This document shows positions 1 through 64,000 of a stretch of DNA of 64,000 bases, piece after piece; the first letter of the stretch is position 1, and every line of letters begins with the position of its first letter. This DNA is from Candidatus Cloacimonadales bacterium. GTDB lineage: Bacteria; Cloacimonadota; Cloacimonadia; Cloacimonadales; DAONDQ01. Made by a program: the position numbers and the translations under genes. A model generated the notes under the pieces. That model had not been told where the DNA came from, did no database searches, and worked only from the letters and a program-made list of their open reading frames with translations. The stretch is taken from the NCBI GenBank assembly GCA_963662275.1, contig OY759316.1:2560001-2624000 (forward strand), read 5' to 3'.

Positions 1-2
1 AT

Positions 3-1898
3 GCAATAGCAAATGATATTGATCGGGATGGAATTACAGAAACTGTCATTTATAACGATCAAACCTTCAGTGTTTTTGAAAACAATGGCGGACGGGCTGC
101 CTGGATCTTCTCAAAAGATTCCAATGGTGCAGCTCATTCACTAGTGGGGTCGGATATGGCATATTGGTCAGAAACAGACGGTGATTACAATGAAAGTTCC
201 AATAACCACTTTGCTGCCCTTTCAGAAGTCTCTCCCAATTACCAGAACGATGCATATAATATCACAATCAACCAGGCAAACGGAACTTATGTCCAGGTTA
301 CTATGACAAAGAACGATGTAACAAAAGTAATTAAACTAAACAGCGATACTGACTTCCTGGATATCCAATATACATTCCCGGGATGGGGATTTGTCAAATC
401 AGGATTGACGCCTGATTTGCTTGATATTCTTTGGAATGGGAAGGATCATCTGCAAAGAATGTGGGGATTTAATGGCAGTTATTGCGGACAACGTAATTCT
501 CTTAGCGGTGCAACTGTTGCTATCGTCTTGGGAAATGGCGGTGGTCTGCATAATGGCGAATTTGAAGGAACACTTGTGAAGGGTGATGAAATCAAAGGAA
601 TGGGTTCTTACAATATTCGTTTATTTGCAGGATATACAAGCACTCCTTATGATGCTAACCAGAACCAGGTTATTGAACTTGATCAAATTGCATCAGACCT
701 ATCTGATTATACGGCTCCCCAGGTGGTTAACCAGAGAGCTGCAATTGTCGGTGATAATAAGCTGGAAATTGTCTTTAATGAATCTATGAATGTAACATCA
801 GCTACCAATATTTCTAACTACACATTGAACGGTGTTACGGGTAATTCAATAATCCAGGCATATCTGACACATGACAGGCGTGTTATCCTGAAACTGCAAA
901 ACACTATTCTTCCAAACCAAACAGGAACTGTACTGATAACCAGCGTCACGGATCTAGCTGGAAATGCGATTGAATCACCTAATAACACTGCAACACTCAC
1001 AACCATTATCATCCCGCATTTAGTGGGAACATTCAACAATTGGGTGCCAACCAACCATGATCATAACTTTGTGTTGCAGGATAATGGCGAATGGAAAGCA
1101 ACAGTATCCCTCTCTGCAGGTACCCACCCGTATAAAGTGCTGGAGTCTGATTCCTGGAATAATAATGATTGGCCTGCTCTTGACCAGACCATTACTCTAA
1201 CAACTGACCAGGATGTAACTTTCTTCGCAAATTGCGGTGTTTATACTGGTGCCAGGAATGGGGATGAATTTATCTTCAATACTCCTAATCTGCCATTAGT
1301 GACTGGAAGCTTTCTCAGTGAGTTGGGAGATACCGATTGGAGTTTATCAACGAACCTTTCTCTCATGCATGATGATGGATTGAATGGAGATATGGATGCA
1401 GACGATGGTGTATACTCATGGGAGCAGACAATACCCGGCGGGAGTTACCAATATAAGATTGTCTTAAATAGAGTATGGGATCAAAATACTTCTCCTGCTA
1501 ATAACAGTATCATTCTTGCTGGAAGATCGACCGTTCGATTTACCTATGATATGCGACAGAATAGAATCGCCTATGAAATTACTGTAGGTAATGCTGATCA
1601 TACTTCACCAGCACTTGAATTAGCAGTTTTAAAAGCAAACTATCCCAATCCATTCAATCCTAATACTGTGATGAGTTTTGACTTGAAAAAAGCTGCAGAC
1701 GTTAAATTGAATATTTATAATACAAAAGGGCAATTAGTGAAAACCCTTGTCTCAGATAAATTACCTGGAGGCACACATACTTATCAGTGGAATGGCAAAA
1801 ATACATCCGATGATATCGTATCTTCAGGTGTTTATCTCTATTCTCTGCATGTGAATGGATGTGTGGTTTCTACGAGGAAATGCATACTCTTGAAGTAG
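3..1898 (+). CDS. 5'-truncated secreted multidomain protein (Ig-like and pullulanase/CBM-like repeats; probably carbohydrate-active) with FlgD-Ig/T9SS-like C-terminal domain
   Basis: Frame is open from position 3 (AIANDIDRDGITETVIY...), so the gene starts upstream of the window. Two repeats G.F..W/D..YKV/I..N..W; C-terminus NYPNPFNP...IYNTKGQLVK...SGVYLY...RKCILLK. Confidence 0.7.
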   Translation, partial: AIANDIDRDGITETVIYNDQTFSVFENNGGRAAWIFSKDSNGAAHSLVGSDMAYWSETDGDYNESSNNHFAALSEVSPNYQNDAYNITINQANGTYVQVTMTKNDVTKVIKLNSDTDFLDIQYTFPGWGFVKSGLTPDLLDILWNGKDHLQRMWGFNGSYCGQRNSLSGATVAIVLGNGGGLHNGEFEGTLVKGDEIKGMGSYNIRLFAGYTSTPYDANQNQVIELDQIASDLSDYTAPQVVNQRAAIVGDNKLEIVFNESMNVTSATNISNYTLNGVTGNSIIQAYLTHDRRVILKLQNTILPNQTGTVLITSVTDLAGNAIESPNNTATLTTIIIPHLVGTFNNWVPTNHDHNFVLQDNGEWKATVSLSAGTHPYKVLESDSWNNNDWPALDQTITLTTDQDVTFFANCGVYTGARNGDEFIFNTPNLPLVTGSFLSELGDTDWSLSTNLSLMHDDGLNGDMDADDGVYSWEQTIPGGSYQYKIVLNRVWDQNTSPANNSIILAGRSTVRFTYDMRQNRIAYEITVGNADHTSPALELAVLKANYPNPFNPNTVMSFDLKKAADVKLNIYNTKGQLVKTLVSDKLPGGTHTYQWNGKNTSDDIVSSGVYLYSLHVNGCVVSTRKCILLK

Positions 1899-1966
1899 TA
1901 AAAAAGACAACTCCTTCATGTAAGTAAAATATCCATTGCATATTTCCAGCAATAAGGGAGCTGAGA

Positions 1967-3079
1967 ATGAATAGACTTTTATTGATTGCTGTTTTCATGC
2001 TTATTGTTATTGCTTTAAGTGGCTATACTACAGCACAGTATACAACAACATTTATTGATAGTACACGCAGCAACAGGCAGATTCAGGCAGTGATCTATTA
2101 CCCTGCGGAAATAATCGGCTCTGGTGAGACTTTCTCTTATATCATTTTTGGGCACGGTTGGTTGATGAATTACTCATATTATACGACACTAACTGATGCT
2201 ATGATAGATTTAGGCTGGATTATTGTCTATCCTAGAACTGAAGAATCACTATTCCCAAGTCATTCTGAATTTGCCCTGGATTTATCATTTTTATGCCGTG
2301 AAGTGTTGAAGGAAAACGAAAATGCTTCATCTCCGCTCCATGGTTATTTATCAGATCTGAGTGTCGTGATGGGACATTCCATGGGAGGAGGGGCAGCAGT
2401 ATTGGCAGCAGGAATGAACAATTCTTTTGCTTCCCTGGTCACTTTTGCTGCTGCTGAGACAAGTGTTTCTGCCATTGATGGTGCCACTGATGTGTCGATA
2501 CCCTCCATTACTTTTTCAGGTTCCACAGATACGATTGCTCCCCCCGCTCAAAACCAAATCCCTATCTACAACAACCTCGCCTCCGACTATAAAAGTTACA
2601 TTTCCCTTAATGGCACAGGTCATCTTGATTTGTATAACAATGCTCTTATTTCAATGATAATAGCTCCATGGTTCGAATATCTGAAAACTTCAGATTATAA
2701 CCATATTCAAGCTTTTGAAGATATCTTACAACAAAACTCTGCAGCTCTCAATTTTCAAATACAGGACAATCTCGTGGCTATTGATGATAATACCAGCTCT
2801 CTGGCTGAGTTCAGATTAAATAATTATCCCAATCCATTCAATCCTCAAACCACAATTTCTTTTTATCTCCAGGAATCTTCAAATTTGAAAATCGATATCT
2901 TCAATTGCAGAGGACAGAAAGTCAAAGCTCTTGTAGATGAAGATTTTCAAGCTGGAAGGCACAATAGTATTTGGGATGGATATGATCAGAATAATACTAA
3001 GGTAGCTAGCGGAGTGTATTACTATAAACTGCAAACCCCAAAAGGGCAAATTATAAAGAAGATGCTGCTTCTGAAATAG
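1967..3079 (+). CDS. secreted alpha/beta hydrolase (chlorophyllase/cutinase-like) with T9SS-like CTD
   Basis: Signal peptide; GHSMGGG nucleophile elbow; SGSTDTIAP (Asp); NGTGH (His); C-terminal NYPNPFNP...KKMLLLK. Confidence 0.8.
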   Translation: MNRLLLIAVFMLIVIALSGYTTAQYTTTFIDSTRSNRQIQAVIYYPAEIIGSGETFSYIIFGHGWLMNYSYYTTLTDAMIDLGWIIVYPRTEESLFPSHSEFALDLSFLCREVLKENENASSPLHGYLSDLSVVMGHSMGGGAAVLAAGMNNSFASLVTFAAAETSVSAIDGATDVSIPSITFSGSTDTIAPPAQNQIPIYNNLASDYKSYISLNGTGHLDLYNNALISMIIAPWFEYLKTSDYNHIQAFEDILQQNSAALNFQIQDNLVAIDDNTSSLAEFRLNNYPNPFNPQTTISFYLQESSNLKIDIFNCRGQKVKALVDEDFQAGRHNSIWDGYDQNNTKVASGVYYYKLQTPKGQIIKKMLLLK

Positions 3080-3152
3080 CGATATTTTAACAAATAAAAG
3101 CTAGCTGTTATTCTCTTTTTTTGCACCAATTTGAATATTAAAGGAATTAAAT

Positions 3153-3839
3153 CTATTCTATAATATCTTTGATTCTTTGCATATCCTCATAGAATCGACC
3201 ATAGCTAATTGGACATTTCCGTCTTAACTCATCTGGACGGCTTTTAGAAGCAATATCATGATATACATCTAGGAGTTTGTCTTTGATATAATACTGATTT
3301 AAGACTCTATTGATATAACATTTGGGATGGTCACAATCTGGTTCTCTTCGATTTCCCCAAATGTCTTCAGGTTTCTTAGGTAATCTTGGTTTTGTTGGAA
3401 TACCCCCAAGATATTTGAACGATTCTTCATCAGCTAAAAGCCAACTTTCTATCATCTCCTTAGGGATCATTGGAATTCCAACAATATTAGTACTAGATTT
3501 CTCGAAACCATCAATCATATCGTTGTAGAAGCTATTAAAATCGTTTCTATCACAATCTTTATAACAAATTGCTATATCATAATTATTTAATTTAGCAAAA
3601 CGTGCAAGTCTTTCCGCTTTTACACCATGCCCTTTACTCTTATCACTTTTAAAACGTTGGATTTTGATTCGTTTCTCTAATTTCTGAAAGTTAATACACG
3701 AAACATTCAGTTCTATCGGTGATGCATTCAAAATATATTGTTCAACGGGACCTAAATACCATTTATCAAATATCTGAAACCCTGCATCGGACTTCCCTTC
3801 CCCACATACAATAACATTCAACGTCATATCAATTCCCAC
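3153..3839 (-). CDS. DUF4276/TOPRIM-like protein, partner of the ABC-type ATPase
   Basis: N-terminal VCGEGKSD, DCD (DxD) motif, PKEMIESWLLAD; lies 3 bp downstream of the ATPase. Confidence 0.6.
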   Translation of the reverse strand: MGIDMTLNVIVCGEGKSDAGFQIFDKWYLGPVEQYILNASPIELNVSCINFQKLEKRIKIQRFKSDKSKGHGVKAERLARFAKLNNYDIAICYKDCDRNDFNSFYNDMIDGFEKSSTNIVGIPMIPKEMIESWLLADEESFKYLGGIPTKPRLPKKPEDIWGNRREPDCDHPKCYINRVLNQYYIKDKLLDVYHDIASKSRPDELRRKCPISYGRFYEDMQRIKDIIE

Positions 3840-3842
3840 AAA

Positions 3843-5072
3843 TTACTTTAATGGTTCACTGTCTTCAGCTATCAAATCCTCTTCAGGGATATTCAGCCAT
3901 ATCTCACCAGGCTGCATATAGGTCAGCATATCTTTGATTTTCTGCTTCTGAAAAGCCTTTGTTGTTTTAATAGCTCCCTTTGCATCCCGATACACATAAA
4001 TAATATCTTCCGGTTTGATATCATCCAAAATGACAGAACTATGGGTTGTAAAAATGATTTGCCGTTCGTTTACTTCAAGTGACTTATACAGAATATTTAG
4101 TAGCTTTGCTGTAATAGATGGATTAACTCCATCTTCTATCTCATCAATCAGGAAAGTACCTTCTACAGATGGTACTTCAGTGATCGCAAGCAATGCTAGT
4201 ATCCGTAAAGTACCATCACTAATATGAGCAGATCTTGATTTAATTAATGAATCCGTGTATTTCTCAGATAATCTAATTTCGACCCAACCAGGTCTTCCCC
4301 GAACTATCGTTTCAAGTGTATCAAAAGCCGGAAGTAAAGCACTAACATTGGTTGAAAATCTTCTCTTTGCATCAATACCCATGTTCCTAAAAAATGTAGC
4401 AAATTTTTCTCCGCTTTTACCTATCGAATATGCAATTCCTTTTGAACCATGCCTAATTGATTCAGGTGCCAATAGCTCAAAAGAAGCACATTGCTGAATG
4501 TACTCTTTCAGCTTTACTAATACAGGGCTCTTAGTTACGTCTTCTGAAGAAATATCTTTAAGCATTGATGATGATTCTTGTGATGCAAAAGGTTGAATAT
4601 GTAACGCTACTAATTTTTCATCACGCCACATGAAATCTTCTTTAGAGTATTTAAGTAAATTGATATTATGTTTTGTATAGCTTAGATCAGGAATTAAATC
4701 TTTAAATTTCTGATAAGTAAATTCATTGATCACTTCCGAAATAAGGCTGATAGTCCTATTCTGTAAATTGATTTTAAACACTATATCCCAATTAATACCC
4801 TTTCGTATGCCATCAACATCTAAGTCAAAAAGGGTTTCAAAGCGTATGTTACTTGATTTTGTAAATTGATTTTTAATATCTTCTAATTTCCACTTTCTTT
4901 CTAATAAGTAATCAGTGCAATTTTTTGATGCGCTGTTAAAGAGAAAATCCATCGCCTGTAATATAGTAGTTTTTCCAGCAGCATTCGCTCCAATCAGAAC
5001 ATTCATTTTATTGAATTCTATTGTCACGCTTTCAATTGCTTTGAAATTCTCAATTTTGATAGATGTAATCAT
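3843..5072 (-). CDS. AAA_15/AAA_21 (OLD/SMC-like ABC) ATPase
   Basis: MITSIKIENFKAI start with GGAGG RBS (ATG 5072 preferred to 5120); Walker A GANAAGKT, signature ISDGTLR, Walker B LIDEIEDG, H-loop FTTHS. Confidence 0.85.
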   Translation of the reverse strand: MITSIKIENFKAIESVTIEFNKMNVLIGANAAGKTTILQAMDFLFNSASKNCTDYLLERKWKLEDIKNQFTKSSNIRFETLFDLDVDGIRKGINWDIVFKINLQNRTISLISEVINEFTYQKFKDLIPDLSYTKHNINLLKYSKEDFMWRDEKLVALHIQPFASQESSSMLKDISSEDVTKSPVLVKLKEYIQQCASFELLAPESIRHGSKGIAYSIGKSGEKFATFFRNMGIDAKRRFSTNVSALLPAFDTLETIVRGRPGWVEIRLSEKYTDSLIKSRSAHISDGTLRILALLAITEVPSVEGTFLIDEIEDGVNPSITAKLLNILYKSLEVNERQIIFTTHSSVILDDIKPEDIIYVYRDAKGAIKTTKAFQKQKIKDMLTYMQPGEIWLNIPEEDLIAEDSEPLK

Positions 5073-5207
5073 AACATCCTCCAGAATAAATCTATCTGAA
5101 TTTGAGTAACACAATGTCAAATCATTTTTTGATTATTCCCAGTTCGCTTGATGTTTATTATGAATTATTGGAATTAGCCTTTTTCGTGTTTTTAGTGTGT
5201 TTCGTGG

Positions 5208-5600
5208 TTAAAGAGCATTCCCCAGCCACAGCCCTGAAACAACAGCGATCAGTCCTGTTATTGTGGAAGCAATGATGTTCCAGAGTGCCGTACGGAGATG
5301 ACCAGCCTGGTAGAGCATGATGGTTTCATAACTGAAGGTGGAGAAGGTGGTGAAAGCACCCATGAAGCCAATGATGAAGAAGAGATGGATGATATCACCG
5401 TGCGCATGATGCTGGAATCTCATGGTGATAAAACCGACCAGGAAACAGCCAATAACATTTACTATGAGGGTTTTGTAGGGAAAAGGACTACTTGTGTTGT
5501 AATGTGTTAGAACACTCACTAAGTAACGCAAGACACTCCCTAACGCACCTCCGGCAAGTACAAGCAAGATGTCTGTGACAGCAAGTTTAATTGGAAACAT
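5208..5600 (-). CDS. crcB: fluoride efflux channel Fluc/CrcB
   Basis: GGALGSVLRY, TLIVNVIG and GFMGAFTTFSTFSYE motifs; AGGAG RBS before ATG 5600; fluoride riboswitch upstream. Confidence 0.95.
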   Translation of the reverse strand: MFPIKLAVTDILLVLAGGALGSVLRYLVSVLTHYNTSSPFPYKTLIVNVIGCFLVGFITMRFQHHAHGDIIHLFFIIGFMGAFTTFSTFSYETIMLYQAGHLRTALWNIIASTITGLIAVVSGLWLGNAL

Positions 5601-5627
5601 GAACGACTCCTTCCGTATCAAATAAAA

Positions 5628-5693
5628 CAGGAGTCATCAGAAGTATACAACTACGGTTTGGAACTAAAAAAATTCCCGGCGAACTCCATCACC
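5628..5693 (-). ncRNA. fluoride (crcB) riboswitch
   Basis: Minus strand reads GGTGATGGAGTTCGCC...AAACCG...CTGATGACTCCTG, matching the crcB aptamer consensus, directly upstream of crcB. Confidence 0.9.
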
Positions 5694-5766
5694 GTTGTCA
5701 ACCTTTGTGGATAGGTTGTTTTGTCAATAAGAGAAGCATTGTGAAGTTAGCCCAGCATCTCAAATG

Positions 5767-5844
5767 AATTAGGGTAGAATTATTATGTCATTACGGTAGC
5801 AATACAGTTTTTTACCTTACTACTACCGTATTGGTGCCCTAATG
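5767..5844. repeat. palindromic element of 11-bp CATTACGGTAG-like units (related copy at 26549-26632)
   Basis: cattacggtagcaatac...ctaccgtattg inverted arrangement. Confidence 0.55.
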
Positions 5845-5885
5845 TAAGATGGAAGATAGAAAAAGTCCAAAATATCATGATTATA

Positions 5886-5913
5886 CAAAGGCAGGATTTT
5901 CATCCTGCCTTTG
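5886..5913 (-). terminator. intrinsic terminator-like hairpin after the C-type lectin gene
   Basis: Perfect inverted repeat caaaggcaggat-tttc-atcctgcctttg about 40 bp past the stop. Confidence 0.65.
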
Positions 5914-5955
5914 CTATTTGAAAAACTACATTTTTCCTACACAATTAACCATACA

Positions 5956-8955
5956 TTATTTTACAATCAACATCTTCTTGCTGATATTAATGCTGGGTGA
6001 AGTAAGTTTGTAGAAATAAATTCCACTGCCGCAGGTCGAACCTTTACTATTCACCCCATTCCAAGTGATCCTCTGGTTAAAACCAGCTTGTAGGGGATAG
6101 GTTTTCACACACTGTCCCAATATATTAAAGATTGTAAGGGTAGCCGTTTCTCCAGCTTTCACATCAACTTCAATATTCGTAACACTGTTTACGTTGAAAG
6201 GATTCGGATATGCATTTCTCAGCATAGTTGAGGTTGGCATAACAGGGGTCTGATTATTTGTATTCACAGTCACTGAATTGCTGAAGTTGCTTGTACCATT
6301 GATATCAACTATCTCCAGCCAGTAATAATATGTGGCATCTGGTTCAATTTCATTATCCACGAAGTTGTATGTTTGAACCGTTGCCGTATTCGTTCCACTG
6401 ATAATGTCAATATTGATCTTACTTGCACCTGAAAGAATGTTACTATTGGAACGGAATACATTGAAACCAAGATTGTTAGTTTCGGATTCGGTTTTCCACT
6501 GCAAATTCACGAACATCTGGGCTGTTGCAACGGCTGTGAAGGAGGACAATTCGACGGGAAGCTCTGTTTCACGGGCACTGGTAAAGCTCCAAATGTCTCC
6601 AACTACTTCTTCCAATGCACTGAATGTATGAATTTGCCAGAAATAAGGAGTTGAGGGATTGAATGTGAGCACATAGGAGTAACTGCTCGAGGGGCAAACG
6701 TCTCCATCAACCATATCCCAGATTCCACTGGTGGTTCCGATGTAAATCTTGTAGCCTATCGCTCCTGGAACATCATCCCAATTAAAATTATTACCTGCAT
6801 AAGACGGATTACTGTTACCGGGTGTAGGATTTATAGCTTTACCATTAGAAGTGGTAAAAGACCAACGTTGGGTATCGTCAGCCATACCATTAGCATTACT
6901 ACCCACTGCTGACCAATAATAGGTAGTGTTGAAATGTAGCAGGGATGGAGTGTAGCTTGCTGATGTAACCCTTGTTCCATTGGCAATGTTTGGTGCAACT
7001 TCCACAGCGTAATTATAAAGTGAGCCAACATAATCATCATCCCATAAGTTAGAGGAGTTATGGTTCTTTGTTGTAAAATACTGGACTCCGCCAGCATTGT
7101 TGGGTTCTCCTCCATACCAGTTCTTATATGTCCACGGGTCGCCGTTTGCATATTTGAAAGTATTGGCTATTGTCCTATCTGATCCGCCGAACCACAATTT
7201 ATCACCATTGAAGATAGCATCTTCAGCGGCAGAACCGAATGTGGCGAAGTAACCGCCATCCTTCTGCGCTTGAATATTGGCAGCAGCCCAGTGCCAGGTG
7301 TAATAGTTGGACTTGTAGTAGCGGTGGCCATTAAATATACCGAGGTCAGTATAGTTGCTGGCATTGCTGATGGTATTACTTGTTTCGAGATAAGCATAAT
7401 ATTCTGTGGGACTTCCGGAAGGCGCAGTCCACGTCAGGTTCGTATTAATCGGTACATTAGTCGCAGCGTGAAGAGGAGAAATGGTTGCCGAATTGATTGT
7501 ACCTGGAGCAGTACCACCGTCATTATTAGTCTTGAATGACCATTGTGTGCTGTTGAAAGGATGCCCGTATTCATTATATGGAACAGCTATCCAACGGTAC
7601 AGGGTATTGGCTGGCAGTTTTGTCTCTTTGAAGGAATAGGATGTGCCATACACAATTAAACCATCCAGGACGTCGGCAGGATATTCAATTAGAGACCTGT
7701 AGGTCCAGGTACCCGGAACATCATACCACTTCCCGCTGGTTCCTTGTATCACATTGTTCTCAGCGGTTTGACCATTAGGTTCGGGTGGTTGATAATCAAG
7801 ATCCCAGTTGGTAAAGGAATTGGCTTCACCCACATTCCAGATGAACCACCCCTCACCACTTAAACTTTCACCGGAAATATCATTAAGACCTATCCAGTAG
7901 TTGTAATCATTTGGCAGCATTGCCTGTTCAGCAGCATCATTGATTGCCACCAGATGACCGCCGTTAGCTTCTGCTGCGGCTTTGGCATCATCATAGTTCA
8001 GTTCTGTTTCGGTTTTCTGATAAACATGCCCGTTGATGAAGCTATGTTGTAAACCAAGCCGGTCACCCCGTGATCTAAATACATAGAGTTTGTAATAGGT
8101 AGCACCAGCAACTGGATCCCAGCTCAGTGTGGGATTAAGTGGTGCAGTTGCATCTTCGCTGTTAGGTGTACCCGATGCAGGATAATCTGTTGGTGCAATT
8201 CCATCTGCACCGGTCGTAAAGCTCCAACTGGAAGCAGGACCATATCCGCTTAAATTTCTAGTATAGATATTCCAATTATATGTGGTATTGGGTTGCAGCT
8301 TGCAATTCAAGTCAAAGTAATTATTACCGGTTGTTTGGGTGTGCGAAACCCAACTATCCACTTCAATCCAGTAGCGATGAGTTGAAAGCGCAGATGCGTC
8401 ATTCCATTGTCCATTCGTGTACATCTCTGTATAACTTTCAGTACCACCAGAATTGTTTGGTTCACCGGGAAACCAGTTATAATAACTCAACGCACGTCCA
8501 TCCTCCCACCTGAAATTGCCGTCCGAAACCCAATCGGAAAGACCAATCCACGTTGTTTCCCCAATGTTATTCGTCTGCATACTGTTGTTAATATCTACAT
8601 TATGTGCACACCCGAGACGCCACTTGTTGCTATTGCAAATGGCTTTTGCATTCTGCCAGGTTTCAGCAGTGTCTGAAACATAATAATGAATACCGACCCA
8701 TGTGAATTTGTAGGTATAACCCGGAATCGTTTTTGGTGATGCCCACATATAAAACGAGTATTCATAAGGTTGGTTGGGGGCTGCACTCGTCTGTGACCAT
8801 TGCAGTCTAACGTTCTGAAGAGGAACATTTGTAGCGTTGTGAGCCGGATATGGGTTTTCCGGAGGGTTGGCTAAGTCTGCTAAAAGATTGCTGAAAATAC
8901 CGATGCTAAAGAAAAGCATCATGCATAAAATAAGTTGTGTTTTGCTTGTCTTCAT
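5956..8955 (-). CDS. secreted protein with three C-type lectin domains, Fn3-like repeats and T9SS-like CTD
   Basis: Signal peptide; WIGL/WFGG, EPN and WND/WYD/WDD motifs three times; Y.W....W.FTT Fn3-like repeats; LPVELSSF module; AYPNPFN...KKMLIVK. Confidence 0.85.
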   Translation of the reverse strand: MKTSKTQLILCMMLFFSIGIFSNLLADLANPPENPYPAHNATNVPLQNVRLQWSQTSAAPNQPYEYSFYMWASPKTIPGYTYKFTWVGIHYYVSDTAETWQNAKAICNSNKWRLGCAHNVDINNSMQTNNIGETTWIGLSDWVSDGNFRWEDGRALSYYNWFPGEPNNSGGTESYTEMYTNGQWNDASALSTHRYWIEVDSWVSHTQTTGNNYFDLNCKLQPNTTYNWNIYTRNLSGYGPASSWSFTTGADGIAPTDYPASGTPNSEDATAPLNPTLSWDPVAGATYYKLYVFRSRGDRLGLQHSFINGHVYQKTETELNYDDAKAAAEANGGHLVAINDAAEQAMLPNDYNYWIGLNDISGESLSGEGWFIWNVGEANSFTNWDLDYQPPEPNGQTAENNVIQGTSGKWYDVPGTWTYRSLIEYPADVLDGLIVYGTSYSFKETKLPANTLYRWIAVPYNEYGHPFNSTQWSFKTNNDGGTAPGTINSATISPLHAATNVPINTNLTWTAPSGSPTEYYAYLETSNTISNASNYTDLGIFNGHRYYKSNYYTWHWAAANIQAQKDGGYFATFGSAAEDAIFNGDKLWFGGSDRTIANTFKYANGDPWTYKNWYGGEPNNAGGVQYFTTKNHNSSNLWDDDYVGSLYNYAVEVAPNIANGTRVTSASYTPSLLHFNTTYYWSAVGSNANGMADDTQRWSFTTSNGKAINPTPGNSNPSYAGNNFNWDDVPGAIGYKIYIGTTSGIWDMVDGDVCPSSSYSYVLTFNPSTPYFWQIHTFSALEEVVGDIWSFTSARETELPVELSSFTAVATAQMFVNLQWKTESETNNLGFNVFRSNSNILSGASKINIDIISGTNTATVQTYNFVDNEIEPDATYYYWLEIVDINGTSNFSNSVTVNTNNQTPVMPTSTMLRNAYPNPFNVNSVTNIEVDVKAGETATLTIFNILGQCVKTYPLQAGFNQRITWNGVNSKGSTCGSGIYFYKLTSPSINISKKMLIVK

Positions 8956-9088
8956 TAGATACTCCTTGTTTATTATTTTAATTTTACGACCTTGTTTAGT
9001 TGCATTGTTTAATAACTTACTTCTGGTTGGAAAGCGACATTAAGCACTAGAAAATAATTAAGACAATTGGACATATTTATTTCATACC

Positions 9089-9307
9089 TTAGTATAATCC
9101 GTAACGGTTTTTCATTTGCTGATATAATTTTGTAATTTCTTTCATGACGAATTCATAATCATCCCTCCCATAATCCAATACCTGATTTTGCATTCTGCCA
9201 TTGGAAAAGGTTAACACAAACCCCAGTATCCCTTTGCCATTATCAGGATCGGTTACAGTATTAATAATATCGCTGATCTGCACATTGTTTTTTAATATTG
9301 TTTTCAT
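9089..9307 (-). CDS. small hypothetical protein
   Basis: ORF from MKTILKNN; the upstream extension to 9421 looks non-coding; no motif recognised. Confidence 0.4.
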   Translation of the reverse strand: MKTILKNNVQISDIINTVTDPDNGKGILGFVLTFSNGRMQNQVLDYGRDDYEFVMKEITKLYQQMKNRYGLY

Positions 9308-9491
9308 AATGAGTATGATAGAGCAAAATAAAAGCCAATCGCAGAAATGGTGTTTTATAGAATTGTAACTATATGATATTGATGAAGATATGATTATAGT
9401 AGAAAAATCTTTTGCTATCAAAAGTTAAGGAAAAATGGCTGGAATTTCATTTTTGAAATTCCAATAATGGAATCACTTGAAGCCTACTAGA

Positions 9492-9620
9492 TTACTTTCT
9501 GATTCCGAGTATCTTTTTTCTGCTGAGAGTACTCTCCGGCATATTCAGCAATTTGGCTGTTCATTGATCAATCCATCCAATCAATCGGTATTCCATTTCA
9601 GTTTTGATTTCTTAAATGAC
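9492..9620 (-). pseudogene. remnant of the C-terminal Fis-type HTH of an NtrC-like regulator
   Basis: Translates TAKLLNMPESTLSRKKILGIRK*, immediately preceded by an in-frame TGA. Confidence 0.4.
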
Positions 9621-9688
9621 ATTTACTATGAGTGTTTTATAGGGAAAGGTTTCTCCGCGCTTTTCTGACACAGTAGAGCCACAAGTAC

Positions 9689-9822
9689 CCACTTTATTAA
9701 TACCAGTTTCAATCCTGTTTCAATCCTGTTTGATACCAGTTTCATTCCTGTTTCGTCAAACAGGAAAGAGATTGGTATGGGATTGGTATGAACTTAGATA
9801 GAACCTGGTATCAATAAAGTGG
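9689..9822. repeat. palindromic element of 11-bp ATACCAGTTTC/AATCCTGTTTC units (related copy at 54937-55080)
   Basis: 18-bp terminal IR ccactttattaataccag / ctggtatcaataaagtgg (1 mismatch); the core ttcattcctgtttcgtcaaa is shared with the second copy. Confidence 0.75.
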
Positions 9823-9992
9823 ATTCTTTGCAGTTCAATAAGATTAAGCAAGCCGTTTAGTCTATACACTATATAGGAAGTATTCAGAACTGAAGTAAAT
9901 TGATGAGAAAAAGGCGATCCAGAGTAGACGGGCGTACTACCGCACGCCCTTACTCTGCAATGATTAATTCTTAATTTTTAATCTTTAATTCG

Positions 9993-11159
9993 TTAATTAG
10001 CCCTGCACACTCTGAACCCTACATTATGGTAATAATTGGTATCTGCATATGAGTAATTAAACTGATGATATGTGATAGCACAGATTGCAGGTGCATCAGC
10101 ACAACTTCCACCACAAAAAACACGATAATTGCCTGTAGTAGGTCCATGCGGATTTGTCAGCGGTCCTGAAGGATAGTTCGTTGCCCAGATATCCCAACAC
10201 CATTCACAAACATTACCTGTCATATCACATATACTGAGTTCATTCGCTGCTTTCGTTCCAACTACATGAGAATAACTTGTTGCGTTTGTATAATACCATG
10301 CTACGTCACTAATTGTATTGCTTCCGCTGTACGTATAATTATGAGTCAGGTTGCCACCGCGAGCTGCGAACTTCCACTCCATTTCAGTCGGTAAACGATA
10401 ACCATTTGCAGACCAATCACATGAGAAATTTGTGTGATTACTTCCCGTACCCCACCAACCTGATGGCCATGAATTAGGATTTGTACCATAGGTAAGGTAA
10501 CTATAGCAAGGTGTTAAGCCCTCACTCATGCTTCGAAGGTTGCAATAATTGATCGCATTGTACCAAGATACATTATAAACAGGATATGATGCACCGACGC
10601 CATACACTTGAGCTGGATTATTTCCCATGATTGCCTGATAATCACCTTGTGTAGTTTCATATAAGTCCATTTTAAAAGTTGAAATTGTTACATTCGAAGT
10701 TCCATTATTGAATGTTCCACCCGTTACCGTTGCATAGCTAAAAGGCAGGATGGAAATACCCTGTGATCTGACATGATAAAAATGATATGGAACACTCGGT
10801 GTAATTGTCCAACTGATAGTACTGCCAACGGTACTAAAACTGCCAGATGAGGAAATGTCCGTAAAGTCTGAAGAACTCGTAGTATTTGAACCTTCCACAT
10901 GATATCCTGCAGCATTGGCGACAGCAGTCCAGGAAATCTTTAATGTGGCAGCTACTTTTGTAATTGAAACATCGCTGGGTGGGTTCGGTTCGATTCTAGC
11001 AGCATCTGTAAAAAGAACCATTTGTGGAACATCAGTATCCTTTGTTAGATTGTAAGAATCATCATTTGTTTGAGACAAAGTGGGATCATTGGTACCGGTA
11101 ATACAGAATATTCCGCTGACCATAACCATAAGCATACAAACCATAAGTACATTTTTCAC
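9993..11159 (-). CDS. secreted formylglycine-generating-enzyme (SUMF1/FGE-sulfatase) domain protein
   Basis: PVYNVSWYNAINYCN, GYRLPTEMEW, NELSICDMTGNVCEW and GFR motifs; GTG start with GGAGG RBS; signal peptide. Confidence 0.85.
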   Translation of the reverse strand: MKNVLMVCMLMVMVSGIFCITGTNDPTLSQTNDDSYNLTKDTDVPQMVLFTDAARIEPNPPSDVSITKVAATLKISWTAVANAAGYHVEGSNTTSSSDFTDISSSGSFSTVGSTISWTITPSVPYHFYHVRSQGISILPFSYATVTGGTFNNGTSNVTISTFKMDLYETTQGDYQAIMGNNPAQVYGVGASYPVYNVSWYNAINYCNLRSMSEGLTPCYSYLTYGTNPNSWPSGWWGTGSNHTNFSCDWSANGYRLPTEMEWKFAARGGNLTHNYTYSGSNTISDVAWYYTNATSYSHVVGTKAANELSICDMTGNVCEWCWDIWATNYPSGPLTNPHGPTTGNYRVFCGGSCADAPAICAITYHQFNYSYADTNYYHNVGFRVCRAN

Positions 11160-11640
11160 AGTCAACCTCCATTTAATTTGTCTGAACTGCATTCATTAAC
11201 AATGCTATTAATTTGATTTTAATAATATTTGTGTTTATTAAACGTCAAGGATTTATTAATAATCAAATTGTGTAATTTTAAGTGTTTCATAGAAATGCTA
11301 CATGTGAAAAAAAGTGATGCGTACTACATTTTAATCACAAGAAGGTAGCATTGATAATTGATTTCGCAATTTATTCTTAATTTATTATCAATTCCACAAT
11401 TTTATGAGACGTAACAGGACTAATAGCATGTTCGTTTTACAAATAAATCCAATCATTCATTGTAACCTCCCCTATGTTTTACATGCAAATATCCAGGAAC
11501 GATCAAGATAATAATTTATAATAATCAGAATTTATGAAGAAAGTGATTAGATTATTGTATGTAGGAGAAACACAAAAAACTTGCAATAAAAACCATACTT
11601 ACCAATTTAGGAAAATTATATCAATAAGCTGGAGGCAAGT

Positions 11641-11949
11641 ATGTCCGAAAAGGTGGAAAAAGATCGAGTTGGAATGATTATCCACTCGGAAGATTCACCG
11701 GAAAAGATGGAAGTGGAAATCACAGAAGTCAAATCAACCAGTGCAGAAGACTCACCTGTTTTTATTTATTACAACTGGTGTAAGAAGTGTGGAATATGTG
11801 TAGCGTTCTGTCCAACGAAATGTTTAGGACGCAAATCAGATGGTTCTCCCTTTGTAGAATTCCCGGAAAAATGCATTCACTGTGAAACCTGTGATCGTTT
11901 ATGTCCGGATTTTGCCATCACTGGTGCAAAGAAAGAAGGGAGTAAATAA
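11641..11949 (+). CDS. korD: 2x[4Fe-4S] ferredoxin, delta subunit of 2-oxoacid:ferredoxin oxidoreductase
   Basis: CKKCGICVAFCP and CIHCETCDRLCP; translationally coupled to the alpha subunit. Confidence 0.85.
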   Translation: MSEKVEKDRVGMIIHSEDSPEKMEVEITEVKSTSAEDSPVFIYYNWCKKCGICVAFCPTKCLGRKSDGSPFVEFPEKCIHCETCDRLCPDFAITGAKKEGSK

Positions 11950-13118
11950 TGCCAAAAAAACAAGCAGAAATTGTTGAAACCGGACGCAAGACGATTCTTA
12001 TGCAGGGGAATGAAGCTGTTGCACTTGGCGCTTTGGATGCAGGAGTAAATTTCTTCGCAGGTTATCCCATCACCCCTTCAACAGAAATTGCAGAAATCCT
12101 TTCAGAGGAACTACCAAAACGTGGTGGATATTTTATTCAAATGGAAGACGAAATAGCCAGTATCTGTGCTATTATCGGTGCCTCCCTCACGGGAGCCAAA
12201 TCCCTGACAGCCACAAGCGGTCCTGGGTTCTCCCTCATGCAGGAAGGAATTGGTTTTGCCAAAATCACAGAAACACCATGCGTAGTTGTGAATGTTCAGC
12301 GTGTTGGACCCAGCACAGGAATGCCAACGAGTCCTTCCCAGGGGGATATCATGCAGAGCAAATGGGGTTCTCATGGTGATTCACCGGCAATCGTTCTCTA
12401 TCCTGATTCAGTACGTGAATGTTATGAACTATCCATCAGAGCTGTGAATCTTGCAGAAAAATACAGGACATGTGTCATTCTTCTTTTAGATGAAGTCATA
12501 GGTCACATGCGTGAAGCTGTCACTTTACCTGATATTTCCAAGATACGCATTATTAATCGTATTAAACCTACTGTACCTCCAAATTGGTACAAGCATTATG
12601 ATGATAACCAGAAATACCTCTCCCCTCTTGCAAGTTATGGAGAAGGCTATCGATTCCATGTAACAGGTTTAACTCATGACAGCTTAGGTTTTCCAACCAA
12701 TAAAGCAAATGAAGCAGAGGAAATGTCCACTCGTCTTCGTAAGAAAATACAATTGAATATCAGAGACCTTGTGCAGATCGAAGGTCAAAATATGGAAGAT
12801 GCCAAGATTGCTATCTTTGCAGCCGGAATCATGTCCAGGGCTGCCAAGTCTGCTGTTAAGCAAGCTCGTGCAGAAGGTATCAAGGTTGGAGTGCTTAGAC
12901 CATTGACTATTTGGCCTTTCCCTGATGATGCTGTTCGGAAGATGCTTCGGAATGTGGATACAGTCATTGTTCCTGAACTAAATGAAGGTCAATTGATACA
13001 TGAACTGCAGCGTCTGGTGAAAGATAGAGCAGATGGTAAACTCATTCCTATCTCTAAAGTCGATGGAACACTCATCACTCCACAAGATATCCTGAATACC
13101 ATCAGAGAGGTGCAATAA
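11949..13118 (+). CDS. korA: 2-oxoacid:ferredoxin oxidoreductase alpha subunit
   Basis: GNEA, AGYPITPSTE, QMEDEIAS, TATSGPGFSLMQE, QRVGPSTGMPT. Confidence 0.92.
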   Translation: MPKKQAEIVETGRKTILMQGNEAVALGALDAGVNFFAGYPITPSTEIAEILSEELPKRGGYFIQMEDEIASICAIIGASLTGAKSLTATSGPGFSLMQEGIGFAKITETPCVVVNVQRVGPSTGMPTSPSQGDIMQSKWGSHGDSPAIVLYPDSVRECYELSIRAVNLAEKYRTCVILLLDEVIGHMREAVTLPDISKIRIINRIKPTVPPNWYKHYDDNQKYLSPLASYGEGYRFHVTGLTHDSLGFPTNKANEAEEMSTRLRKKIQLNIRDLVQIEGQNMEDAKIAIFAAGIMSRAAKSAVKQARAEGIKVGVLRPLTIWPFPDDAVRKMLRNVDTVIVPELNEGQLIHELQRLVKDRADGKLIPISKVDGTLITPQDILNTIREVQ

Positions 13119-13969
13119 TGGCTAATATTCCACAAAAGATCATCCATAGTTTTCTCAGACACGATAAGAAATTTCCACATGTTTGGTGTGCCGGATGCAG
13201 CAACGGTATCGTCTTAGGCTCAATTATTCGTGCCATCGCCGAATTGGAATTGAATCGTGATGACATCGTTATGGTATCAGGTATTGGCTGTTCCAGTCGT
13301 ATGCCTGTATACGTGGACTTTAATACATTACACAGTCTTCATGGCAGAGCAATAGCTTTTGCCACAGGAATCAAATTCTACAAGCCAAAACTGAAAGTCA
13401 TCGTAATTACCGGTGATGGTGACTGTACCGCTATTGGTGGTAATCATCTTATTCATGCTGCACGCAGGAATATTGATTTAACGGTCATTGTCGTGAATAA
13501 TAATATCTACGGTATGACAGGCGGTCAGTACTCCCCAACCACACCTGAAGGTGCTATTGCCACAACCACTCCTTACGGCAATATTGATCCCGTCTTTGAT
13601 ATCTGTAAACTTGCTGAAGGTGCTGGAGCCTCATTTGTGGCAAGAACAACAGCCTTTCACACAGGAGAAACACAAGCATTAGTGAAACAGGCAATCGAAC
13701 ATCCTGGCTTTGCAATTGTTGAAGTCGTCAGTGCCTGCCCAGTCATTTATGGACGCTTGAATAAGAAAGGTGGAGCTCCTGAAATGATGAAGGCTATGCG
13801 TGATGAATCCATTCCACTCTCTGCTGTGGAAAAACTGCCTAAGGAAAAGACAGAAGGTAAGATATTTCGTGGTATTTTCAAACAGGAAATACGGAATGAA
13901 TATTGTGCTCAATATGCTGCTATGAGCAAACGTGCTCAAAAAACAGAAGGAGGTCCTGATGCCATCTAA
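13118..13969 (+). CDS. korB: 2-oxoacid:ferredoxin oxidoreductase beta subunit (TPP-binding)
   Basis: WCAGCSN, SGIGCS, LHGR, GDGD...NN, YGMTGGQ. Confidence 0.92.
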   Translation: MANIPQKIIHSFLRHDKKFPHVWCAGCSNGIVLGSIIRAIAELELNRDDIVMVSGIGCSSRMPVYVDFNTLHSLHGRAIAFATGIKFYKPKLKVIVITGDGDCTAIGGNHLIHAARRNIDLTVIVVNNNIYGMTGGQYSPTTPEGAIATTTPYGNIDPVFDICKLAEGAGASFVARTTAFHTGETQALVKQAIEHPGFAIVEVVSACPVIYGRLNKKGGAPEMMKAMRDESIPLSAVEKLPKEKTEGKIFRGIFKQEIRNEYCAQYAAMSKRAQKTEGGPDAI

Positions 13970-14513
13970 AGAATTTAAAACAGAAGTTCGCTTAAGCGGA
14001 AGTGGCGGACAGGGTCTGATTCTTGCAGGTATTATTCTTGCCCGGGCAGCAGTACATGAAAAGCTTCGTGTGGCTCAGACCCAGAGTTATGGACCAGAAT
14101 CCCGTGGTGGATATTCACGTGCAGATGTGATTATCAGTAATGTGGAAGTGTTCTTCCCGGAAGCAGTCAATTTCGATATTCTATTATCACTCACCCAGGA
14201 AGCTTGTGATAAATATCTTTATGACCTGAAGGAAAAAGGTACGCTCATTACGGATTCAACATATGTAAAAAATATCTCTGTTACTGATTCCAATACATAT
14301 GAAGTCCCTTTCACTGAAATTGCCATTAACAAGTTAGGTTCTCCAATCACAACGAATATTATCTCCTTGGCTTTCCTCGTCAAAGTGACCAAGATAGTAT
14401 CTGAAAAGGCTCTTGAACAGGCAATTGCTGATTCTGTAAAACCTGCTTTCAGGGATCTGAATTATAAGGCAATGAAGCTTGGCTTCGAACTTGCTGATAA
14501 TTACAAAGCCTAA
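13959..14513 (+). CDS. korC: 2-oxoacid:ferredoxin oxidoreductase gamma subunit
   Basis: GSGGQGL and SYGPESRGG; ATG 13959 with GGAGG RBS. Confidence 0.9.
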   Translation: MPSKEFKTEVRLSGSGGQGLILAGIILARAAVHEKLRVAQTQSYGPESRGGYSRADVIISNVEVFFPEAVNFDILLSLTQEACDKYLYDLKEKGTLITDSTYVKNISVTDSNTYEVPFTEIAINKLGSPITTNIISLAFLVKVTKIVSEKALEQAIADSVKPAFRDLNYKAMKLGFELADNYKA

Positions 14514-14522
14514 GGAGATAAA

Positions 14523-14924
14523 ATGATACAAAAGATCAATCATATTGGTATTGCAGTGAAGAATTTGGATGAAGCTGTCAAATTCTATGAGAGTATTGGA
14601 CTAACCCTGGAAAGCATCGAAGAAATACCTTCTCAAAAAGTAAAAGTGGCATTCTTCAAAATTGGCTGTTCCCGGATTGAATTGCTGATGCCAACATCTG
14701 AAGATAGCCCGATCGCCAAATCCATCGAAAAGAAAGGTGAAGGGATTCATCACCTGGCATTCAGTGTGGATGATATCCATCAGTCTCTAACAGATGCTAA
14801 AACCGCCAATATTCAATTGATAGACCAGGAACCAAGACCAGGTGCTCATGGTTCTGAAATCGCCTTCCTGCATCCGAAATCAACGCTAGGAACACTTATC
14901 GAATTCTGTATGGAAAAACACTAA
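14523..14924 (+). CDS. mce: methylmalonyl-CoA epimerase (VOC family)
   Basis: INHIGIAV, IELL.P, KGEGIHHLAF, AFLHPKST.GTLIE. Confidence 0.9.
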   Translation: MIQKINHIGIAVKNLDEAVKFYESIGLTLESIEEIPSQKVKVAFFKIGCSRIELLMPTSEDSPIAKSIEKKGEGIHHLAFSVDDIHQSLTDAKTANIQLIDQEPRPGAHGSEIAFLHPKSTLGTLIEFCMEKH

Positions 14925-14948
14925 GCAGAAATAAGAATTATAAGTTAC

Positions 14949-14981
14949 AGAAAAGCCCTGAGTTTATCTTGGGGCTTTTCT
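14949..14981 (+). terminator. intrinsic terminator of the kor-mce operon
   Basis: agaaaagccctgag-tttat-cttggggcttttct hairpin. Confidence 0.7.
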
Positions 14982-15056
14982 CAAATATTTTGGATTTTGA
15001 TTCCATTTATTTTCGCAACACTAATACATCCTGCTAACATATGTTTCTGAGGAAAT

Positions 15057-15091
15057 AAAAAAACCGACTCATCTTTTTAGAAGAGTCGGTT
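15057..15091 (-). terminator. intrinsic terminator of the cmk-ispH-rpsA operon
   Basis: aaccgactc...gagtcggtt stem followed by a T-run on the minus strand, just after the stop at 15106. Confidence 0.7.
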
Positions 15092-15105
15092 CTATGTATT
15101 GTAAT

Positions 15106-17534
15106 TTATTCCGTTTCTTTAATTTCTTCTTCTGTTTCTACTATTTCTTCAACGGGTTCAGTAACTTCAGTCTCAACTGTAGCATCAGTTTCAACAACAG
15201 GTTCAATTGCTTCTTCTGCTGCTTCAACAACAGGTTCAGTGACTTCTTCTGCTGCTTCAACAACAGGTTCAGTGACTTCTTCTGCTGCTTCAACAACGGG
15301 TTCTGGTGCTGTTTCTACAACAGGAACTTCCTCAACATCTTCTGTATAACCGTAATGTGAAATGATAGCTTCATGTGCTGCTTTTTCCTCTTCAGTTTCT
15401 TCGACGATGGTGGGGATGACCTTTTCTTTTCTGCTATCTTTGCTTCATGAATATTGATGTATTCATCCTGCAAGCGTTTATCCCTGGAAAAGAAGAATGC
15501 TTTTACAGAAAGGATCAGTCTGCGATTATCCATATCTAATTCAATCACTTTTAAAGGTAATTCTTCACCAAGTTCAAAGGCAAATTCAGGTTTGTCTAAT
15601 TTGGGAATCGCTAAATGAGAGATTGGGACAAATCCTTCTACATTTGCTTCACCAATCGGAACATCAACTAAGACACCTTTGGGGATCAGTTTGCTGATTG
15701 AACCCTTGACTTCTGAATTCAATGGCAGGATGGAATCGAGATCAACCCATGGATCATTATGTAGTTGTTTAACTCCCAGAGCGACACGGTGGAGTGTTTT
15801 ATCCACAGAAAGGACAACTGCTTTGATTTCCTGGTTCTTCCTGAATACTTCCTTGGGGTGATAGATACGTTTAGTCCAGGATATATCAGAAATATGAACC
15901 AATCCATCAATACCGTCTTCAATCTCAACAAAGACGCCAAAGTTAGTGATACTCTTAATCTTGCGAGTAAGAAGAGTTCCTTCAGGATAACGTTCTTCAA
16001 TCGTTAACCACGGATTAGCATCCATCTGTTTCATACCGAGAGAAATCCTGTGATTTTCTTTATCAACGGCAAGAACAATAGCGCTGATGTTTTCGCCAAC
16101 ACGTACAATCTTGCTGGGATTTGTAATTTTCTTTGTCCAGGACATTTCAGATACGTGAACAAGACCTTCAACCCCTGGTTCCAGTTCAATAAAAGCACCG
16201 TATTGAGTTACATTCACAACTTTACCGGTTACTTTATTACCTTCAGGATATTTGATTTCAATATTTTCCCATGGATGTGGTACCAGTTGTTTCAGACCAA
16301 GAGAGACACGACCGTTTTCTTCATCATATCCGATAACCTTGACTTTGACTTTATCGCCTATATTCAGCATTTCAGAAGGATGATTGATCCTGCCCCAAGA
16401 CATATCGGTGATGTGAAGTAAACCATCAACACCACCCAAATCAATGAATGCACCATAGTTAGTAATGTTTTTTACTTCACCATCAAGTTCAGCATCGATC
16501 TGTATCTTTTCCATCAGATTATGTTTTTTTTCGACTTGTTCCTCTTCCAGTACACGCTTACGAGAAACGATGATATTTCTTCTTTCTTCATCTAGTTTAA
16601 TGATTTTAAAGGTACTTTCCTTACCAATGAACTGATCAAGATTAGGAATAGGTTTCAAGGAGATTTGTGAACCGGGCAGAAAAGCTTCCAGTCCAAGGAC
16701 TTCAGCAATCATGCCACCCTTCACTCTGCGACGGAGGATACCGGTCACAGTTTCATTTTTCTTAAACGTTTCACGCATGATAGCAAGATTTGTGAAGAAA
16801 TCAGCTTTTTTCTTGGATAATTTCAATTTACCTTCACCATCTTCGATATCATTAATAAAGACTTTTATTAATGTATTTCTCTCGGGAGTGCCCGAATATG
16901 TAAATTCAGATATGGGGATAGCACCTTCAGATTTAAAACCAATATCAACCAAAACTTCTTTATCTGTAACGCTAATGACAGTACCATCGACAATCTGACC
17001 TGGCTTATAGTTTGAGAAGGTTTCCTCATACAACGCCATCAAATCATCCTGTGCCTTGTCTTTCATGACTTTTGGTTCAGGTTTTTCCTTTTTGACTTTC
17101 GGTGCGGGTTTTTCAGCTTCCATCTTTTCTTCTGCTACAGGTTCCTCAACAACTGGGGAAAGTTCTTCAGTCACATGTGCAGCTTTCTTGGATGCTCTTT
17201 TAGGTTTCACAATTTCATCCGATTCTACCAATAGTGTTTCTTCATTTTGAAGTACCTCTGGTTCCGATTCTACAATCAGTGCTTCTTTAGCTTGTAGTAT
17301 TTCGGGTTCCGGTTCAATAATCGGTGTTTCATCAATTTGCGGTACTTCGGGTTCCGGTTCAATAATCGGTGTTTCATCAATTTGTGGTACTTCGGGTTCC
17401 GGTTCTACAACCGATTCCACTACCTCTTCCATACTTTCTTCAATAGGAGTGGCAGTTTCGATGACCTGTTCTTCTTGCTTGATTTCTTCCTGTGAAGTCT
17501 CTTGCAATGTGACGTCGTTTTCATTTGCTAACAT
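15106..17534 (-). CDS. rpsA: 30S ribosomal protein S1 with long acidic N- and C-terminal extensions; -1 frameshift near 15425 (0-frame stop at 15315)
   Basis: Six S1 repeats (e.g. YGAFIDLGGVDGLLHITDMSW); ATG 17534 with GGAGG RBS; the -1 frame continues EKVIPTIVEETEEE...EETE-rich to TAA at 15106-15108, followed by a terminator. Confidence 0.9.
15210..15300. repeat. 33-bp tandem coding repeat (VVEAAEEVTEP) in the rpsA acidic tail
   Basis: ttcttctgctgcttcaacaacaggttcagtgac repeated nearly 3 times without spacers. Confidence 0.85.
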
Positions 17535-18417
17535 GATTTTCCTCCTTATACACGGGAATATCTTCGACATTGTTTGCCAGATTTTTTTCCCCAACTAACT
17601 CTATAATTCGATTATAGATTTCAATGATCAACCAATCAGGAGTAGATGCACCGGCTGTTATACCCATGCGTTTACAATTGCGAAGCCAATCCTGATCGAT
17701 CTCTTCCGGAATTTCAATGTGATGCGTTTCAGCATATTCACTGCTGATCCGAGCCAGCATTTTTGTATTAGAGCTGTTTTTGCCACCGATAACGATCATA
17801 AGATCGCTATCCTTTGCCAGTTGACGTGTAGAGTTCTGTCTGATCTCAGTGGCATTACATATAGTATTGAAAACACGTACCTCGGTATATCTTGGCAGTA
17901 AGGACATAACCAGCTTTTGCAGTTTTTCAATATTCTGCGTAGTCTGTGAGATCACTCCAATCTTTGGTCCACCAGTTTCTAGGAATTCTGAAGCTTCAGA
18001 AACCACGAAGGCAATTCCCTTCACATAAGAACGAACTGCGATAATCTCAGGATGTTCAGCATTCCCCAAGATCAGAACCGGATAACCTTCCTCACTCAGT
18101 TGCCTGCCAAGTAGTTGAGTTTTAGCGACATAAGGACAAGTAGCATCAATCAGAATATGTCCCGCTTCTTCCAAAGAATCCTTTTCTAAAAGCGGTATAC
18201 CATGAGACCTGATGATTGCCTTACGATTGCCTATCTTATCAATGCACTCTGCAACCTTAATTCCTTTCTCACATAACTTTTCCACCATCTGGGGATTGTG
18301 AATGAGCGGACCTAGGGTAACAATCTCAGTATCACCTTCTGCTGCTGATAATGCTATTTGGATGGCTCGTTTCACACCAAAGCAAAAACCGGAATTCCTA
18401 GCTAAACGTATAATCAT
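17521..18417 (-). CDS. ispH: 4-hydroxy-3-methylbut-2-enyl diphosphate reductase
   Basis: GFCFGVKRA, LIHN, IRSHG, DATCPYV, TICNAT, SSNT, TAGASTP; overlaps the rpsA start. Confidence 0.95.
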   Translation of the reverse strand: MIIRLARNSGFCFGVKRAIQIALSAAEGDTEIVTLGPLIHNPQMVEKLCEKGIKVAECIDKIGNRKAIIRSHGIPLLEKDSLEEAGHILIDATCPYVAKTQLLGRQLSEEGYPVLILGNAEHPEIIAVRSYVKGIAFVVSEASEFLETGGPKIGVISQTTQNIEKLQKLVMSLLPRYTEVRVFNTICNATEIRQNSTRQLAKDSDLMIVIGGKNSSNTKMLARISSEYAETHHIEIPEEIDQDWLRNCKRMGITAGASTPDWLIIEIYNRIIELVGEKNLANNVEDIPVYKEENHVSK

Positions 18418-18554
18418 TTTCAAAGATCACAATGAACAGAATGCATCATGGAAAACAAGAATAATTCACAAGCTGGATATTCCATGAAACCATCCGTATG
18501 ATATTGTAGTAATTTTTATTCCCAATATCATACATAATAAAAAATATAGCATAT

Positions 18555-19241
18555 TTAACCACAACTATTTTCAATGACTTGCAGAATTTGTACAACCTGC
18601 TGTTCTATCGACAAATTCGATGTATCGATTTCCACAGCATCCTCAGCTTTTCGCAGAGGTGCCAGGGCTCTCTCACTATCGTTTTTATCACGCCAGATGA
18701 GTTCCTTTTCTACCTTCCCTAGTTCCAGGTCTTCACCTTTTTCCTGCGCTTCTAACCATCGTCTCCGGGCACGAGTATGAACATCTGCAATTACAAAGAA
18801 CTTAAAATCTGCATTCGGAAACACAATTGTTCCAATATCGCGTCCATCCATGACAATGCCACCTTCCTGTCCCATACGGCGCTGCAATTCTACCATCTTA
18901 TCCCTGACTATGCCAATTTGGGAAATTGTAGAAGAAAGAGATGTTATGTCTGCTTCACGAATTCGTTCAGTAACATCTTTACCATTCAGGATTAAGCAGT
19001 TACCTTTCGGATGATAAACAATTCGGATATCAATACCTTCCATCATTTCCTGAAGTGCTCTGATATCATTGAGAGAGATCTGCTCTTCAAGAGCTTTAAG
19101 GGCACATGCGCGATACATGGCACCCGTATCAATATACACGATATGAAGCTTCTGTGCCAGAAGTTTCGCAGTTGTGCTTTTGCCAGAGGCAGCAGGACCA
19201 TCTATAGCAATAATCAAATTCTTTTTTATATCATTTATCAT
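18555..19241 (-). CDS. cmk: cytidylate kinase
   Basis: IAIDGPAASGKST, DTGAMYR, DGRDIGT.VFP. Confidence 0.95.
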   Translation of the reverse strand: MINDIKKNLIIAIDGPAASGKSTTAKLLAQKLHIVYIDTGAMYRACALKALEEQISLNDIRALQEMMEGIDIRIVYHPKGNCLILNGKDVTERIREADITSLSSTISQIGIVRDKMVELQRRMGQEGGIVMDGRDIGTIVFPNADFKFFVIADVHTRARRRWLEAQEKGEDLELGKVEKELIWRDKNDSERALAPLRKAEDAVEIDTSNLSIEQQVVQILQVIENSCG

Positions 19242-19380
19242 AGTAACCTTTACTTGTTTTTTCGATAAATAAGTCAAATCTTTTTTTAGATATTTCATAT
19301 AATTGAGATATTTAAATAATTTCTGTCATAAATTACTCAGCAGAAGAGCAGAAAAAAAAGCATCAATTGACAATAAAAAG

Positions 19381-20934
19381 CTACTCCGTTATCGGCTTAA
19401 AACTGAATTTAGCATCTTTCAAACTAAGATAAAATGTCACCTTCCCATTTTTTAGTATGATCTTTTTGCTGTCCTGAACAAATTCATTGCTATAAATGGC
19501 TATTAGTTGGTCTAAATAAAGATCATATAAAGATATTTCATTCTCAGTGAGGAGCAGTAGATAATGCTCAAACCGGTATTCTTTACCGGGTAGTTTTTCT
19601 TTATATAAGCGACTTCTATATCCTTTGAAAGAGCCTGTCAAATAAATCTCGGGATCATCAGCTTTCGATAGAAAAGTACCAAATCCTTCAAATTTCCAAT
19701 ATGCATTATGTGTTTTTTGAGAAACTACATTCCATATAGTAAGATTCTTTTGTGAAAAAACAGGTCGTATATTAGCTTTCAAATTAAACAAACCTTTAGA
19801 TAGATCATTGCATGAGATGATTGTTTGAAAAGACTTCCCATTATCATTAAAAAGCTCATCCAAGTTCAAATCTGTCTTTGAGATAGTTAGTGATTGAATA
19901 GCTTCCTCATTCACTGAATATCGTTTATATAGTTGGATAAATCGCTTCAACCCATAATGATCAATGAATTCCTTACAAATTAACGCACTTAGTGAATAGG
20001 ATATGGAAGCATCCTGTTGTTGGAATGACTGATTTGCTAATAGAGAATCAAGAGGTATGATATTCATTTCTTTTAACCATTCACCTGATTGAAGCATAAC
20101 ATCAGCAGATCTTCCTCCTCGTCCTCCAAGATATGTAGCAATCCCCTCCTGCAAGAGGGGGTGTGTGTAAAGTGGAATGGATGACATATTAAAATTCATG
20201 ATCAAATGAATTAATTCATGGTAATGACTGTTAGATGTTGATATAACGGCATCCATAGATAGATCTGAAAGACCTAAAGTATTGAAACCGGTAATTAGTT
20301 CAATCTGGTGAGTATCTTTACAAACAATATAAATGAGCGGATTATACTTAATACCATAAAAGTGACGCCAGGAAGCGTCTTCGTATGATAACCACTCAGA
20401 CTGACTTTTATTATCAAAAAATCCGGCAATCGCTTGCGATTGATCCTTAATGAACATCGATACATGATTCATCGAATAATTGCTCAGCAAAGAAGGGTCG
20501 GTTGTGTAAAAAGTAACATAGCCTCGCTTCAGTTGGATCATATTTCTGGTAAAATAGGTAAGAGGGGATATCATCATGTCATTTTTAAAGAAAAAAGCTT
20601 GTTTATATGTAGAATCAGAAGTTGAAAATAGTAGTTTCGAATAGGGAGCTTCCAAAGCTCTGATTTTGATAGAATAGCCAATCTGATTTGATTTAATCAT
20701 TTCACGTATCTTAAAATCTATATCATGCCCGATTAGTATTTTCCAATCCACACCTTCATATTGAATCCTCAAACGATTAGACTGTGACAGATCTGAAGGA
20801 TCAAAAAACTTCTCCAGGGACGGACGGTCATAAATCAATGTTCGAATAAAAGATTCAGCACGTTCTTTTGTCAGTGTTTGTGCTGACAAAGTCGTGATCA
20901 GACAAAGGAATACAAAGAGCATTTTATATTTCAT
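19381..20934 (-). CDS. secreted protein, putative gluzincin (MA clan) metallopeptidase
   Basis: Signal peptide; HELIH (HExxH) with downstream QEGIA. Confidence 0.55.
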   Translation of the reverse strand: MKYKMLFVFLCLITTLSAQTLTKERAESFIRTLIYDRPSLEKFFDPSDLSQSNRLRIQYEGVDWKILIGHDIDFKIREMIKSNQIGYSIKIRALEAPYSKLLFSTSDSTYKQAFFFKNDMMISPLTYFTRNMIQLKRGYVTFYTTDPSLLSNYSMNHVSMFIKDQSQAIAGFFDNKSQSEWLSYEDASWRHFYGIKYNPLIYIVCKDTHQIELITGFNTLGLSDLSMDAVISTSNSHYHELIHLIMNFNMSSIPLYTHPLLQEGIATYLGGRGGRSADVMLQSGEWLKEMNIIPLDSLLANQSFQQQDASISYSLSALICKEFIDHYGLKRFIQLYKRYSVNEEAIQSLTISKTDLNLDELFNDNGKSFQTIISCNDLSKGLFNLKANIRPVFSQKNLTIWNVVSQKTHNAYWKFEGFGTFLSKADDPEIYLTGSFKGYRSRLYKEKLPGKEYRFEHYLLLLTENEISLYDLYLDQLIAIYSNEFVQDSKKIILKNGKVTFYLSLKDAKFSFKPITE

Positions 20935-21112
20935 ATCTCACCTCAGGAAGTCTCGATTGAAAAATGAATATCGGAGGTATCTATGTCAATTATTAAAATA
21001 CTGTACAGCATATTTGTATGAATCTTACTATCCAAAATGAACTTCAATAACGATTTTCCTTGACTGTTTTCAGTCACGTCGAAGTTCATCGAAAAAATTT
21101 ACGAGGATATTT

Positions 21113-21271
21113 ATGAATTGGTTCCATCGTCTTATGCAAGAAAAACCTTTTCTTGCTTTTTTTTTAAAATACTTGTTTCTTTTCACATTGCTATTCATAT
21201 CTGTGGCTTTAGCAGCATTGCACAAAGTAACTGCTCTTGAGAGCAATCCCTTCTTTTATGCTAATTTCTAA
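21113..21271 (+). CDS. DltX-like small membrane protein (52 aa; absent from the ORF track)
   Basis: MNWFHRLMQEKPFLAFFLKYLFLFTLLFISVALAALHKVTALESNPFFYANF*; GAGG RBS; one TM helix; C-terminal FFYANF matches the DltX/AlgI F-x-Y-x-x-F motif; first gene before ACP and MBOAT. Confidence 0.8.
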   Translation: MNWFHRLMQEKPFLAFFLKYLFLFTLLFISVALAALHKVTALESNPFFYANF

Positions 21272-21313
21272 TAAATCATAAAAATAAATATTCAATCTGA
21301 GGAGATAAATAAA

Positions 21314-21544
21314 ATGGAAGAAAAACTCATCGCCTTTGTCCGTCATGAATTTTTAGAAGATCCGGATATGGAGATTACTTCTGAAACTAAACTAATATCC
21401 AGCGGTTTGATCGATTCATTTTCCCTTGTATCATTGCAGACCTTTATATCCAAGGAATTCGGGAAAAATATTCCGGCTCCGAAAATCACTGCCCAGAGTT
21501 TTGATACCATCAGGCAGATGGTGGAAATTATTAATCAATTCTAA
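21314..21544 (+). CDS. acyl/aminoacyl carrier protein (DltC-like)
   Basis: GLIDSF phosphopantetheine site; 76 aa; GGAG RBS. Confidence 0.85.
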   Translation: MEEKLIAFVRHEFLEDPDMEITSETKLISSGLIDSFSLVSLQTFISKEFGKNIPAPKITAQSFDTIRQMVEIINQF

Positions 21545-21546
21545 AG

Positions 21547-22698
21547 ATGTTTACGAACATTCTCTATTTCCCCTTTCTGATTTTCAGTGCGTTCGTTTAT
21601 TGGTTAATACCAAAGCAGAGATTGCGAACAGCCTGGTTGGCTCTATGCAGTCTCGCATTCATATCTTACCTTGATATTCATGCTTTATTGGTTGTATGTG
21701 GTTTAACCATATTCACATACATGATTGCTATTTGGATTGAGTCAGGAATCAATAGAAAACTGGCACATCGGACTGGGATTATTGGCTTGATCTGTGTCTT
21801 AGGGATTTTCAAATACATTGGATTCCTGGCAGGTACACTAAATAGCCTGATGAACTTCATGCATCAATTACCAGTATTCAGTATTGAAAAATTGTTCCTT
21901 CCCCTAGGTATATCTTATATTGTTTTCAAGTACATCAGCTATTTAACAGATATCTATTGGGGACTCATTAAAAGAGGAAAATTTCTTGATTTTATATGTT
22001 ATGGGTCTTTATATACGATTTTCGTAGCAGGTCCAATAGAACGTTTTGAAAACCTAAAACCTCAATTTGAAGCGGTTGCCTCAAGATTTCGAACTGACGA
22101 TCTTGCTTATGCTTTCATGAGAATTGTATTCGGATTGTTTAAAAAACTTGTTTTGGCTGATTGGATAGGGTTTTTTATACATCCGGTTTTTCAGAATAAT
22201 TCAACATACCCATTGGGAATTAAGATTTTAGCGATATTGGGATATTCACTCCAGATATATTTCGATTTTGCCGGATATAGTGATATCGCTATCGGTTCTT
22301 CCAGGCTTTTCGGATTACGTATCATGGAGAATTTCGATAATCCTTATTTATCAACCAGTATCACTCAATTTTGGCGTAAATGGCATATCTCACTCTCAGA
22401 TTGGATTAGAAATTATCTCTTTTTCCCACTCTCTCAAAATCGAAGCAATAAAATCTGGCTGACCATATGTGTACCCATTATTGCCATGGCAATTTGTGGT
22501 CTATGGCATGGTTCTGCCTGGCACTATGTGATTTGGGGTATTTGGCATGGTTCAGGTATCGCAATCTATCAACAATGGAGTCAATTGAAACGCAAATACA
22601 AATCACTTTCACGATTGACTAAGACTCCCTGGTTTAAAACTGCCAGTATCATTTGCACATTTATTTTTGTTACAGTTGGTTGGATGTGGTTTAAATGA
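21547..22698 (+). CDS. MBOAT O-acyltransferase (DltB-like, short form lacking the C-terminal Tyr motif)
   Basis: PLGISY, AGPIER, DFAGYSDIAIG, ENFDNPY, FWRKWHISL, GLWHG. Confidence 0.9.
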   Translation: MFTNILYFPFLIFSAFVYWLIPKQRLRTAWLALCSLAFISYLDIHALLVVCGLTIFTYMIAIWIESGINRKLAHRTGIIGLICVLGIFKYIGFLAGTLNSLMNFMHQLPVFSIEKLFLPLGISYIVFKYISYLTDIYWGLIKRGKFLDFICYGSLYTIFVAGPIERFENLKPQFEAVASRFRTDDLAYAFMRIVFGLFKKLVLADWIGFFIHPVFQNNSTYPLGIKILAILGYSLQIYFDFAGYSDIAIGSSRLFGLRIMENFDNPYLSTSITQFWRKWHISLSDWIRNYLFFPLSQNRSNKIWLTICVPIIAMAICGLWHGSAWHYVIWGIWHGSGIAIYQQWSQLKRKYKSLSRLTKTPWFKTASIICTFIFVTVGWMWFK

Positions 22699-23663
22699 AA
22701 CACTTAATGATTCTTATTTGTGCCTTAATCGCGGCATTTCTTCTCGTTGAAATGATCACTGTTTTCATTATTGGATATCCTAACCTGGTTCCAGGGAAAA
22801 GGAAATACATTATCCATAAATCTCTTGATGCCTATAATCATCTTGGTTGGCAACCTCCCTATTACAAGTTTTGGAATGTTGAAGGTGGTAATAAATGCTA
22901 TCATCTGAATAACTTCGGATTACCAGGTTCTGATATCGGGAAGAATCCTCAAAATATTATTATCCTGGGTTCTTCATTTATTGAAGGTATGCAAGTTCCC
23001 AATACCAAAATGGCAACTGCTGTTTTTGCTGAATTATTGGCTCCTATGCATAAATATAATATCATCAACCTGGGTGCCTCGGGACATGATCCCTATATTT
23101 CCTGGTTTCGATTGAATTTCTTCAAACGTTGGTTCAGACCGGATTATGTCATTCTGGTTATTGATCCAACCAGTATGGCATATTTTAACCGGCGTTGGGA
23201 TAATAATCTGAATTTTTCTTCTCCATTTATAGAACCAGAGTTAATACCAGAAGCGCAATGGAAAAAATTATTGAATCTGCCTAGAGCTTATTCTGCATTC
23301 ATCAATCTAGCGATTAATCTATTGATGAGTAATGAAGCACCAACTGAAAACATCCCCAGCACTGATAAAACCTCTGCAAAGCAGTCATCATTTGAAGATA
23401 CTGACATATTTTATCACAAAATCGATCAGTGTATTACTCAATATAATCAAGCATATATGGATAAATTCATGGTGGTTTCAATGATTGATGAAAAGAAGAT
23501 AAATGATAATCTTGATATGCTGTGCCATAACAGACACTGTTATTTTGCTTCTGATGATTCAATCCTCGTTGATGCTAATAAGATTAAAAACGGACATTTA
23601 AATCTTCGAGGAAATCGCTTATTCGGCATATTTATGTACAACCAATTCAAATCTCGCTATTAG
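22695..23663 (+). CDS. membrane-anchored SGNH-family protein (DltD/AlgJ-like)
   Basis: N-terminal TM; block I ILGSSF, block II NLGASG, C-terminal GHLN; ATGA overlap with the MBOAT gene. Confidence 0.65.
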   Translation: MKHLMILICALIAAFLLVEMITVFIIGYPNLVPGKRKYIIHKSLDAYNHLGWQPPYYKFWNVEGGNKCYHLNNFGLPGSDIGKNPQNIIILGSSFIEGMQVPNTKMATAVFAELLAPMHKYNIINLGASGHDPYISWFRLNFFKRWFRPDYVILVIDPTSMAYFNRRWDNNLNFSSPFIEPELIPEAQWKKLLNLPRAYSAFINLAINLLMSNEAPTENIPSTDKTSAKQSSFEDTDIFYHKIDQCITQYNQAYMDKFMVVSMIDEKKINDNLDMLCHNRHCYFASDDSILVDANKIKNGHLNLRGNRLFGIFMYNQFKSRY

Positions 23664-23791
23664 TTGATTATTTTTGAATTTATGTTACAAAGACTTATGA
23701 AATCCAGAACAAGATACAATCGAGTTTTTGAATATCAAAGAACCAGATTTAACTTGACTAATCAGCCATATTTCAGCTATTAAATCGCAAT

Positions 23792-25222
23792 ATGAATATA
23801 CTTACCCTACAATACATTGCTTTTTTTGTTATTTTTACTGTGCTTTATTTTACAGTCCAAAAATCAGGCAGGGTGCAGAATCTGCTGATTCTCATTGCGA
23901 ATTATGTTTTTTATGCCTTTTGGGATTATCGCTTTTGTTTATTGATTCTCGTTTCTGGAATTGTTAATTATTATACAGGTTTATATCTGGCATCCGAGAA
24001 GGGAAGCAGACACACCAAACTAGCTATCAGCCTATTGGTCATCTATGATCTTGGTTTGCTTTGTTTATTTAAATACCTGGATTTCTTCATCCTGTCATTT
24101 ACTCATTTCACAAATTCAATGGGACTTCATCTGCAATGGGGAACGCTGAACCTGATACTACCTTTGGGTATCAGTTTTTTCATATTTCAGAATCTTTCAT
24201 TCAGTCTTGATATCAAAAATAAAGTCTATAACCCAAATACGAGTTTGATTTCATATCTAGCCTTTTCTTCCTTCTTTCCACTAATTGTATCTGGTCCAAT
24301 TGAAAGAGCAAGGCACTTTCTCCCCCAATTGAATAAGAACCGTTCATTATCAGCTTTGAATATCCAGGAAGGACTCAAACAAATCACAGCAGGTATATTT
24401 AAAAAACTGGTGATTGCTGATAATCTAGCTCCTTTCGTAAATAATGTTTTCGGTCATGTCTCTTCAGCAACTGGTACAGATCTGCTTTGCGCTGCTTTCT
24501 TATTTACTATCCAACTCTATACCGATTTTTCAGGTTATTCAGATATAGCGATCGGAATCAGTCGTATTTTGGGACTGAAAGTGAAAAGCAATTTCAACTG
24601 GCCTTTCTTTTCCAGGGATATTGGGGAGTTTTGGAGAAGATGGCATATATCCTTATCCGGTTTTTTAAGAGATTATCTCTATACGCCTCTGACATTCAGA
24701 TTGAGTATTAACCGTAAGAATACTCAGTTTCTCTTTATCATTCTTACTTTTACCTTATGTGGACTCTGGCATGGGGCAAATTGGACATTTATCGTTTGGG
24801 GATTTTTAAATGGGTTGTATTTTTTTCCGCAAATCTATTTCGGTTTACAAACACCATCTAAAAAAATCGTTGCAGAACAAACCAGGTTTCCATCCGGGAA
24901 GGAATTCCTCCAAATCATCACTACTTTCATCATCGTAATAATGACTTTTGTAGAGTTCAGAACTGCTTCTTTAAATGATACTTGGGATTTTTTCCATCGT
25001 ATCTTTACATCATCTTATCAATACGCTTCTGAAGGTTATCTTTTCGTGATTATCAGTTTTATCTATCTTCTTTTTGAATGGACTCAACGAAGAGAAATCC
25101 ATATTCTTTCTTTGGATAGGTATCCACTTATTTGGCGCTTGGGATTGTATTTTACGGCATGTTGTCTGATTGTACTATTTGGTAATTTTGGCAGTAAATC
25201 CTTTATCTACGCTAAATTCTAA
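23792..25222 (+). CDS. MBOAT O-acyltransferase (AlgI/PatA-like) with C-terminal FIYAKF
   Basis: PLGISFF, SGPIER, DFSGYSDIAIG, FWRRWHISLS, GLWHGANWTF, terminal FIYAKF. Confidence 0.9.
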   Translation: MNILTLQYIAFFVIFTVLYFTVQKSGRVQNLLILIANYVFYAFWDYRFCLLILVSGIVNYYTGLYLASEKGSRHTKLAISLLVIYDLGLLCLFKYLDFFILSFTHFTNSMGLHLQWGTLNLILPLGISFFIFQNLSFSLDIKNKVYNPNTSLISYLAFSSFFPLIVSGPIERARHFLPQLNKNRSLSALNIQEGLKQITAGIFKKLVIADNLAPFVNNVFGHVSSATGTDLLCAAFLFTIQLYTDFSGYSDIAIGISRILGLKVKSNFNWPFFSRDIGEFWRRWHISLSGFLRDYLYTPLTFRLSINRKNTQFLFIILTFTLCGLWHGANWTFIVWGFLNGLYFFPQIYFGLQTPSKKIVAEQTRFPSGKEFLQIITTFIIVIMTFVEFRTASLNDTWDFFHRIFTSSYQYASEGYLFVIISFIYLLFEWTQRREIHILSLDRYPLIWRLGLYFTACCLIVLFGNFGSKSFIYAKF

Positions 25223-25227
25223 AGATA

Positions 25228-26304
25228 TTGAATATGATTAACCTCTTAAGTATCTTCACCCGTTTTAATACGAAAACTCTTTTACTGACACTTGTATGTC
25301 TTCTCCTACTTATTTTGGCATGGTTCCTGGTCATAAGAGTAAAGAGTTCCTGGCGTAAGGTGATGATTGCATTACTGATATTCCTAACTTGCAGATTCAT
25401 GTTTTTTGGGAACCCTTTTATCTGGACTATCTATTATAAACTGACGAATCATAAAACCATCGATCAGCGCCTGGGTATGCTTACTCTCTATAAGATGAAA
25501 GAGAACTTCAGCTTTCCTATTAGCGTTCATTATGCCGCGATTGGGACAAGCCAGGTAAATGCATTATTCAGAGAATATGTCGAAAATCATCCCTTTGTTA
25601 ATAATAACAGTATGGCTGGTATGCTGCCAAATGAATATTTCCTTTGTCGCTCATTTATTAACAATTCTCCTGATACATTGATACTCTATTTATCTGAATT
25701 TGATTTTTGCCGAGAACCTAATTATACTTCCTTATACGTTCTTCCTGAACAATACTTTGGTTGGTTTTCAAAAGCAAAAATCTTACAGAAGAATTATCCG
25801 GGTAAGAAATTCGAATGTAATGCGTTTAAACTGATGATGAATGATTTTTTCCCCGAATTTAAATATAGGCTGGTATTACGTCATATCATCCTAAATTTAT
25901 TACATCTGGATTCAACAAAAATGGAGCCGAGTGATTCAGGCTTGAAATCTCACCTCGAAGGTCTAAAATTACTCACGGATGATGGTTTTATCAAATATCA
26001 CATAGGAACATTCCAATATTTTATCAGCGAAGCTTCGAGAAAAGGGAAAACCGTGATCATTTGCCAAGGCAGTTACAACCCACTGGCTTTATCCGCAAAA
26101 AATGAAATGCTGAGAAAAGAAGTCAGAAACCAACTGGAGTCTTTAGTAAAACGTTATCCCAAGATTATTTATATCCCACTTGAAGATCAGTATCCATTGC
26201 CGATAGCAGAATTTTTCGATGGTTATCATGTCAACGCTGAAACTGGTTATCGTTGGGCTGATTATCTATTTCAAACGGTCATTCCTTCACTACAAACCAA
26301 ATAA
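25228..26304 (+). CDS. membrane-anchored SGNH-like protein (AlgJ/DltD-like)
   Basis: N-terminal TM helices; IGTSQ block I; C-terminal FDGYH (DxxH). Confidence 0.6.
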   Translation: MNMINLLSIFTRFNTKTLLLTLVCLLLLILAWFLVIRVKSSWRKVMIALLIFLTCRFMFFGNPFIWTIYYKLTNHKTIDQRLGMLTLYKMKENFSFPISVHYAAIGTSQVNALFREYVENHPFVNNNSMAGMLPNEYFLCRSFINNSPDTLILYLSEFDFCREPNYTSLYVLPEQYFGWFSKAKILQKNYPGKKFECNAFKLMMNDFFPEFKYRLVLRHIILNLLHLDSTKMEPSDSGLKSHLEGLKLLTDDGFIKYHIGTFQYFISEASRKGKTVIICQGSYNPLALSAKNEMLRKEVRNQLESLVKRYPKIIYIPLEDQYPLPIAEFFDGYHVNAETGYRWADYLFQTVIPSLQTK

Positions 26305-26470
26305 TTTGCAGAAAATCCGAGTGTTATTATCTGTCGTCCGTATCGGTCTACATTGTTCTCCTTAATGTAATCCAAGACTATACTGCTCTCTGCCACTTCG
26401 AACTTTACACATCGTACTTAGAACTTCGAATTAACAAACCGATGTTGGAATTGTATCAGCAATAAGAATT

Positions 26471-26498
26471 GGAACGCTGTTTTCAAACGGCTATGCAG
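26471..26498. repeat. 28-bp dispersed repeat (identical copy at 54714-54741)
   Basis: ggaacgctgttttcaaacggctatgcag at both sites. Confidence 0.8.
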
Positions 26499-26548
26499 TT
26501 TTAACTTTTCTCCATTTCCCCCCTTCCGCGTCTTTTTGTCCCTAAAAG

Positions 26549-26632
26549 GCATTACGGTATCAATACGGTAGCATTACGGTAGCATTACGGTAAAAAAACG
26601 TATTACTACCGTAATGATATAGTAATCATACC
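26549..26632. repeat. palindromic element of 11-bp CATTACGGTAG units
   Basis: Four direct units followed by the inverted unit ctaccgtaatg. Confidence 0.7.
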
Positions 26633-27229
26633 ATGTTTCGTTTGTGGTGAAAGAAGTTGTCATCATATACATTGAAGGCTAATCTATTTTCGAATAAAAG
26701 AGCTGAAATACACAGAATTGAAATCCAATATTAATGCCTTTTCTTCCCGAATGGAATCTCCAAGTGACATATATCATGACTTGTTAGTGGTTATTTGGCA
26801 AAGTAGCCAAGTACTGCAGAAAGGAACAGGGAATTGCCCAGAGAAGGTTGTTACGTGTATTTGTAGCGCATTATTTGTACCGCGTTATTTATAACGTGTT
26901 CCGCTGAATTCATTCAGCTCATCTTAAACTAATATCAATGCCGAAGATAGGTTTCAGATAATTTAACATCAAAACGTAAAGTGCAAACAAATTGTATGTT
27001 ATGCTATTGCCTGTTTAACGAATTTCATTGACAAATACAAGACATGATTACTAGAATTGTATTTAGTTTGCTACAGTTTATTGGCAAAATAATAATTGGT
27101 TTTCTGATGCCTATGGAAAAAGACAATATGTAAGAAATGTGGAAAACTTATTATAAGTTGATACAAAATTGTAGTAATGACGAAATGGGAATTTTTTTAG
27201 ACAGTCTAATTTACCATATGGAGTAATTT

Positions 27230-27520
27230 GTGAAGCTTTCAGTTACTTCGCTTGAAAAGCAAATCTTTTGGGATTCAACTGTCTCAGATCTGGATATGGA
27301 GACTCATGCTGAATACATCATCCCTAGGGTAATGGATTATGGTATGTGGGAGGATGTAAAATTTATCCTCAGGTATTATGGAAAAACCAAAATAAAGCAG
27401 ATTCTTTTCAATGCACCATCACTTCAGAAAAAGACAATTAGCTTCTTTGCATGGTATTTCAGTGTATCACAACAAAGTTTTAAGGCTAATAACAACAGGA
27501 TACCAGAATGGACGTATTGA
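27230..27520 (+). CDS. DUF6922-like antitoxin/partner protein
   Basis: IFWD..LD..H..YII.RVM.YG..ED.K.....YG pattern; overlaps the AbiEii-like gene. Confidence 0.7.
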   Translation: MKLSVTSLEKQIFWDSTVSDLDMETHAEYIIPRVMDYGMWEDVKFILRYYGKTKIKQILFNAPSLQKKTISFFAWYFSVSQQSFKANNNRIPEWTY

Positions 27521-28134
27521 AACTAAATGTTCATGCCGTAAATCAGGAGCTTAGGGTTTTATTAGAAAGACTTATGCAAGAATCTTGCTTATCTGCATTT
27601 GTTTTAGTAGACGGAACTGCTCTTGCCTTATTACTCGGGCATAGAAAATCAGAAGACATTGATTTATTCACGACCGAGGGCTTTAACTCTCAGCATCTTG
27701 CGGATAAGATTAATACAACACATACAGTACAGAGAATCTACCATGAGGAAAATACCATTCGGGCATTTATCAATGATATAAAAATAGAATTAATTGCACA
27801 TCAATATGAGATGATAGAGGATATGATAAATGTGGATGGGATACGGATAGCCTCACTTAAAGATTTAGCAGCTATGAAATTAAATGCGATAGCAGGTAGA
27901 GGTTTAAAAAAGGACTTCTGGGACATAGGCTCACTTCTTGAAAGATATACTCTCTCAGAAATGATAGGTTATTATCTACAAAAATACCCAAATGCAGACC
28001 AATGGCATCTGCTGCGCTCATTATCATATTTTGAAAATGCAGAAACAGACAAAACTCCTATTATCAATTTGACTGATATTACTTGGGAGCAGGTGAAAAA
28101 ACATATTAAAGCGGAAATGAAGAAAATCTGTTAA
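27508..28134 (+). CDS. AbiEii/AbiGii-family nucleotidyltransferase toxin (type IV TA-like)
   Basis: LV(D)GTALAL.LGHRKSEDIDLF, AAMKL.AI..RG.KKDFWD. Confidence 0.85.
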   Translation: MDVLKLNVHAVNQELRVLLERLMQESCLSAFVLVDGTALALLLGHRKSEDIDLFTTEGFNSQHLADKINTTHTVQRIYHEENTIRAFINDIKIELIAHQYEMIEDMINVDGIRIASLKDLAAMKLNAIAGRGLKKDFWDIGSLLERYTLSEMIGYYLQKYPNADQWHLLRSLSYFENAETDKTPIINLTDITWEQVKKHIKAEMKKIC

Positions 28135-28420
28135 AGTGGTTACACACTGATGACAAAATTGCAGAAAGTGATAGATATCAAGAAAAACTGAATGTCAGAT
28201 ATGAAAGAAAAGTGGGTAAATGCTGATGACTAATTTGCGAACTTGAGTCACAACACCTTTGCAAATAACGGTTTCCGTTTGCATGCTGTTGCACAAAGAT
28301 GCGAAAACTTGCAGAGTACGTGTCACGATGTGCAATTGAGACAGTCACTTGCTTATTGAATGAATCAGATTATATATATTTATTTAAATATTGGATTGAA
28401 TCAATAATAGGAGATATTGT

Positions 28421-29033
28421 ATGAAGTGGAAATATATATATCTTTGCAGCTTAGTTTTATTTGTTATAGTTTATAATGTATATCAAGCTGTGCGAGAAGA
28501 GACTTATCTACCTCATAATAAGCAAAATGCACTGAACAAACTAAATCAGAATATTAATAACTTGATAGTAAATATCCCTCTTGATACATTGGGAAGTTGG
28601 GATTATAGCAATTATAAATCTAGTTATTTTGTATGGGTAATGGAGTCATATGAAAATTCTGAATTTCTTCCTTGTATTCTTTCTAGTATATATATATGAT
28701 AATAAAATAGGGCGTCTTACGAAAGTAAATGACAACCTTAGGTATAAAAAAAAGTATATTGATCAAATAATAAATCGAACAATAACAAGGATGATTCTTG
28801 TTGTACGCGTGTTAGGTAGAAGTGATTTGTATGAGCATACCGATACTTATAGATACTATTCAAATGGTAAAACCGAAAATTATGAAGATCGTTATCATGA
28901 GTATCGAAATTTCTATAACTTCAAAGTATTTTTAATTGACATGAAAAAAAGGAAGACAATTGGATATCGGTTCATCGAATGTAATTCGCCGAATTTCGAA
29001 GAAGACCTGATTACTGGAGTTAAACGAAGATGA
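28421..29033 (+). pseudogene. membrane-anchored hypothetical gene split into two ORFs (28421-28699, 28650-29033) at a TA dinucleotide tract
   Basis: GGAG RBS and N-terminal TM in ORF1; ORF1 stops right at (TA)5T 28687-28697; ORF2 is in the +1 frame. Confidence 0.5.
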
Positions 29034-29078
29034 ATATATTAAATCCATTTATTGACAATAAATCTTAAAATATTGAAT

Positions 29079-29390
29079 CTATTCATCAAGTATATACACT
29101 ACTTCCTTCAAAATGTTCTTGCCGATATTTGGTCTTAGTGATTCAATAGTTACTAAATCTACTTTACTTTTCAAAATACTTTCCAGAAAATCCTGAAGGG
29201 CAAAATACTGAAAGAGGGTAATTGGCTCAGAGAGTTCGATCAAAGTGTCTATGTCACTATCTTTTGTCTGTTCATCTCTTACTACTGATCCAAATATACC
29301 TATTCTTTTAATATGATAAGTAGTAGATAAAACATCTCTATTTGCTTGGATTTGGCTACTTATAGATTTCATTTTTGATGACACAAACAC
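29079..29390 (-). CDS. MNT (minimal nucleotidyltransferase) antitoxin, copy 1
   Basis: IGIFGSVVRDEQTKDSDID, KVDLVT, LRP.I..NIL.E. Confidence 0.85.
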   Translation of the reverse strand: MFVSSKMKSISSQIQANRDVLSTTYHIKRIGIFGSVVRDEQTKDSDIDTLIELSEPITLFQYFALQDFLESILKSKVDLVTIESLRPNIGKNILKEVVYILDE

Positions 29391-29567
29391 CTCTTAGTTT
29401 TGAATTTTCATGTCTATGATTTTTATATTCTCCTCGAATTATTATAGTCAAGTTTCTTTGCTATACTCGCCCATCCTCATCATCATAGAGTGATACTCTT
29501 CACAGATAGCAAGAACGATGTCCTGCTCTACAAATCAGTTCGGAGAACGTTATTCTTTTAGCCCAGA
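29091..29567. repeat. 477-bp direct repeat, copy 1 (copy 2 at 31451-31927)
   Basis: Near-identical at offset 2360; three substitutions seen by eye. Confidence 0.95.
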
Positions 29568-29577
29568 TATTCATTTT

Positions 29578-30936
29578 TTAAGGTTCAATTGTCAACGATA
29601 GTTCATCGCTAATATAGTTAAGGACACGAGTCGTCAAGCCCAGGTTCAAGTTTAGTAGATTGAATTCTTTTCCAAGAGGAGTTTTGTGTTTCTCCCATTT
29701 AGTAATGCCATCATAGATACGGATTGCGGTGGTGTGTTCAGCTTCATCCATAAAGAGGAGCAGTGATTTTAGCGTACCTGTTTTGCCGGATTTCACTTCA
29801 ATGGGAATCATCAGGTTATTCCAAATGATGACATAATCCACTTCTGCGGAAGAATTGCGGGCATTGCGTACCCAGAATCCCAGTTCAAAGCCGGTTTTTT
29901 TTTGCATCGCAATGAGTTGCTGACCTACCAGGTGTTCCATTGCAATTCCTTTATAGATGGAATTGAGGTTAGTAGATGAAAAATATTCTGCCTGAATATT
30001 GGCTTGCATATTGATAAAGCCTGTATCTAAGAAAAGCAGCTTGGGACGCTTGGTCTTCTTGGGTAGGTTTGGTAAAACTGATGACGTATATGGATAGAGC
30101 AATTTAATCAGAGAGGATTGCTCCAGAAGAAGAAAAGCGCTTTTAATTGACTGGCTCTTAAAATCTGAGTTTCCAAATCCTTCAAAGGAAATTTGTTTGC
30201 AGACTTCGCTATAGGCTGTATTCATTATGTGCTGTAGCACGTTTGCCTGCTCAGGAGTAACGGCATATTTTACGGCATCATCACGATAAGCTTGAAGGAT
30301 ACTGCTAAGTACCCTTCGCACATCGGTAATTCTATGGGTTTCCAACCAGATTTGAATAGCTTCCGGCATACCACTAACTAAGGCAAACTCCATGAACTTC
30401 TCTCGTAAAACAGGGTAAGCATATTCTGGAAAAGGAATTTCCTGCATCAGGGATAGCAGTTTATCCTGACCTGCTGCAAGGAGATACTCTTCAAAATTGC
30501 AGGGGTACATCCAGAGATATTCTACTCTGCCGACAGATACTTCCAGTCGATTGCGCCGGATATAAACATCCAATAGTGAACCGGCGGCGATAATATTGAG
30601 TTCCGGCATTCGCTCATAAAAATACCTGAGGCTCAAAAGCGCTTCTGGAGAATACTGGATTTCGTCGATAAATAGTAGAATTCGTTTACCAATCTTGCGG
30701 ATATCCTTTTGAAGCAAAATCAGATTGAAAATGGCTTGTACATCTGTACCATTTATGAAAACGCTCCTATCAGAGGTATCTTCGAGGTTCAGCTCAATGT
30801 ATGTATCAAAGGATTTGCCAAACATTCTGACGGCTGTAGTTTTACCAACCTGACGTGCGCCTCGCAAAACTAAAGGTTTGCGGTGGGATGACTCAGACCA
30901 GTGCTGGAACTCAGTAATGATATGCCGATTGAACAT
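29578..30936 (-). CDS. AAA_14 + DUF4143 ATPase with PD-(D/E)xK C-terminus
   Basis: LRGARQVGKTT, FIDEIQ, AAGSLL, GRV, D.GF, EVDY...PIEVKSG. Confidence 0.9.
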   Translation of the reverse strand: MFNRHIITEFQHWSESSHRKPLVLRGARQVGKTTAVRMFGKSFDTYIELNLEDTSDRSVFINGTDVQAIFNLILLQKDIRKIGKRILLFIDEIQYSPEALLSLRYFYERMPELNIIAAGSLLDVYIRRNRLEVSVGRVEYLWMYPCNFEEYLLAAGQDKLLSLMQEIPFPEYAYPVLREKFMEFALVSGMPEAIQIWLETHRITDVRRVLSSILQAYRDDAVKYAVTPEQANVLQHIMNTAYSEVCKQISFEGFGNSDFKSQSIKSAFLLLEQSSLIKLLYPYTSSVLPNLPKKTKRPKLLFLDTGFINMQANIQAEYFSSTNLNSIYKGIAMEHLVGQQLIAMQKKTGFELGFWVRNARNSSAEVDYVIIWNNLMIPIEVKSGKTGTLKSLLLFMDEAEHTTAIRIYDGITKWEKHKTPLGKEFNLLNLNLGLTTRVLNYISDELSLTIEP

Positions 30937-31301
30937 TGGTACTCCTATAAAATTTTAATACATCCAAATAAATGATGATACGCAATTATGTCAAGGTAAT
31001 TTTGATACTTATATCAGCCAAATACAAGGTAACTTAAAATGATTAGTCACTCAAAAGCAAAGTAATAATCAGCAGTAAGTAAGTTACAATCAAGGGTGTT
31101 TTGATGATGTTGTTAACTCTAGAGTAGAATAATTGTGCATATCATATGATATATTCAAACTGACACTCGGAACAACAAGATATAGCAGATAGACAATTTA
31201 CTTAATTGTTATATTCATTAGGAAGTTGGTTTAAATAGAAAACATATGTCCACGTGGCTGATAATGAGTATATACGTACTAAGAGTTGAAATATCAGATA
31301 A

Positions 31302-31451
31302 TCAGGAATTCAGTTTTTTATCTAAAATGACTATCTGTTTATACAATAATGGAATATCGACTAATATTGTTTGCTAGAGAATACTTAAATCAACTCCTGA
31401 ATAATTATGGATTAACACATCCCGAAATCTTGCCATCATTTGCCTTTTCAT
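31302..31451 (-). pseudogene. internally deleted HEPN (HepT/DUF86) toxin pseudogene
   Basis: ATGA overlap with MNT copy 2; MKRQMMARFRDVLIHNYSGVDLSIL*QTILVDIPLLYKQI carries the RxxxxHxY motif and a TAG (31374-31376) where Trp is expected. Confidence 0.75.
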
Positions 31452-31750
31452 ATATACACTACTTCCTTCAAAATGTTCTTGCCGATATTTGGTCTTAGTG
31501 ATTCAATAGTTACTAAATCTACTTTACTTTTCAAAATACTTTCCAGAAAATCCTGAAGGGCAAAACACTGAAAGAGGGTAATTGGCTCAGAGAGTTCGAT
31601 CAAAGTGTCTATGTCACTATCTTTTGTCTGTTCATCTCTTACTACTGATCCAAATATACCTATTCTTTTAATATGATAAGTAGCAGATAAAACATCTCTA
31701 TTTGCTTGGATTTGGCTACTTATAGATTTCATTTTTGATGACACAAACAC
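31448..31750 (-). CDS. MNT (minimal nucleotidyltransferase) antitoxin, copy 2
   Basis: Same motifs as copy 1; two amino-acid differences and a different stop. Confidence 0.85.
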   Translation of the reverse strand: MFVSSKMKSISSQIQANRDVLSATYHIKRIGIFGSVVRDEQTKDSDIDTLIELSEPITLFQCFALQDFLESILKSKVDLVTIESLRPNIGKNILKEVVYI

Positions 31751-31927
31751 CTCTTAGTTTTGAATTTTCATGTCTATGATTTTTATATTCTCCTCGAATT
31801 ATTATAGTCAAGTTTCTTTGCTATGCTCGCCCATCCTCATCATCATAGAGTGATACTCTTCACAGATAGCAAGAACGATGTCCTGCTCTACAAATCAGTT
31901 CGGAGAACGTTATTCTTTTAGCCCAGA
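31451..31927. repeat. 477-bp direct repeat, copy 2
   Basis: Matches 29091-29567. Confidence 0.95.
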
Positions 31928-32282
31928 AATTTCTTTGTTAGGTTCAATTGGCAACGCAAGTTCACTACGAATATAGCTAAAGACACCTATAGATTTTACT
32001 CGATATTCATCTATAAGAATATCCCTGTTCACCTACAAAGTTTCAATCAGATATTGTAAAGTCATGTTTACTCTTAATAAAATTTCAATTGTATTAAGAG
32101 GTTCTGTAAATAGAATTTAATCGAATATAAGCAGGAAATACAAGTTAATTTAAGAGAATTTATCAACCTAATGCAAGGAGTTTTAATAATATTACATGAA
32201 AGAGATTTGAATCAACTTCCCTCTTGACAACCACAATCCTTTATCCCTAATTCAAACGATAATCGAATGCTGGAGTGTTAAA

Positions 32283-32933
32283 ATGATACCTAGAATCAAG
32301 ATATGCTGCATCGCTAGTATCGAAGAAGCAAAAATGGCAATTGCCTATGGAGCTTCAGCAATCGGGCTGGTTGGCAAGATGCCCAGTGGTCCTGGAGTAA
32401 TTGATGACGCATTGATCTTTAATATTTCGAAAGCAGTTCCACCTCCAATTGCCACATTACTGCTGACAAGCGAAACAACAACTGCCAAGATCATCGAACA
32501 TCACAGAATCACACAAACCAATACTATCCAAATCGTTGACAAACTGACAGAAGGAACATACAGGCATTTAAGAGAAGCACTTCCGGCAATAAAACTTGTC
32601 CAGGTAATCCACGTAATCGATGAAAGCTCCATCGATCTGGCAATTGAACTGTCCGAGTCTGTTGATGCTATTTTACTGGATAGTGGTAATCCATTCCTCG
32701 AAATCAAGGTTCTTGGTGGAACTGGAAAAGTCCATAACTGGAAGTTAAGCAGGCAAATACGGGACAGTATCAATATACCTGTTTTTCTGGCTGGTGGATT
32801 GAACTCTGAAAATGTAAGACAAGCCCTTGAAGAAGTAGAACCTTTCGGTCTTGATCTATGTGGGGGTGTCAGAACTAATGGGATGCTTGATGAAAAGAAA
32901 CTGGCAGAGTTCATGAGGATGGCACAAGGTTAG
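32283..32933 (+). CDS. trpF: phosphoribosylanthranilate isomerase
   Basis: RIKICCI, ILLDS, GGTGKVHNW, FLAGGLN.ENV, GLDLCGGV. Confidence 0.85.
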   Translation: MIPRIKICCIASIEEAKMAIAYGASAIGLVGKMPSGPGVIDDALIFNISKAVPPPIATLLLTSETTTAKIIEHHRITQTNTIQIVDKLTEGTYRHLREALPAIKLVQVIHVIDESSIDLAIELSESVDAILLDSGNPFLEIKVLGGTGKVHNWKLSRQIRDSINIPVFLAGGLNSENVRQALEEVEPFGLDLCGGVRTNGMLDEKKLAEFMRMAQG

Positions 32934-32957
32934 GTGTTAGGTGTTAGGTGTTAGGTG
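32930..32957. repeat. heptamer tandem repeat (TTAGGTG)x4
   Basis: Seen directly. Confidence 0.85.
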
Positions 32958-33098
32958 CTAGTGAATACAAATCCCATCGGGATTAAAGATACTAACGCTC
33001 GGATTTCAATCCGGTGATTTGACTGAAGAGACCTCAACAAGCCCCAGCGGGACGACAGATTTCATAGGATATCTCTTGACTTCGAAAATATATAGTAA

Positions 33099-33246
33099 TG
33101 TAGAGTAGGACGCCGTTCCTGCTAAAACGTAAAACATACTTCAGGAGGTTATTATCTTTCAGCATAGCATCCCAAAAGTATGTGGGACAGATGACATGTG
33201 TCATGCTCTAGAATGATATTCAGCAGGAACAGCGTCCTACTCTACA
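33099..33246. repeat. inverted pair of GTAG-type REP hairpins
   Basis: tgtagagtaggacgccgttcctgct (33099-33123) and agcaggaacagcgtcctactctaca (33222-33246), 24/25 inverted match. Confidence 0.75.
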
Positions 33247-33257
33247 AGGAGATATTT

Positions 33258-36200
33258 ATGATTCGTTATATTCCCCCTTTCATTCTTAATAATTATGAGC
33301 AAAATGTTCTGGAAGGTTCCTTGGATGCTTATGTTTTACTGGTGGATATAGCTGATTTCACAAAGATAGGAACAACCCTGCAAAAAGAAGGAAAACAAGG
33401 TGCTGAAGAGCTTAGCCGTTTCCTGGATATTGCTTTTTGTAATCCAATTGAAATAGTGAGTCAACACGGCGGCTTTATCAGCATATTTGCAGGTGATGCC
33501 TTTTGTGCCATCTTCCCGGATTCTAGAGCAGAGAATATCATCTCGGTCGTAAATTCCATCAGTTCTTTCTTCCTGGAACAAAGCACATTTAAAACTCTTT
33601 TGGGTGAATTTGATCTGAAAGCCAGGCAGACTATCTCTTATGGCAATATCGATTGGCAGATATTCGTGAATGAACTTCAAAATGAATATGTATTCTCCGG
33701 TGATACACTGAAGGAAGTTGCTGATCTATCCTCAAACAAAGAAGATGTTGTTTTCTCAGAATCAGCAATGCGTAATATTGGTGAATCATCTTTTGAAAAA
33801 TATGAAAATGGTTATCGAATTACTAATCAATGCATAATAGATGAACATAAACCCCATGAATTTCAATACTCTTCTACAACTAAATCTAATTTTATCAATC
33901 CCAAGTACAAGACTGAGGTCCCACAAAACGAAATCCGCAGTGCAGCTTATTGTTTTGCCAATTTGGAGAGAATCGATTTAACAAAGAGAGAAGAATCCAT
34001 TGCAATGATCCAGAAGTTGGCAGATAAATACGGTGGTTTCGTTAATAAGTATGATGCAACGGATAAAGGAATGATTGCCATTATTCTTTTTGGCTTGCCT
34101 AAAAGCGATGGTAAGACCTTGGAACGTATCTGCAGTTTCTCTTTGGAAACTGTAGAGTCTATCTCCGGTATTGCTTTGGGGATTAGTTGTGGAAGCGTCT
34201 TTGCAGGATATACAGGCAGCGGTGAAGTCAAGGAATACACAGCCTTAGGTTATCCAATGAACCTGGCTGCAAGATTGATGAGTAAAGCAAGAACCGGTGA
34301 AGTGCTTGCCGATACCTTCCTCTGGCAGGAGATGCAGGTACATTACGATTTCGACTATCTTGGCTCATTGAACTTGAAGGGCATTGCCCAACCACTACGC
34401 TATTACCAGCTCAGTCGTCCTTCCAAGGATAAAGCCTGGCACCAGGAAAGTAGGTTTGTTGGTAGAGATGAGGAATTAACTCAGATCAGGAAAACTCTAG
34501 ATCACAATTTAGAGACTAAAGCAAATACGATCATTTACGTTGCCGGTGATGCAGGAATCGGTAAAAGCAGATTAGTGAAAGAAACGTTGGCAGTATATTC
34601 GGCTAATGCATTTCATAAGTTTTTTATTACTTGTGATTCCATCCTTCCCAAACCGCTGGAAGCGAGCAAGCAGATCGTTCGTACCTTTTTCTACTATAAT
34701 CCCCAGATGCCGCAGGAAGCAGGTATTGCTATGTTTAAAGGGTTGTGGCTCTCCCTTGCAATGGGTGATGCTGAAATGCAGCGTATTGAATCGATTATCG
34801 CTTCCCTGCTTGGTTATGAATGGGAAGGTTCGGTCTGGAGCATCCTGCCACCTGAAGATAAACCCAGCCAGTTGAAGAATGCTTTTATCCGGTTTATGGA
34901 ACAACTGACAAGGACTAAACCTGTCCTCATTCACCTCGATGATGGACAATGGATTGATGAAGAGAGCAAGAACTATCTGCAATCCCTCAGCGAAAAAGAG
35001 ATCAGTCCTATCATGATTGTCAATTCCTGCCGTTATCTTGATAATGGAGAGAAAGCTGACTTAGGGCTATCGCAATACAGAGAAGTGGATATTGATTTGA
35101 ATTCACTCTCTGACAATACCAGTTTAGAATTAATTAGCACTTCTTTACGATTGGAACATGTACCTGAAGAAACTTCGAATCTCATCATCACCAGGGCAAT
35201 GGGAAACCCCTTCTTCATTGAACAGCTCACTTCCTATCTAATGGAAAGCGGCTGTATTAATGACAAAGGCATCATTTCAGGTGACGTAGGTTATCTCAGT
35301 TCCTTCAGCATCAGCGATATCATCAGCAGTCGTATTGACAGGCTTACAGAGCAGGTACGGGAATGTATGTTCAATGCAAGTGTTCTTGGTATGCAGTTCA
35401 ATGTGAAAGTACTCACTCAAATGCTGAACCATCAGATAGATAATGAACTGGAGATAGGCACAATAAACCGCATTTGGAAAGATTTGGATGAAATACGCTA
35501 TATCTTCTCGCATATTCTCATCAAAGACGTTGTCTATCAGCGTATGATGAGTGAAAAGCTGCAAATTCTTCACCAGACTGCTGCCGAATCTATGGAACTT
35601 GTTATTGCCGATAAGCTGGATGAAAATGCAGAAGAAATTGCGCATCATTTTGAGAAGGGGAATCAGATGCTGAAGGCGGCAGAGTATTATGATAAGGCTG
35701 GATGCTGGTTCATGGATAAGTTTGATTTTGCACACTCATCCGCAAATCTTATCAAAGCAATTCAAATTAGAGAAACATTTATTGGATTAGAGCATTCTGA
35801 TACTGCGAAATCACTTTTTAGTCTTGCAAGCTTGTATCATTCCCAAGCTAAATATGACCAAGCAGAAATATACTATTTGAAAGTTTTGGCAATTCAAGAA
35901 AATGTGCTTGGTACAGAACATCCTGAGGTGGCAGAAATTTTGAATACGCTAGCAGGTTTGTATGGTGACTTGGGCAAATTTACCGAAGCTGAGCTACTTT
36001 TAATGAGAAGTTTGGAAATTTTCGAACGTTCTCTTAAAGAAAACTACCCCATAAAAACAACTACACTAACTAACTTAGGGTGGTTTTATGAATATCAAAG
36101 TAATTATGATCAAGCTGAACTTTATCACATAAGAGCCTTGGTTCTCCAAGAGAAGATACATGGTAATACTCATCCGGAAACTGCTGAGACTCTATTAAAT

Positions 36201-36794
36201 CTGGCAGCGTTATACACAAAACAAGGAAAATATAACGAAGCCGAACAACTTTTACTTAGAGCTTTGGAAATAAATGAAAATATTCTCGGACTAATGCATC
36301 CAAATACTGCTGAAACTCTAAGTAACCTAGCATATCTGTATCGTTGCCAGGGTAAATATAAAGAATCGGAATTGCAATATTTACGGACATTAGATATAAG
36401 AAAAAATGTGTTTGGAGAAGATCATCCCTATACTGCAAGAACAATATTTATGTTAGCTTCATTATTCATGTCTCAAAGAAAATACAACCAGGCAGAACAG
36501 CTTTACCTTAGAGCAAAGGATATCAGAGAAAAGATGTATGGTACTTACCATCCATCAACAGCAAACAGTTACAAGTATCTTGCTATTTTGTATAAAGCTC
36601 AAGGACTATTCGATAAGTCAGAATCATTATTTTTAAAATCTCTGGAGATTAGAGAGAAAGTAATGGGTGTGGAAAACCCATGGACGAAAACTACATTGGA
36701 AGAGATAATTGATTTATACGAAAAAATGGGACAGCCAGACAAAGCAGCAGAATACAGAGCCAAACTTGATGAAATACAGAAAAAAGAAGACTAA
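33258..36794 (+). CDS. class III adenylate/guanylate cyclase (tandem domains) + STAND AAA ATPase + TPR repeats
   Basis: VDIADFT, FAGDA, DKG, NLAARLM; FVGRDEEL, GDAGIGKSRL, LDDGQW, GNPFF; C-terminal 42-aa TPR repeats; ATG 33258 with AGGAG RBS. Confidence 0.9.
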   Translation: MIRYIPPFILNNYEQNVLEGSLDAYVLLVDIADFTKIGTTLQKEGKQGAEELSRFLDIAFCNPIEIVSQHGGFISIFAGDAFCAIFPDSRAENIISVVNSISSFFLEQSTFKTLLGEFDLKARQTISYGNIDWQIFVNELQNEYVFSGDTLKEVADLSSNKEDVVFSESAMRNIGESSFEKYENGYRITNQCIIDEHKPHEFQYSSTTKSNFINPKYKTEVPQNEIRSAAYCFANLERIDLTKREESIAMIQKLADKYGGFVNKYDATDKGMIAIILFGLPKSDGKTLERICSFSLETVESISGIALGISCGSVFAGYTGSGEVKEYTALGYPMNLAARLMSKARTGEVLADTFLWQEMQVHYDFDYLGSLNLKGIAQPLRYYQLSRPSKDKAWHQESRFVGRDEELTQIRKTLDHNLETKANTIIYVAGDAGIGKSRLVKETLAVYSANAFHKFFITCDSILPKPLEASKQIVRTFFYYNPQMPQEAGIAMFKGLWLSLAMGDAEMQRIESIIASLLGYEWEGSVWSILPPEDKPSQLKNAFIRFMEQLTRTKPVLIHLDDGQWIDEESKNYLQSLSEKEISPIMIVNSCRYLDNGEKADLGLSQYREVDIDLNSLSDNTSLELISTSLRLEHVPEETSNLIITRAMGNPFFIEQLTSYLMESGCINDKGIISGDVGYLSSFSISDIISSRIDRLTEQVRECMFNASVLGMQFNVKVLTQMLNHQIDNELEIGTINRIWKDLDEIRYIFSHILIKDVVYQRMMSEKLQILHQTAAESMELVIADKLDENAEEIAHHFEKGNQMLKAAEYYDKAGCWFMDKFDFAHSSANLIKAIQIRETFIGLEHSDTAKSLFSLASLYHSQAKYDQAEIYYLKVLAIQENVLGTEHPEVAEILNTLAGLYGDLGKFTEAELLLMRSLEIFERSLKENYPIKTTTLTNLGWFYEYQSNYDQAELYHIRALVLQEKIHGNTHPETAETLLNLAALYTKQGKYNEAEQLLLRALEINENILGLMHPNTAETLSNLAYLYRCQGKYKESELQYLRTLDIRKNVFGEDHPYTARTIFMLASLFMSQRKYNQAEQLYLRAKDIREKMYGTYHPSTANSYKYLAILYKAQGLFDKSESLFLKSLEIREKVMGVENPWTKTTLEEIIDLYEKMGQPDKAAEYRAKLDEIQKKED

Positions 36795-36857
36795 TCGAAA
36801 AACCTCATTTCGACTTCGCTCAATGACCGGAATCATTTGCGCAAGCTTTGGAAAAAT

Positions 36858-38816
36858 TTACTCAGTTGTAGGCTGTTCCTCAGCATTGAGAATCACAGTG
36901 AAAGTGGAGCCCTCACCAAGTTTGGAGGTGACCATTATCTTGCCCTGCAATTGTTTGACATACGTATTGCAGAGACCGATACCAAATCCAGTACCGCTTT
37001 CGGCGTTTGTTCCCTGTTTCAGCTCGGGAGTTCCCAGGAGGAGGTTTTCCATTCCCCTTGCGGAAATTCCAATACCTGTATCAATGATCTCGATTCGTAC
37101 TTTATCATGCTCTTGGCGGATTCGGACAGTCACAGATCCTTTTTCCGGTGTGAACTTTATGGCATTATGGATGAGATTGCGGACGATCGTGTGCAGGCAG
37201 TTTTTTTCAGCCATTGCCAGGACTTCCGGTTCTCCTTCGTATTTAAGATTCATGGACTTTAGCAGAGCAGAACTTTTATACATATTGATGCAATCATTCA
37301 CGATAGGAACGATGTTGAGCTTCTCAATCTGATTCAGGTAGTGCTGCTGTTTATTACTCCAGGAAAGCATATCGCTCAGTAGGTTACCGGTATTGCTAAG
37401 TGAAAGTGTCAACTCCTTCAGTAAATCATCTGTTTCTTCCTCCGGGAAGTCTTTCATTTGAATCATATTGAGAAACTGAACGGAAGCCAATACCGGTCCT
37501 CTGACATCATGGGAGATCACAGAAAACAGTTTATGCATCAGTGCATTTGAATTTTCCAGATCTGCATTCACCATATTCAGTAGGGTCGATTGTTCAGAAA
37601 TCAATGTATTGAGGTTGGTGAGTTCTATATTTCTTTGCCTGTAGATTTCCGATTGTTCTTCGATCTTTTTTCTATAGTAATCAGCTTCCGACTTTGCGAT
37701 CAGTATCTTGGGATTATCTTCAAGGATAAGAGAATACATTTTCGTAGATTTGTGCAGATATTGATAAGCAAGCTCGAATTTATTCTGCTTTGCGTAGAGT
37801 TTGCTCAGAAACTTACTAGAGCCTTGGATCACATGGAGTGAGTTTATCTCAGTTGCCAGTTCATAAGCCTTCAAACCGTATTCCTCAGCGATAGCTGTTT
37901 CATTTGTATCATAAGATAACCACGCCAGCTTCACAAGCATTCCGGAAAGAGCTATTTTATCATCACCTTCCTCAAACAGGATGCGCGCCTTATGGAAGTA
38001 CTCAAGGGCTGGGGAAAATTTTTTTTGTCTATACAAAATGTTCCCCATGTTGGCATAAGTATTGCCTATTTCAAGGTCGTTGGCAAATGACTTCTTCAAC
38101 TCCAATGATTTATTGGCATAATCCAGTGCCAGATCAAACTTGCTCAAATCATCATAGACCATGCTCAGGTTACTGTAAGCGAAAGATAAGTAGCGGTAAT
38201 TCTTAGTATTCTCAAAACTCAGTGCTGCTTTATTGTATAATTCCAGGGACTTGTCGAATTGCTTCAATTTCATATAAGAACTTGCCAGGTTGAAGAAATC
38301 GGTGGCAGTTTCGGTTTCTCTACCTAATTCTTCATCGATCTTTAAACATTGGTACTGGCATTCCAAGGCTTCCCTGTGACGGTCAGTCATAGAATAGGAA
38401 ATGCCAAGATTGTTGTAGATATCTGCCTGGGTCTTGGTGTCAGTGATTTCCGTAAGAAGATTTATCCAGCCTTCAATTGCTTTCAAATAATCTGATCGGA
38501 TGGCGCTGAGAATACAGATGCCATTCACTGCTTTAACTTTAAAGGATTTGTCATCCACATTCTTACACATCTGGAGGGAAGCTTCATATGCTTTCTTAGA
38601 TCGTTCAAAATCACCGATTTTAGCACAGGCATCACCTAACCCAAGATGCAATTTAAGACACGTTTCCAGTTCCATATTACTGACATCTCCAGCTAGAAGA
38701 TCACTGATATCTGTAATCAGGCTAGAGATTTGCTTCTTATCAAGTTTGTTAATACTCGTACAAGAATCAAGTGCAGCTTTGATTTGTGGACTAGTTTCAA
38801 GAATTTTGTTGTTCAT
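36858..38816 (-). CDS. TPR-repeat sensor histidine kinase
   Basis: TPRs; H-box ISHDVRGP; NLIHNAIKFT, DTGIG, GTGFGIG, GEGSTF. Confidence 0.9.
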   Translation of the reverse strand: MNNKILETSPQIKAALDSCTSINKLDKKQISSLITDISDLLAGDVSNMELETCLKLHLGLGDACAKIGDFERSKKAYEASLQMCKNVDDKSFKVKAVNGICILSAIRSDYLKAIEGWINLLTEITDTKTQADIYNNLGISYSMTDRHREALECQYQCLKIDEELGRETETATDFFNLASSYMKLKQFDKSLELYNKAALSFENTKNYRYLSFAYSNLSMVYDDLSKFDLALDYANKSLELKKSFANDLEIGNTYANMGNILYRQKKFSPALEYFHKARILFEEGDDKIALSGMLVKLAWLSYDTNETAIAEEYGLKAYELATEINSLHVIQGSSKFLSKLYAKQNKFELAYQYLHKSTKMYSLILEDNPKILIAKSEADYYRKKIEEQSEIYRQRNIELTNLNTLISEQSTLLNMVNADLENSNALMHKLFSVISHDVRGPVLASVQFLNMIQMKDFPEEETDDLLKELTLSLSNTGNLLSDMLSWSNKQQHYLNQIEKLNIVPIVNDCINMYKSSALLKSMNLKYEGEPEVLAMAEKNCLHTIVRNLIHNAIKFTPEKGSVTVRIRQEHDKVRIEIIDTGIGISARGMENLLLGTPELKQGTNAESGTGFGIGLCNTYVKQLQGKIMVTSKLGEGSTFTVILNAEEQPTTE

Positions 38817-39399
38817 ATTTTTTACCTTATCAAGAAAATACAAATGACAATATTTAAGTCAAGGGAATTTAATCCAAACAATACAATGCTTCAGCATATT
38901 GAAAGTATACACGACCCAACTGGGGAGCGATAAATACACCAATAAAATGAAAATGCAGTAATCTGTTTTGCGGCATACTGAGAGATAAATAATCTACTCT
39001 CCAATTCTTGCTATCTTTCTCCCTTGTTTATACCTGATCAAATGCAAGTCCAAACAGGAATAAATTGTGGCATATGAGAAGTATCTCTATCAGACAATAT
39101 AACAAAGAAGAAGAATGAGATTAAAAGCTGATTCATAATGTAATTGAGTCCTGAATCTCGATCGTATTTAAAAGACTCTATATTATATTATAGTACTTGT
39201 TAAACTTCAGCAAAGTTTAAGATTCATATGGAAAATCAAGTATTTTATATAACAATAAATACAGTAATAATTTACTTGACTATATTCAAATGTATTTGTA
39301 AAATTGACATGTTTAAGTAAATTATTGAAAAATTCGTAATCAATTGAATTCAAGAATTATACTTATCCAAATTCATAACCCATATCAAGGAGGAAAAAA

Positions 39400-40704
39400 A
39401 TGAAAGTAATCACGATCAGTTTTTGTCTGCTTCTACTAGTTTTTGGCTTATCAGCGTTAACTCAAGCAATTGATTTCAACAGTACAAGTGATTTATCGAC
39501 TTATTTTAATCCTGGACCTGACAATGATTTTACAAACATCAGTAATAATGGTATTGGTGATACCGGATGTGTGCAAGTCTCCTATTTAAATATGGGTGAG
39601 ACAAGAGTATATACTATGAAAACGGGATTGAATATTAACCAGATTGATACTCAATACACAATTAGTGCGTATTTTTATAATTCTTCCAATGGCGGTTATG
39701 CTGGTTTAGGTTTTTCCACTGCAAATTCAAACATTAGTGGACCTGCCTGTAAAATTACCTCTTCTCCTGCTGTTGGAATGCAATTTTACGGTTCTGGGGC
39801 TACCTTTTATAATAATTTGATTGGGCTTTACGGTGGTAGCTATTCTCCAGATATAGCCATGCCATCATGGTTTAGATTGCAGTATATTATCACTCCCAGG
39901 GGTGCTGGCTTATATGATGCAATGTATGTACTTCACCGATTTGATAATGCCGGGAACGTAATTTCATTAGTGTTTTCCCAAAGTACATCATTCACACATC
40001 TGACACTTGCAAATGGAATGGTATATCCATATTTTGCTATAGATGGTCATAGATTCGACTATATTGATAATTTTGGAGTAGCAACTCCTAATGATATCGA
40101 ATTACCTGTTACATTATCATCTTTCACAGCAACTGTTACTTCACAGATGTTAGTAAACCTGCAGTGGATTACGGAATCTGAAACCAATAACCTTGGCTTC
40201 AACATCTATCGTTCCAATAATTCCAACATCGAAAACGCTGTAAAACTGAACAGTGAGATTATTAACGGAACGAATACTACTACACAGCATAATTACAATT
40301 TCACTGATCCTGAAGTTGAAAATGGCTTAACCTATTATTATTGGATCGAAAGTGTTGATTTTAATAATGATTCGCATTTCAGTAATTATGCAACAGCTAC
40401 AGTCACTGGAGCGAATGTTCCTATTATTCCACAGGCAACCGCTTTGAAAAACGCCTCCCCGAATCCTTTCCAATCAAACAGCAATACCAAGATCGGATTT
40501 GATGTAAAGTCCGGTGAAATAGCGACTTTGACAATTTATAATATGCGCGGACAGGTAGTACAAAATTATACACGTTCAGAGGGAAGCCATGAAATTACTT
40601 GGAATGGACGTGATGCCCAGAATAAAGCATGCAGCGCTGGTGTTTATCTCTATAAGTTAAGTTCACCCAGTAGCTATGTTACAAAAAAGCTAATTCTTCA
40701 ATAA
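39400..40704 (+). CDS. secreted protein with LPVTLSSF module and T9SS-like CTD
   Basis: Signal peptide; ELPVTLSSFTA; PNPF...IYNMRGQ...GVYLYKL; strong AGGAGG RBS. Confidence 0.8.
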   Translation: MKVITISFCLLLLVFGLSALTQAIDFNSTSDLSTYFNPGPDNDFTNISNNGIGDTGCVQVSYLNMGETRVYTMKTGLNINQIDTQYTISAYFYNSSNGGYAGLGFSTANSNISGPACKITSSPAVGMQFYGSGATFYNNLIGLYGGSYSPDIAMPSWFRLQYIITPRGAGLYDAMYVLHRFDNAGNVISLVFSQSTSFTHLTLANGMVYPYFAIDGHRFDYIDNFGVATPNDIELPVTLSSFTATVTSQMLVNLQWITESETNNLGFNIYRSNNSNIENAVKLNSEIINGTNTTTQHNYNFTDPEVENGLTYYYWIESVDFNNDSHFSNYATATVTGANVPIIPQATALKNASPNPFQSNSNTKIGFDVKSGEIATLTIYNMRGQVVQNYTRSEGSHEITWNGRDAQNKACSAGVYLYKLSSPSSYVTKKLILQ

Positions 40705-40719
40705 CAAATTTCAATCATA

Positions 40720-40750
40720 AAAAGGGTAGGCGAAAGTCTACCCTTTCTCT
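40720..40750. terminator. bidirectional intrinsic terminator
   Basis: aaaagggtag-gcgaaagt-ctacccttt hairpin between convergent genes. Confidence 0.75.
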
Positions 40751-40779
40751 TTTACTGAAACGCTGAAAAGACAAATATT

Positions 40780-41811
40780 TCAGAACTGCAAATCACTTCT
40801 CCCAATGCTTTGCAGGGCTTTGTTGCAAATCTCAGGGAAGTTCTGGGGATTTTTCAATGTTTCAAACACAACATCCTTCCCAAAACAGTCATGGATAATA
40901 CCCCAAAGATCATTGCCGAAAGTATATAATCTGTAGTGTACTAATTTGGGTATATCCCCAAGCTTTTGATCTTTTGTCAGTGAATTTCTCCAATACTCGT
41001 CAATATGTTTCTCTAAATCTTCTAATGATTTAATTTCCTGTTGCCTGATTCTTCTAATAGTCTCTTTAAATTGTATCATCGTGTTATCAAAATCATTGTT
41101 TAGATACTTCCATGTAAAGCTATCCAATCCTATATTCTTAGGTCCGTCGTATATGGCTTTCGATAAGATACCTTCAGCATTATTACAATATTTAACTGCT
41201 AATCCCTCTCCGGATAAATACAAATAAAACATAGATTCGAGTGATAATGTATTGATATCCATTTCTTTAAAGATTACATTCCACCCAACATGATGCACTT
41301 CATGAGCAATTGTAGAATACAAATCCTTTGATGATTTCTCTTTGATCAGTTGAATGAAATCAAAATGCATTCCATTTCCATAAACATAGCCAAAACTAGG
41401 ACCTAATCCGATCGTAGAAATAAATCTCATTTCAGGGAGTTGGATATCGTCAGGTAAGCCTTTTAAAGCATAATTGATTTGCTCTTGAAAGATAGATTTC
41501 TTAAATATCTTGGGTAATTCTTTTTCCTTAGCATCATACAATTCCAAATTAGCCAATAAATATTGATAATATTTATGGTGCCACTTCAATCGTCCATTAC
41601 TAATATGATCCTCATCCAAGTTGGGTAAATCAAGAAAATATGAAATGAATTCTGCTTCAGATATTTTATTTTTGTATCGTGATAACTCAAACTGATAGTC
41701 TTCATGATTTAATAATTGACGAATTTCTTCCTCTTTTAAATCTCCAGTTTTCAGCTTATGACACAATTGAAGCATCTCAAGAATACTTGAATAACTTATA
41801 CTGAACTCCAT
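40780..41811 (-). CDS. putative Zn-dependent protease (DUF5700/DUF2268-like)
   Basis: IAHEVHH plus downstream EGLA. Confidence 0.65.
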   Translation of the reverse strand: MEFSISYSSILEMLQLCHKLKTGDLKEEEIRQLLNHEDYQFELSRYKNKISEAEFISYFLDLPNLDEDHISNGRLKWHHKYYQYLLANLELYDAKEKELPKIFKKSIFQEQINYALKGLPDDIQLPEMRFISTIGLGPSFGYVYGNGMHFDFIQLIKEKSSKDLYSTIAHEVHHVGWNVIFKEMDINTLSLESMFYLYLSGEGLAVKYCNNAEGILSKAIYDGPKNIGLDSFTWKYLNNDFDNTMIQFKETIRRIRQQEIKSLEDLEKHIDEYWRNSLTKDQKLGDIPKLVHYRLYTFGNDLWGIIHDCFGKDVVFETLKNPQNFPEICNKALQSIGRSDLQF

Positions 41812-41910
41812 ATCATTATCCTCCTCTGATAGCGATCATGCTAATAACATATCGATAAATAGCTTTCTCGTCAAGGACTTTCTGGGAATCATTTCCATAT
41901 CTGGAAATAT

Positions 41911-42759
41911 CTAGAAAATCAGGGATGTGATACTTTCTTTTTTGAAGCCAACTGATTCATAGAGTGCAACAGCAGGCTTTGCAGAGTAGTAGACATGAAG
42001 ATAGATAGGATTTGTATTGCATCTTTGCAAGTACCGCAGTATTAGCTCTTTGCCGATTCCTTTACCAACATGGTCGGGATGAACACACATGCAAAATAGG
42101 TAGTTTTTAATATCACCAATTACTAAGCCATTACAGCTTCCTATGATTTCACCTTTAAGCCTGCAAATCTCAGTTATTTTGGGATGCGGTACTTCTTTAA
42201 AATTCATAATTTGCGTCTTCCAATTACTACTCATATAAGGTTTATCCTGGTAAAAGCACTTCTGATGAAATTCTATCAATTCTTCATAATTCGTTATCTC
42301 ATTTTCCCAAGTAAGTCCCTTATTCTGAAATTGTATTTTTGATTCATTTTCACGATATTCTCTGCAATACTTGATTGTATAGTCCTGTATTTTGATAAAA
42401 TCCCTCAGCAATGATGTCAAATCCATACTGTCGAATTTCTTCATGATGACAATATAAGAAATCTGTTTGTCCGTATTTTTGAGGTATTGGATATGTTCTG
42501 CAAAGTCACATACATCTTTTTCAGTTAGGCAGGCATTGATATAGTAATATAGAAAGATGACACTATTTTTTACCTTGAAGTAATAGAAACCCATTACAAG
42601 TGCCTGCTTTTGAAGAATAAACAACTTCTCTTCAGTATTGATGATTTCTATAATTTCTTCTTGATAATCTGTTTTTGAAAAAGAGGAGGTAACCAGGGAG
42701 GCTTCATTTGCAGCAAGGTCTTTCAAAGGGGTGATCTTAATCATAGCAATTTCTACCAT
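41911..42759 (-). CDS. GNAT family N-acetyltransferase
   Basis: VHPDHVGKGIGK (motif A); AVALYESVGF. Confidence 0.8.
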   Translation of the reverse strand: MVEIAMIKITPLKDLAANEASLVTSSFSKTDYQEEIIEIINTEEKLFILQKQALVMGFYYFKVKNSVIFLYYYINACLTEKDVCDFAEHIQYLKNTDKQISYIVIMKKFDSMDLTSLLRDFIKIQDYTIKYCREYRENESKIQFQNKGLTWENEITNYEELIEFHQKCFYQDKPYMSSNWKTQIMNFKEVPHPKITEICRLKGEIIGSCNGLVIGDIKNYLFCMCVHPDHVGKGIGKELILRYLQRCNTNPIYLHVYYSAKPAVALYESVGFKKESITSLIF

Positions 42760-42927
42760 CGTAACTCCTCATCTATAACTGATACTGATTTAAGAGGCAA
42801 ATCATTATTTTATTCTTTATTTAATGATTTTTTATTGTCAAATTTTATTAATTATTCCGTTTTGATTTTTTTGAAACGCTCAAGCTTAATATATTGTTTG
42901 TAAATACGCTTTTATGAAGGAGCCTAT

Positions 42928-44154
42928 ATGTCATCTGAAATGATCTTGAAGATAACATCCTGTCTAGATGAACTTTGTACAAAATACCCCGACAGATCTG
43001 TTGGCAGTGCCGGTAATCATCATGCGACACGTCTCTTTCGTAAAATAGCATCAGAGTTGGGTTTCCACGTTGAAGAACAAGCCTTTGATTGTCTGGATTG
43101 GCAGGATGGTGAAGTTATTCTTCAATGTGAAAAAAATAATTTCAATGCTTATGCTTCTTCTTATTCAAATGGCTGTAACATAGTTACTGAACTCGTTGAA
43201 GCAGATACAATTGAAAAGCTGGAATTGCTAAATTGTGAGGGCAAGATTCTATTCCTGCATGGAGAACTAACTATCTCCCCCATTATGCCTAAGAATTTCG
43301 TGTTCTATAACCCTGAAGAACATCAGAATCTCATCGCTCTGCTGGAATCAAAAGAGCCTGCAGCTATCATCACTGCTTCCGGGAGTTGCCCTGAGTTGAC
43401 TGGTGCCATCTATCCCTTCCCCGTTTTTGAGGATGGTGATTTTGATATTCCATCCGTATTCATGACTGATACAGAGGGAAACAAACTTTTACCCTATGCA
43501 GGACAGAACTTCATATTGAAATCACATGCCTGTCGCAAGAAAACAAAGGCTAAGCATATCGTTGCCGGAAAAGGAAATCCTAATGCCGGTAAAATTGTCA
43601 TCAGTGCGCATATCGATACAAAGAAGGGCACACCGGGTGCTTTGGATAACGCAGGCGGGGTTATCGTTCTTCTCATCCTAATGGAATTGCTTAAAGATTA
43701 TGATGGAAATTTTCAATTGGAATTTGTACCTTTCAATGGTGAAGATTATTATGGTGTTCCAAGCCAAATGCTCTATCTCATCGATAATCAGGATGCATTG
43801 GATAAAATAGCAATGAATATCAATCTTGATGCAGCAGGTTTGATTGGTGAACGAACGGGTATCTCCTATTACGATGTTAGGGATGAATTGAAAAGAAAAG
43901 CTGAATCTATCTTCTCAGATGAAACGCACTATGTTGAAGCTGAACAGTGGTACCAGGGCGATCACATGATCTTTGTGATGAATGATGTTCCTGCCATTGC
44001 CATATCGACTGAGAATATTATGAAAGTCCTATCTGAAGTGGCTCACACAAAAAAGGATATACCCGGACTAGTTGATCCTGCAATTCTGTTGGATATTGCT
44101 TTGAAACTGAAAGAGCTGATTACAGCTTTAACGCGATCAAATGATAGCAATTAA
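42928..44154 (+). CDS. M28 family aminopeptidase with PA domain
   Basis: SAHIDT, GALDNAGGV, FNGED, NINLD, GDH, HT..D. Confidence 0.85.
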   Translation: MSSEMILKITSCLDELCTKYPDRSVGSAGNHHATRLFRKIASELGFHVEEQAFDCLDWQDGEVILQCEKNNFNAYASSYSNGCNIVTELVEADTIEKLELLNCEGKILFLHGELTISPIMPKNFVFYNPEEHQNLIALLESKEPAAIITASGSCPELTGAIYPFPVFEDGDFDIPSVFMTDTEGNKLLPYAGQNFILKSHACRKKTKAKHIVAGKGNPNAGKIVISAHIDTKKGTPGALDNAGGVIVLLILMELLKDYDGNFQLEFVPFNGEDYYGVPSQMLYLIDNQDALDKIAMNINLDAAGLIGERTGISYYDVRDELKRKAESIFSDETHYVEAEQWYQGDHMIFVMNDVPAIAISTENIMKVLSEVAHTKKDIPGLVDPAILLDIALKLKELITALTRSNDSN

Positions 44155-44200
44155 ACGTTAAAAAATCGAGATGTCTTCGACAAAAAGAATGATTATTTTC

Positions 44201-45373
44201 TTATTTCAACAGCAGCATCTTCCTGATATTGGTATTCTTACTATCGACTTTCAATCTGCAGAAATAAAGACCGCTGCAGACACACTTGCCTTCCTCATCT
44301 AATCCTCCCCAAAGAAGATTGTGCGTGCCTGCAGCGTATGACATATCTGTTAATGTTTTCACTTTCTGTCCTTTCATATTATAGATTGTAATTTCAACTT
44401 GAGATTTGTTAGTTACATTAAAGCTAACAGTCGTCTCTGGATTGAAAGGATTTGGGTAATTGGTTAGCTGATCATGAGTAGTGAAAACACTCGTCTGATC
44501 ATCGATTCCTGTTGCCAGGGATACTCTTACCCAGTCACCTGCGATATAGTAAGTTAACAGAATGGAATGGTCTCTTGAATCATACGTGGGATATACGAAG
44601 TGATTTCCGGCAAAGATCAATGTCGGAGCTGAAGAGAAATTGGCATCTTCCCGATATAATCCTAATAGATAATAACCAGCGATATAGTAAGTACCATCTA
44701 CATCCCTGACGATACCGTCAGGATTGTTAAGTGTGGTTGTTGCTAGTGTTGTAAATGTGGAATCGGAAAGACTCACTGCATAAATATGACTATTATAAGC
44801 ATCACTGATGACAACAATGCGGTTGTTCTCTCTTTCCAGTAAAATGCCATTGGGTTTCACCAAACTATCGTTCGCCACGAAAGTCCAGTAAGAGTGATCA
44901 CTGATTCTATACTTGTAAATTGTATTCAGGCTTGGACACGAGATGAAGAGATGCCCCAATGAATCGGAAGCAATACTTGATAAATACTTTGTACTTTCTC
45001 CAGCAAAAGTGAAATTTAAAATCTGTTCATCTGTATTCAGATCATAGGCTATTAATTTACGTCCATTCCCAATCCCAAAGACAGTATCTCCCACGATTTC
45101 CATCCCATCAACAAAACCCGCATCCTGATCTAAATAAGTTTGATTTCCATCACTATCTATCTGTACTAGCGCTCCACCTCTTCCATTGGAAACCAATAAG
45201 CGATTACGAACAGCATCGATAACAATCTTTTGAGGGTGACTGAGTAGATTTTGAGCCTGACTGAGTTGAGGAATTGTTAAGCAGATTAAGACGAAAATTA
45301 GCGTAATCATAGGTTTCATATTTAGAATTTTTTGTATCTTTTCCGAACCTTGAACATCTTTCTTTTTCTTCAC
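44201..45373 (-). CDS. secreted beta-propeller (SMP-30/gluconolactonase-like) protein with T9SS-like CTD
   Basis: PNGI/PDGI propeller repeats; NYPNPFNP...RKMLLLK. Confidence 0.7.
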   Translation of the reverse strand: MKKKKDVQGSEKIQKILNMKPMITLIFVLICLTIPQLSQAQNLLSHPQKIVIDAVRNRLLVSNGRGGALVQIDSDGNQTYLDQDAGFVDGMEIVGDTVFGIGNGRKLIAYDLNTDEQILNFTFAGESTKYLSSIASDSLGHLFISCPSLNTIYKYRISDHSYWTFVANDSLVKPNGILLERENNRIVVISDAYNSHIYAVSLSDSTFTTLATTTLNNPDGIVRDVDGTYYIAGYYLLGLYREDANFSSAPTLIFAGNHFVYPTYDSRDHSILLTYYIAGDWVRVSLATGIDDQTSVFTTHDQLTNYPNPFNPETTVSFNVTNKSQVEITIYNMKGQKVKTLTDMSYAAGTHNLLWGGLDEEGKCVCSGLYFCRLKVDSKNTNIRKMLLLK

Positions 45374-45401
45374 GCTTTGACTCCTTGCTTCCTGTTGAGA
45401 T

Positions 45402-46043
45402 TCAATTATTTTTAATCGCTGACATGAATAGATCTAAATACTGATAATAGAATTTCTCTTCATCAAAAACATCCTGGATTTGCTTGGTCTTTTCCGGACT
45501 GAAAGCTACATTCAGGATTGTCCTTAAAGTATATGCAAAGTACTTATCCAGGTAACCAGCATCAATGTTACCCCGTATGCTGTGATCCTGAATTCCTAAT
45601 TCAAATGCATCCCTAACAATGGCAATGATCCTATCGAGAAGATGGTCGAATTGATCATAAAGCTCCAACTCTATTTTACTCTTATCCAGTGAGTTGTAAT
45701 CTTCATACAGATGCAGCTTGAAGTATCCCTGGTTCTGTTTATAGAAGTGATAATACTCTTCACCAAAAGCATAGATTTTAGCATAGCCCGTGCTCTTTCT
45801 ATTCATTTTCTGGCTTAGTAATTCATATCTGCTTCTCATTCCCTCCAAGTGAATATGCATGAAGAGTTCTTCCTTGCTTTTTACGTAAGTGTAGAGTGTT
45901 GATTTGCTGAAACCTGCTGTTAAGGCAACTTCATCAATGGATGTATTTTCGTATCCTTTCTCAAAAAACAGCCTCTTTGCTACTTCGATAATAAAGTCTC
46001 TTTTCAGTTCTGCTTGTCTTTCTTTCAAACTTAACTGTTCCAT
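45402..46043 (-). CDS. TetR/AcrR family transcriptional regulator
   Basis: LFFEKGYENTSIDEVA..AGFSKSTLYTY.KSKEEL HTH; ATG 46043 with GAGG RBS. Confidence 0.9.
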   Translation of the reverse strand: MEQLSLKERQAELKRDFIIEVAKRLFFEKGYENTSIDEVALTAGFSKSTLYTYVKSKEELFMHIHLEGMRSRYELLSQKMNRKSTGYAKIYAFGEEYYHFYKQNQGYFKLHLYEDYNSLDKSKIELELYDQFDHLLDRIIAIVRDAFELGIQDHSIRGNIDAGYLDKYFAYTLRTILNVAFSPEKTKQIQDVFDEEKFYYQYLDLFMSAIKNN

Positions 46044-46082
46044 AATACCTCTATTTTGTGAAATACTACTTACAGTTCTATA

Positions 46083-46108
46083 AATCGTACTCACGGTACG
46101 ATTGTCAA
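46083..46108 (-). promoter_or_regulatory. candidate TetR operator overlapping a TTGACA -35 box
   Basis: Perfect IR AATCGTAC-N5-GTACGATT (46083-46103) abutting TTGACA on the minus strand (46103-46108). Confidence 0.6.
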
Positions 46109-46253
46109 GGGAATACTTGTAAAATATGTTTATGTTTCAAAAGTAGGAAATCATAATAATAAAAATTGACATCATAATAACAAATACAGTTTTTGTTAAA
46201 GTAATAGATAAATTTTGTTTATCGCTTTTGGGAAAATGAATAAGGGTGGGTAA

Positions 46254-48134
46254 ATGGCAGATACTTTAATTGATTCAGTATTATTGGATTTTTTTCTAAC
46301 ATCATCAGATCCCATTATTCCAATGGATAATGTCCATTTGATAAACGAATTCCTGTCAGCAAGCGATAATGAAGAAAAAACGGAATTAGCACAACGTTTA
46401 ATGATTCAAACCATACGTAACCTCGGTTTTGAAACACGCTGTATTGAAAGAATCCTACAGGGATATATCACTTCACTTTTAAAAGTAGATTACGGGTTCC
46501 GCTGGATAACAAAAGACTATCGTTCTCATTTTCTGCATTCAGTCTATAATTATCTTACAGGTTTGTATTTAATGCGACATGATTTTCTCGGGAATATTCT
46601 TTTCTCTAAAATTGATTTTGAAGCTCTCGACAATATTTATACAAGTCCATCTTCTGAGTTACTACATTCATATCCTCGATGTGATTATGAAAAATTCCAC
46701 AAGCGTTGGGCGATTGCAGCATTTTTCCATGATATTTCATATTTATCCCAAATTAGCTACAATGCAATGAATAAGGAAGCTAAGCACAATTTTCAAACGG
46801 ATAATCAAGTGTTTTCTGTAAGTTTACCACATTTTGAAGATAATGTCCATATTGATGAGACATCGCAAATTAAACATCACTTAAGTGCATTAGTGAACTT
46901 AATTCCTCCATATTTGTTACAACATAATGCCCTCGATATTATTAGCAGTCGTATAGCAGGCAGGCTCGGGACATTCGAAAATGCAGATATCAGGAGATCT
47001 TTAAAAAGAATAATTAAAGAGAATTTTAAAGGAGAATATGGATCACACGATATTTTAAGCGGTCTGTTTGCAATTAAGAAATATTACTATGAATTAAATT
47101 CATATTTTAATAGTACAGAAAATCCGATAACTAGTACAGAAAAAATACAAATCATTCAAGAAATGAAGGATTTTACAGATGCAATCAGCAATGCAGCTCT
47201 TCATCATTATGATAAATATACAGTCGGAATTTTCGAACCAACCAAAAAAGAAAAGATTTCCTGGAAAACATTACCATTATTGTATTTACTGATTCTTGTA
47301 GATGAATTACAGATCTGGAATAGAGAATTAGTATGCGAATTCAAACCAATTGTTTATTATGATCTACAAATAAATGATACTGCATTAAGTGATTGGTTTA
47401 AGGATAATTGGACAAATATGCTCCTGCGTTTTGTTCAATCATATCAAAATATTGACACTACAAAGTCAATGACCTTGGAAATACCTTTTACGAAAAATAT
47501 GCTTAAGCAAATAGATTCATTGAGAAGATTAGGTACACATGATCAATGCAAGATTACTAACCTAATTGAAAATTCTAATTATTCTTATAAAATTTATAAT
47601 GGGAAACTATCAATATCTTTTGTAGTTTGTCCAGTATTAGCACAATTAGAGAATGTGATTAATTTTGAATTATCGAATTATGAAGTTTTACGAATTAAGA
47701 GTGTTCTCGAATCCAGTTGGAAAGAATTTAGTGCAAATCATCAGACATATTCACTTTTCATGGAATATCTGATGCTTTTTGAAGATTTGCTTGAGGAGAA
47801 TAATACCAATAAGGCTTATTCTATTAATAAAAACAATCTAATCAATAAATATCTCGTTAAATCTGACAAATTATATACACAATTAATTTCCTCAGATCAA
47901 CTGTGGATACCTATCGAATGCATAACTTTCAATCATATGAGCAGCTTTGATTCTTCCCATTTAGAGCAATTAGAATTAATGTATGATGGTAAAACTACAC
48001 AAAATATACAATCAATCATGGATCATTGTCTCAATGATTTTAAAAAACATATATCAATTAAAGGAATAAATAACCAGGCTCTTATTCATATCGTAGGTAA
48101 GATAAGAAACATTATTCAAAATTTTATAGCATAA
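46254..48134 (+). CDS. HD-domain protein (metal-dependent phosphohydrolase fold) with unknown C-terminal region
   Basis: RSHFLHS...FFHDISY...SHDILS...LHH...LLILVDELQIWNR pattern. Confidence 0.7.
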   Translation: MADTLIDSVLLDFFLTSSDPIIPMDNVHLINEFLSASDNEEKTELAQRLMIQTIRNLGFETRCIERILQGYITSLLKVDYGFRWITKDYRSHFLHSVYNYLTGLYLMRHDFLGNILFSKIDFEALDNIYTSPSSELLHSYPRCDYEKFHKRWAIAAFFHDISYLSQISYNAMNKEAKHNFQTDNQVFSVSLPHFEDNVHIDETSQIKHHLSALVNLIPPYLLQHNALDIISSRIAGRLGTFENADIRRSLKRIIKENFKGEYGSHDILSGLFAIKKYYYELNSYFNSTENPITSTEKIQIIQEMKDFTDAISNAALHHYDKYTVGIFEPTKKEKISWKTLPLLYLLILVDELQIWNRELVCEFKPIVYYDLQINDTALSDWFKDNWTNMLLRFVQSYQNIDTTKSMTLEIPFTKNMLKQIDSLRRLGTHDQCKITNLIENSNYSYKIYNGKLSISFVVCPVLAQLENVINFELSNYEVLRIKSVLESSWKEFSANHQTYSLFMEYLMLFEDLLEENNTNKAYSINKNNLINKYLVKSDKLYTQLISSDQLWIPIECITFNHMSSFDSSHLEQLELMYDGKTTQNIQSIMDHCLNDFKKHISIKGINNQALIHIVGKIRNIIQNFIA

Positions 48135-48149
48135 TTATAGGAGGATAGC

Positions 48150-51100
48150 ATGGGAACTACGAAAATCTTGAAATATAATCAGGAAAGTATAAATTTTCTG
48201 AGAAGCTTGGAAGAGCATGTAAACAAAGCATATACTACTGACAGAAACTCTACAGCGAAGGAAAATACAGGAAAAATCAAGGAACTTCAAAGAAGACATG
48301 TTGGTTGGACTATGATTTCTTTTGAAGACGATTTTGTTACTAAACTTACTGAAATTCGATTAAATCAGGCAGAAACTAATAATGAAGAGGAAAAAATAAT
48401 TAATGAAATTGATCAATATCTATTGATGCTCTCGCTGTTAGATAATATCTTTTATGGCTATCCTTCTGAAAGATCAATGGAAGATTGTAATGGCAAGCCA
48501 ATTAATAATCACCTAAATAATTGGGTAAGAACATTTTATCATCTTACGCTCATAAATAACAAGGCAGGAGATGATGTAGATAAAAAAAAGGCACACGCAT
48601 ATGAAATTCAAATTTTAATCAAGGATTTTATATCTATACCAAAGGATTTTGCCAGTTCCTATTTTGGGTACGATACCGGGATATCAGGTTTAAACCAACT
48701 CTTGATGGGTGGTTTTCTACTCCCTGAGGACAGTACTGCAATGATAACAGTAGATGGTGAGTCTGGTGTTGGTAAAACAACTTTTGTGGTAAATTTAGTC
48801 TGTGCTATTCTGAAAAATTGTGGAGATACTGTTTTTAAACACAATAGAGATACAATAATACACAAACATGCTGAAAGACTTCCCATATTCATCGATTACT
48901 TCATATTAGAACAGTCTTATAATAATATTAAACGATGCATAACCAACTTTAACTTACTACCCATTCTGAAAGATACCCATGACGTGGTAACAGCAAATCC
49001 AATTGATCCAAAGGATACTGTTTATTATGCTGAAGAACTTGATGGTCTTCTTAATATTTGCCAGAAAAACTCAAGAAAACTTGTTATGTCAATTCACCCT
49101 GTCCCTATGTGTTCTGCCGCAGATTTACTTCAACAGGTTCAAAAATGTGAAGAACCTTTTCAAGCAAAAAGCGTACTTGAAGATAGACACATCATTGTAA
49201 TCGATTCAATCAATGCAGTTTTGGATATGGATATTGAGCAATCTAAATGGCGACAGGTATTACAGGCATTACGCTCTATACTTGGTGGAAAGAAATCTAA
49301 ATGCCCAAATGAAGGAAAAAATAAAAAAGAAAACAATACAATATTGATCCTAACTCAAGAAAAAGACCCTTCCAAAAAGGATACAATGGTTGAGTATTTC
49401 TGCGATGTCGTCATGGGGTTTGAAAAGAAAAATATCAACGGTGAATACCTTCGATATATTGAATTGATCGAAAGCCGTTTTCAGGATATGTGTTTCGGAA
49501 GACATCCCTTCCATTTTTCAACTAAAGGGCAAGCTTCCTTTGGGATCTACCCTTCAGCCTCTGCTTTAATGGAATTAATTCCCAACCAATTAAAACAGAT
49601 TCAGCCAGATAAAAAAACACTTGAGTTTGGAATAAAAATCGATGGAATCCTGAAATTCTTTGTGAATACCCATTTGAAGAATAGCGGCATGAAACCATAT
49701 TTTCTTAAGAATTCAGTCAGTAATCTCAATGGCGAAAAAGGATGTAATAAATCTGCATTTTCAAAGTTCTTTACACTAAGTTCATATCGGGATGAAAGAT
49801 GGATATCCATGTCTGAAAGAGCATTTGAAAATGATCTTTACGAAACAGAAGTTACAGATAAGGAGTGCTATCATGAAATGAATTATTCTGAAAAAGAAGC
49901 TGACAAAATATGGAATGAAATAAAAGAAATGAAACCATATCCAAAATCTTATAACCCTGCAAATCCTTCGGAAACTGAAAAGCATTGTAATCCGATAGAT
50001 AAAGCAATCGGGATGATTGTAAAATTTGGGGAAAACTATGAAGAAAATGAACATGATGTGGTTATTGATGCACCTTGGGGAAAAGTAATCATACCAGCAA
50101 ATGCATTAAAAGTAGAACCTAAATTCTGGGGGAGAGTATCAGATGTTATTTGTCATTTTGAAGTAAAAAATTTCTCTGAAGAATACTATCTTGAACAAAT
50201 CATGGATGTCATTCGTGCAATAGAATCATATCATGTATATGAAGAAATCCCTAAAACTTTTGAGAACTTGCTTAGAAGAATGAAATTATCAAGGATATTG
50301 TGGGAGAAGACTAGTTTACGAGAACCAGAAGTAGAAGCAACTCCTAATAATGTGGAATTTAGCCCATCGTTTGCTATTTATAAAGATAAGGACTACATTA
50401 ATGATAATTCTAATGTTAAAGTAGAAGATAGGAATATCTACAATTCATCTATTTTCTTCTATCATGAATCATTACCAATCAAAGTAAGAAGGTTGGTGTT
50501 GGATAATACAGAAAACCTGATCGATATTTTCAAGCAAATCGATGCCCAGGATTTTATCACAACCATTACTCATTTCGGTTTGGCAAAGGGAATTACGATC
50601 TTAATTGTCAATCAAGTCGGTAGGGGATCTCGCAATCAGATCAATGACATTTGCAATGCCATTGCTGATAATATTTTTGAATTCCAGAGAGAATACTTTT
50701 GCGGAGGCTGGTATTCAGTACTTCATATCAAGCGATCATCAAACAGTTGGCATAATCGAATGTACTATAACATTTATAAAAGGCACGATGAGCTTTTGGA
50801 ATTGCAGGATACATTTTCCTTTATATCAAGTTTTCATAATGAACTGAAGGAGTTAATACCAATTCGTCTATTTCTCCCTGGAAAATCACAAGCTGAAATT
50901 GATATGTATGCGAATCTATCTATTGCCTTAAATCCTTCAAATAGAGATTTTCCAGATATGAATTATAGTATTGAAAGAGATAAGAGATTACCATATAAGG
51001 ATTCACACGAACAGTGGCATACATATCTGAAAGAAATGATCATCTACAGTATGACACATCCGCAAGTGGAAGTAATTAAGGCAAGTGATCCATTTACGGA

Positions 51101-52448
51101 CATTTCTATTATCATAGAAGATGAAAGCGTTAAGGATGCTTTGACGATTAGTTGTATTCCCGGTCACTTAATCAAAAGGTATAAGACAAATTTACTCAGG
51201 CTTACAGATTTTATCAATTTCAGTCCTCGGGACAACCAGCTTCCTTTCATTGATAATGCGGTTGATTTCATAGCTGATACTTGGATGGAAATTGGTAATC
51301 TCAATTCTACAACACCCAACGGTAGATTCGGCAAGACTCATTACTACCTTAAACCTTCCTCTCTTCAATTTATCTCTAATGAGTCAAATAGAGACAATTG
51401 TCACTTTTCCTGGATAGAACCTGACCTGCTTTTTAACCCTGTGATTGATATCAGCCATCACAGTGATTCTGATGTTCAAACAGCACATGCTCTTGCCTAT
51501 CCTTTTTATATCAATCCAAGGTTTGATCTGATAATCCGCCATAAAGATGCTAAAGATGCTAAAGATGATAAGGTGAAATATCATTTCGGTTCGACAACGA
51601 CAGAAGATTACTTCACATTTTTCATGGAGCTATTGTTTAAGAATAGGTCTATTAGGAATTCCGTGGCTGAATTTATAAGCAATGCAAGTGAATCAAGTAT
51701 AGGATATCAAATAAATGATATTCCTTTTGCACAGAAAGATACAGAGGATATTACAAACCATACTTTTATTTCCAGAAACTGGTTTTCATCACACCAGCAA
51801 TTTATTGATATTTTAAAAAGCAATTTATCCCCAGAAGAATTTAGTAATATGTGTTTTAAATATATCGTTCCAAAAGTATTCTCTTATTCAACCTGGTATT
51901 TAGGCGTACCACTTAATAGTCCGCGAAAAGACAGAGCCTGTGAGATTATTGTCAAAATGACTGAATATCATGATTTAGCGAATTTCCAACTGAATGGCAT
52001 CGGTATTCAATTGGGAAATTACGCTTTCAGGGATGAATGTTATAAATATTACCCTCATTTAGCATATCATGAAATTCTAACCGGAATAGGGAACATCCAT
52101 TCTTTCCGTGATAATGCAAATCATAATAGTACCGGTATTCCTTTGGCTTCCATGGATTGTTTTTATGAATTAATTACTCCCATTGGAGGTTTGCTGCAAA
52201 ATGTACATCAAATGCTCAAATCCACTATGTCATCTTGTCCTTTGAATAGCGATCTAATATCAAGGATTATTGGTCAAATTACTAATATTTTCACAGCATA
52301 TACCTCGGACAATTTATGTAATGAATGCTATTTCAATTATCTGACAAATATAAATAGAGAAAAGTTATCTCGACGAGCCTGTGATTGTTGGTTAGGTGCG
52401 TTATTCGGTTTAGTACAATCAGATTGTCCCGAGGAAAATAATTGTTAG
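48150..52448 (+). CDS. 1432-aa KaiC/RecA-like double-domain ATPase with a C-terminal region possibly of solute-binding-protein fold
   Basis: TGISGLNQLLMGG, Walker A GESGVGKT, Walker B IIVIDS, EYFCDVV, RYIELIESR..GRHPF; second degenerate domain GEKGCNKS, RRLVLDN, IADNI; GGAGG RBS. Confidence 0.7.
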   Translation: MGTTKILKYNQESINFLRSLEEHVNKAYTTDRNSTAKENTGKIKELQRRHVGWTMISFEDDFVTKLTEIRLNQAETNNEEEKIINEIDQYLLMLSLLDNIFYGYPSERSMEDCNGKPINNHLNNWVRTFYHLTLINNKAGDDVDKKKAHAYEIQILIKDFISIPKDFASSYFGYDTGISGLNQLLMGGFLLPEDSTAMITVDGESGVGKTTFVVNLVCAILKNCGDTVFKHNRDTIIHKHAERLPIFIDYFILEQSYNNIKRCITNFNLLPILKDTHDVVTANPIDPKDTVYYAEELDGLLNICQKNSRKLVMSIHPVPMCSAADLLQQVQKCEEPFQAKSVLEDRHIIVIDSINAVLDMDIEQSKWRQVLQALRSILGGKKSKCPNEGKNKKENNTILILTQEKDPSKKDTMVEYFCDVVMGFEKKNINGEYLRYIELIESRFQDMCFGRHPFHFSTKGQASFGIYPSASALMELIPNQLKQIQPDKKTLEFGIKIDGILKFFVNTHLKNSGMKPYFLKNSVSNLNGEKGCNKSAFSKFFTLSSYRDERWISMSERAFENDLYETEVTDKECYHEMNYSEKEADKIWNEIKEMKPYPKSYNPANPSETEKHCNPIDKAIGMIVKFGENYEENEHDVVIDAPWGKVIIPANALKVEPKFWGRVSDVICHFEVKNFSEEYYLEQIMDVIRAIESYHVYEEIPKTFENLLRRMKLSRILWEKTSLREPEVEATPNNVEFSPSFAIYKDKDYINDNSNVKVEDRNIYNSSIFFYHESLPIKVRRLVLDNTENLIDIFKQIDAQDFITTITHFGLAKGITILIVNQVGRGSRNQINDICNAIADNIFEFQREYFCGGWYSVLHIKRSSNSWHNRMYYNIYKRHDELLELQDTFSFISSFHNELKELIPIRLFLPGKSQAEIDMYANLSIALNPSNRDFPDMNYSIERDKRLPYKDSHEQWHTYLKEMIIYSMTHPQVEVIKASDPFTDISIIIEDESVKDALTISCIPGHLIKRYKTNLLRLTDFINFSPRDNQLPFIDNAVDFIADTWMEIGNLNSTTPNGRFGKTHYYLKPSSLQFISNESNRDNCHFSWIEPDLLFNPVIDISHHSDSDVQTAHALAYPFYINPRFDLIIRHKDAKDAKDDKVKYHFGSTTTEDYFTFFMELLFKNRSIRNSVAEFISNASESSIGYQINDIPFAQKDTEDITNHTFISRNWFSSHQQFIDILKSNLSPEEFSNMCFKYIVPKVFSYSTWYLGVPLNSPRKDRACEIIVKMTEYHDLANFQLNGIGIQLGNYAFRDECYKYYPHLAYHEILTGIGNIHSFRDNANHNSTGIPLASMDCFYELITPIGGLLQNVHQMLKSTMSSCPLNSDLISRIIGQITNIFTAYTSDNLCNECYFNYLTNINREKLSRRACDCWLGALFGLVQSDCPEENNC

Positions 52449-52614
52449 AAGTTTTTGATAAAATTCGATGCTCAAACATAATTTAGATAAATACTAGTAC
52501 CTTGATAAGTATCACTTTACACTAGATTGGGGAGTCTCTGTATTGTGTAAACTATCTATCCTTTGCATCAGCAAGCATTTCATGAATTTTCTATACACTT
52601 GGATTTTCGGAATC

Positions 52615-53955
52615 CTAATTAAGATGCATGATTTTACGAACCTGAGTTTCCTCTCCTTGTATAGTTTTCAGGAAATAGATACCAGATGCCAGATCTTTTT
52701 CATTAATGTTCAATACCTGGTTGGGAAAAGCATCTACAGATTTAACAAGTTGACCTTTTAAATTATACAGGCGTAGAGTCACACTAGTGTTTGATCTGCT
52801 CTTGATCATCAAATGCAAATCAGTTGTAAAAGGATTTGGAAATACGGTTACTGTCATCCTCTGAACAGAAGGAATATTACTATCATCATTCAATGTTGGA
52901 GGTTGCCATGTAGTGGTAATCCGTTGCTCATATTCAGGGACAGAGTTATTCAAATGATAAGCTGTTTCCACAATTTGGTTACCGTCCTGTGAAACAGCAA
53001 ATTCCTTTGATTGATAATTTACCCAATTCGGATCTGAAAAAGTTTGGGTAGTGATGGTGGATAGATGATTATTTTCATAAGTAAAGAGCAATTGATTTTG
53101 CATTAACCAATCATGGTCATACCAGCTCTGATCAAGAAGATCATCAATCAAGGGAAAACTCTGATTCGATAAAATCCAATCATAAGGGTTATCTGTTTGT
53201 CCAATGATATCGTTGATAGAGCCAACAGACACTTCCAAGCCTTTTCCAAGAGTTATTGGTAAAAGATGGGAAATCAAATTGATGAACGAAACACCGGTTG
53301 TTGCATCGTTCGAGTTATAAACCCTGGTCACATTCTCATAATTTACCCAATTAAGTGAGTCCTGTGATGTCAGAATCAATTCGCTAATTATCCTACCTCG
53401 GTTATCCAGTTCAAAAGAACTCTTTTTAAATATAGAGGTTTGAAAGCCAGGTTTCCAGGTATAAACTGTATCCAAATCCTGGTTATTATAGAGGATTCCC
53501 ATGCGAAGATTATCATTGAATATCCCCGTGAAGATGTCCTTATTTGCCAAATTCAGGGCAACGATTCGATTTTCAGAATCATACGATACTCTTAACCGTT
53601 GCACTGGATTCATTGGGGTAATATACACCATAGCATTCGTTACATAATGATGAGTAGGTTCATAACTGAATACAGTTTTGCTATTAATTATCCAACTACC
53701 GCTATTAATATCCCAGTTGTAGGTCAGAAGACTATCCACCGAATTGGTGACTGTGTCATTATAATAAAATTCATCCCTGGCATTTATATGCCAGCCGAAA
53801 TTATCGATAATCTCACGTACCTGGCTTAAAACCAGAGTATTACGATAATTATCTTTGACACCTGATTTCACAGCGATGCCAGAGAGATTATTACTGATGG
53901 AAAAAAATAATGTAGGAATAACAAGAAAGCTCAAAAAAAGGTAAATATTCTTCAC
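52615..53955 (-). CDS. secreted protein with T9SS-like CTD
   Basis: GTG start with GGAGG RBS; signal peptide; VFPNPF...LYNLKGQLVK...SGIYF...RKIM. Confidence 0.75.
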   Translation of the reverse strand: MKNIYLFLSFLVIPTLFFSISNNLSGIAVKSGVKDNYRNTLVLSQVREIIDNFGWHINARDEFYYNDTVTNSVDSLLTYNWDINSGSWIINSKTVFSYEPTHHYVTNAMVYITPMNPVQRLRVSYDSENRIVALNLANKDIFTGIFNDNLRMGILYNNQDLDTVYTWKPGFQTSIFKKSSFELDNRGRIISELILTSQDSLNWVNYENVTRVYNSNDATTGVSFINLISHLLPITLGKGLEVSVGSINDIIGQTDNPYDWILSNQSFPLIDDLLDQSWYDHDWLMQNQLLFTYENNHLSTITTQTFSDPNWVNYQSKEFAVSQDGNQIVETAYHLNNSVPEYEQRITTTWQPPTLNDDSNIPSVQRMTVTVFPNPFTTDLHLMIKSRSNTSVTLRLYNLKGQLVKSVDAFPNQVLNINEKDLASGIYFLKTIQGEETQVRKIMHLN

Positions 53956-54075
53956 TAATGGTACCTCCAATCTTTAATAGATTGACTTGATTGGAAATAG
54001 TATGAATGTTGTCAAGTAATTAACTATCGCAATATCAAATAAGAAATCATTCGGTTATCGGGAAGTATATTTATT

Positions 54076-54522
54076 TCAATCAGCGAACAAACTGGAAATT
54101 TTTAAACGAAGGATGTGTAAATCTGGAAAACAAATGAGGAGATAGTGGTCTATTACGAGGAAGTAAGCCCAGAAACTGATAGGTCCAAGCCTTTTAGGTA
54201 GAGCAGCATGAAATTTTGGAATAATTGATGGTAAACTTATCTGTGATTGCTGTTTTCCCCAAAAAGCGGTTTCATCGTTATGTGCTTTGGTTTTAATTAT
54301 ATGCTTACCCTCGGGGTATTCACTGATCAAAGGATTGGATGGAATCTCCTTTTTCCTTTTCGAAGGCAGCCAGGCATACAACTCCTCTACTCTACTTATC
54401 AAAGATAAATGTGCTTTCAGAGCTTTAATGGCTTTCCGTAAATCCTCCAAATCTCCGATAGTCTCTGCTTCGCTCCAGAGTAATATATCTTCATTGTCAA
54501 AAGCCAGATGCAAAGCTATCAT
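54076..54522 (-). pseudogene. probable N-terminal fragment of an SNF2-family helicase
   Basis: MIALHLAF...LLWSE and AWLPS...PS.PL resemble bacterial SNF2 N-termini; no helicase motifs follow. Confidence 0.4.
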
Positions 54523-54601
54523 ATGAAAATCCTTTATCGAGTAAGAAGAAAGCTCTATTATGACGAGGAATAAACGTCAAGAATTGATTCCTCTATGTAA
54601 T

Positions 54602-54629
54602 TTCGAACTTCGAACTTCGAACTTCGTAC
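54602..54629. repeat. heptamer tandem repeat (TTCGAAC)x3 plus one variant
   Basis: Seen directly; degenerate relative at 26397-26440. Confidence 0.8.
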
Positions 54630-54936
54630 TTCCCATGATCCCCGTAGGGAAGAAACATATTAACACTGGATTTTAATCCGGTGATATGATAAATGTGATC
54701 TAAAGGTCTCTCCGGAACGCTGTTTTCAAACGGCTATGCAGGTTTTAAGGCGCATTGCCATGACCCCTGCTCTGCTTGAATTCAATCCGTAGGATGTCAC
54801 TCTGTTAGCCCAGGAAGTCCGTTCTCTGAACTGCAAATCTTCACTCTTCCATCTTCGAACTCCAAATCTTCAATCATCCATTTTCAATCTTCAATCAAAG
54901 CACTCTACTCTCCTCTCTTTCTTGGCTCTACAGAAC

Positions 54937-55080
54937 CATAATTGAACCCCTTAATTTATACCAGTTTCAATCTAGTTTCAATCCTGTTTCATTCCTGTTT
55001 CGTCAAATAGGATAGAGATTGGTAGGGGATTGGTAGGGGATTGGATTTTGATTGGTAGTGTCTTTGGGGTTCGAATTGTG
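54937..55080. repeat. second copy of the 11-bp-unit palindromic element (cf. 9689-9822)
   Basis: ataccagtttcaatctagtttcaatcctgtttcattcctgtttcgtcaaa followed by gattggtaggg units. Confidence 0.75.
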
Positions 55081-55454
55081 ATTATAACTATTCCAATTGA
55101 GGTTTCTGTTTCAGATGCAGAGAATCAAACTCTCTCGAAAAGATGGGCGTACTTCCGCACGCCCCTACTGCCACCCTCTCTTCATCTGAAGGGAGAAATG
55201 GGTCAGTGTGGATATTTCGGAGTGAGAGAGCATAGTGTACGCTCCAACAGAGCCACGTCTTCGGAAAAATAGAGCCACCTAATTCGGAGATGAGAGCCAC
55301 TCTTCTATTTTCAATAATTAATACAGGTAATATACAAAAAAATAAGCTATAACTAATCTTTTTGCGACGGCTGCCGTGAAGTGAGGCCGTAGGCCGAGCG
55401 AAGCGGCAGCCGTCGCCGGGAAAGTTGTAGTACCATCCCAAGTATTAACTATCG

Positions 55455-56201
55455 TTATTCTTTCTTAATGCCATTGCGTTCTCTCATTGACACTTTACCA
55501 TCGATAAAAATAGGATAGGAATCGTGTATAATCCGGTCAAGGATGGCATCGGCAAGGGTTTCCTGACCAATCTTCTCATGCCATCCTCCGGTTCTGAACT
55601 GAGAACAGAAGATCGTTGATGAGTGCTGATGCCTCGCTTCGATAATCTCCAAAAGATCTCTTGCCTCTTGTTCTCTGAGTGGTGTCAGCAGCCATTCATC
55701 AAGTATCAGCAGTTTGATCTGCTTGTATTGTTTTATGACTTTCTTAAAAATACCTTCACCTCTGGCAACTGCCAGGTCATCCAGCAATTCGGGAAGTCGT
55801 ATATATCTGACAGGATAATAGTTCCGGCAGGCTGCTATCCCGAAAGCACAACCCAGCCAGGATTTCCCGTTTCCTGATGCTCCCATAATGATTATATTCC
55901 GATTTTCGCTGATGTAACTGCAGGTTGATAAACGGATAATCTCAGATCGATCCAGCTTTCTGTCATCATGATATTCTACGTCTTCAATACTTGCCTGGCT
56001 GAACTTCAAGTTTGCCTTCTTAATTAGCCTCTGCAGTCTGTTATTTTTGCGTCTGGCCCATTCAGCATCTACGAGCAGACTGAAGCGTTCTTCGAAAAGC
56101 AAATCCTTAAATGCACCATCATGTAATTGCTGGCAGAAAGTATCAGCCATAGCACTCAAATGCATCTCGTGAAGCTTATTGACTGTTGATTGGCTGATCA
56201 T
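55455..56201 (-). CDS. istB: IS21 helper ATPase IstB
   Basis: GASGNGKS, LLILDEW, DAILDRIIH, SMR. Confidence 0.95.
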   Translation of the reverse strand: MISQSTVNKLHEMHLSAMADTFCQQLHDGAFKDLLFEERFSLLVDAEWARRKNNRLQRLIKKANLKFSQASIEDVEYHDDRKLDRSEIIRLSTCSYISENRNIIIMGASGNGKSWLGCAFGIAACRNYYPVRYIRLPELLDDLAVARGEGIFKKVIKQYKQIKLLILDEWLLTPLREQEARDLLEIIEARHQHSSTIFCSQFRTGGWHEKIGQETLADAILDRIIHDSYPIFIDGKVSMRERNGIKKE

Positions 56202-57742
56202 TTATTTTTCCTCCCGTAGTAGTCTGCACCTCTGGTAATACCAAAATCAGAAGCAGGATCATTCTTTGCAGTCTCTGCCGCATTATTGATCTTATCAAAA
56301 CCCGTCTTGAGTATGGTTTGGATATTTTTATAACCGGGATTGGGTGTATAAGATAATGCCCTTTGACATGCACTTTCGAGCCTCTGCACAGAATACCTGT
56401 CAGCTGATTTCAGAAGTGCCATACAGGAACGGTATCCCTGCTGTTCAACACGATAGGATGCCAGAATAGACTTAATTACGATCATCGTATGTTCCCCTAT
56501 TTCCTTTGCCCAGGAGATAAACCTCTCTGCATTCCATTCCTGATATTTCTGATGCTGTTCAGGCATATGTTCAGGGAGTGTCTGATACTGACCGGGATGA
56601 CCAAATTTCCTGACATGGGAAGCGATTCTGTTGGAGTTATAGAAAACCTCGACAACTCTGCTTGTGATGCGTACATCCACATAGTATTTTATGTATTCAT
56701 AAGGAACCGAATAGTACATCTTATCCACGCTTATATGATAATTGAACTGTACTGTTGCCTTTGACCAGGCAGCAAGCTCATATGGCGACAATGACAATGG
56801 AATAAGCATGGGCTGTTCTTCTGCCTGAAAGACACTTTCTCTGCTTCCTTCTTTCTTTTGAAAGGGCTTGGTATTGAACTCTCCCAGTTTTTCCCTGATT
56901 GACATATTGAGTTCATGAAGCGAAAAGAATGTCTGGTTTCGCAAGGCAGCAATGATCCAGGTTGAGATGACTCCAACTGTGCCTTCTGCACTGGGCTTAT
57001 CCTTTGGTCTTCTAACTCTGGCAGGTATTACCGCAGTATCGTAATAAGCAGACATTTCTCCATAGGTTCTGTTGATAACGGGAGTATACCACGACACATG
57101 GTCAACTCCCGTCTTAAGATTATCAGGAACAAGTATTTTAGTAACTCCATTAAAGTACTTGAAGCTATTTATATGAGCCTGAATCCAGCTTTCCATATTC
57201 ATGGAAAGAAAGGCTTCCACATAGGAATAACCACTGTACGGGAGGGTTGCTACAAAAACATAGGCTTTGATCGGTTCACCGGTAATGTTGTTTTTGATGG
57301 CGGCAGTCTGTCCAGCCCAGTCCACTTCCAGCTTTTCTCCTGGTTTGTGTTTTATTCGCATGGTTGCTTTTGTCTTTTGTGAGTAATCATGGTAATGTTT
57401 GCAAAATTGCGTATACTTGTAGGGAATAGCCTGATTATTCCTGCATCCCTCAGAGTATTCATGCCAGAGTAGCGACAGTGTTACACCACTCTTGGCAAGT
57501 TCCTTGTGTATGTGTTCATAATCAGGCATCTTCTGCGGGTTTGACGATAAGTAAGCCGGAAAGAGCTGCTCTTCGATCATCTCATTTGTTAATGTATCAG
57601 GAAGCGGCCATTCAAGGCTCTGGTCTGTTGCCCTTTGAATGATCATCGACACGTTATTGCGGGAACAGGATAAACTCGCCGCTATGCCTCGTCTGCTTAT
57701 TCCCTGGCTGTGTAAGCGAAGGATCTCTCGGTAATTGGTCAT
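56198..57742 (-). CDS. istA: IS21 DDE transposase IstA
   Basis: PGEKLEVDWAG, VPDNLKTGV, PKDKPSAEGTV; ATGA overlap with istB. Confidence 0.95.
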   Translation of the reverse strand: MTNYREILRLHSQGISRRGIAASLSCSRNNVSMIIQRATDQSLEWPLPDTLTNEMIEEQLFPAYLSSNPQKMPDYEHIHKELAKSGVTLSLLWHEYSEGCRNNQAIPYKYTQFCKHYHDYSQKTKATMRIKHKPGEKLEVDWAGQTAAIKNNITGEPIKAYVFVATLPYSGYSYVEAFLSMNMESWIQAHINSFKYFNGVTKILVPDNLKTGVDHVSWYTPVINRTYGEMSAYYDTAVIPARVRRPKDKPSAEGTVGVISTWIIAALRNQTFFSLHELNMSIREKLGEFNTKPFQKKEGSRESVFQAEEQPMLIPLSLSPYELAAWSKATVQFNYHISVDKMYYSVPYEYIKYYVDVRITSRVVEVFYNSNRIASHVRKFGHPGQYQTLPEHMPEQHQKYQEWNAERFISWAKEIGEHTMIVIKSILASYRVEQQGYRSCMALLKSADRYSVQRLESACQRALSYTPNPGYKNIQTILKTGFDKINNAAETAKNDPASDFGITRGADYYGRKNK

Positions 57743-57955
57743 TGCATTGACCTCCATGAATTGATTTACACTGATACAGTGCATTAATTCATGTTGGTTT
57801 TTTCTTTCAAAATAGCAAGGTGGCTCTATTTTAGCGAAGACGTGGCTCTAAAACTCCGTACAAGTGGCTCTCATTTAGAATATTATTCAGTCAGTGATAC
57901 GAGATCAAACCAGATTGCATTAGAATACAAGTTCAGAGCATTGCAGTCTAACTTT

Positions 57956-59601
57956 CAGGCATCCCCCCGTAATTTTCTTAACAATTAGTTTAGAAGCGTT
58001 TATAGTAACAGTCAAACGTTTTGCCGACTTTGAAAATCTGTTTAACATCACTGGTTGGTCAAAACTCCTAAACAGAAACTAGTGCAATTTGTAATTTACG
58101 GTAAACAGAAGAGTTGTGTTTTCACGGTAAAAGCAAAAAGCAGGTATTTTAATAAAACTTATAAAATTATGTGAGAAAATAAGATAACTATATAGAATGT
58201 CCATAATAAAACTGTACAAAAAAAGTGTCTCCGATCTTTTGTTCAAGCACTAAACCAAACCTAAGAAGGAGACACCCATGATTAATAAGAAGCAAATCAA
58301 AACCAGAGAAACCTTGCAAGTAAAATTGTTACAATTTCTGAATAATTTTAGAGAAACGCAATCTCTACCTGTGTATAAGTTCATACAGGATATCTGCTTA
58401 GGGATACTGAAAAGTAAATCTGTAATTATGCTCCAAATAGCGAAACAGCTAAATGAACCAATCACGGTTAAAAAGCTCTGCGAACGTTTCACCCGACATT
58501 TGAATAAGAAGCCCTTAGGAGATAAGCTGCAAGCGGAAATAATTAGGCATCAGTGCCAGGGTTTTGATGATGAGACAGGCATCATAGTTGATGAAAGTGA
58601 TATCGTAAAAACCAAAGCCAAAAAGATGGAGGGATTGCAGAAGGTGCGTGATGGCAGCACCGGCAGTCATGATCAGCAGGGCTATGCATTGCTGAATATA
58701 ATTGCCTATCAGGCAGGCAGTACAGGCTATGAGATAAAACCCATCAGTTCAGACCTGATAGCCCGAAACATGGAACTGGATAGCGTCTCTCAGATCATGG
58801 AAGACCGGCTAGTGGGGATTATTCTTGCAAGTGGTAACCGTGGAGTAACTATTTTCGACCGTGGCTTTGACAACCGAAATCTATTCAGCTTTCTGCATGA
58901 ACATGGACTAAGCTATATCATCAGATCAACAGGTGAAAGAAGTCTTATCATGGATGGCTGCGAACAGAACTTCATGGCAGTGGCAAAGACAGTGAAACTC
59001 GATCATACATTCAATCTGCAAGAATCAGGACAACAGATAAAATGTGGTTTAACGCGGGTGAAGCTGCGTTTGAATCCTTACCCTGTAAAATACCCTGATA
59101 CTACAGATGCCTGGCTTATTGTTGCACAGTTCAGTCCCGATGCTAGTGGCAGACAGGGATATTTCTATTTCATCTGCGACTTTCCGACACAACCTTATCT
59201 GACGGAAAATGCTATCATGGAGAAGGTTTTGCGGATGTATCGCATACGCTGGAAAATCGAAGAGGTCCATCGCCATATCAAGCAGGAATATGGTTGGGAA
59301 AAGATACAACTGAAATCATATACCCGTCTGAAAAACATGAACCAGCTGCTTCTGCTAGCTATGTGCTACCTGTATTCTCTGAAAAAGTATGCTGGCGTAT
59401 TTTTAGATGCCTTCCCAAATCTTATGAAATACTCAAATAAACAGTGGAAGCAGATATATGACTTTGTGTATTATCGTCTGTCAATGCTGATAGAGATGTG
59501 TTTTGCCACCGTGACAAGGTACAGGCTCAATCCTTTTGCAGGAAAATGGCTGGATAATCAGCAGCTAAAAATTCCTGGTTTGAAAAACGGGGGGATGTGA
59601 G
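57956..59601 (+). mobile_element. IS4-family insertion sequence with 11-bp target-site duplication AGTCTAACTTT
   Basis: TIR core catccccccgt at both ends (caggcatccccccgt / acggggggatgtgag); TSD at 57945-57955 and 59602-59612. Confidence 0.9.
58278..59600 (+). CDS. IS4-family DDE transposase
   Basis: VDESD, FDRGF and the Y-2-R-3-E-6-K signature YRIRWKIEEVHRHIK. Confidence 0.9.
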   Translation: MINKKQIKTRETLQVKLLQFLNNFRETQSLPVYKFIQDICLGILKSKSVIMLQIAKQLNEPITVKKLCERFTRHLNKKPLGDKLQAEIIRHQCQGFDDETGIIVDESDIVKTKAKKMEGLQKVRDGSTGSHDQQGYALLNIIAYQAGSTGYEIKPISSDLIARNMELDSVSQIMEDRLVGIILASGNRGVTIFDRGFDNRNLFSFLHEHGLSYIIRSTGERSLIMDGCEQNFMAVAKTVKLDHTFNLQESGQQIKCGLTRVKLRLNPYPVKYPDTTDAWLIVAQFSPDASGRQGYFYFICDFPTQPYLTENAIMEKVLRMYRIRWKIEEVHRHIKQEYGWEKIQLKSYTRLKNMNQLLLLAMCYLYSLKKYAGVFLDAFPNLMKYSNKQWKQIYDFVYYRLSMLIEMCFATVTRYRLNPFAGKWLDNQQLKIPGLKNGGM

Positions 59602-59657
59602 AGTCTAACTTTTCCTTGACAGCCTACATCTTGGACAGGAGCTTGCTTTTTTACCGT

Positions 59658-59734
59658 CGGGATGTAGCGCAGCTCGGTAGCGCGTTCGGTTCGGGACCGA
59701 AAGGTCGCTGGTTCAAATCCAGTCATCCCGACCA
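59658..59734 (+). tRNA. tRNA-Pro (anticodon CGG)
   Basis: Cloverleaf: acceptor cgggatg/catcccg, anticodon arm ttcgg-ttCGGga-ccgaa, GGTTCAAATCC, encoded CCA. Confidence 0.97.
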
Positions 59735-59837
59735 TTTTTTTAAGCTCGAGTGCTTTGCTTCACTGCTGTGAAGTAATATGACAGATATGTTAGTAACAGT
59801 TTAATTTATGTTCTAGATATGTATGAATTGATTGTTT

Positions 59838-59928
59838 AGTAGGATCGGAATCCTACTCCATGAAAAGATTTAAGTAGGAACGGCGTCCTACTCTACGAGA
59901 AGACAGCAAGAACGGCGTCTTGCTTTAC
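59838..59928. repeat. cluster of three REP-like hairpins, same family as 33099-33246
   Basis: agtaggatcggaatcctact; agtaggaacggcgtcctactctac; agcaagaacggcgtcttgctttac. Confidence 0.7.
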
Positions 59929-59946
59929 AACGCAATAAGAGGTAAC

Positions 59947-61791
59947 ATGTCCGAATTGCAGAAGCCTGAGATCAAGCTGGAAGTAAGGAAGAACCTGAAG
60001 AAGCTTCTCCCCTATATCTGGAAGGACAAGTACCTTTTCCTCTTCGGGCTTATCGCCATGATCATCACTTCCGGCATGAGACTTTTAGACCCTCTTATCC
60101 TGGCTCATATCATTGATTACAGCGTTCCCAAGCACAACATGAAGGATATGTTCACCTATGCCGGATACTTCATTGGTGTGATAGCCTTATCAGGCTTACT
60201 ATCCTATATCCAGATCATCCTGCTCTCTCGATTGGGAATCAAGATCATTACTGAATTCAAAGGGCATATCTTTGATCATTTATTAAAGCTGCCAATTTCC
60301 TATTTTGATAAGAACGCCGTCGGTGAGATCATCGCCCGTGTAGAAAGTGACAGTGAACGCGTTCGCATGCTCTTCACAGACTTGTCCGTAGCGATATTGG
60401 GTAATATCATTTTCTTCATTGGTATCTTCAGTGTGCTGCTTGTTAAGCAATGGAAAATCACATCACAATTGATTGTACCACTTATCGTTATCATCGTTCT
60501 TTATTCATTTGTCATTCGATATTTGAATAAGTTCTATAAGCGTTCTCGTGTCCTAAATGCGGATATCACTGCCAAGCTGACAGAGTTTTTACAGGGTATG
60601 CCCATTATCCAACTGTTCAATCAGCAGAAGCGAATTACTGCAAATTTATTCAAATCCAGCAACGAAAAGAAGGATGTGGATATCAAGGCTTCTTTTGTGG
60701 AATATGGCTTCCAAGGGTTCTTTTTCTTCGTTTTTAACATACTTTTCATGATACTCATCATCTTACTCTCGGCACCGAAGATCATCGCCCATACTATGAC
60801 GATTGGAACTCTCATCGTGTTTACGCAATATATCGCCCGTGTGATCTGGCCTCTGATGAATATCTCGGAGAACATCACCAACATCCAGAGAGCTTTTGTT
60901 TCCCTGCAGCGTATCTTCTCCATTACTGAATTGAAGACAGAATATGAAACCCTGGAAGGGAATGCAGAGCCGGTCTTCAATCATTCAATCGAATTCAGGA
61001 ATGTCTGGTTTGCCTATGATGAAAATGAATGGGTACTGCAGGATGTGAGCTTCTTCATTCCCAAAGGCGGAAAGATTGCCCTCGTTGGAGCTTCCGGTAG
61101 CGGTAAGACAACCACAATTAGTCTTATCTGCGGTTTCTACCGAATCCAGAAAGGTGAAATTCTGATTGATGGTGTGAATCTCTACAGCCTGGATATGAAA
61201 AAATGGAGACAGAAACTGGGATTGATTCTCCAGGATATCTATCTCTTCCCGGGTAACATTTTAGAGAATGTACGCATCTACAATGATGAGATAGATCAGT
61301 TGCAGGTTGATAAGGCAATTCGATTAGTGCAGGCACAGGACTTTGTGAACCAACTGCCACATGGCTTATACTCAGAGCTGGCTGAAAGAGGACAGAATAT
61401 CTCTCAGGGAGAAAAGCAGCTTATAAGCTTTGCTAGGGCGATTTGCTTTGAACCGGAAGTCGTCATTATGGACGAAGCAACTGCTTCCATTGACCAGCTC
61501 ACGGAATCCCGCATCCAGAATTCATTGCACACTATGCTGGAAGACAAAACGGCTATTATCGTGGCGCACCGGCTTGCTTCCATACTGGATTCAGATGAAA
61601 TACTCATGTTTCATGAGGGTAAGATCATCCATCGGGGAAATCACAATGAATTGTTAGAAACATCGATAGAGTATAAAAGACTTGTAGAATTGCAGTTCTT
61701 ATCAAATACAAATGAAGAGAGTTCGCCAAACCAAGAAGAATTGGCGAAGCGGAATTCGCCAAACCGAGAAGAGGATGCCAGCCATGAATGA
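59947..61791 (+). CDS. ABC exporter, fused permease/ATPase (MdlB-like half)
   Basis: TM domain; GASGSGKT, ISQGEKQ, MDEAT, AHRL. Confidence 0.92.
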   Translation: MSELQKPEIKLEVRKNLKKLLPYIWKDKYLFLFGLIAMIITSGMRLLDPLILAHIIDYSVPKHNMKDMFTYAGYFIGVIALSGLLSYIQIILLSRLGIKIITEFKGHIFDHLLKLPISYFDKNAVGEIIARVESDSERVRMLFTDLSVAILGNIIFFIGIFSVLLVKQWKITSQLIVPLIVIIVLYSFVIRYLNKFYKRSRVLNADITAKLTEFLQGMPIIQLFNQQKRITANLFKSSNEKKDVDIKASFVEYGFQGFFFFVFNILFMILIILLSAPKIIAHTMTIGTLIVFTQYIARVIWPLMNISENITNIQRAFVSLQRIFSITELKTEYETLEGNAEPVFNHSIEFRNVWFAYDENEWVLQDVSFFIPKGGKIALVGASGSGKTTTISLICGFYRIQKGEILIDGVNLYSLDMKKWRQKLGLILQDIYLFPGNILENVRIYNDEIDQLQVDKAIRLVQAQDFVNQLPHGLYSELAERGQNISQGEKQLISFARAICFEPEVVIMDEATASIDQLTESRIQNSLHTMLEDKTAIIVAHRLASILDSDEILMFHEGKIIHRGNHNELLETSIEYKRLVELQFLSNTNEESSPNQEELAKRNSPNREEDASHE

Positions 61792-63538
61792 GCATATTCG
61801 TTGGATAGGTAAACGCTGGTGGTCTAACCGGTATTATATCTTTTTACTGCTGCTAATGACATTGGTCAGCTCAGCAGTGGCGATCGGTTATCCTTTCCTT
61901 TTCAAGAAGCTGATCGATGTGCTCAATGCTATTCTTCTCCATCCAGACAAGTATCCGAGTCCGATGAAAGAAGTGTATAAAATATGCTGGTTCTTCCTCT
62001 GGGTAGGTGTGGCACAATTTATCTCCGCTTTCTATCCCGCAATGCGTGCATATATGAATCAGTACTTCGAACATCACTTGAGAATGGAGTTCTTTACGTA
62101 TTGTACGAAAAAGGATTACAAATTCTTCAATCACTTCCGTACAGGTGATTTGGTTACTCGCTTAACCAATGATTTGAGTGACTTCCCAAAGATCGGCTGG
62201 TTCCTCTGCTCCGGTATTTTCAGAGCACTGAGTTCCTTTTCCAGTATCTTTTTTAGTCTAATCGTCATGTTCAACCTGCATTGGAAACTGACCTTGCTAT
62301 CTGTTGCCCCATTACCCCTGATGATGGTGATCTTCTACATTACTTCCAATCGTCTGTATCAGAACTTTCAGAAAAACCAGCAGGCAATCAGTAATATCAA
62401 TAGTCAATTGGAGATGAGCTTTTCCGGTGTAAGAATCATTAAGTCCTTTGTCTGTGAAGAGAAGTATCAACGGTTTTTCAATATCGCTCTTCAGAAACGT
62501 TTCAAGACTGAGATGTCCGTTATCAAGCTGAATGCCGTTCTCGGTTTGATCTACCAGTATATTGGCTACATAGCACAGATATCTGTGATCGTGTTCGGTG
62601 GTTACCTTGTCGTGAAAGGTGAAATTACCGTTGGTACCTTCGTAGTATTCTATACTTATCTTTCCATGATGATCTATCCGCTATTGGATTTACCCCAGCT
62701 CTTTGTATCCGGCAAGCAGGCATTTGTTTGCATCGACCGCCTGGAAGAGATGAAGGACTTCCCCACTTCCTATACTAGCGAAACAGGTTTAAAGAAGATA
62801 GATCATTTGGAGTCCATAGAATTCAGGAATGTGAGCTTCCAATATAATGAGAAAACAAATATGATCCTGGATAATGTATCCTTCCGTTTAGAAAAAAGTG
62901 AAAAAACACTGATACTCGGAGCAATCGGTACTGGGAAATCAACAATACTGGGATTGATCACAGGTATTTTGAAACCCGAAGCAGGCGGTATATTCGTGAA
63001 TGACATGCCAATTGAAGATATCGACCTGGTTTCCCTGCGTTCCAAGATAGGTTATGTTCCGCAAGAACCTCTGCTATTCACAGGAAGTATCAAGGAAAAT
63101 ATCCATTTCGGCAATGAAGCCCTTGACCAGGAATGGTATGATAAAGTACTGCATGCTTCTCAAATGTATGAAGAGATAGAACAATTCAAAGACAAGGACG
63201 AAACCTTACTTGGGCAGCGTGGAGTCAGTGTGTCCGGTGGTCAGAAACAGAGAATTGCCATTGCGAGGGCATTATCACGTCAGCCTGAGCTGCTGATATT
63301 TGATGATATTACAGCCAGCCTGGATGCTGATAATGAACAGAAACTCTGGAATGATATTCTACAGATATACCCTGATGTGACCTCCCTGATGGTATCGCAT
63401 AGGTTATCAACTCTTCGATATGCGGATAGTGTGATCTTCCTTGATTCAGATCATAGACTTGTGAAGTCATCGCATGAAGAGCTCCTGGCAAATGATTCAG
63501 CCTACCAGACATTCATGCTGGAGCGGGAGAAAACGTAG
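61784..63538 (+). CDS. ABC exporter, fused permease/ATPase (MdlA-like half, degenerate Walker B)
   Basis: RTGDLVTRLTND, GAIGTGKS, VSGGQKQR, FDD, SHRLS; overlaps the previous stop. Confidence 0.92.
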   Translation: MNEHIRWIGKRWWSNRYYIFLLLLMTLVSSAVAIGYPFLFKKLIDVLNAILLHPDKYPSPMKEVYKICWFFLWVGVAQFISAFYPAMRAYMNQYFEHHLRMEFFTYCTKKDYKFFNHFRTGDLVTRLTNDLSDFPKIGWFLCSGIFRALSSFSSIFFSLIVMFNLHWKLTLLSVAPLPLMMVIFYITSNRLYQNFQKNQQAISNINSQLEMSFSGVRIIKSFVCEEKYQRFFNIALQKRFKTEMSVIKLNAVLGLIYQYIGYIAQISVIVFGGYLVVKGEITVGTFVVFYTYLSMMIYPLLDLPQLFVSGKQAFVCIDRLEEMKDFPTSYTSETGLKKIDHLESIEFRNVSFQYNEKTNMILDNVSFRLEKSEKTLILGAIGTGKSTILGLITGILKPEAGGIFVNDMPIEDIDLVSLRSKIGYVPQEPLLFTGSIKENIHFGNEALDQEWYDKVLHASQMYEEIEQFKDKDETLLGQRGVSVSGGQKQRIAIARALSRQPELLIFDDITASLDADNEQKLWNDILQIYPDVTSLMVSHRLSTLRYADSVIFLDSDHRLVKSSHEELLANDSAYQTFMLEREKT

Positions 63539-63793
63539 CAGAAGGTTATAGGTTATAGGTTCTAGGGGCTGGGTGTTAGATAGTAGATTTGAAGATCGGT
63601 TCATATCGATACAATTTCTCCTGCGTCGAAATCACTCAATGAACCGTATCTTTTATCCTTCTCTGAACCTGATACCTGTGACCTGACACCTGAAACCTAG
63701 CTTGATGAAAATAATTATTGACTGAAAACATGATTCGAATTTCAAAAACCTCTAGAGAATAGATTAAACATACTTCCAAAAGGAGTTCGTTAA

Positions 63794-64000
63794 ATGAAGA
63801 AAATATCCATTATCGTTCTTATGCTGCTATTTATATTCGCAACAGTAGTATTAATAGCACAAACACCAAAGAAAGCAACTACAACGAACAAGAGTACAAC
63901 CGGTAAGAGCACTTCAAAAAATACTGCCACAACTGCCAAGAAACCAGCTTCACGACAGGTAGTAGGAACAATTGGTACGAAAAAGATCTATCTCGATGAA
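63794..64000 (+). CDS. 3'-truncated exported protein (possibly SurA/PrsA-like foldase N-terminus)
   Basis: AGGAG RBS; signal peptide MKKISIIVLMLLFIFATVVLIA; T/K-rich linker; VVGTIGTKKIYLDE; open to the window end. Confidence 0.55.
   Translation, partial: MKKISIIVLMLLFIFATVVLIAQTPKKATTTNKSTTGKSTSKNTATTAKKPASRQVVGTIGTKKIYLDE

Follow-up and report, generated by a model that had tools for sequence, protein, structure and literature searches.

KaiC-type ATPases are familiar as clock proteins or have been proposed as signalling hubs, and both KaiC (the cyanobacterial clock ATPase, PDB 1tf7, 2gbl, 7s65) and the bacterial and archaeal KaiC-like double-domain ATPases (PF06745) are built from tandem RecA-like domains. 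Solute-binding proteins (SBPs) are textbook extracytoplasmic receptors, and the MalE-like representatives considered here (T. maritima MalE3, 6dtq; the sophoro-oligosaccharide-binding protein, 5ysf; S. pyogenes SPs0871, 9kha) possess a two-lobe PBP fold. HD enzymes, among them YhaM (9h3f), the class I cyclic-nucleotide phosphodiesterases, HD-GYP proteins, the SpoT/Rel hydrolase, SAMHD1 and the Cas3 HD domain, have a helical fold in common. In STAND/Avs-type systems, a sensor and an oligomerising P-loop NTPase are joined to a hydrolytic effector within a patchy, mobile cassette. Here, a two-gene locus is described that invites comparison with each of these, located in a stretch of 64,000 nucleotides (the window) from a Candidatus Cloacimonadales bacterium.

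The locus and its two genes

A preliminary description of the window had claimed two co-oriented genes separated by 15 bp, flanked by genes on the opposite strand, and both open reading frames were recovered at exactly the coordinates claimed: gene A ends with the TAA stop codon at 48132-48134, gene B starts with the ATG at 48150, and the opposite-strand flanks are a TetR gene (45402-46094) and a gene for a T9SS-tail protein (52615-53970). Likewise, all motifs which had been quoted for A and B were located at defined residue positions. As full-length homologues were found elsewhere, both genes are considered real, and A, lying just 5' of B, is positioned for coupled translation. The features of the locus are as follows (window coordinates).

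46254..48134, + strand: gene A, 626 aa, probable HD-like phosphohydrolase partner (open reading frame; homologues directly 5' of every B homologue examined)
46317..47354, + strand: HD-superfamily-like catalytic domain of A, residues ~22-367 (invariant columns of alignment A2, AF2 model, VIA-align)
47355..48131, + strand: C-terminal region of A, residues 368-626, variable, its homologues differing by indels (low pLDDT)
48139..48144, + strand: AGGAGG ribosome-binding site of B, 5 nt ahead of its ATG and within the 15-bp spacer (sequence)
48150..52448, + strand: gene B, 1432 aa, cytoplasmic multidomain KaiC-type ATPase (open reading frame and full-length homologues at 28-65% identity)
48150..48644, + strand: helical region at the N-terminus of B, residues 1-165, conserved among family members (alignment A1)
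48645..49619, + strand: KaiC/RecA-type ATPase domain I of B, residues ~166-490 (Pfam PF06745 and motifs)
49620..50840, + strand: KaiC-like domain II of B, residues ~491-897, with large inserts (hhalign and PDB profile search)
50841..52445, + strand: predicted MalE-like type II solute-binding-protein domain of B, residues 898-1432 (AF2, Foldseek, ESM Atlas)

The KaiC-type ATPase domains of B

The N-terminal region of B (residues 1-165) matched neither a Pfam entry nor any known family, and L7, Y9, L17, Y28, F129, Y130 and D159 were identified as its invariant residues (alignment A1). The intact KaiC domain that had been proposed to follow was identified by PF06745 well above threshold (47 bits, cut-off 26.6, E 2.8e-12), and this cut-off was also exceeded in 13 of the 14 relatives scanned. 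Domain I carries the Walker A motif GESGVGKT (203-210), the Walker B motif IIVIDS (348-353), EYFCD (415-419) and ESRFQ..GRHPF (441-454), whereby GESGVGKT, IIVIDS and E254, the acidic catalytic residue after strand 2 which is followed by Q255, are kept across 15 aligned relatives. Its PDB matches, all weak, are the KaiC-like proteins PH0186 and SSO2452, Rad55 and UvsX. Also the second, degenerate KaiC domain of the preliminary description was recovered, as the profiles of domains I and II aligned with each other (hhalign 95.5%, E 1.4e-8) and the domain II profile weakly matched residues 368-467 of KaiC CII in the PDB (E 0.03). Within the domain II Walker A motif (GEKGCNKS, 528-535) a glycine is replaced, the family pattern being G-x-x-G-C-N/H-K-S/T, and the motif is followed by FGENYEE (626-632) and a Walker-B-like RRLVLDN (780-786).

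B resembles KaiC in its tandem RecA-like domains and, within domain I, in the Walker A and B motifs, the glutamate that follows strand 2, and the signature ESRFQ..GRHPF. Unlike KaiC, it possesses a domain II with a degenerate Walker A motif and ~200 residues of inserts, an extra N-terminal region, a solute-binding domain of 535 aa and an obligatory HD-like partner gene, and its genome is devoid of KaiB: PF07689 found no match in this genome, which is 99.97% complete, so that KaiB, said earlier to be missing from the vicinity, is missing genome-wide. B scored 28.7 bits against the NCBIfam KaiC equivalog, far under the cut-off of 408. The KaiC region of distant relatives aligns with KaiC-like proteins of ~480 aa that are found on plasmids.

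The solute-binding-like domain of B

For the C-terminus of B a solute-binding fold had been surmised from the motifs AYPFYINP (1116-1123) and STWYLGVP (1247-1254), and structure prediction bears this out. The AF2 model of the domain (pLDDT 82, pTM 0.88) displays two lobes and yielded at least 500 PDB matches at E<=1e-3 with Foldseek, the top rows being carbohydrate SBPs (E 1e-9 to 5e-7, probability 1.00), while ESM Atlas returned SBP_bac_8/1 clusters. From these models, B residues 898-1432 are confidently predicted to fold as a MalE-like type II solute-binding protein. Compared with MalE-like SBPs such as those named above, TM scores on target length amount to 0.53-0.63 at identities of 8-12%; Pfam SBP families gave no match at E<=1 in B (P0002) and none at E<=0.01 in 14 relatives.

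Unlike those SBPs, the domain is cytoplasmic and forms the C-terminus of an ATPase, lacks a signal peptide, a lipobox, an ABC importer and a Pfam SBP match, and carries a beta-rich insert, which makes it ~140 residues bigger than typical SBPs, as well as a Cys-rich tail (CNEC 1390-1393, CDC 1411-1413, C1426, C1432). The earlier assignment of B to the cytoplasm agrees with the highest 19-residue Kyte-Doolittle mean of just 1.63, i.e., no strong hydrophobic segment is present, and no export signal was found in B, whose solute-binding domain is C-terminal. A cognate ABC importer was not found, the ABC genes near the pair being exporter-type half-transporters.

The size of this domain and its beta-rich insert also speak for another role, namely that the C-terminus of B, instead of sensing a small molecule, could be a scaffold binding protein or polymer, or else an enzyme, with the Cys-rich tail binding metal and B acting as a mechanical ATPase on a macromolecule which is cut by A. 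In line with this, thiaminase I, a PBP-fold enzyme, is among the fold matches (Foldseek rank 20; ESM Atlas), and the four cysteines C1264, C1337, C1390 and C1393 (positions 774, 847, 900 and 903 of alignment A3) are invariant in the close family. However, the residues conserved family-wide, E1160, R1209, W1211 and W1249, were judged to be probably of the kind that lines an SBP cleft, and this explanation is regarded as improbable.

The HD-like protein A

Gene A had been described as an HD phosphohydrolase on account of its motifs, which are YRSHFLHS (89-96), FFHD (157-160) and DELQ (350-353). Across the aligned homologues the H..H / HD / H / H / D-E-x-Q pattern is kept unchanged, and over 6 sequences sharing 24-66% identity H92, H95, H159-D160, H265, D309, H317, D350-E351, Q353, W355 and R357 were found to be invariant (alignment A2). 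We take the H...HD...H...H...D pattern to be typical of metal-binding HD sites, and H92/H95, H159-D160, H265, H317 and D350 are putative metal ligands.

The AF2 model of A has a mean pLDDT of 62; most blocks of the catalytic domain exceed 60, four blocks lie at 34-52, and values stay below 50 from residue 511 on. Among the 50 VIA-align matches listed for this model, at least 40 are, by their titles, HD, PDE, HD-GYP, PPX, SpoT, SAMHD1 or Cas3 enzymes, and the Z scores range from 9.8 to 5.5 over residues 22-367, whereby the tool itself warns that Z values below ~13 can be unspecific for helical proteins. The A model may have its helical fold in common with the HD enzymes listed in the opening paragraph, and A shows the residue pattern, but HMM or profile similarity to them is lacking. 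Foldseek gave no structural match for the model at E<=1e-3, A had no match in any HMM library searched, its 6-member family matched no HD family at E<=10, and a PF01966 scan of the genome found 13 places, none of them in A or its paralogue; the profile of A against that of these 13 HD domains reached 1.8% in hhalign. Further differences from HD-superfamily phosphohydrolases are the ~345-aa catalytic domain with ~100 aa inserted after the HD dyad and the 260-aa tail, the latter region carrying a further insert of ~100 aa in the paralogue P0007. The HD reading of A is borne by invariant residues and mid-Z fold matches and not by HMM or profile matches; judged from the former two, A is probably a metal-dependent HD phosphohydrolase.

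The pair across genomes

The preliminary description had treated A and B as one unit, and A was found directly 5' of B in all seven distinct pairs examined (the window, the paralogue in the same genome, L006/G052, L007/G048, L010, L008 and G121), with spacings from a gap of 15 nt down to short overlaps. In this count L009, which is identical to L007/G048, and L011, which is 99.9% identical to L010, were each merged with their counterpart, and it covers the partner genes of B homologues other than the distant relatives of ~1200 aa. The identity matrices of A and of B show the same groupings. Of 232 Cloacimonadota genomes, 4 carry intact pairs and 2 further ones B-only remnants; the pair is duplicated in the genome studied here, and neither gene is present in G100, a genome of the same genus. 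As one unit, A and B are passed on, duplicated, lost and inserted. The family is rare: 5.8 billion sequences contained 4 matches, and 1.84 billion cluster representatives contained 28.

That A and B are tightly coupled genetically, and that a hydrolase is thereby paired with a binding domain, is what speaks for the idea, raised in the preliminary description, of a feedback loop in which the HD enzyme A makes or removes the ligand sensed by the solute-binding domain of B. Against it, the closest structural relatives of this domain bind oligosaccharides, thiamin or iron and none of them phosphoesters, and such a loop is considered quite unlikely.

Mobility and divergence

The AT-richness noted earlier was confirmed: with a GC content of 32.9% the module lies 3 SD below the genome mean of 39.05%, at the 0.48th percentile of 6.2-kb windows, and the paralogous pair lies at the 2.7th percentile. 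An exact empty site was identified in G052, where 63 bp separate the T9SS gene from the ABC gene, whereas its congener G048 carries a 6.6-kb cassette at this position; G052 harbours a divergent copy elsewhere in its genome. The pair diverges much faster than the core genes next to it: identities within one genus amount to 50% for B and 29% for A as compared to 80% for the adjacent ABC protein, and between families they drop to 34% (B) and 23% (A) versus 56-58%. A and B are best read as a two-gene cassette that is self-contained and moves horizontally. On plasmids, phages and viral contigs, homologues were not found.

In the window, the 20 kb upstream of the pair have no DNA-level counterpart in G100. 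This segment includes AbiEii and MNT-type toxin-antitoxin genes, and IS21 and IS4 elements are located 3-6 kb downstream of the pair.

Neighbourhood: defence or signalling

Within 59 neighbouring ORFs from 7 stretches of 6 loci (L012 and L013 both cover one paralogue locus), a small sample, no recognised defence system adjoins the cassette. The PADLOC candidates PDC-S01 and PDC-S09 of the window lie at least 14.5 kb (~15-17 kb) upstream of it, the toxin-antitoxin genes and PDC candidates taken together at least 14.5 kb (~15-19 kb), and the remaining PADLOC matches among the neighbours are generic ABC, TPR and IstB cross-hits. No system model of PADLOC-DB 2.0.0 matched B (best mad8, E 0.0056, P-loop only) or A (best PDC-M49B, E 0.34). 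As Pfam, NCBIfam, PHROGs and a literature search likewise revealed no characterised system for A-B, the pair is as undescribed as had been supposed. What had been named beforehand as grounds for abandoning the proposal, i.e., a C-terminus of another fold combined with genes that do not co-occur, or an already characterised system, contrasts with the PBP-like fold, the constant pairing and the negative searches reported here.

Plain signalling is the main rival to a role in defence. It would assume that a KaiC-like hub reports a cytoplasmic metabolite via the solute-binding domain and sets the activity of A as a second-messenger phosphodiesterase (PDE or HD-GYP-like). Among the best structural matches of A, cyclic-nucleotide phosphodiesterases and HD-GYP enzymes are numerous, and the A-B copies lie among metabolic and regulatory genes and genes for secreted proteins, not among defence genes, with a response-regulator gene adjoining the L008 copy. 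Moreover, KaiC-like ATPases were proposed to be signalling hubs (Makarova et al. 2017, as cited in PMC13700489). On the other hand, a gene for making a messenger (cyclase, GGDEF or other) is not conserved beside the pair, and patchiness, the same-genus empty site, low GC content and fast divergence would be odd for a core pathway, even though accessory signalling genes can be patchy, too. Signalling outside of defence is considered rather doubtful.

A working model

The reading preferred here, and held tentatively since it falls somewhat short of probable, is that of a ligand-gated ATPase B controlling the HD effector A, likely within a conflict or defence cassette. The suggested mechanism assumes that B builds a KaiC-like ring and that its solute-binding domain would close on a cytoplasmic small molecule, e.g., a sugar-like or nucleotide-derived compound. 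Closure may then gate, via the pseudo-ATPase domain II, ATP turnover in domain I, and the ATPase state of B would license or restrain A, which in turn may hydrolyse a phosphoester substrate (nucleic acid, nucleotide or cyclic nucleotide). As the cassette is distributed patchily, evolves fast, is foreign in composition and moves independently, genetic conflict is suggested to be its most likely role, so that it would serve, e.g., anti-phage or abortive-infection defence rather than housekeeping.

The logic of sensor, oligomerising P-loop NTPase and hydrolytic effector may match that of STAND/Avs-type systems, but the NTPase of B belongs to the RecA/KaiC class, the putative effector A is encoded by a separate gene and the sensor would have a solute-binding fold; nSTAND Pfam matches in B are weak, restricted to the P-loop and below cut-off. 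We know of no precedent for a solute-binding domain as defence sensor. The more specific proposal, a new family of conflict systems in which a cytosolic MalE-like solute-binding domain senses the trigger and is borne by a KaiC-type ring ATPase that licenses a divergent HD nuclease or phosphodiesterase, is put forward as a speculative possibility that is more doubtful than the general reading.

The A-B cassette is rare and undescribed, and a natural cytoplasmic SBP-KaiC fusion which has a divergent HD enzyme as its constant partner and moves as a cassette would link the recognition of small molecules to an ATP-driven switch in a new manner. If it is a defence system, it would add to bacterial immunity a new sensor principle, with a metabolite or a small molecule derived from infection being recognised, as well as a new class of NTPase, neither of which is known to be used by a defence system described so far. 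Should it be a signalling device, it would be a tractable case for learning what is read and controlled by bacterial KaiC-like "hubs". In both cases, a fold is now proposed for two large sequence stretches which are without annotation in any library.

Layout and composition of the gene pair

The cassette comprises an upstream gene A, encoding a probable HD phosphohydrolase, and a downstream gene B, encoding a giant KaiC-type ATPase. Both open reading frames were found exactly where the preliminary description had placed them, and all motifs quoted in it were recovered from the two protein sequences. In the window, the pair and its flanks are arranged as follows:

45402-46094, opposite strand to A-B: TetR-family gene, one flank of the pair
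46254-48134, + strand: A (P0001), ORF of 626 aa
48150-52448, + strand: B (P0002), ORF of 1432 aa
52615-53970, opposite strand to A-B: T9SS-tail protein, other flank of the pair

The TAA stop codon of A ends at 48134 and is followed by AGGAGG at 48139-48144, which is located 5 nt ahead of the ATG of B. The GC content of the cassette amounts to 32.9% as compared to 39.05% for the genome (sd 2.1, 6.2-kb windows), corresponding to the 0.48th percentile, and a membrane-like hydrophobic stretch was found in neither A nor B.

Protein B

By its Pfam match (KaiC, PF06745; E 2.8e-12, 47 bits versus a cut-off of 26.6), B is a member of the KaiC/RecA-like ATPase superfamily, all remaining Pfam matches being P-loop cross-matches below threshold. 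Domain I (approximately residues 166-490) possesses the Walker A motif GESGVGKT, the acidic residue E254 followed by Q255, the Walker B motif IIVIDS and the KaiC-type signature ESRFQ..GRHPF, and these motifs are kept across 15 aligned relatives. The approximately 400 residues following domain I constitute a second KaiC-like domain (domain II), as a profile of this half aligned to residues 368-467 of KaiC CII in the PDB (E 0.03, the top matches being nearly all KaiC), and the profiles of domains I and II aligned to each other in hhalign with 95.5% (E 1.4e-8). Domain II carries large inserts, and its Walker A motif is degenerate, reading GEKGCNKS in B and G-[ED]-[KR]-G-C-[NH]-K-[ST] in close relatives. 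Whereas the Kai clock involves KaiB as partner, KaiB is absent from this genome (99.97% complete, one contig) and the KaiC equivalog score of B lies far under the cut-off; B was therefore ruled out as a Kai clock component.

The last 535 residues of B (898-1432), when modelled with a 22-row alignment, gave a confident model (pLDDT 82, pTM 0.88), which Foldseek placed among MalE-like carbohydrate solute-binding proteins (SBPs; 9kha with 1.2e-9, MalE3 6dtq and 5ysf, probability 1.00), with at least 500 matches at E<=1e-3. Independently, the ESM Atlas pointed to SBP_bac_8/SBP_bac_1 clusters, and hence the earlier guess of a periplasmic-binding-protein (PBP) fold proved right at the fold level. 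The C-terminus of B shares the fold of the SBP families but departs from them by HMM (no Pfam SBP model matches B), by export signal and by transporter. E1160, R1209, W1211 and W1249 are conserved throughout the wide family, and the SBP domain is followed by a Cys-rich tail. Four cysteines (C1264, C1337, C1390 and C1393) are invariant in the close family. A role of the SBP domain other than that of a sensor was considered as well and is judged improbable.

A search with a profile of KaiC II and the SBP domain against 1.84 billion cluster representatives yielded 28 proteins at E<=1e-3. These include a distant clade of approximately 1160-1260 aa (P0021, P0023-P0027, P0029, P0031 and P0032), the parts of which are ordered as in B, i.e., N-terminal helical region, KaiC I, KaiC II and a C-terminal domain ending in CxxC. 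Most members of this clade have a degenerate domain II Walker A motif, and some retain an intact one (GTSGCGKT in P0025). The KaiC cut-off was passed by 13 of the 14 relatives scanned and a Pfam SBP match was obtained for none of them; the fullest source name given to the relatives is "KaiC/GvpD/RAD55 family RecA-like ATPase".

Protein A

No match to A was obtained in Pfam, NCBIfam, PADLOC or PHROGs, and a sequence search of the PDB returned noise only (troponin T, eL31). When up to 8000 candidates were considered, searches with the single A protein or with a profile of its aligned homologues (A2) recovered no sequences other than A and the paralogue, which is not proof of rarity. Scanning the genome with the HD model PF01966 identified 13 places, none of them in A or its paralogue, and hhalign of the A HD region against a profile of these 13 domains gave a probability of 1.8% (reversed control, 1.1%). 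Across six A homologues (24-66% identical), H92, H95, H159-D160, H265, D309, H317, D350-E351, Q353, W355 and R357 are invariant, a constellation which we take to be that of an HD site binding metal.

The AF2 model of A has a mean pLDDT of 62, whereby residues 1-360 are mostly above 60 per 10-residue block, with four blocks at 34-52, and values remain below 50 throughout from residue 511. Foldseek returned nothing for this model at E<=1e-3. An exhaustive VIA-align search returned rows covering residues 22-367, and at least 40 of the 50 rows listed are HD-superfamily proteins by title, the Z values falling into a range flagged by the tool as unspecific in the case of helical proteins. The top rows are YhaM (Z 9.8) and class I phosphodiesterases (Z 8.3-7.2), with further matches to HD-GYP, PPX/GppA, SpoT/Rel, SAMHD1, Cas3, PhnZ and YqeK. 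Because of this Z range, the HD assignment of A is regarded as probable rather than as proof, and A is at best a very divergent member of that superfamily. To the C-terminal residues of A (approximately 260) no fold could be assigned. A complex prediction carried out with A (626 aa) and residues 1-170 of B scored 0.01 against a mark of 0.32, a value obtained without controls and having no bearing on binding either way.

Co-occurrence of A and B

A second, divergent A-B copy was identified in the same genome (G000) at C1:1125131-1131510 (loci L002, L004, L012 and L013), encoding an A protein of 723 aa (66-68% identical to the window copy) and a B protein of 1401 aa (62-65% identical). This paralogue is flanked by an ETF/Fe-S, amidohydrolase and radical-SAM cluster on one side versus a giant CHB_HEX_C repeat protein (>4165 aa) on the other, and its GC content falls at the 2.7th percentile. 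Public collections contributed two loci from Cloacimonadota MAGs (L006, L007) and the metagenome loci L008-L011; these include one exact duplicate (L009, of L007) and one near-duplicate (L010 versus L011, 99.9% identity). The phylum scan contributed genome G121 as a further pair. In all seven distinct pairs an A homologue is located directly upstream of B and co-oriented with it, the two genes being separated by up to 15 nt or overlapping by 4 nt (ATGA-type) or more, and by pairwise identity A and B fall into the same groupings. A and B are coupled and move together. L008 belongs to a clade with P0005, P0006 and P0011, one member of which is Aminicenantes by NCBI label, and the pair is therefore not limited to one phylum.

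Distribution and divergence

Intact pairs were found in four of 232 Cloacimonadota species genomes (G000, G048, G052 and G121), a count to be read with the caveat that MAGs often miss accessory DNA and that kin are not independent. Neither A nor B was found in G100, a genome of the same genus as G000 (99% complete, 240 contigs). Genome G026 (L024, C28:27841-29871) contains a lone 660-aa ORF that spans KaiC II (C-terminal half) and the SBP domain and is closely preceded by a TGA, the A gene being absent, and G006 (L026, C63:75535-75801) contains a 123-aa C-terminal fragment of B; both pieces are probably decaying remnants. P0006 (913 aa) and P0013 (816 aa) hint at a B split into two genes in another clade. 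The cassette of G048 resides between a gene for a 1119-aa T9SS protein and a convergent ABC exporter pair. In its congener G052 this site is empty, only 63 bp separating the orthologous T9SS gene (52% identity) from the ABC gene (78-80%), and the divergent cassette of G052 is located elsewhere. Within this genus the identity amounts to 50% for B and 29% for A as compared to 80% for the ABC protein, and between families to 34% for B and 23% for A as compared to 56-58% for ABC and 73% for RecA.

Genomic neighbourhood

The orthologous genes of the heterodimeric ABC exporter are located as follows:

59920-63538, window: ABC exporter genes
L007:11585-15098: ABC exporter genes
L045:5755-9259: ABC exporter genes

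They are 56-58% identical between families and 78-80% within the genus. In G048 and L010 they adjoin the cassette, and in the window they lie 7.5 kb off, on the other side and strand; by a rough estimate, the chance of finding such a pair within 8 kb of the cassette is approximately 0.4% for a 4.4-Mb genome. This recurrent proximity may go back to an ancestral position or mark a hot spot for insertion. A functional link was rejected as main reading, given that the pair is of exporter type and that its side and strand differ in G000 versus G048, and is further disfavoured because neither the paralogue nor the L006 copy has the ABC pair next to it.

Just ahead of the exporter pair, 3-6 kb downstream of the cassette, an IS21 element (istA/istB) and an IS4-family transposase occupy 55455-59600 of the window, and another IS21 directly follows RadA (G000:C1:2507438-2509736; L042:2439-4736). 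In G100 the ABC pair immediately follows RadA, whereas approximately 113 kb intervene in G000. Reading these as a 113-kb island, i.e., a simple insertion, was rejected because the segment carries pyrBCD, ribH, nusB, aroA, rpsA and cmk with IS21 copies at its bounds; with housekeeping and accessory genes side by side, it looks like an IS21-bounded rearranged segment.

For the 20 kb upstream of the cassette in the window no DNA-level counterpart was found in G100. This stretch includes a cluster of toxin-antitoxin-like genes at 27230-31750 of the window, which comprises:

27230-28131: DUF6922 with AbiEii
29082-29390 and 31451-31750: two NTP_transf_2/MNT-like genes, PADLOC candidate PDC-S09
29581-30936: AAA_14/DUF4143 ATPase, PADLOC candidate PDC-S01, E 2e-155

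The gene at 33198-36794 encodes a protein of 1198 aa that combines a cyclase-like N-terminus (PADLOC PycC, a weak match with E 3e-6) with an AAA_16 ATPase domain and many TPR repeats, after which a TPR-histidine kinase is encoded on the opposite strand (36858-38843). At G000:C1 ~2535160-2553580 (L043:12163-18541, L044:917-12580), a tandem array entirely on the minus strand encodes nine FG-GAP repeat paralogues of ~532-567 aa, all of which carry a T9SS sorting tail. Short stretches (~35-100 nt) at ~26550-26630 and 54595-55068 of the window recur on many G100 contigs (8 and 24 matches, 70-94% identity) and look like dispersed small repeats, and positions 54602-55044 contain minor tandem repeats, the units of which measure 7, 11 and 29 nt.

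Possible function

Several points argue against a role in defence. Neither A nor B matches a PADLOC model, and among 59 neighbouring ORFs in seven stretches of six loci no recognised defence system was found adjacent to the cassette, its neighbours being secreted T9SS cargo, peptidases, GNAT, TetR, ETF/Fe-S, radical SAM, dNK, SRAP, RecA and a response regulator. Furthermore, no tblastn match to B was obtained among plasmids and phages, no relative was found on viral contigs, and the plasmid matches of P0025 were ordinary double-domain KaiC-like genes only. The main rival reading, a signalling module unrelated to defence, the output of which would be an HD phosphodiesterase, is given a minor, if appreciable, share of probability. 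A conflict or defence cassette is tentatively put ahead as the best fit to the population-genetic behaviour, because the cassette is patchy, mobile, AT-rich, fast-evolving and duplicated, with decaying remnants, even though we would stop short of calling it probable.

A mode of action may be outlined on the basis of the established domain order of B, the catalytic motifs of KaiC I and of the HD-like site of A, the degeneracy of KaiC II and the PBP fold. B would assemble into a KaiC-like ring, the SBP domain of which, with its four residues conserved in the wide family, would close on a cytoplasmic small molecule. This closure would gate the ATP turnover of domain I through the pseudo-ATPase domain II, and the resulting ATPase state of domain I may license or restrain the HD enzyme A. 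The preliminary description had instead proposed that the HD enzyme makes or removes the ligand, an idea which is conceivable but unsupported and to which little weight is given.

Full-text literature searches yielded no account of a fusion between KaiC and an SBP, nor of the A-B pair. KaiC-like ATPase modules with an effector are a known kind, to which the cassette adds a sensor domain, and we believe that an SBP in this role is new to the KaiC-like ATPase-plus-effector class.
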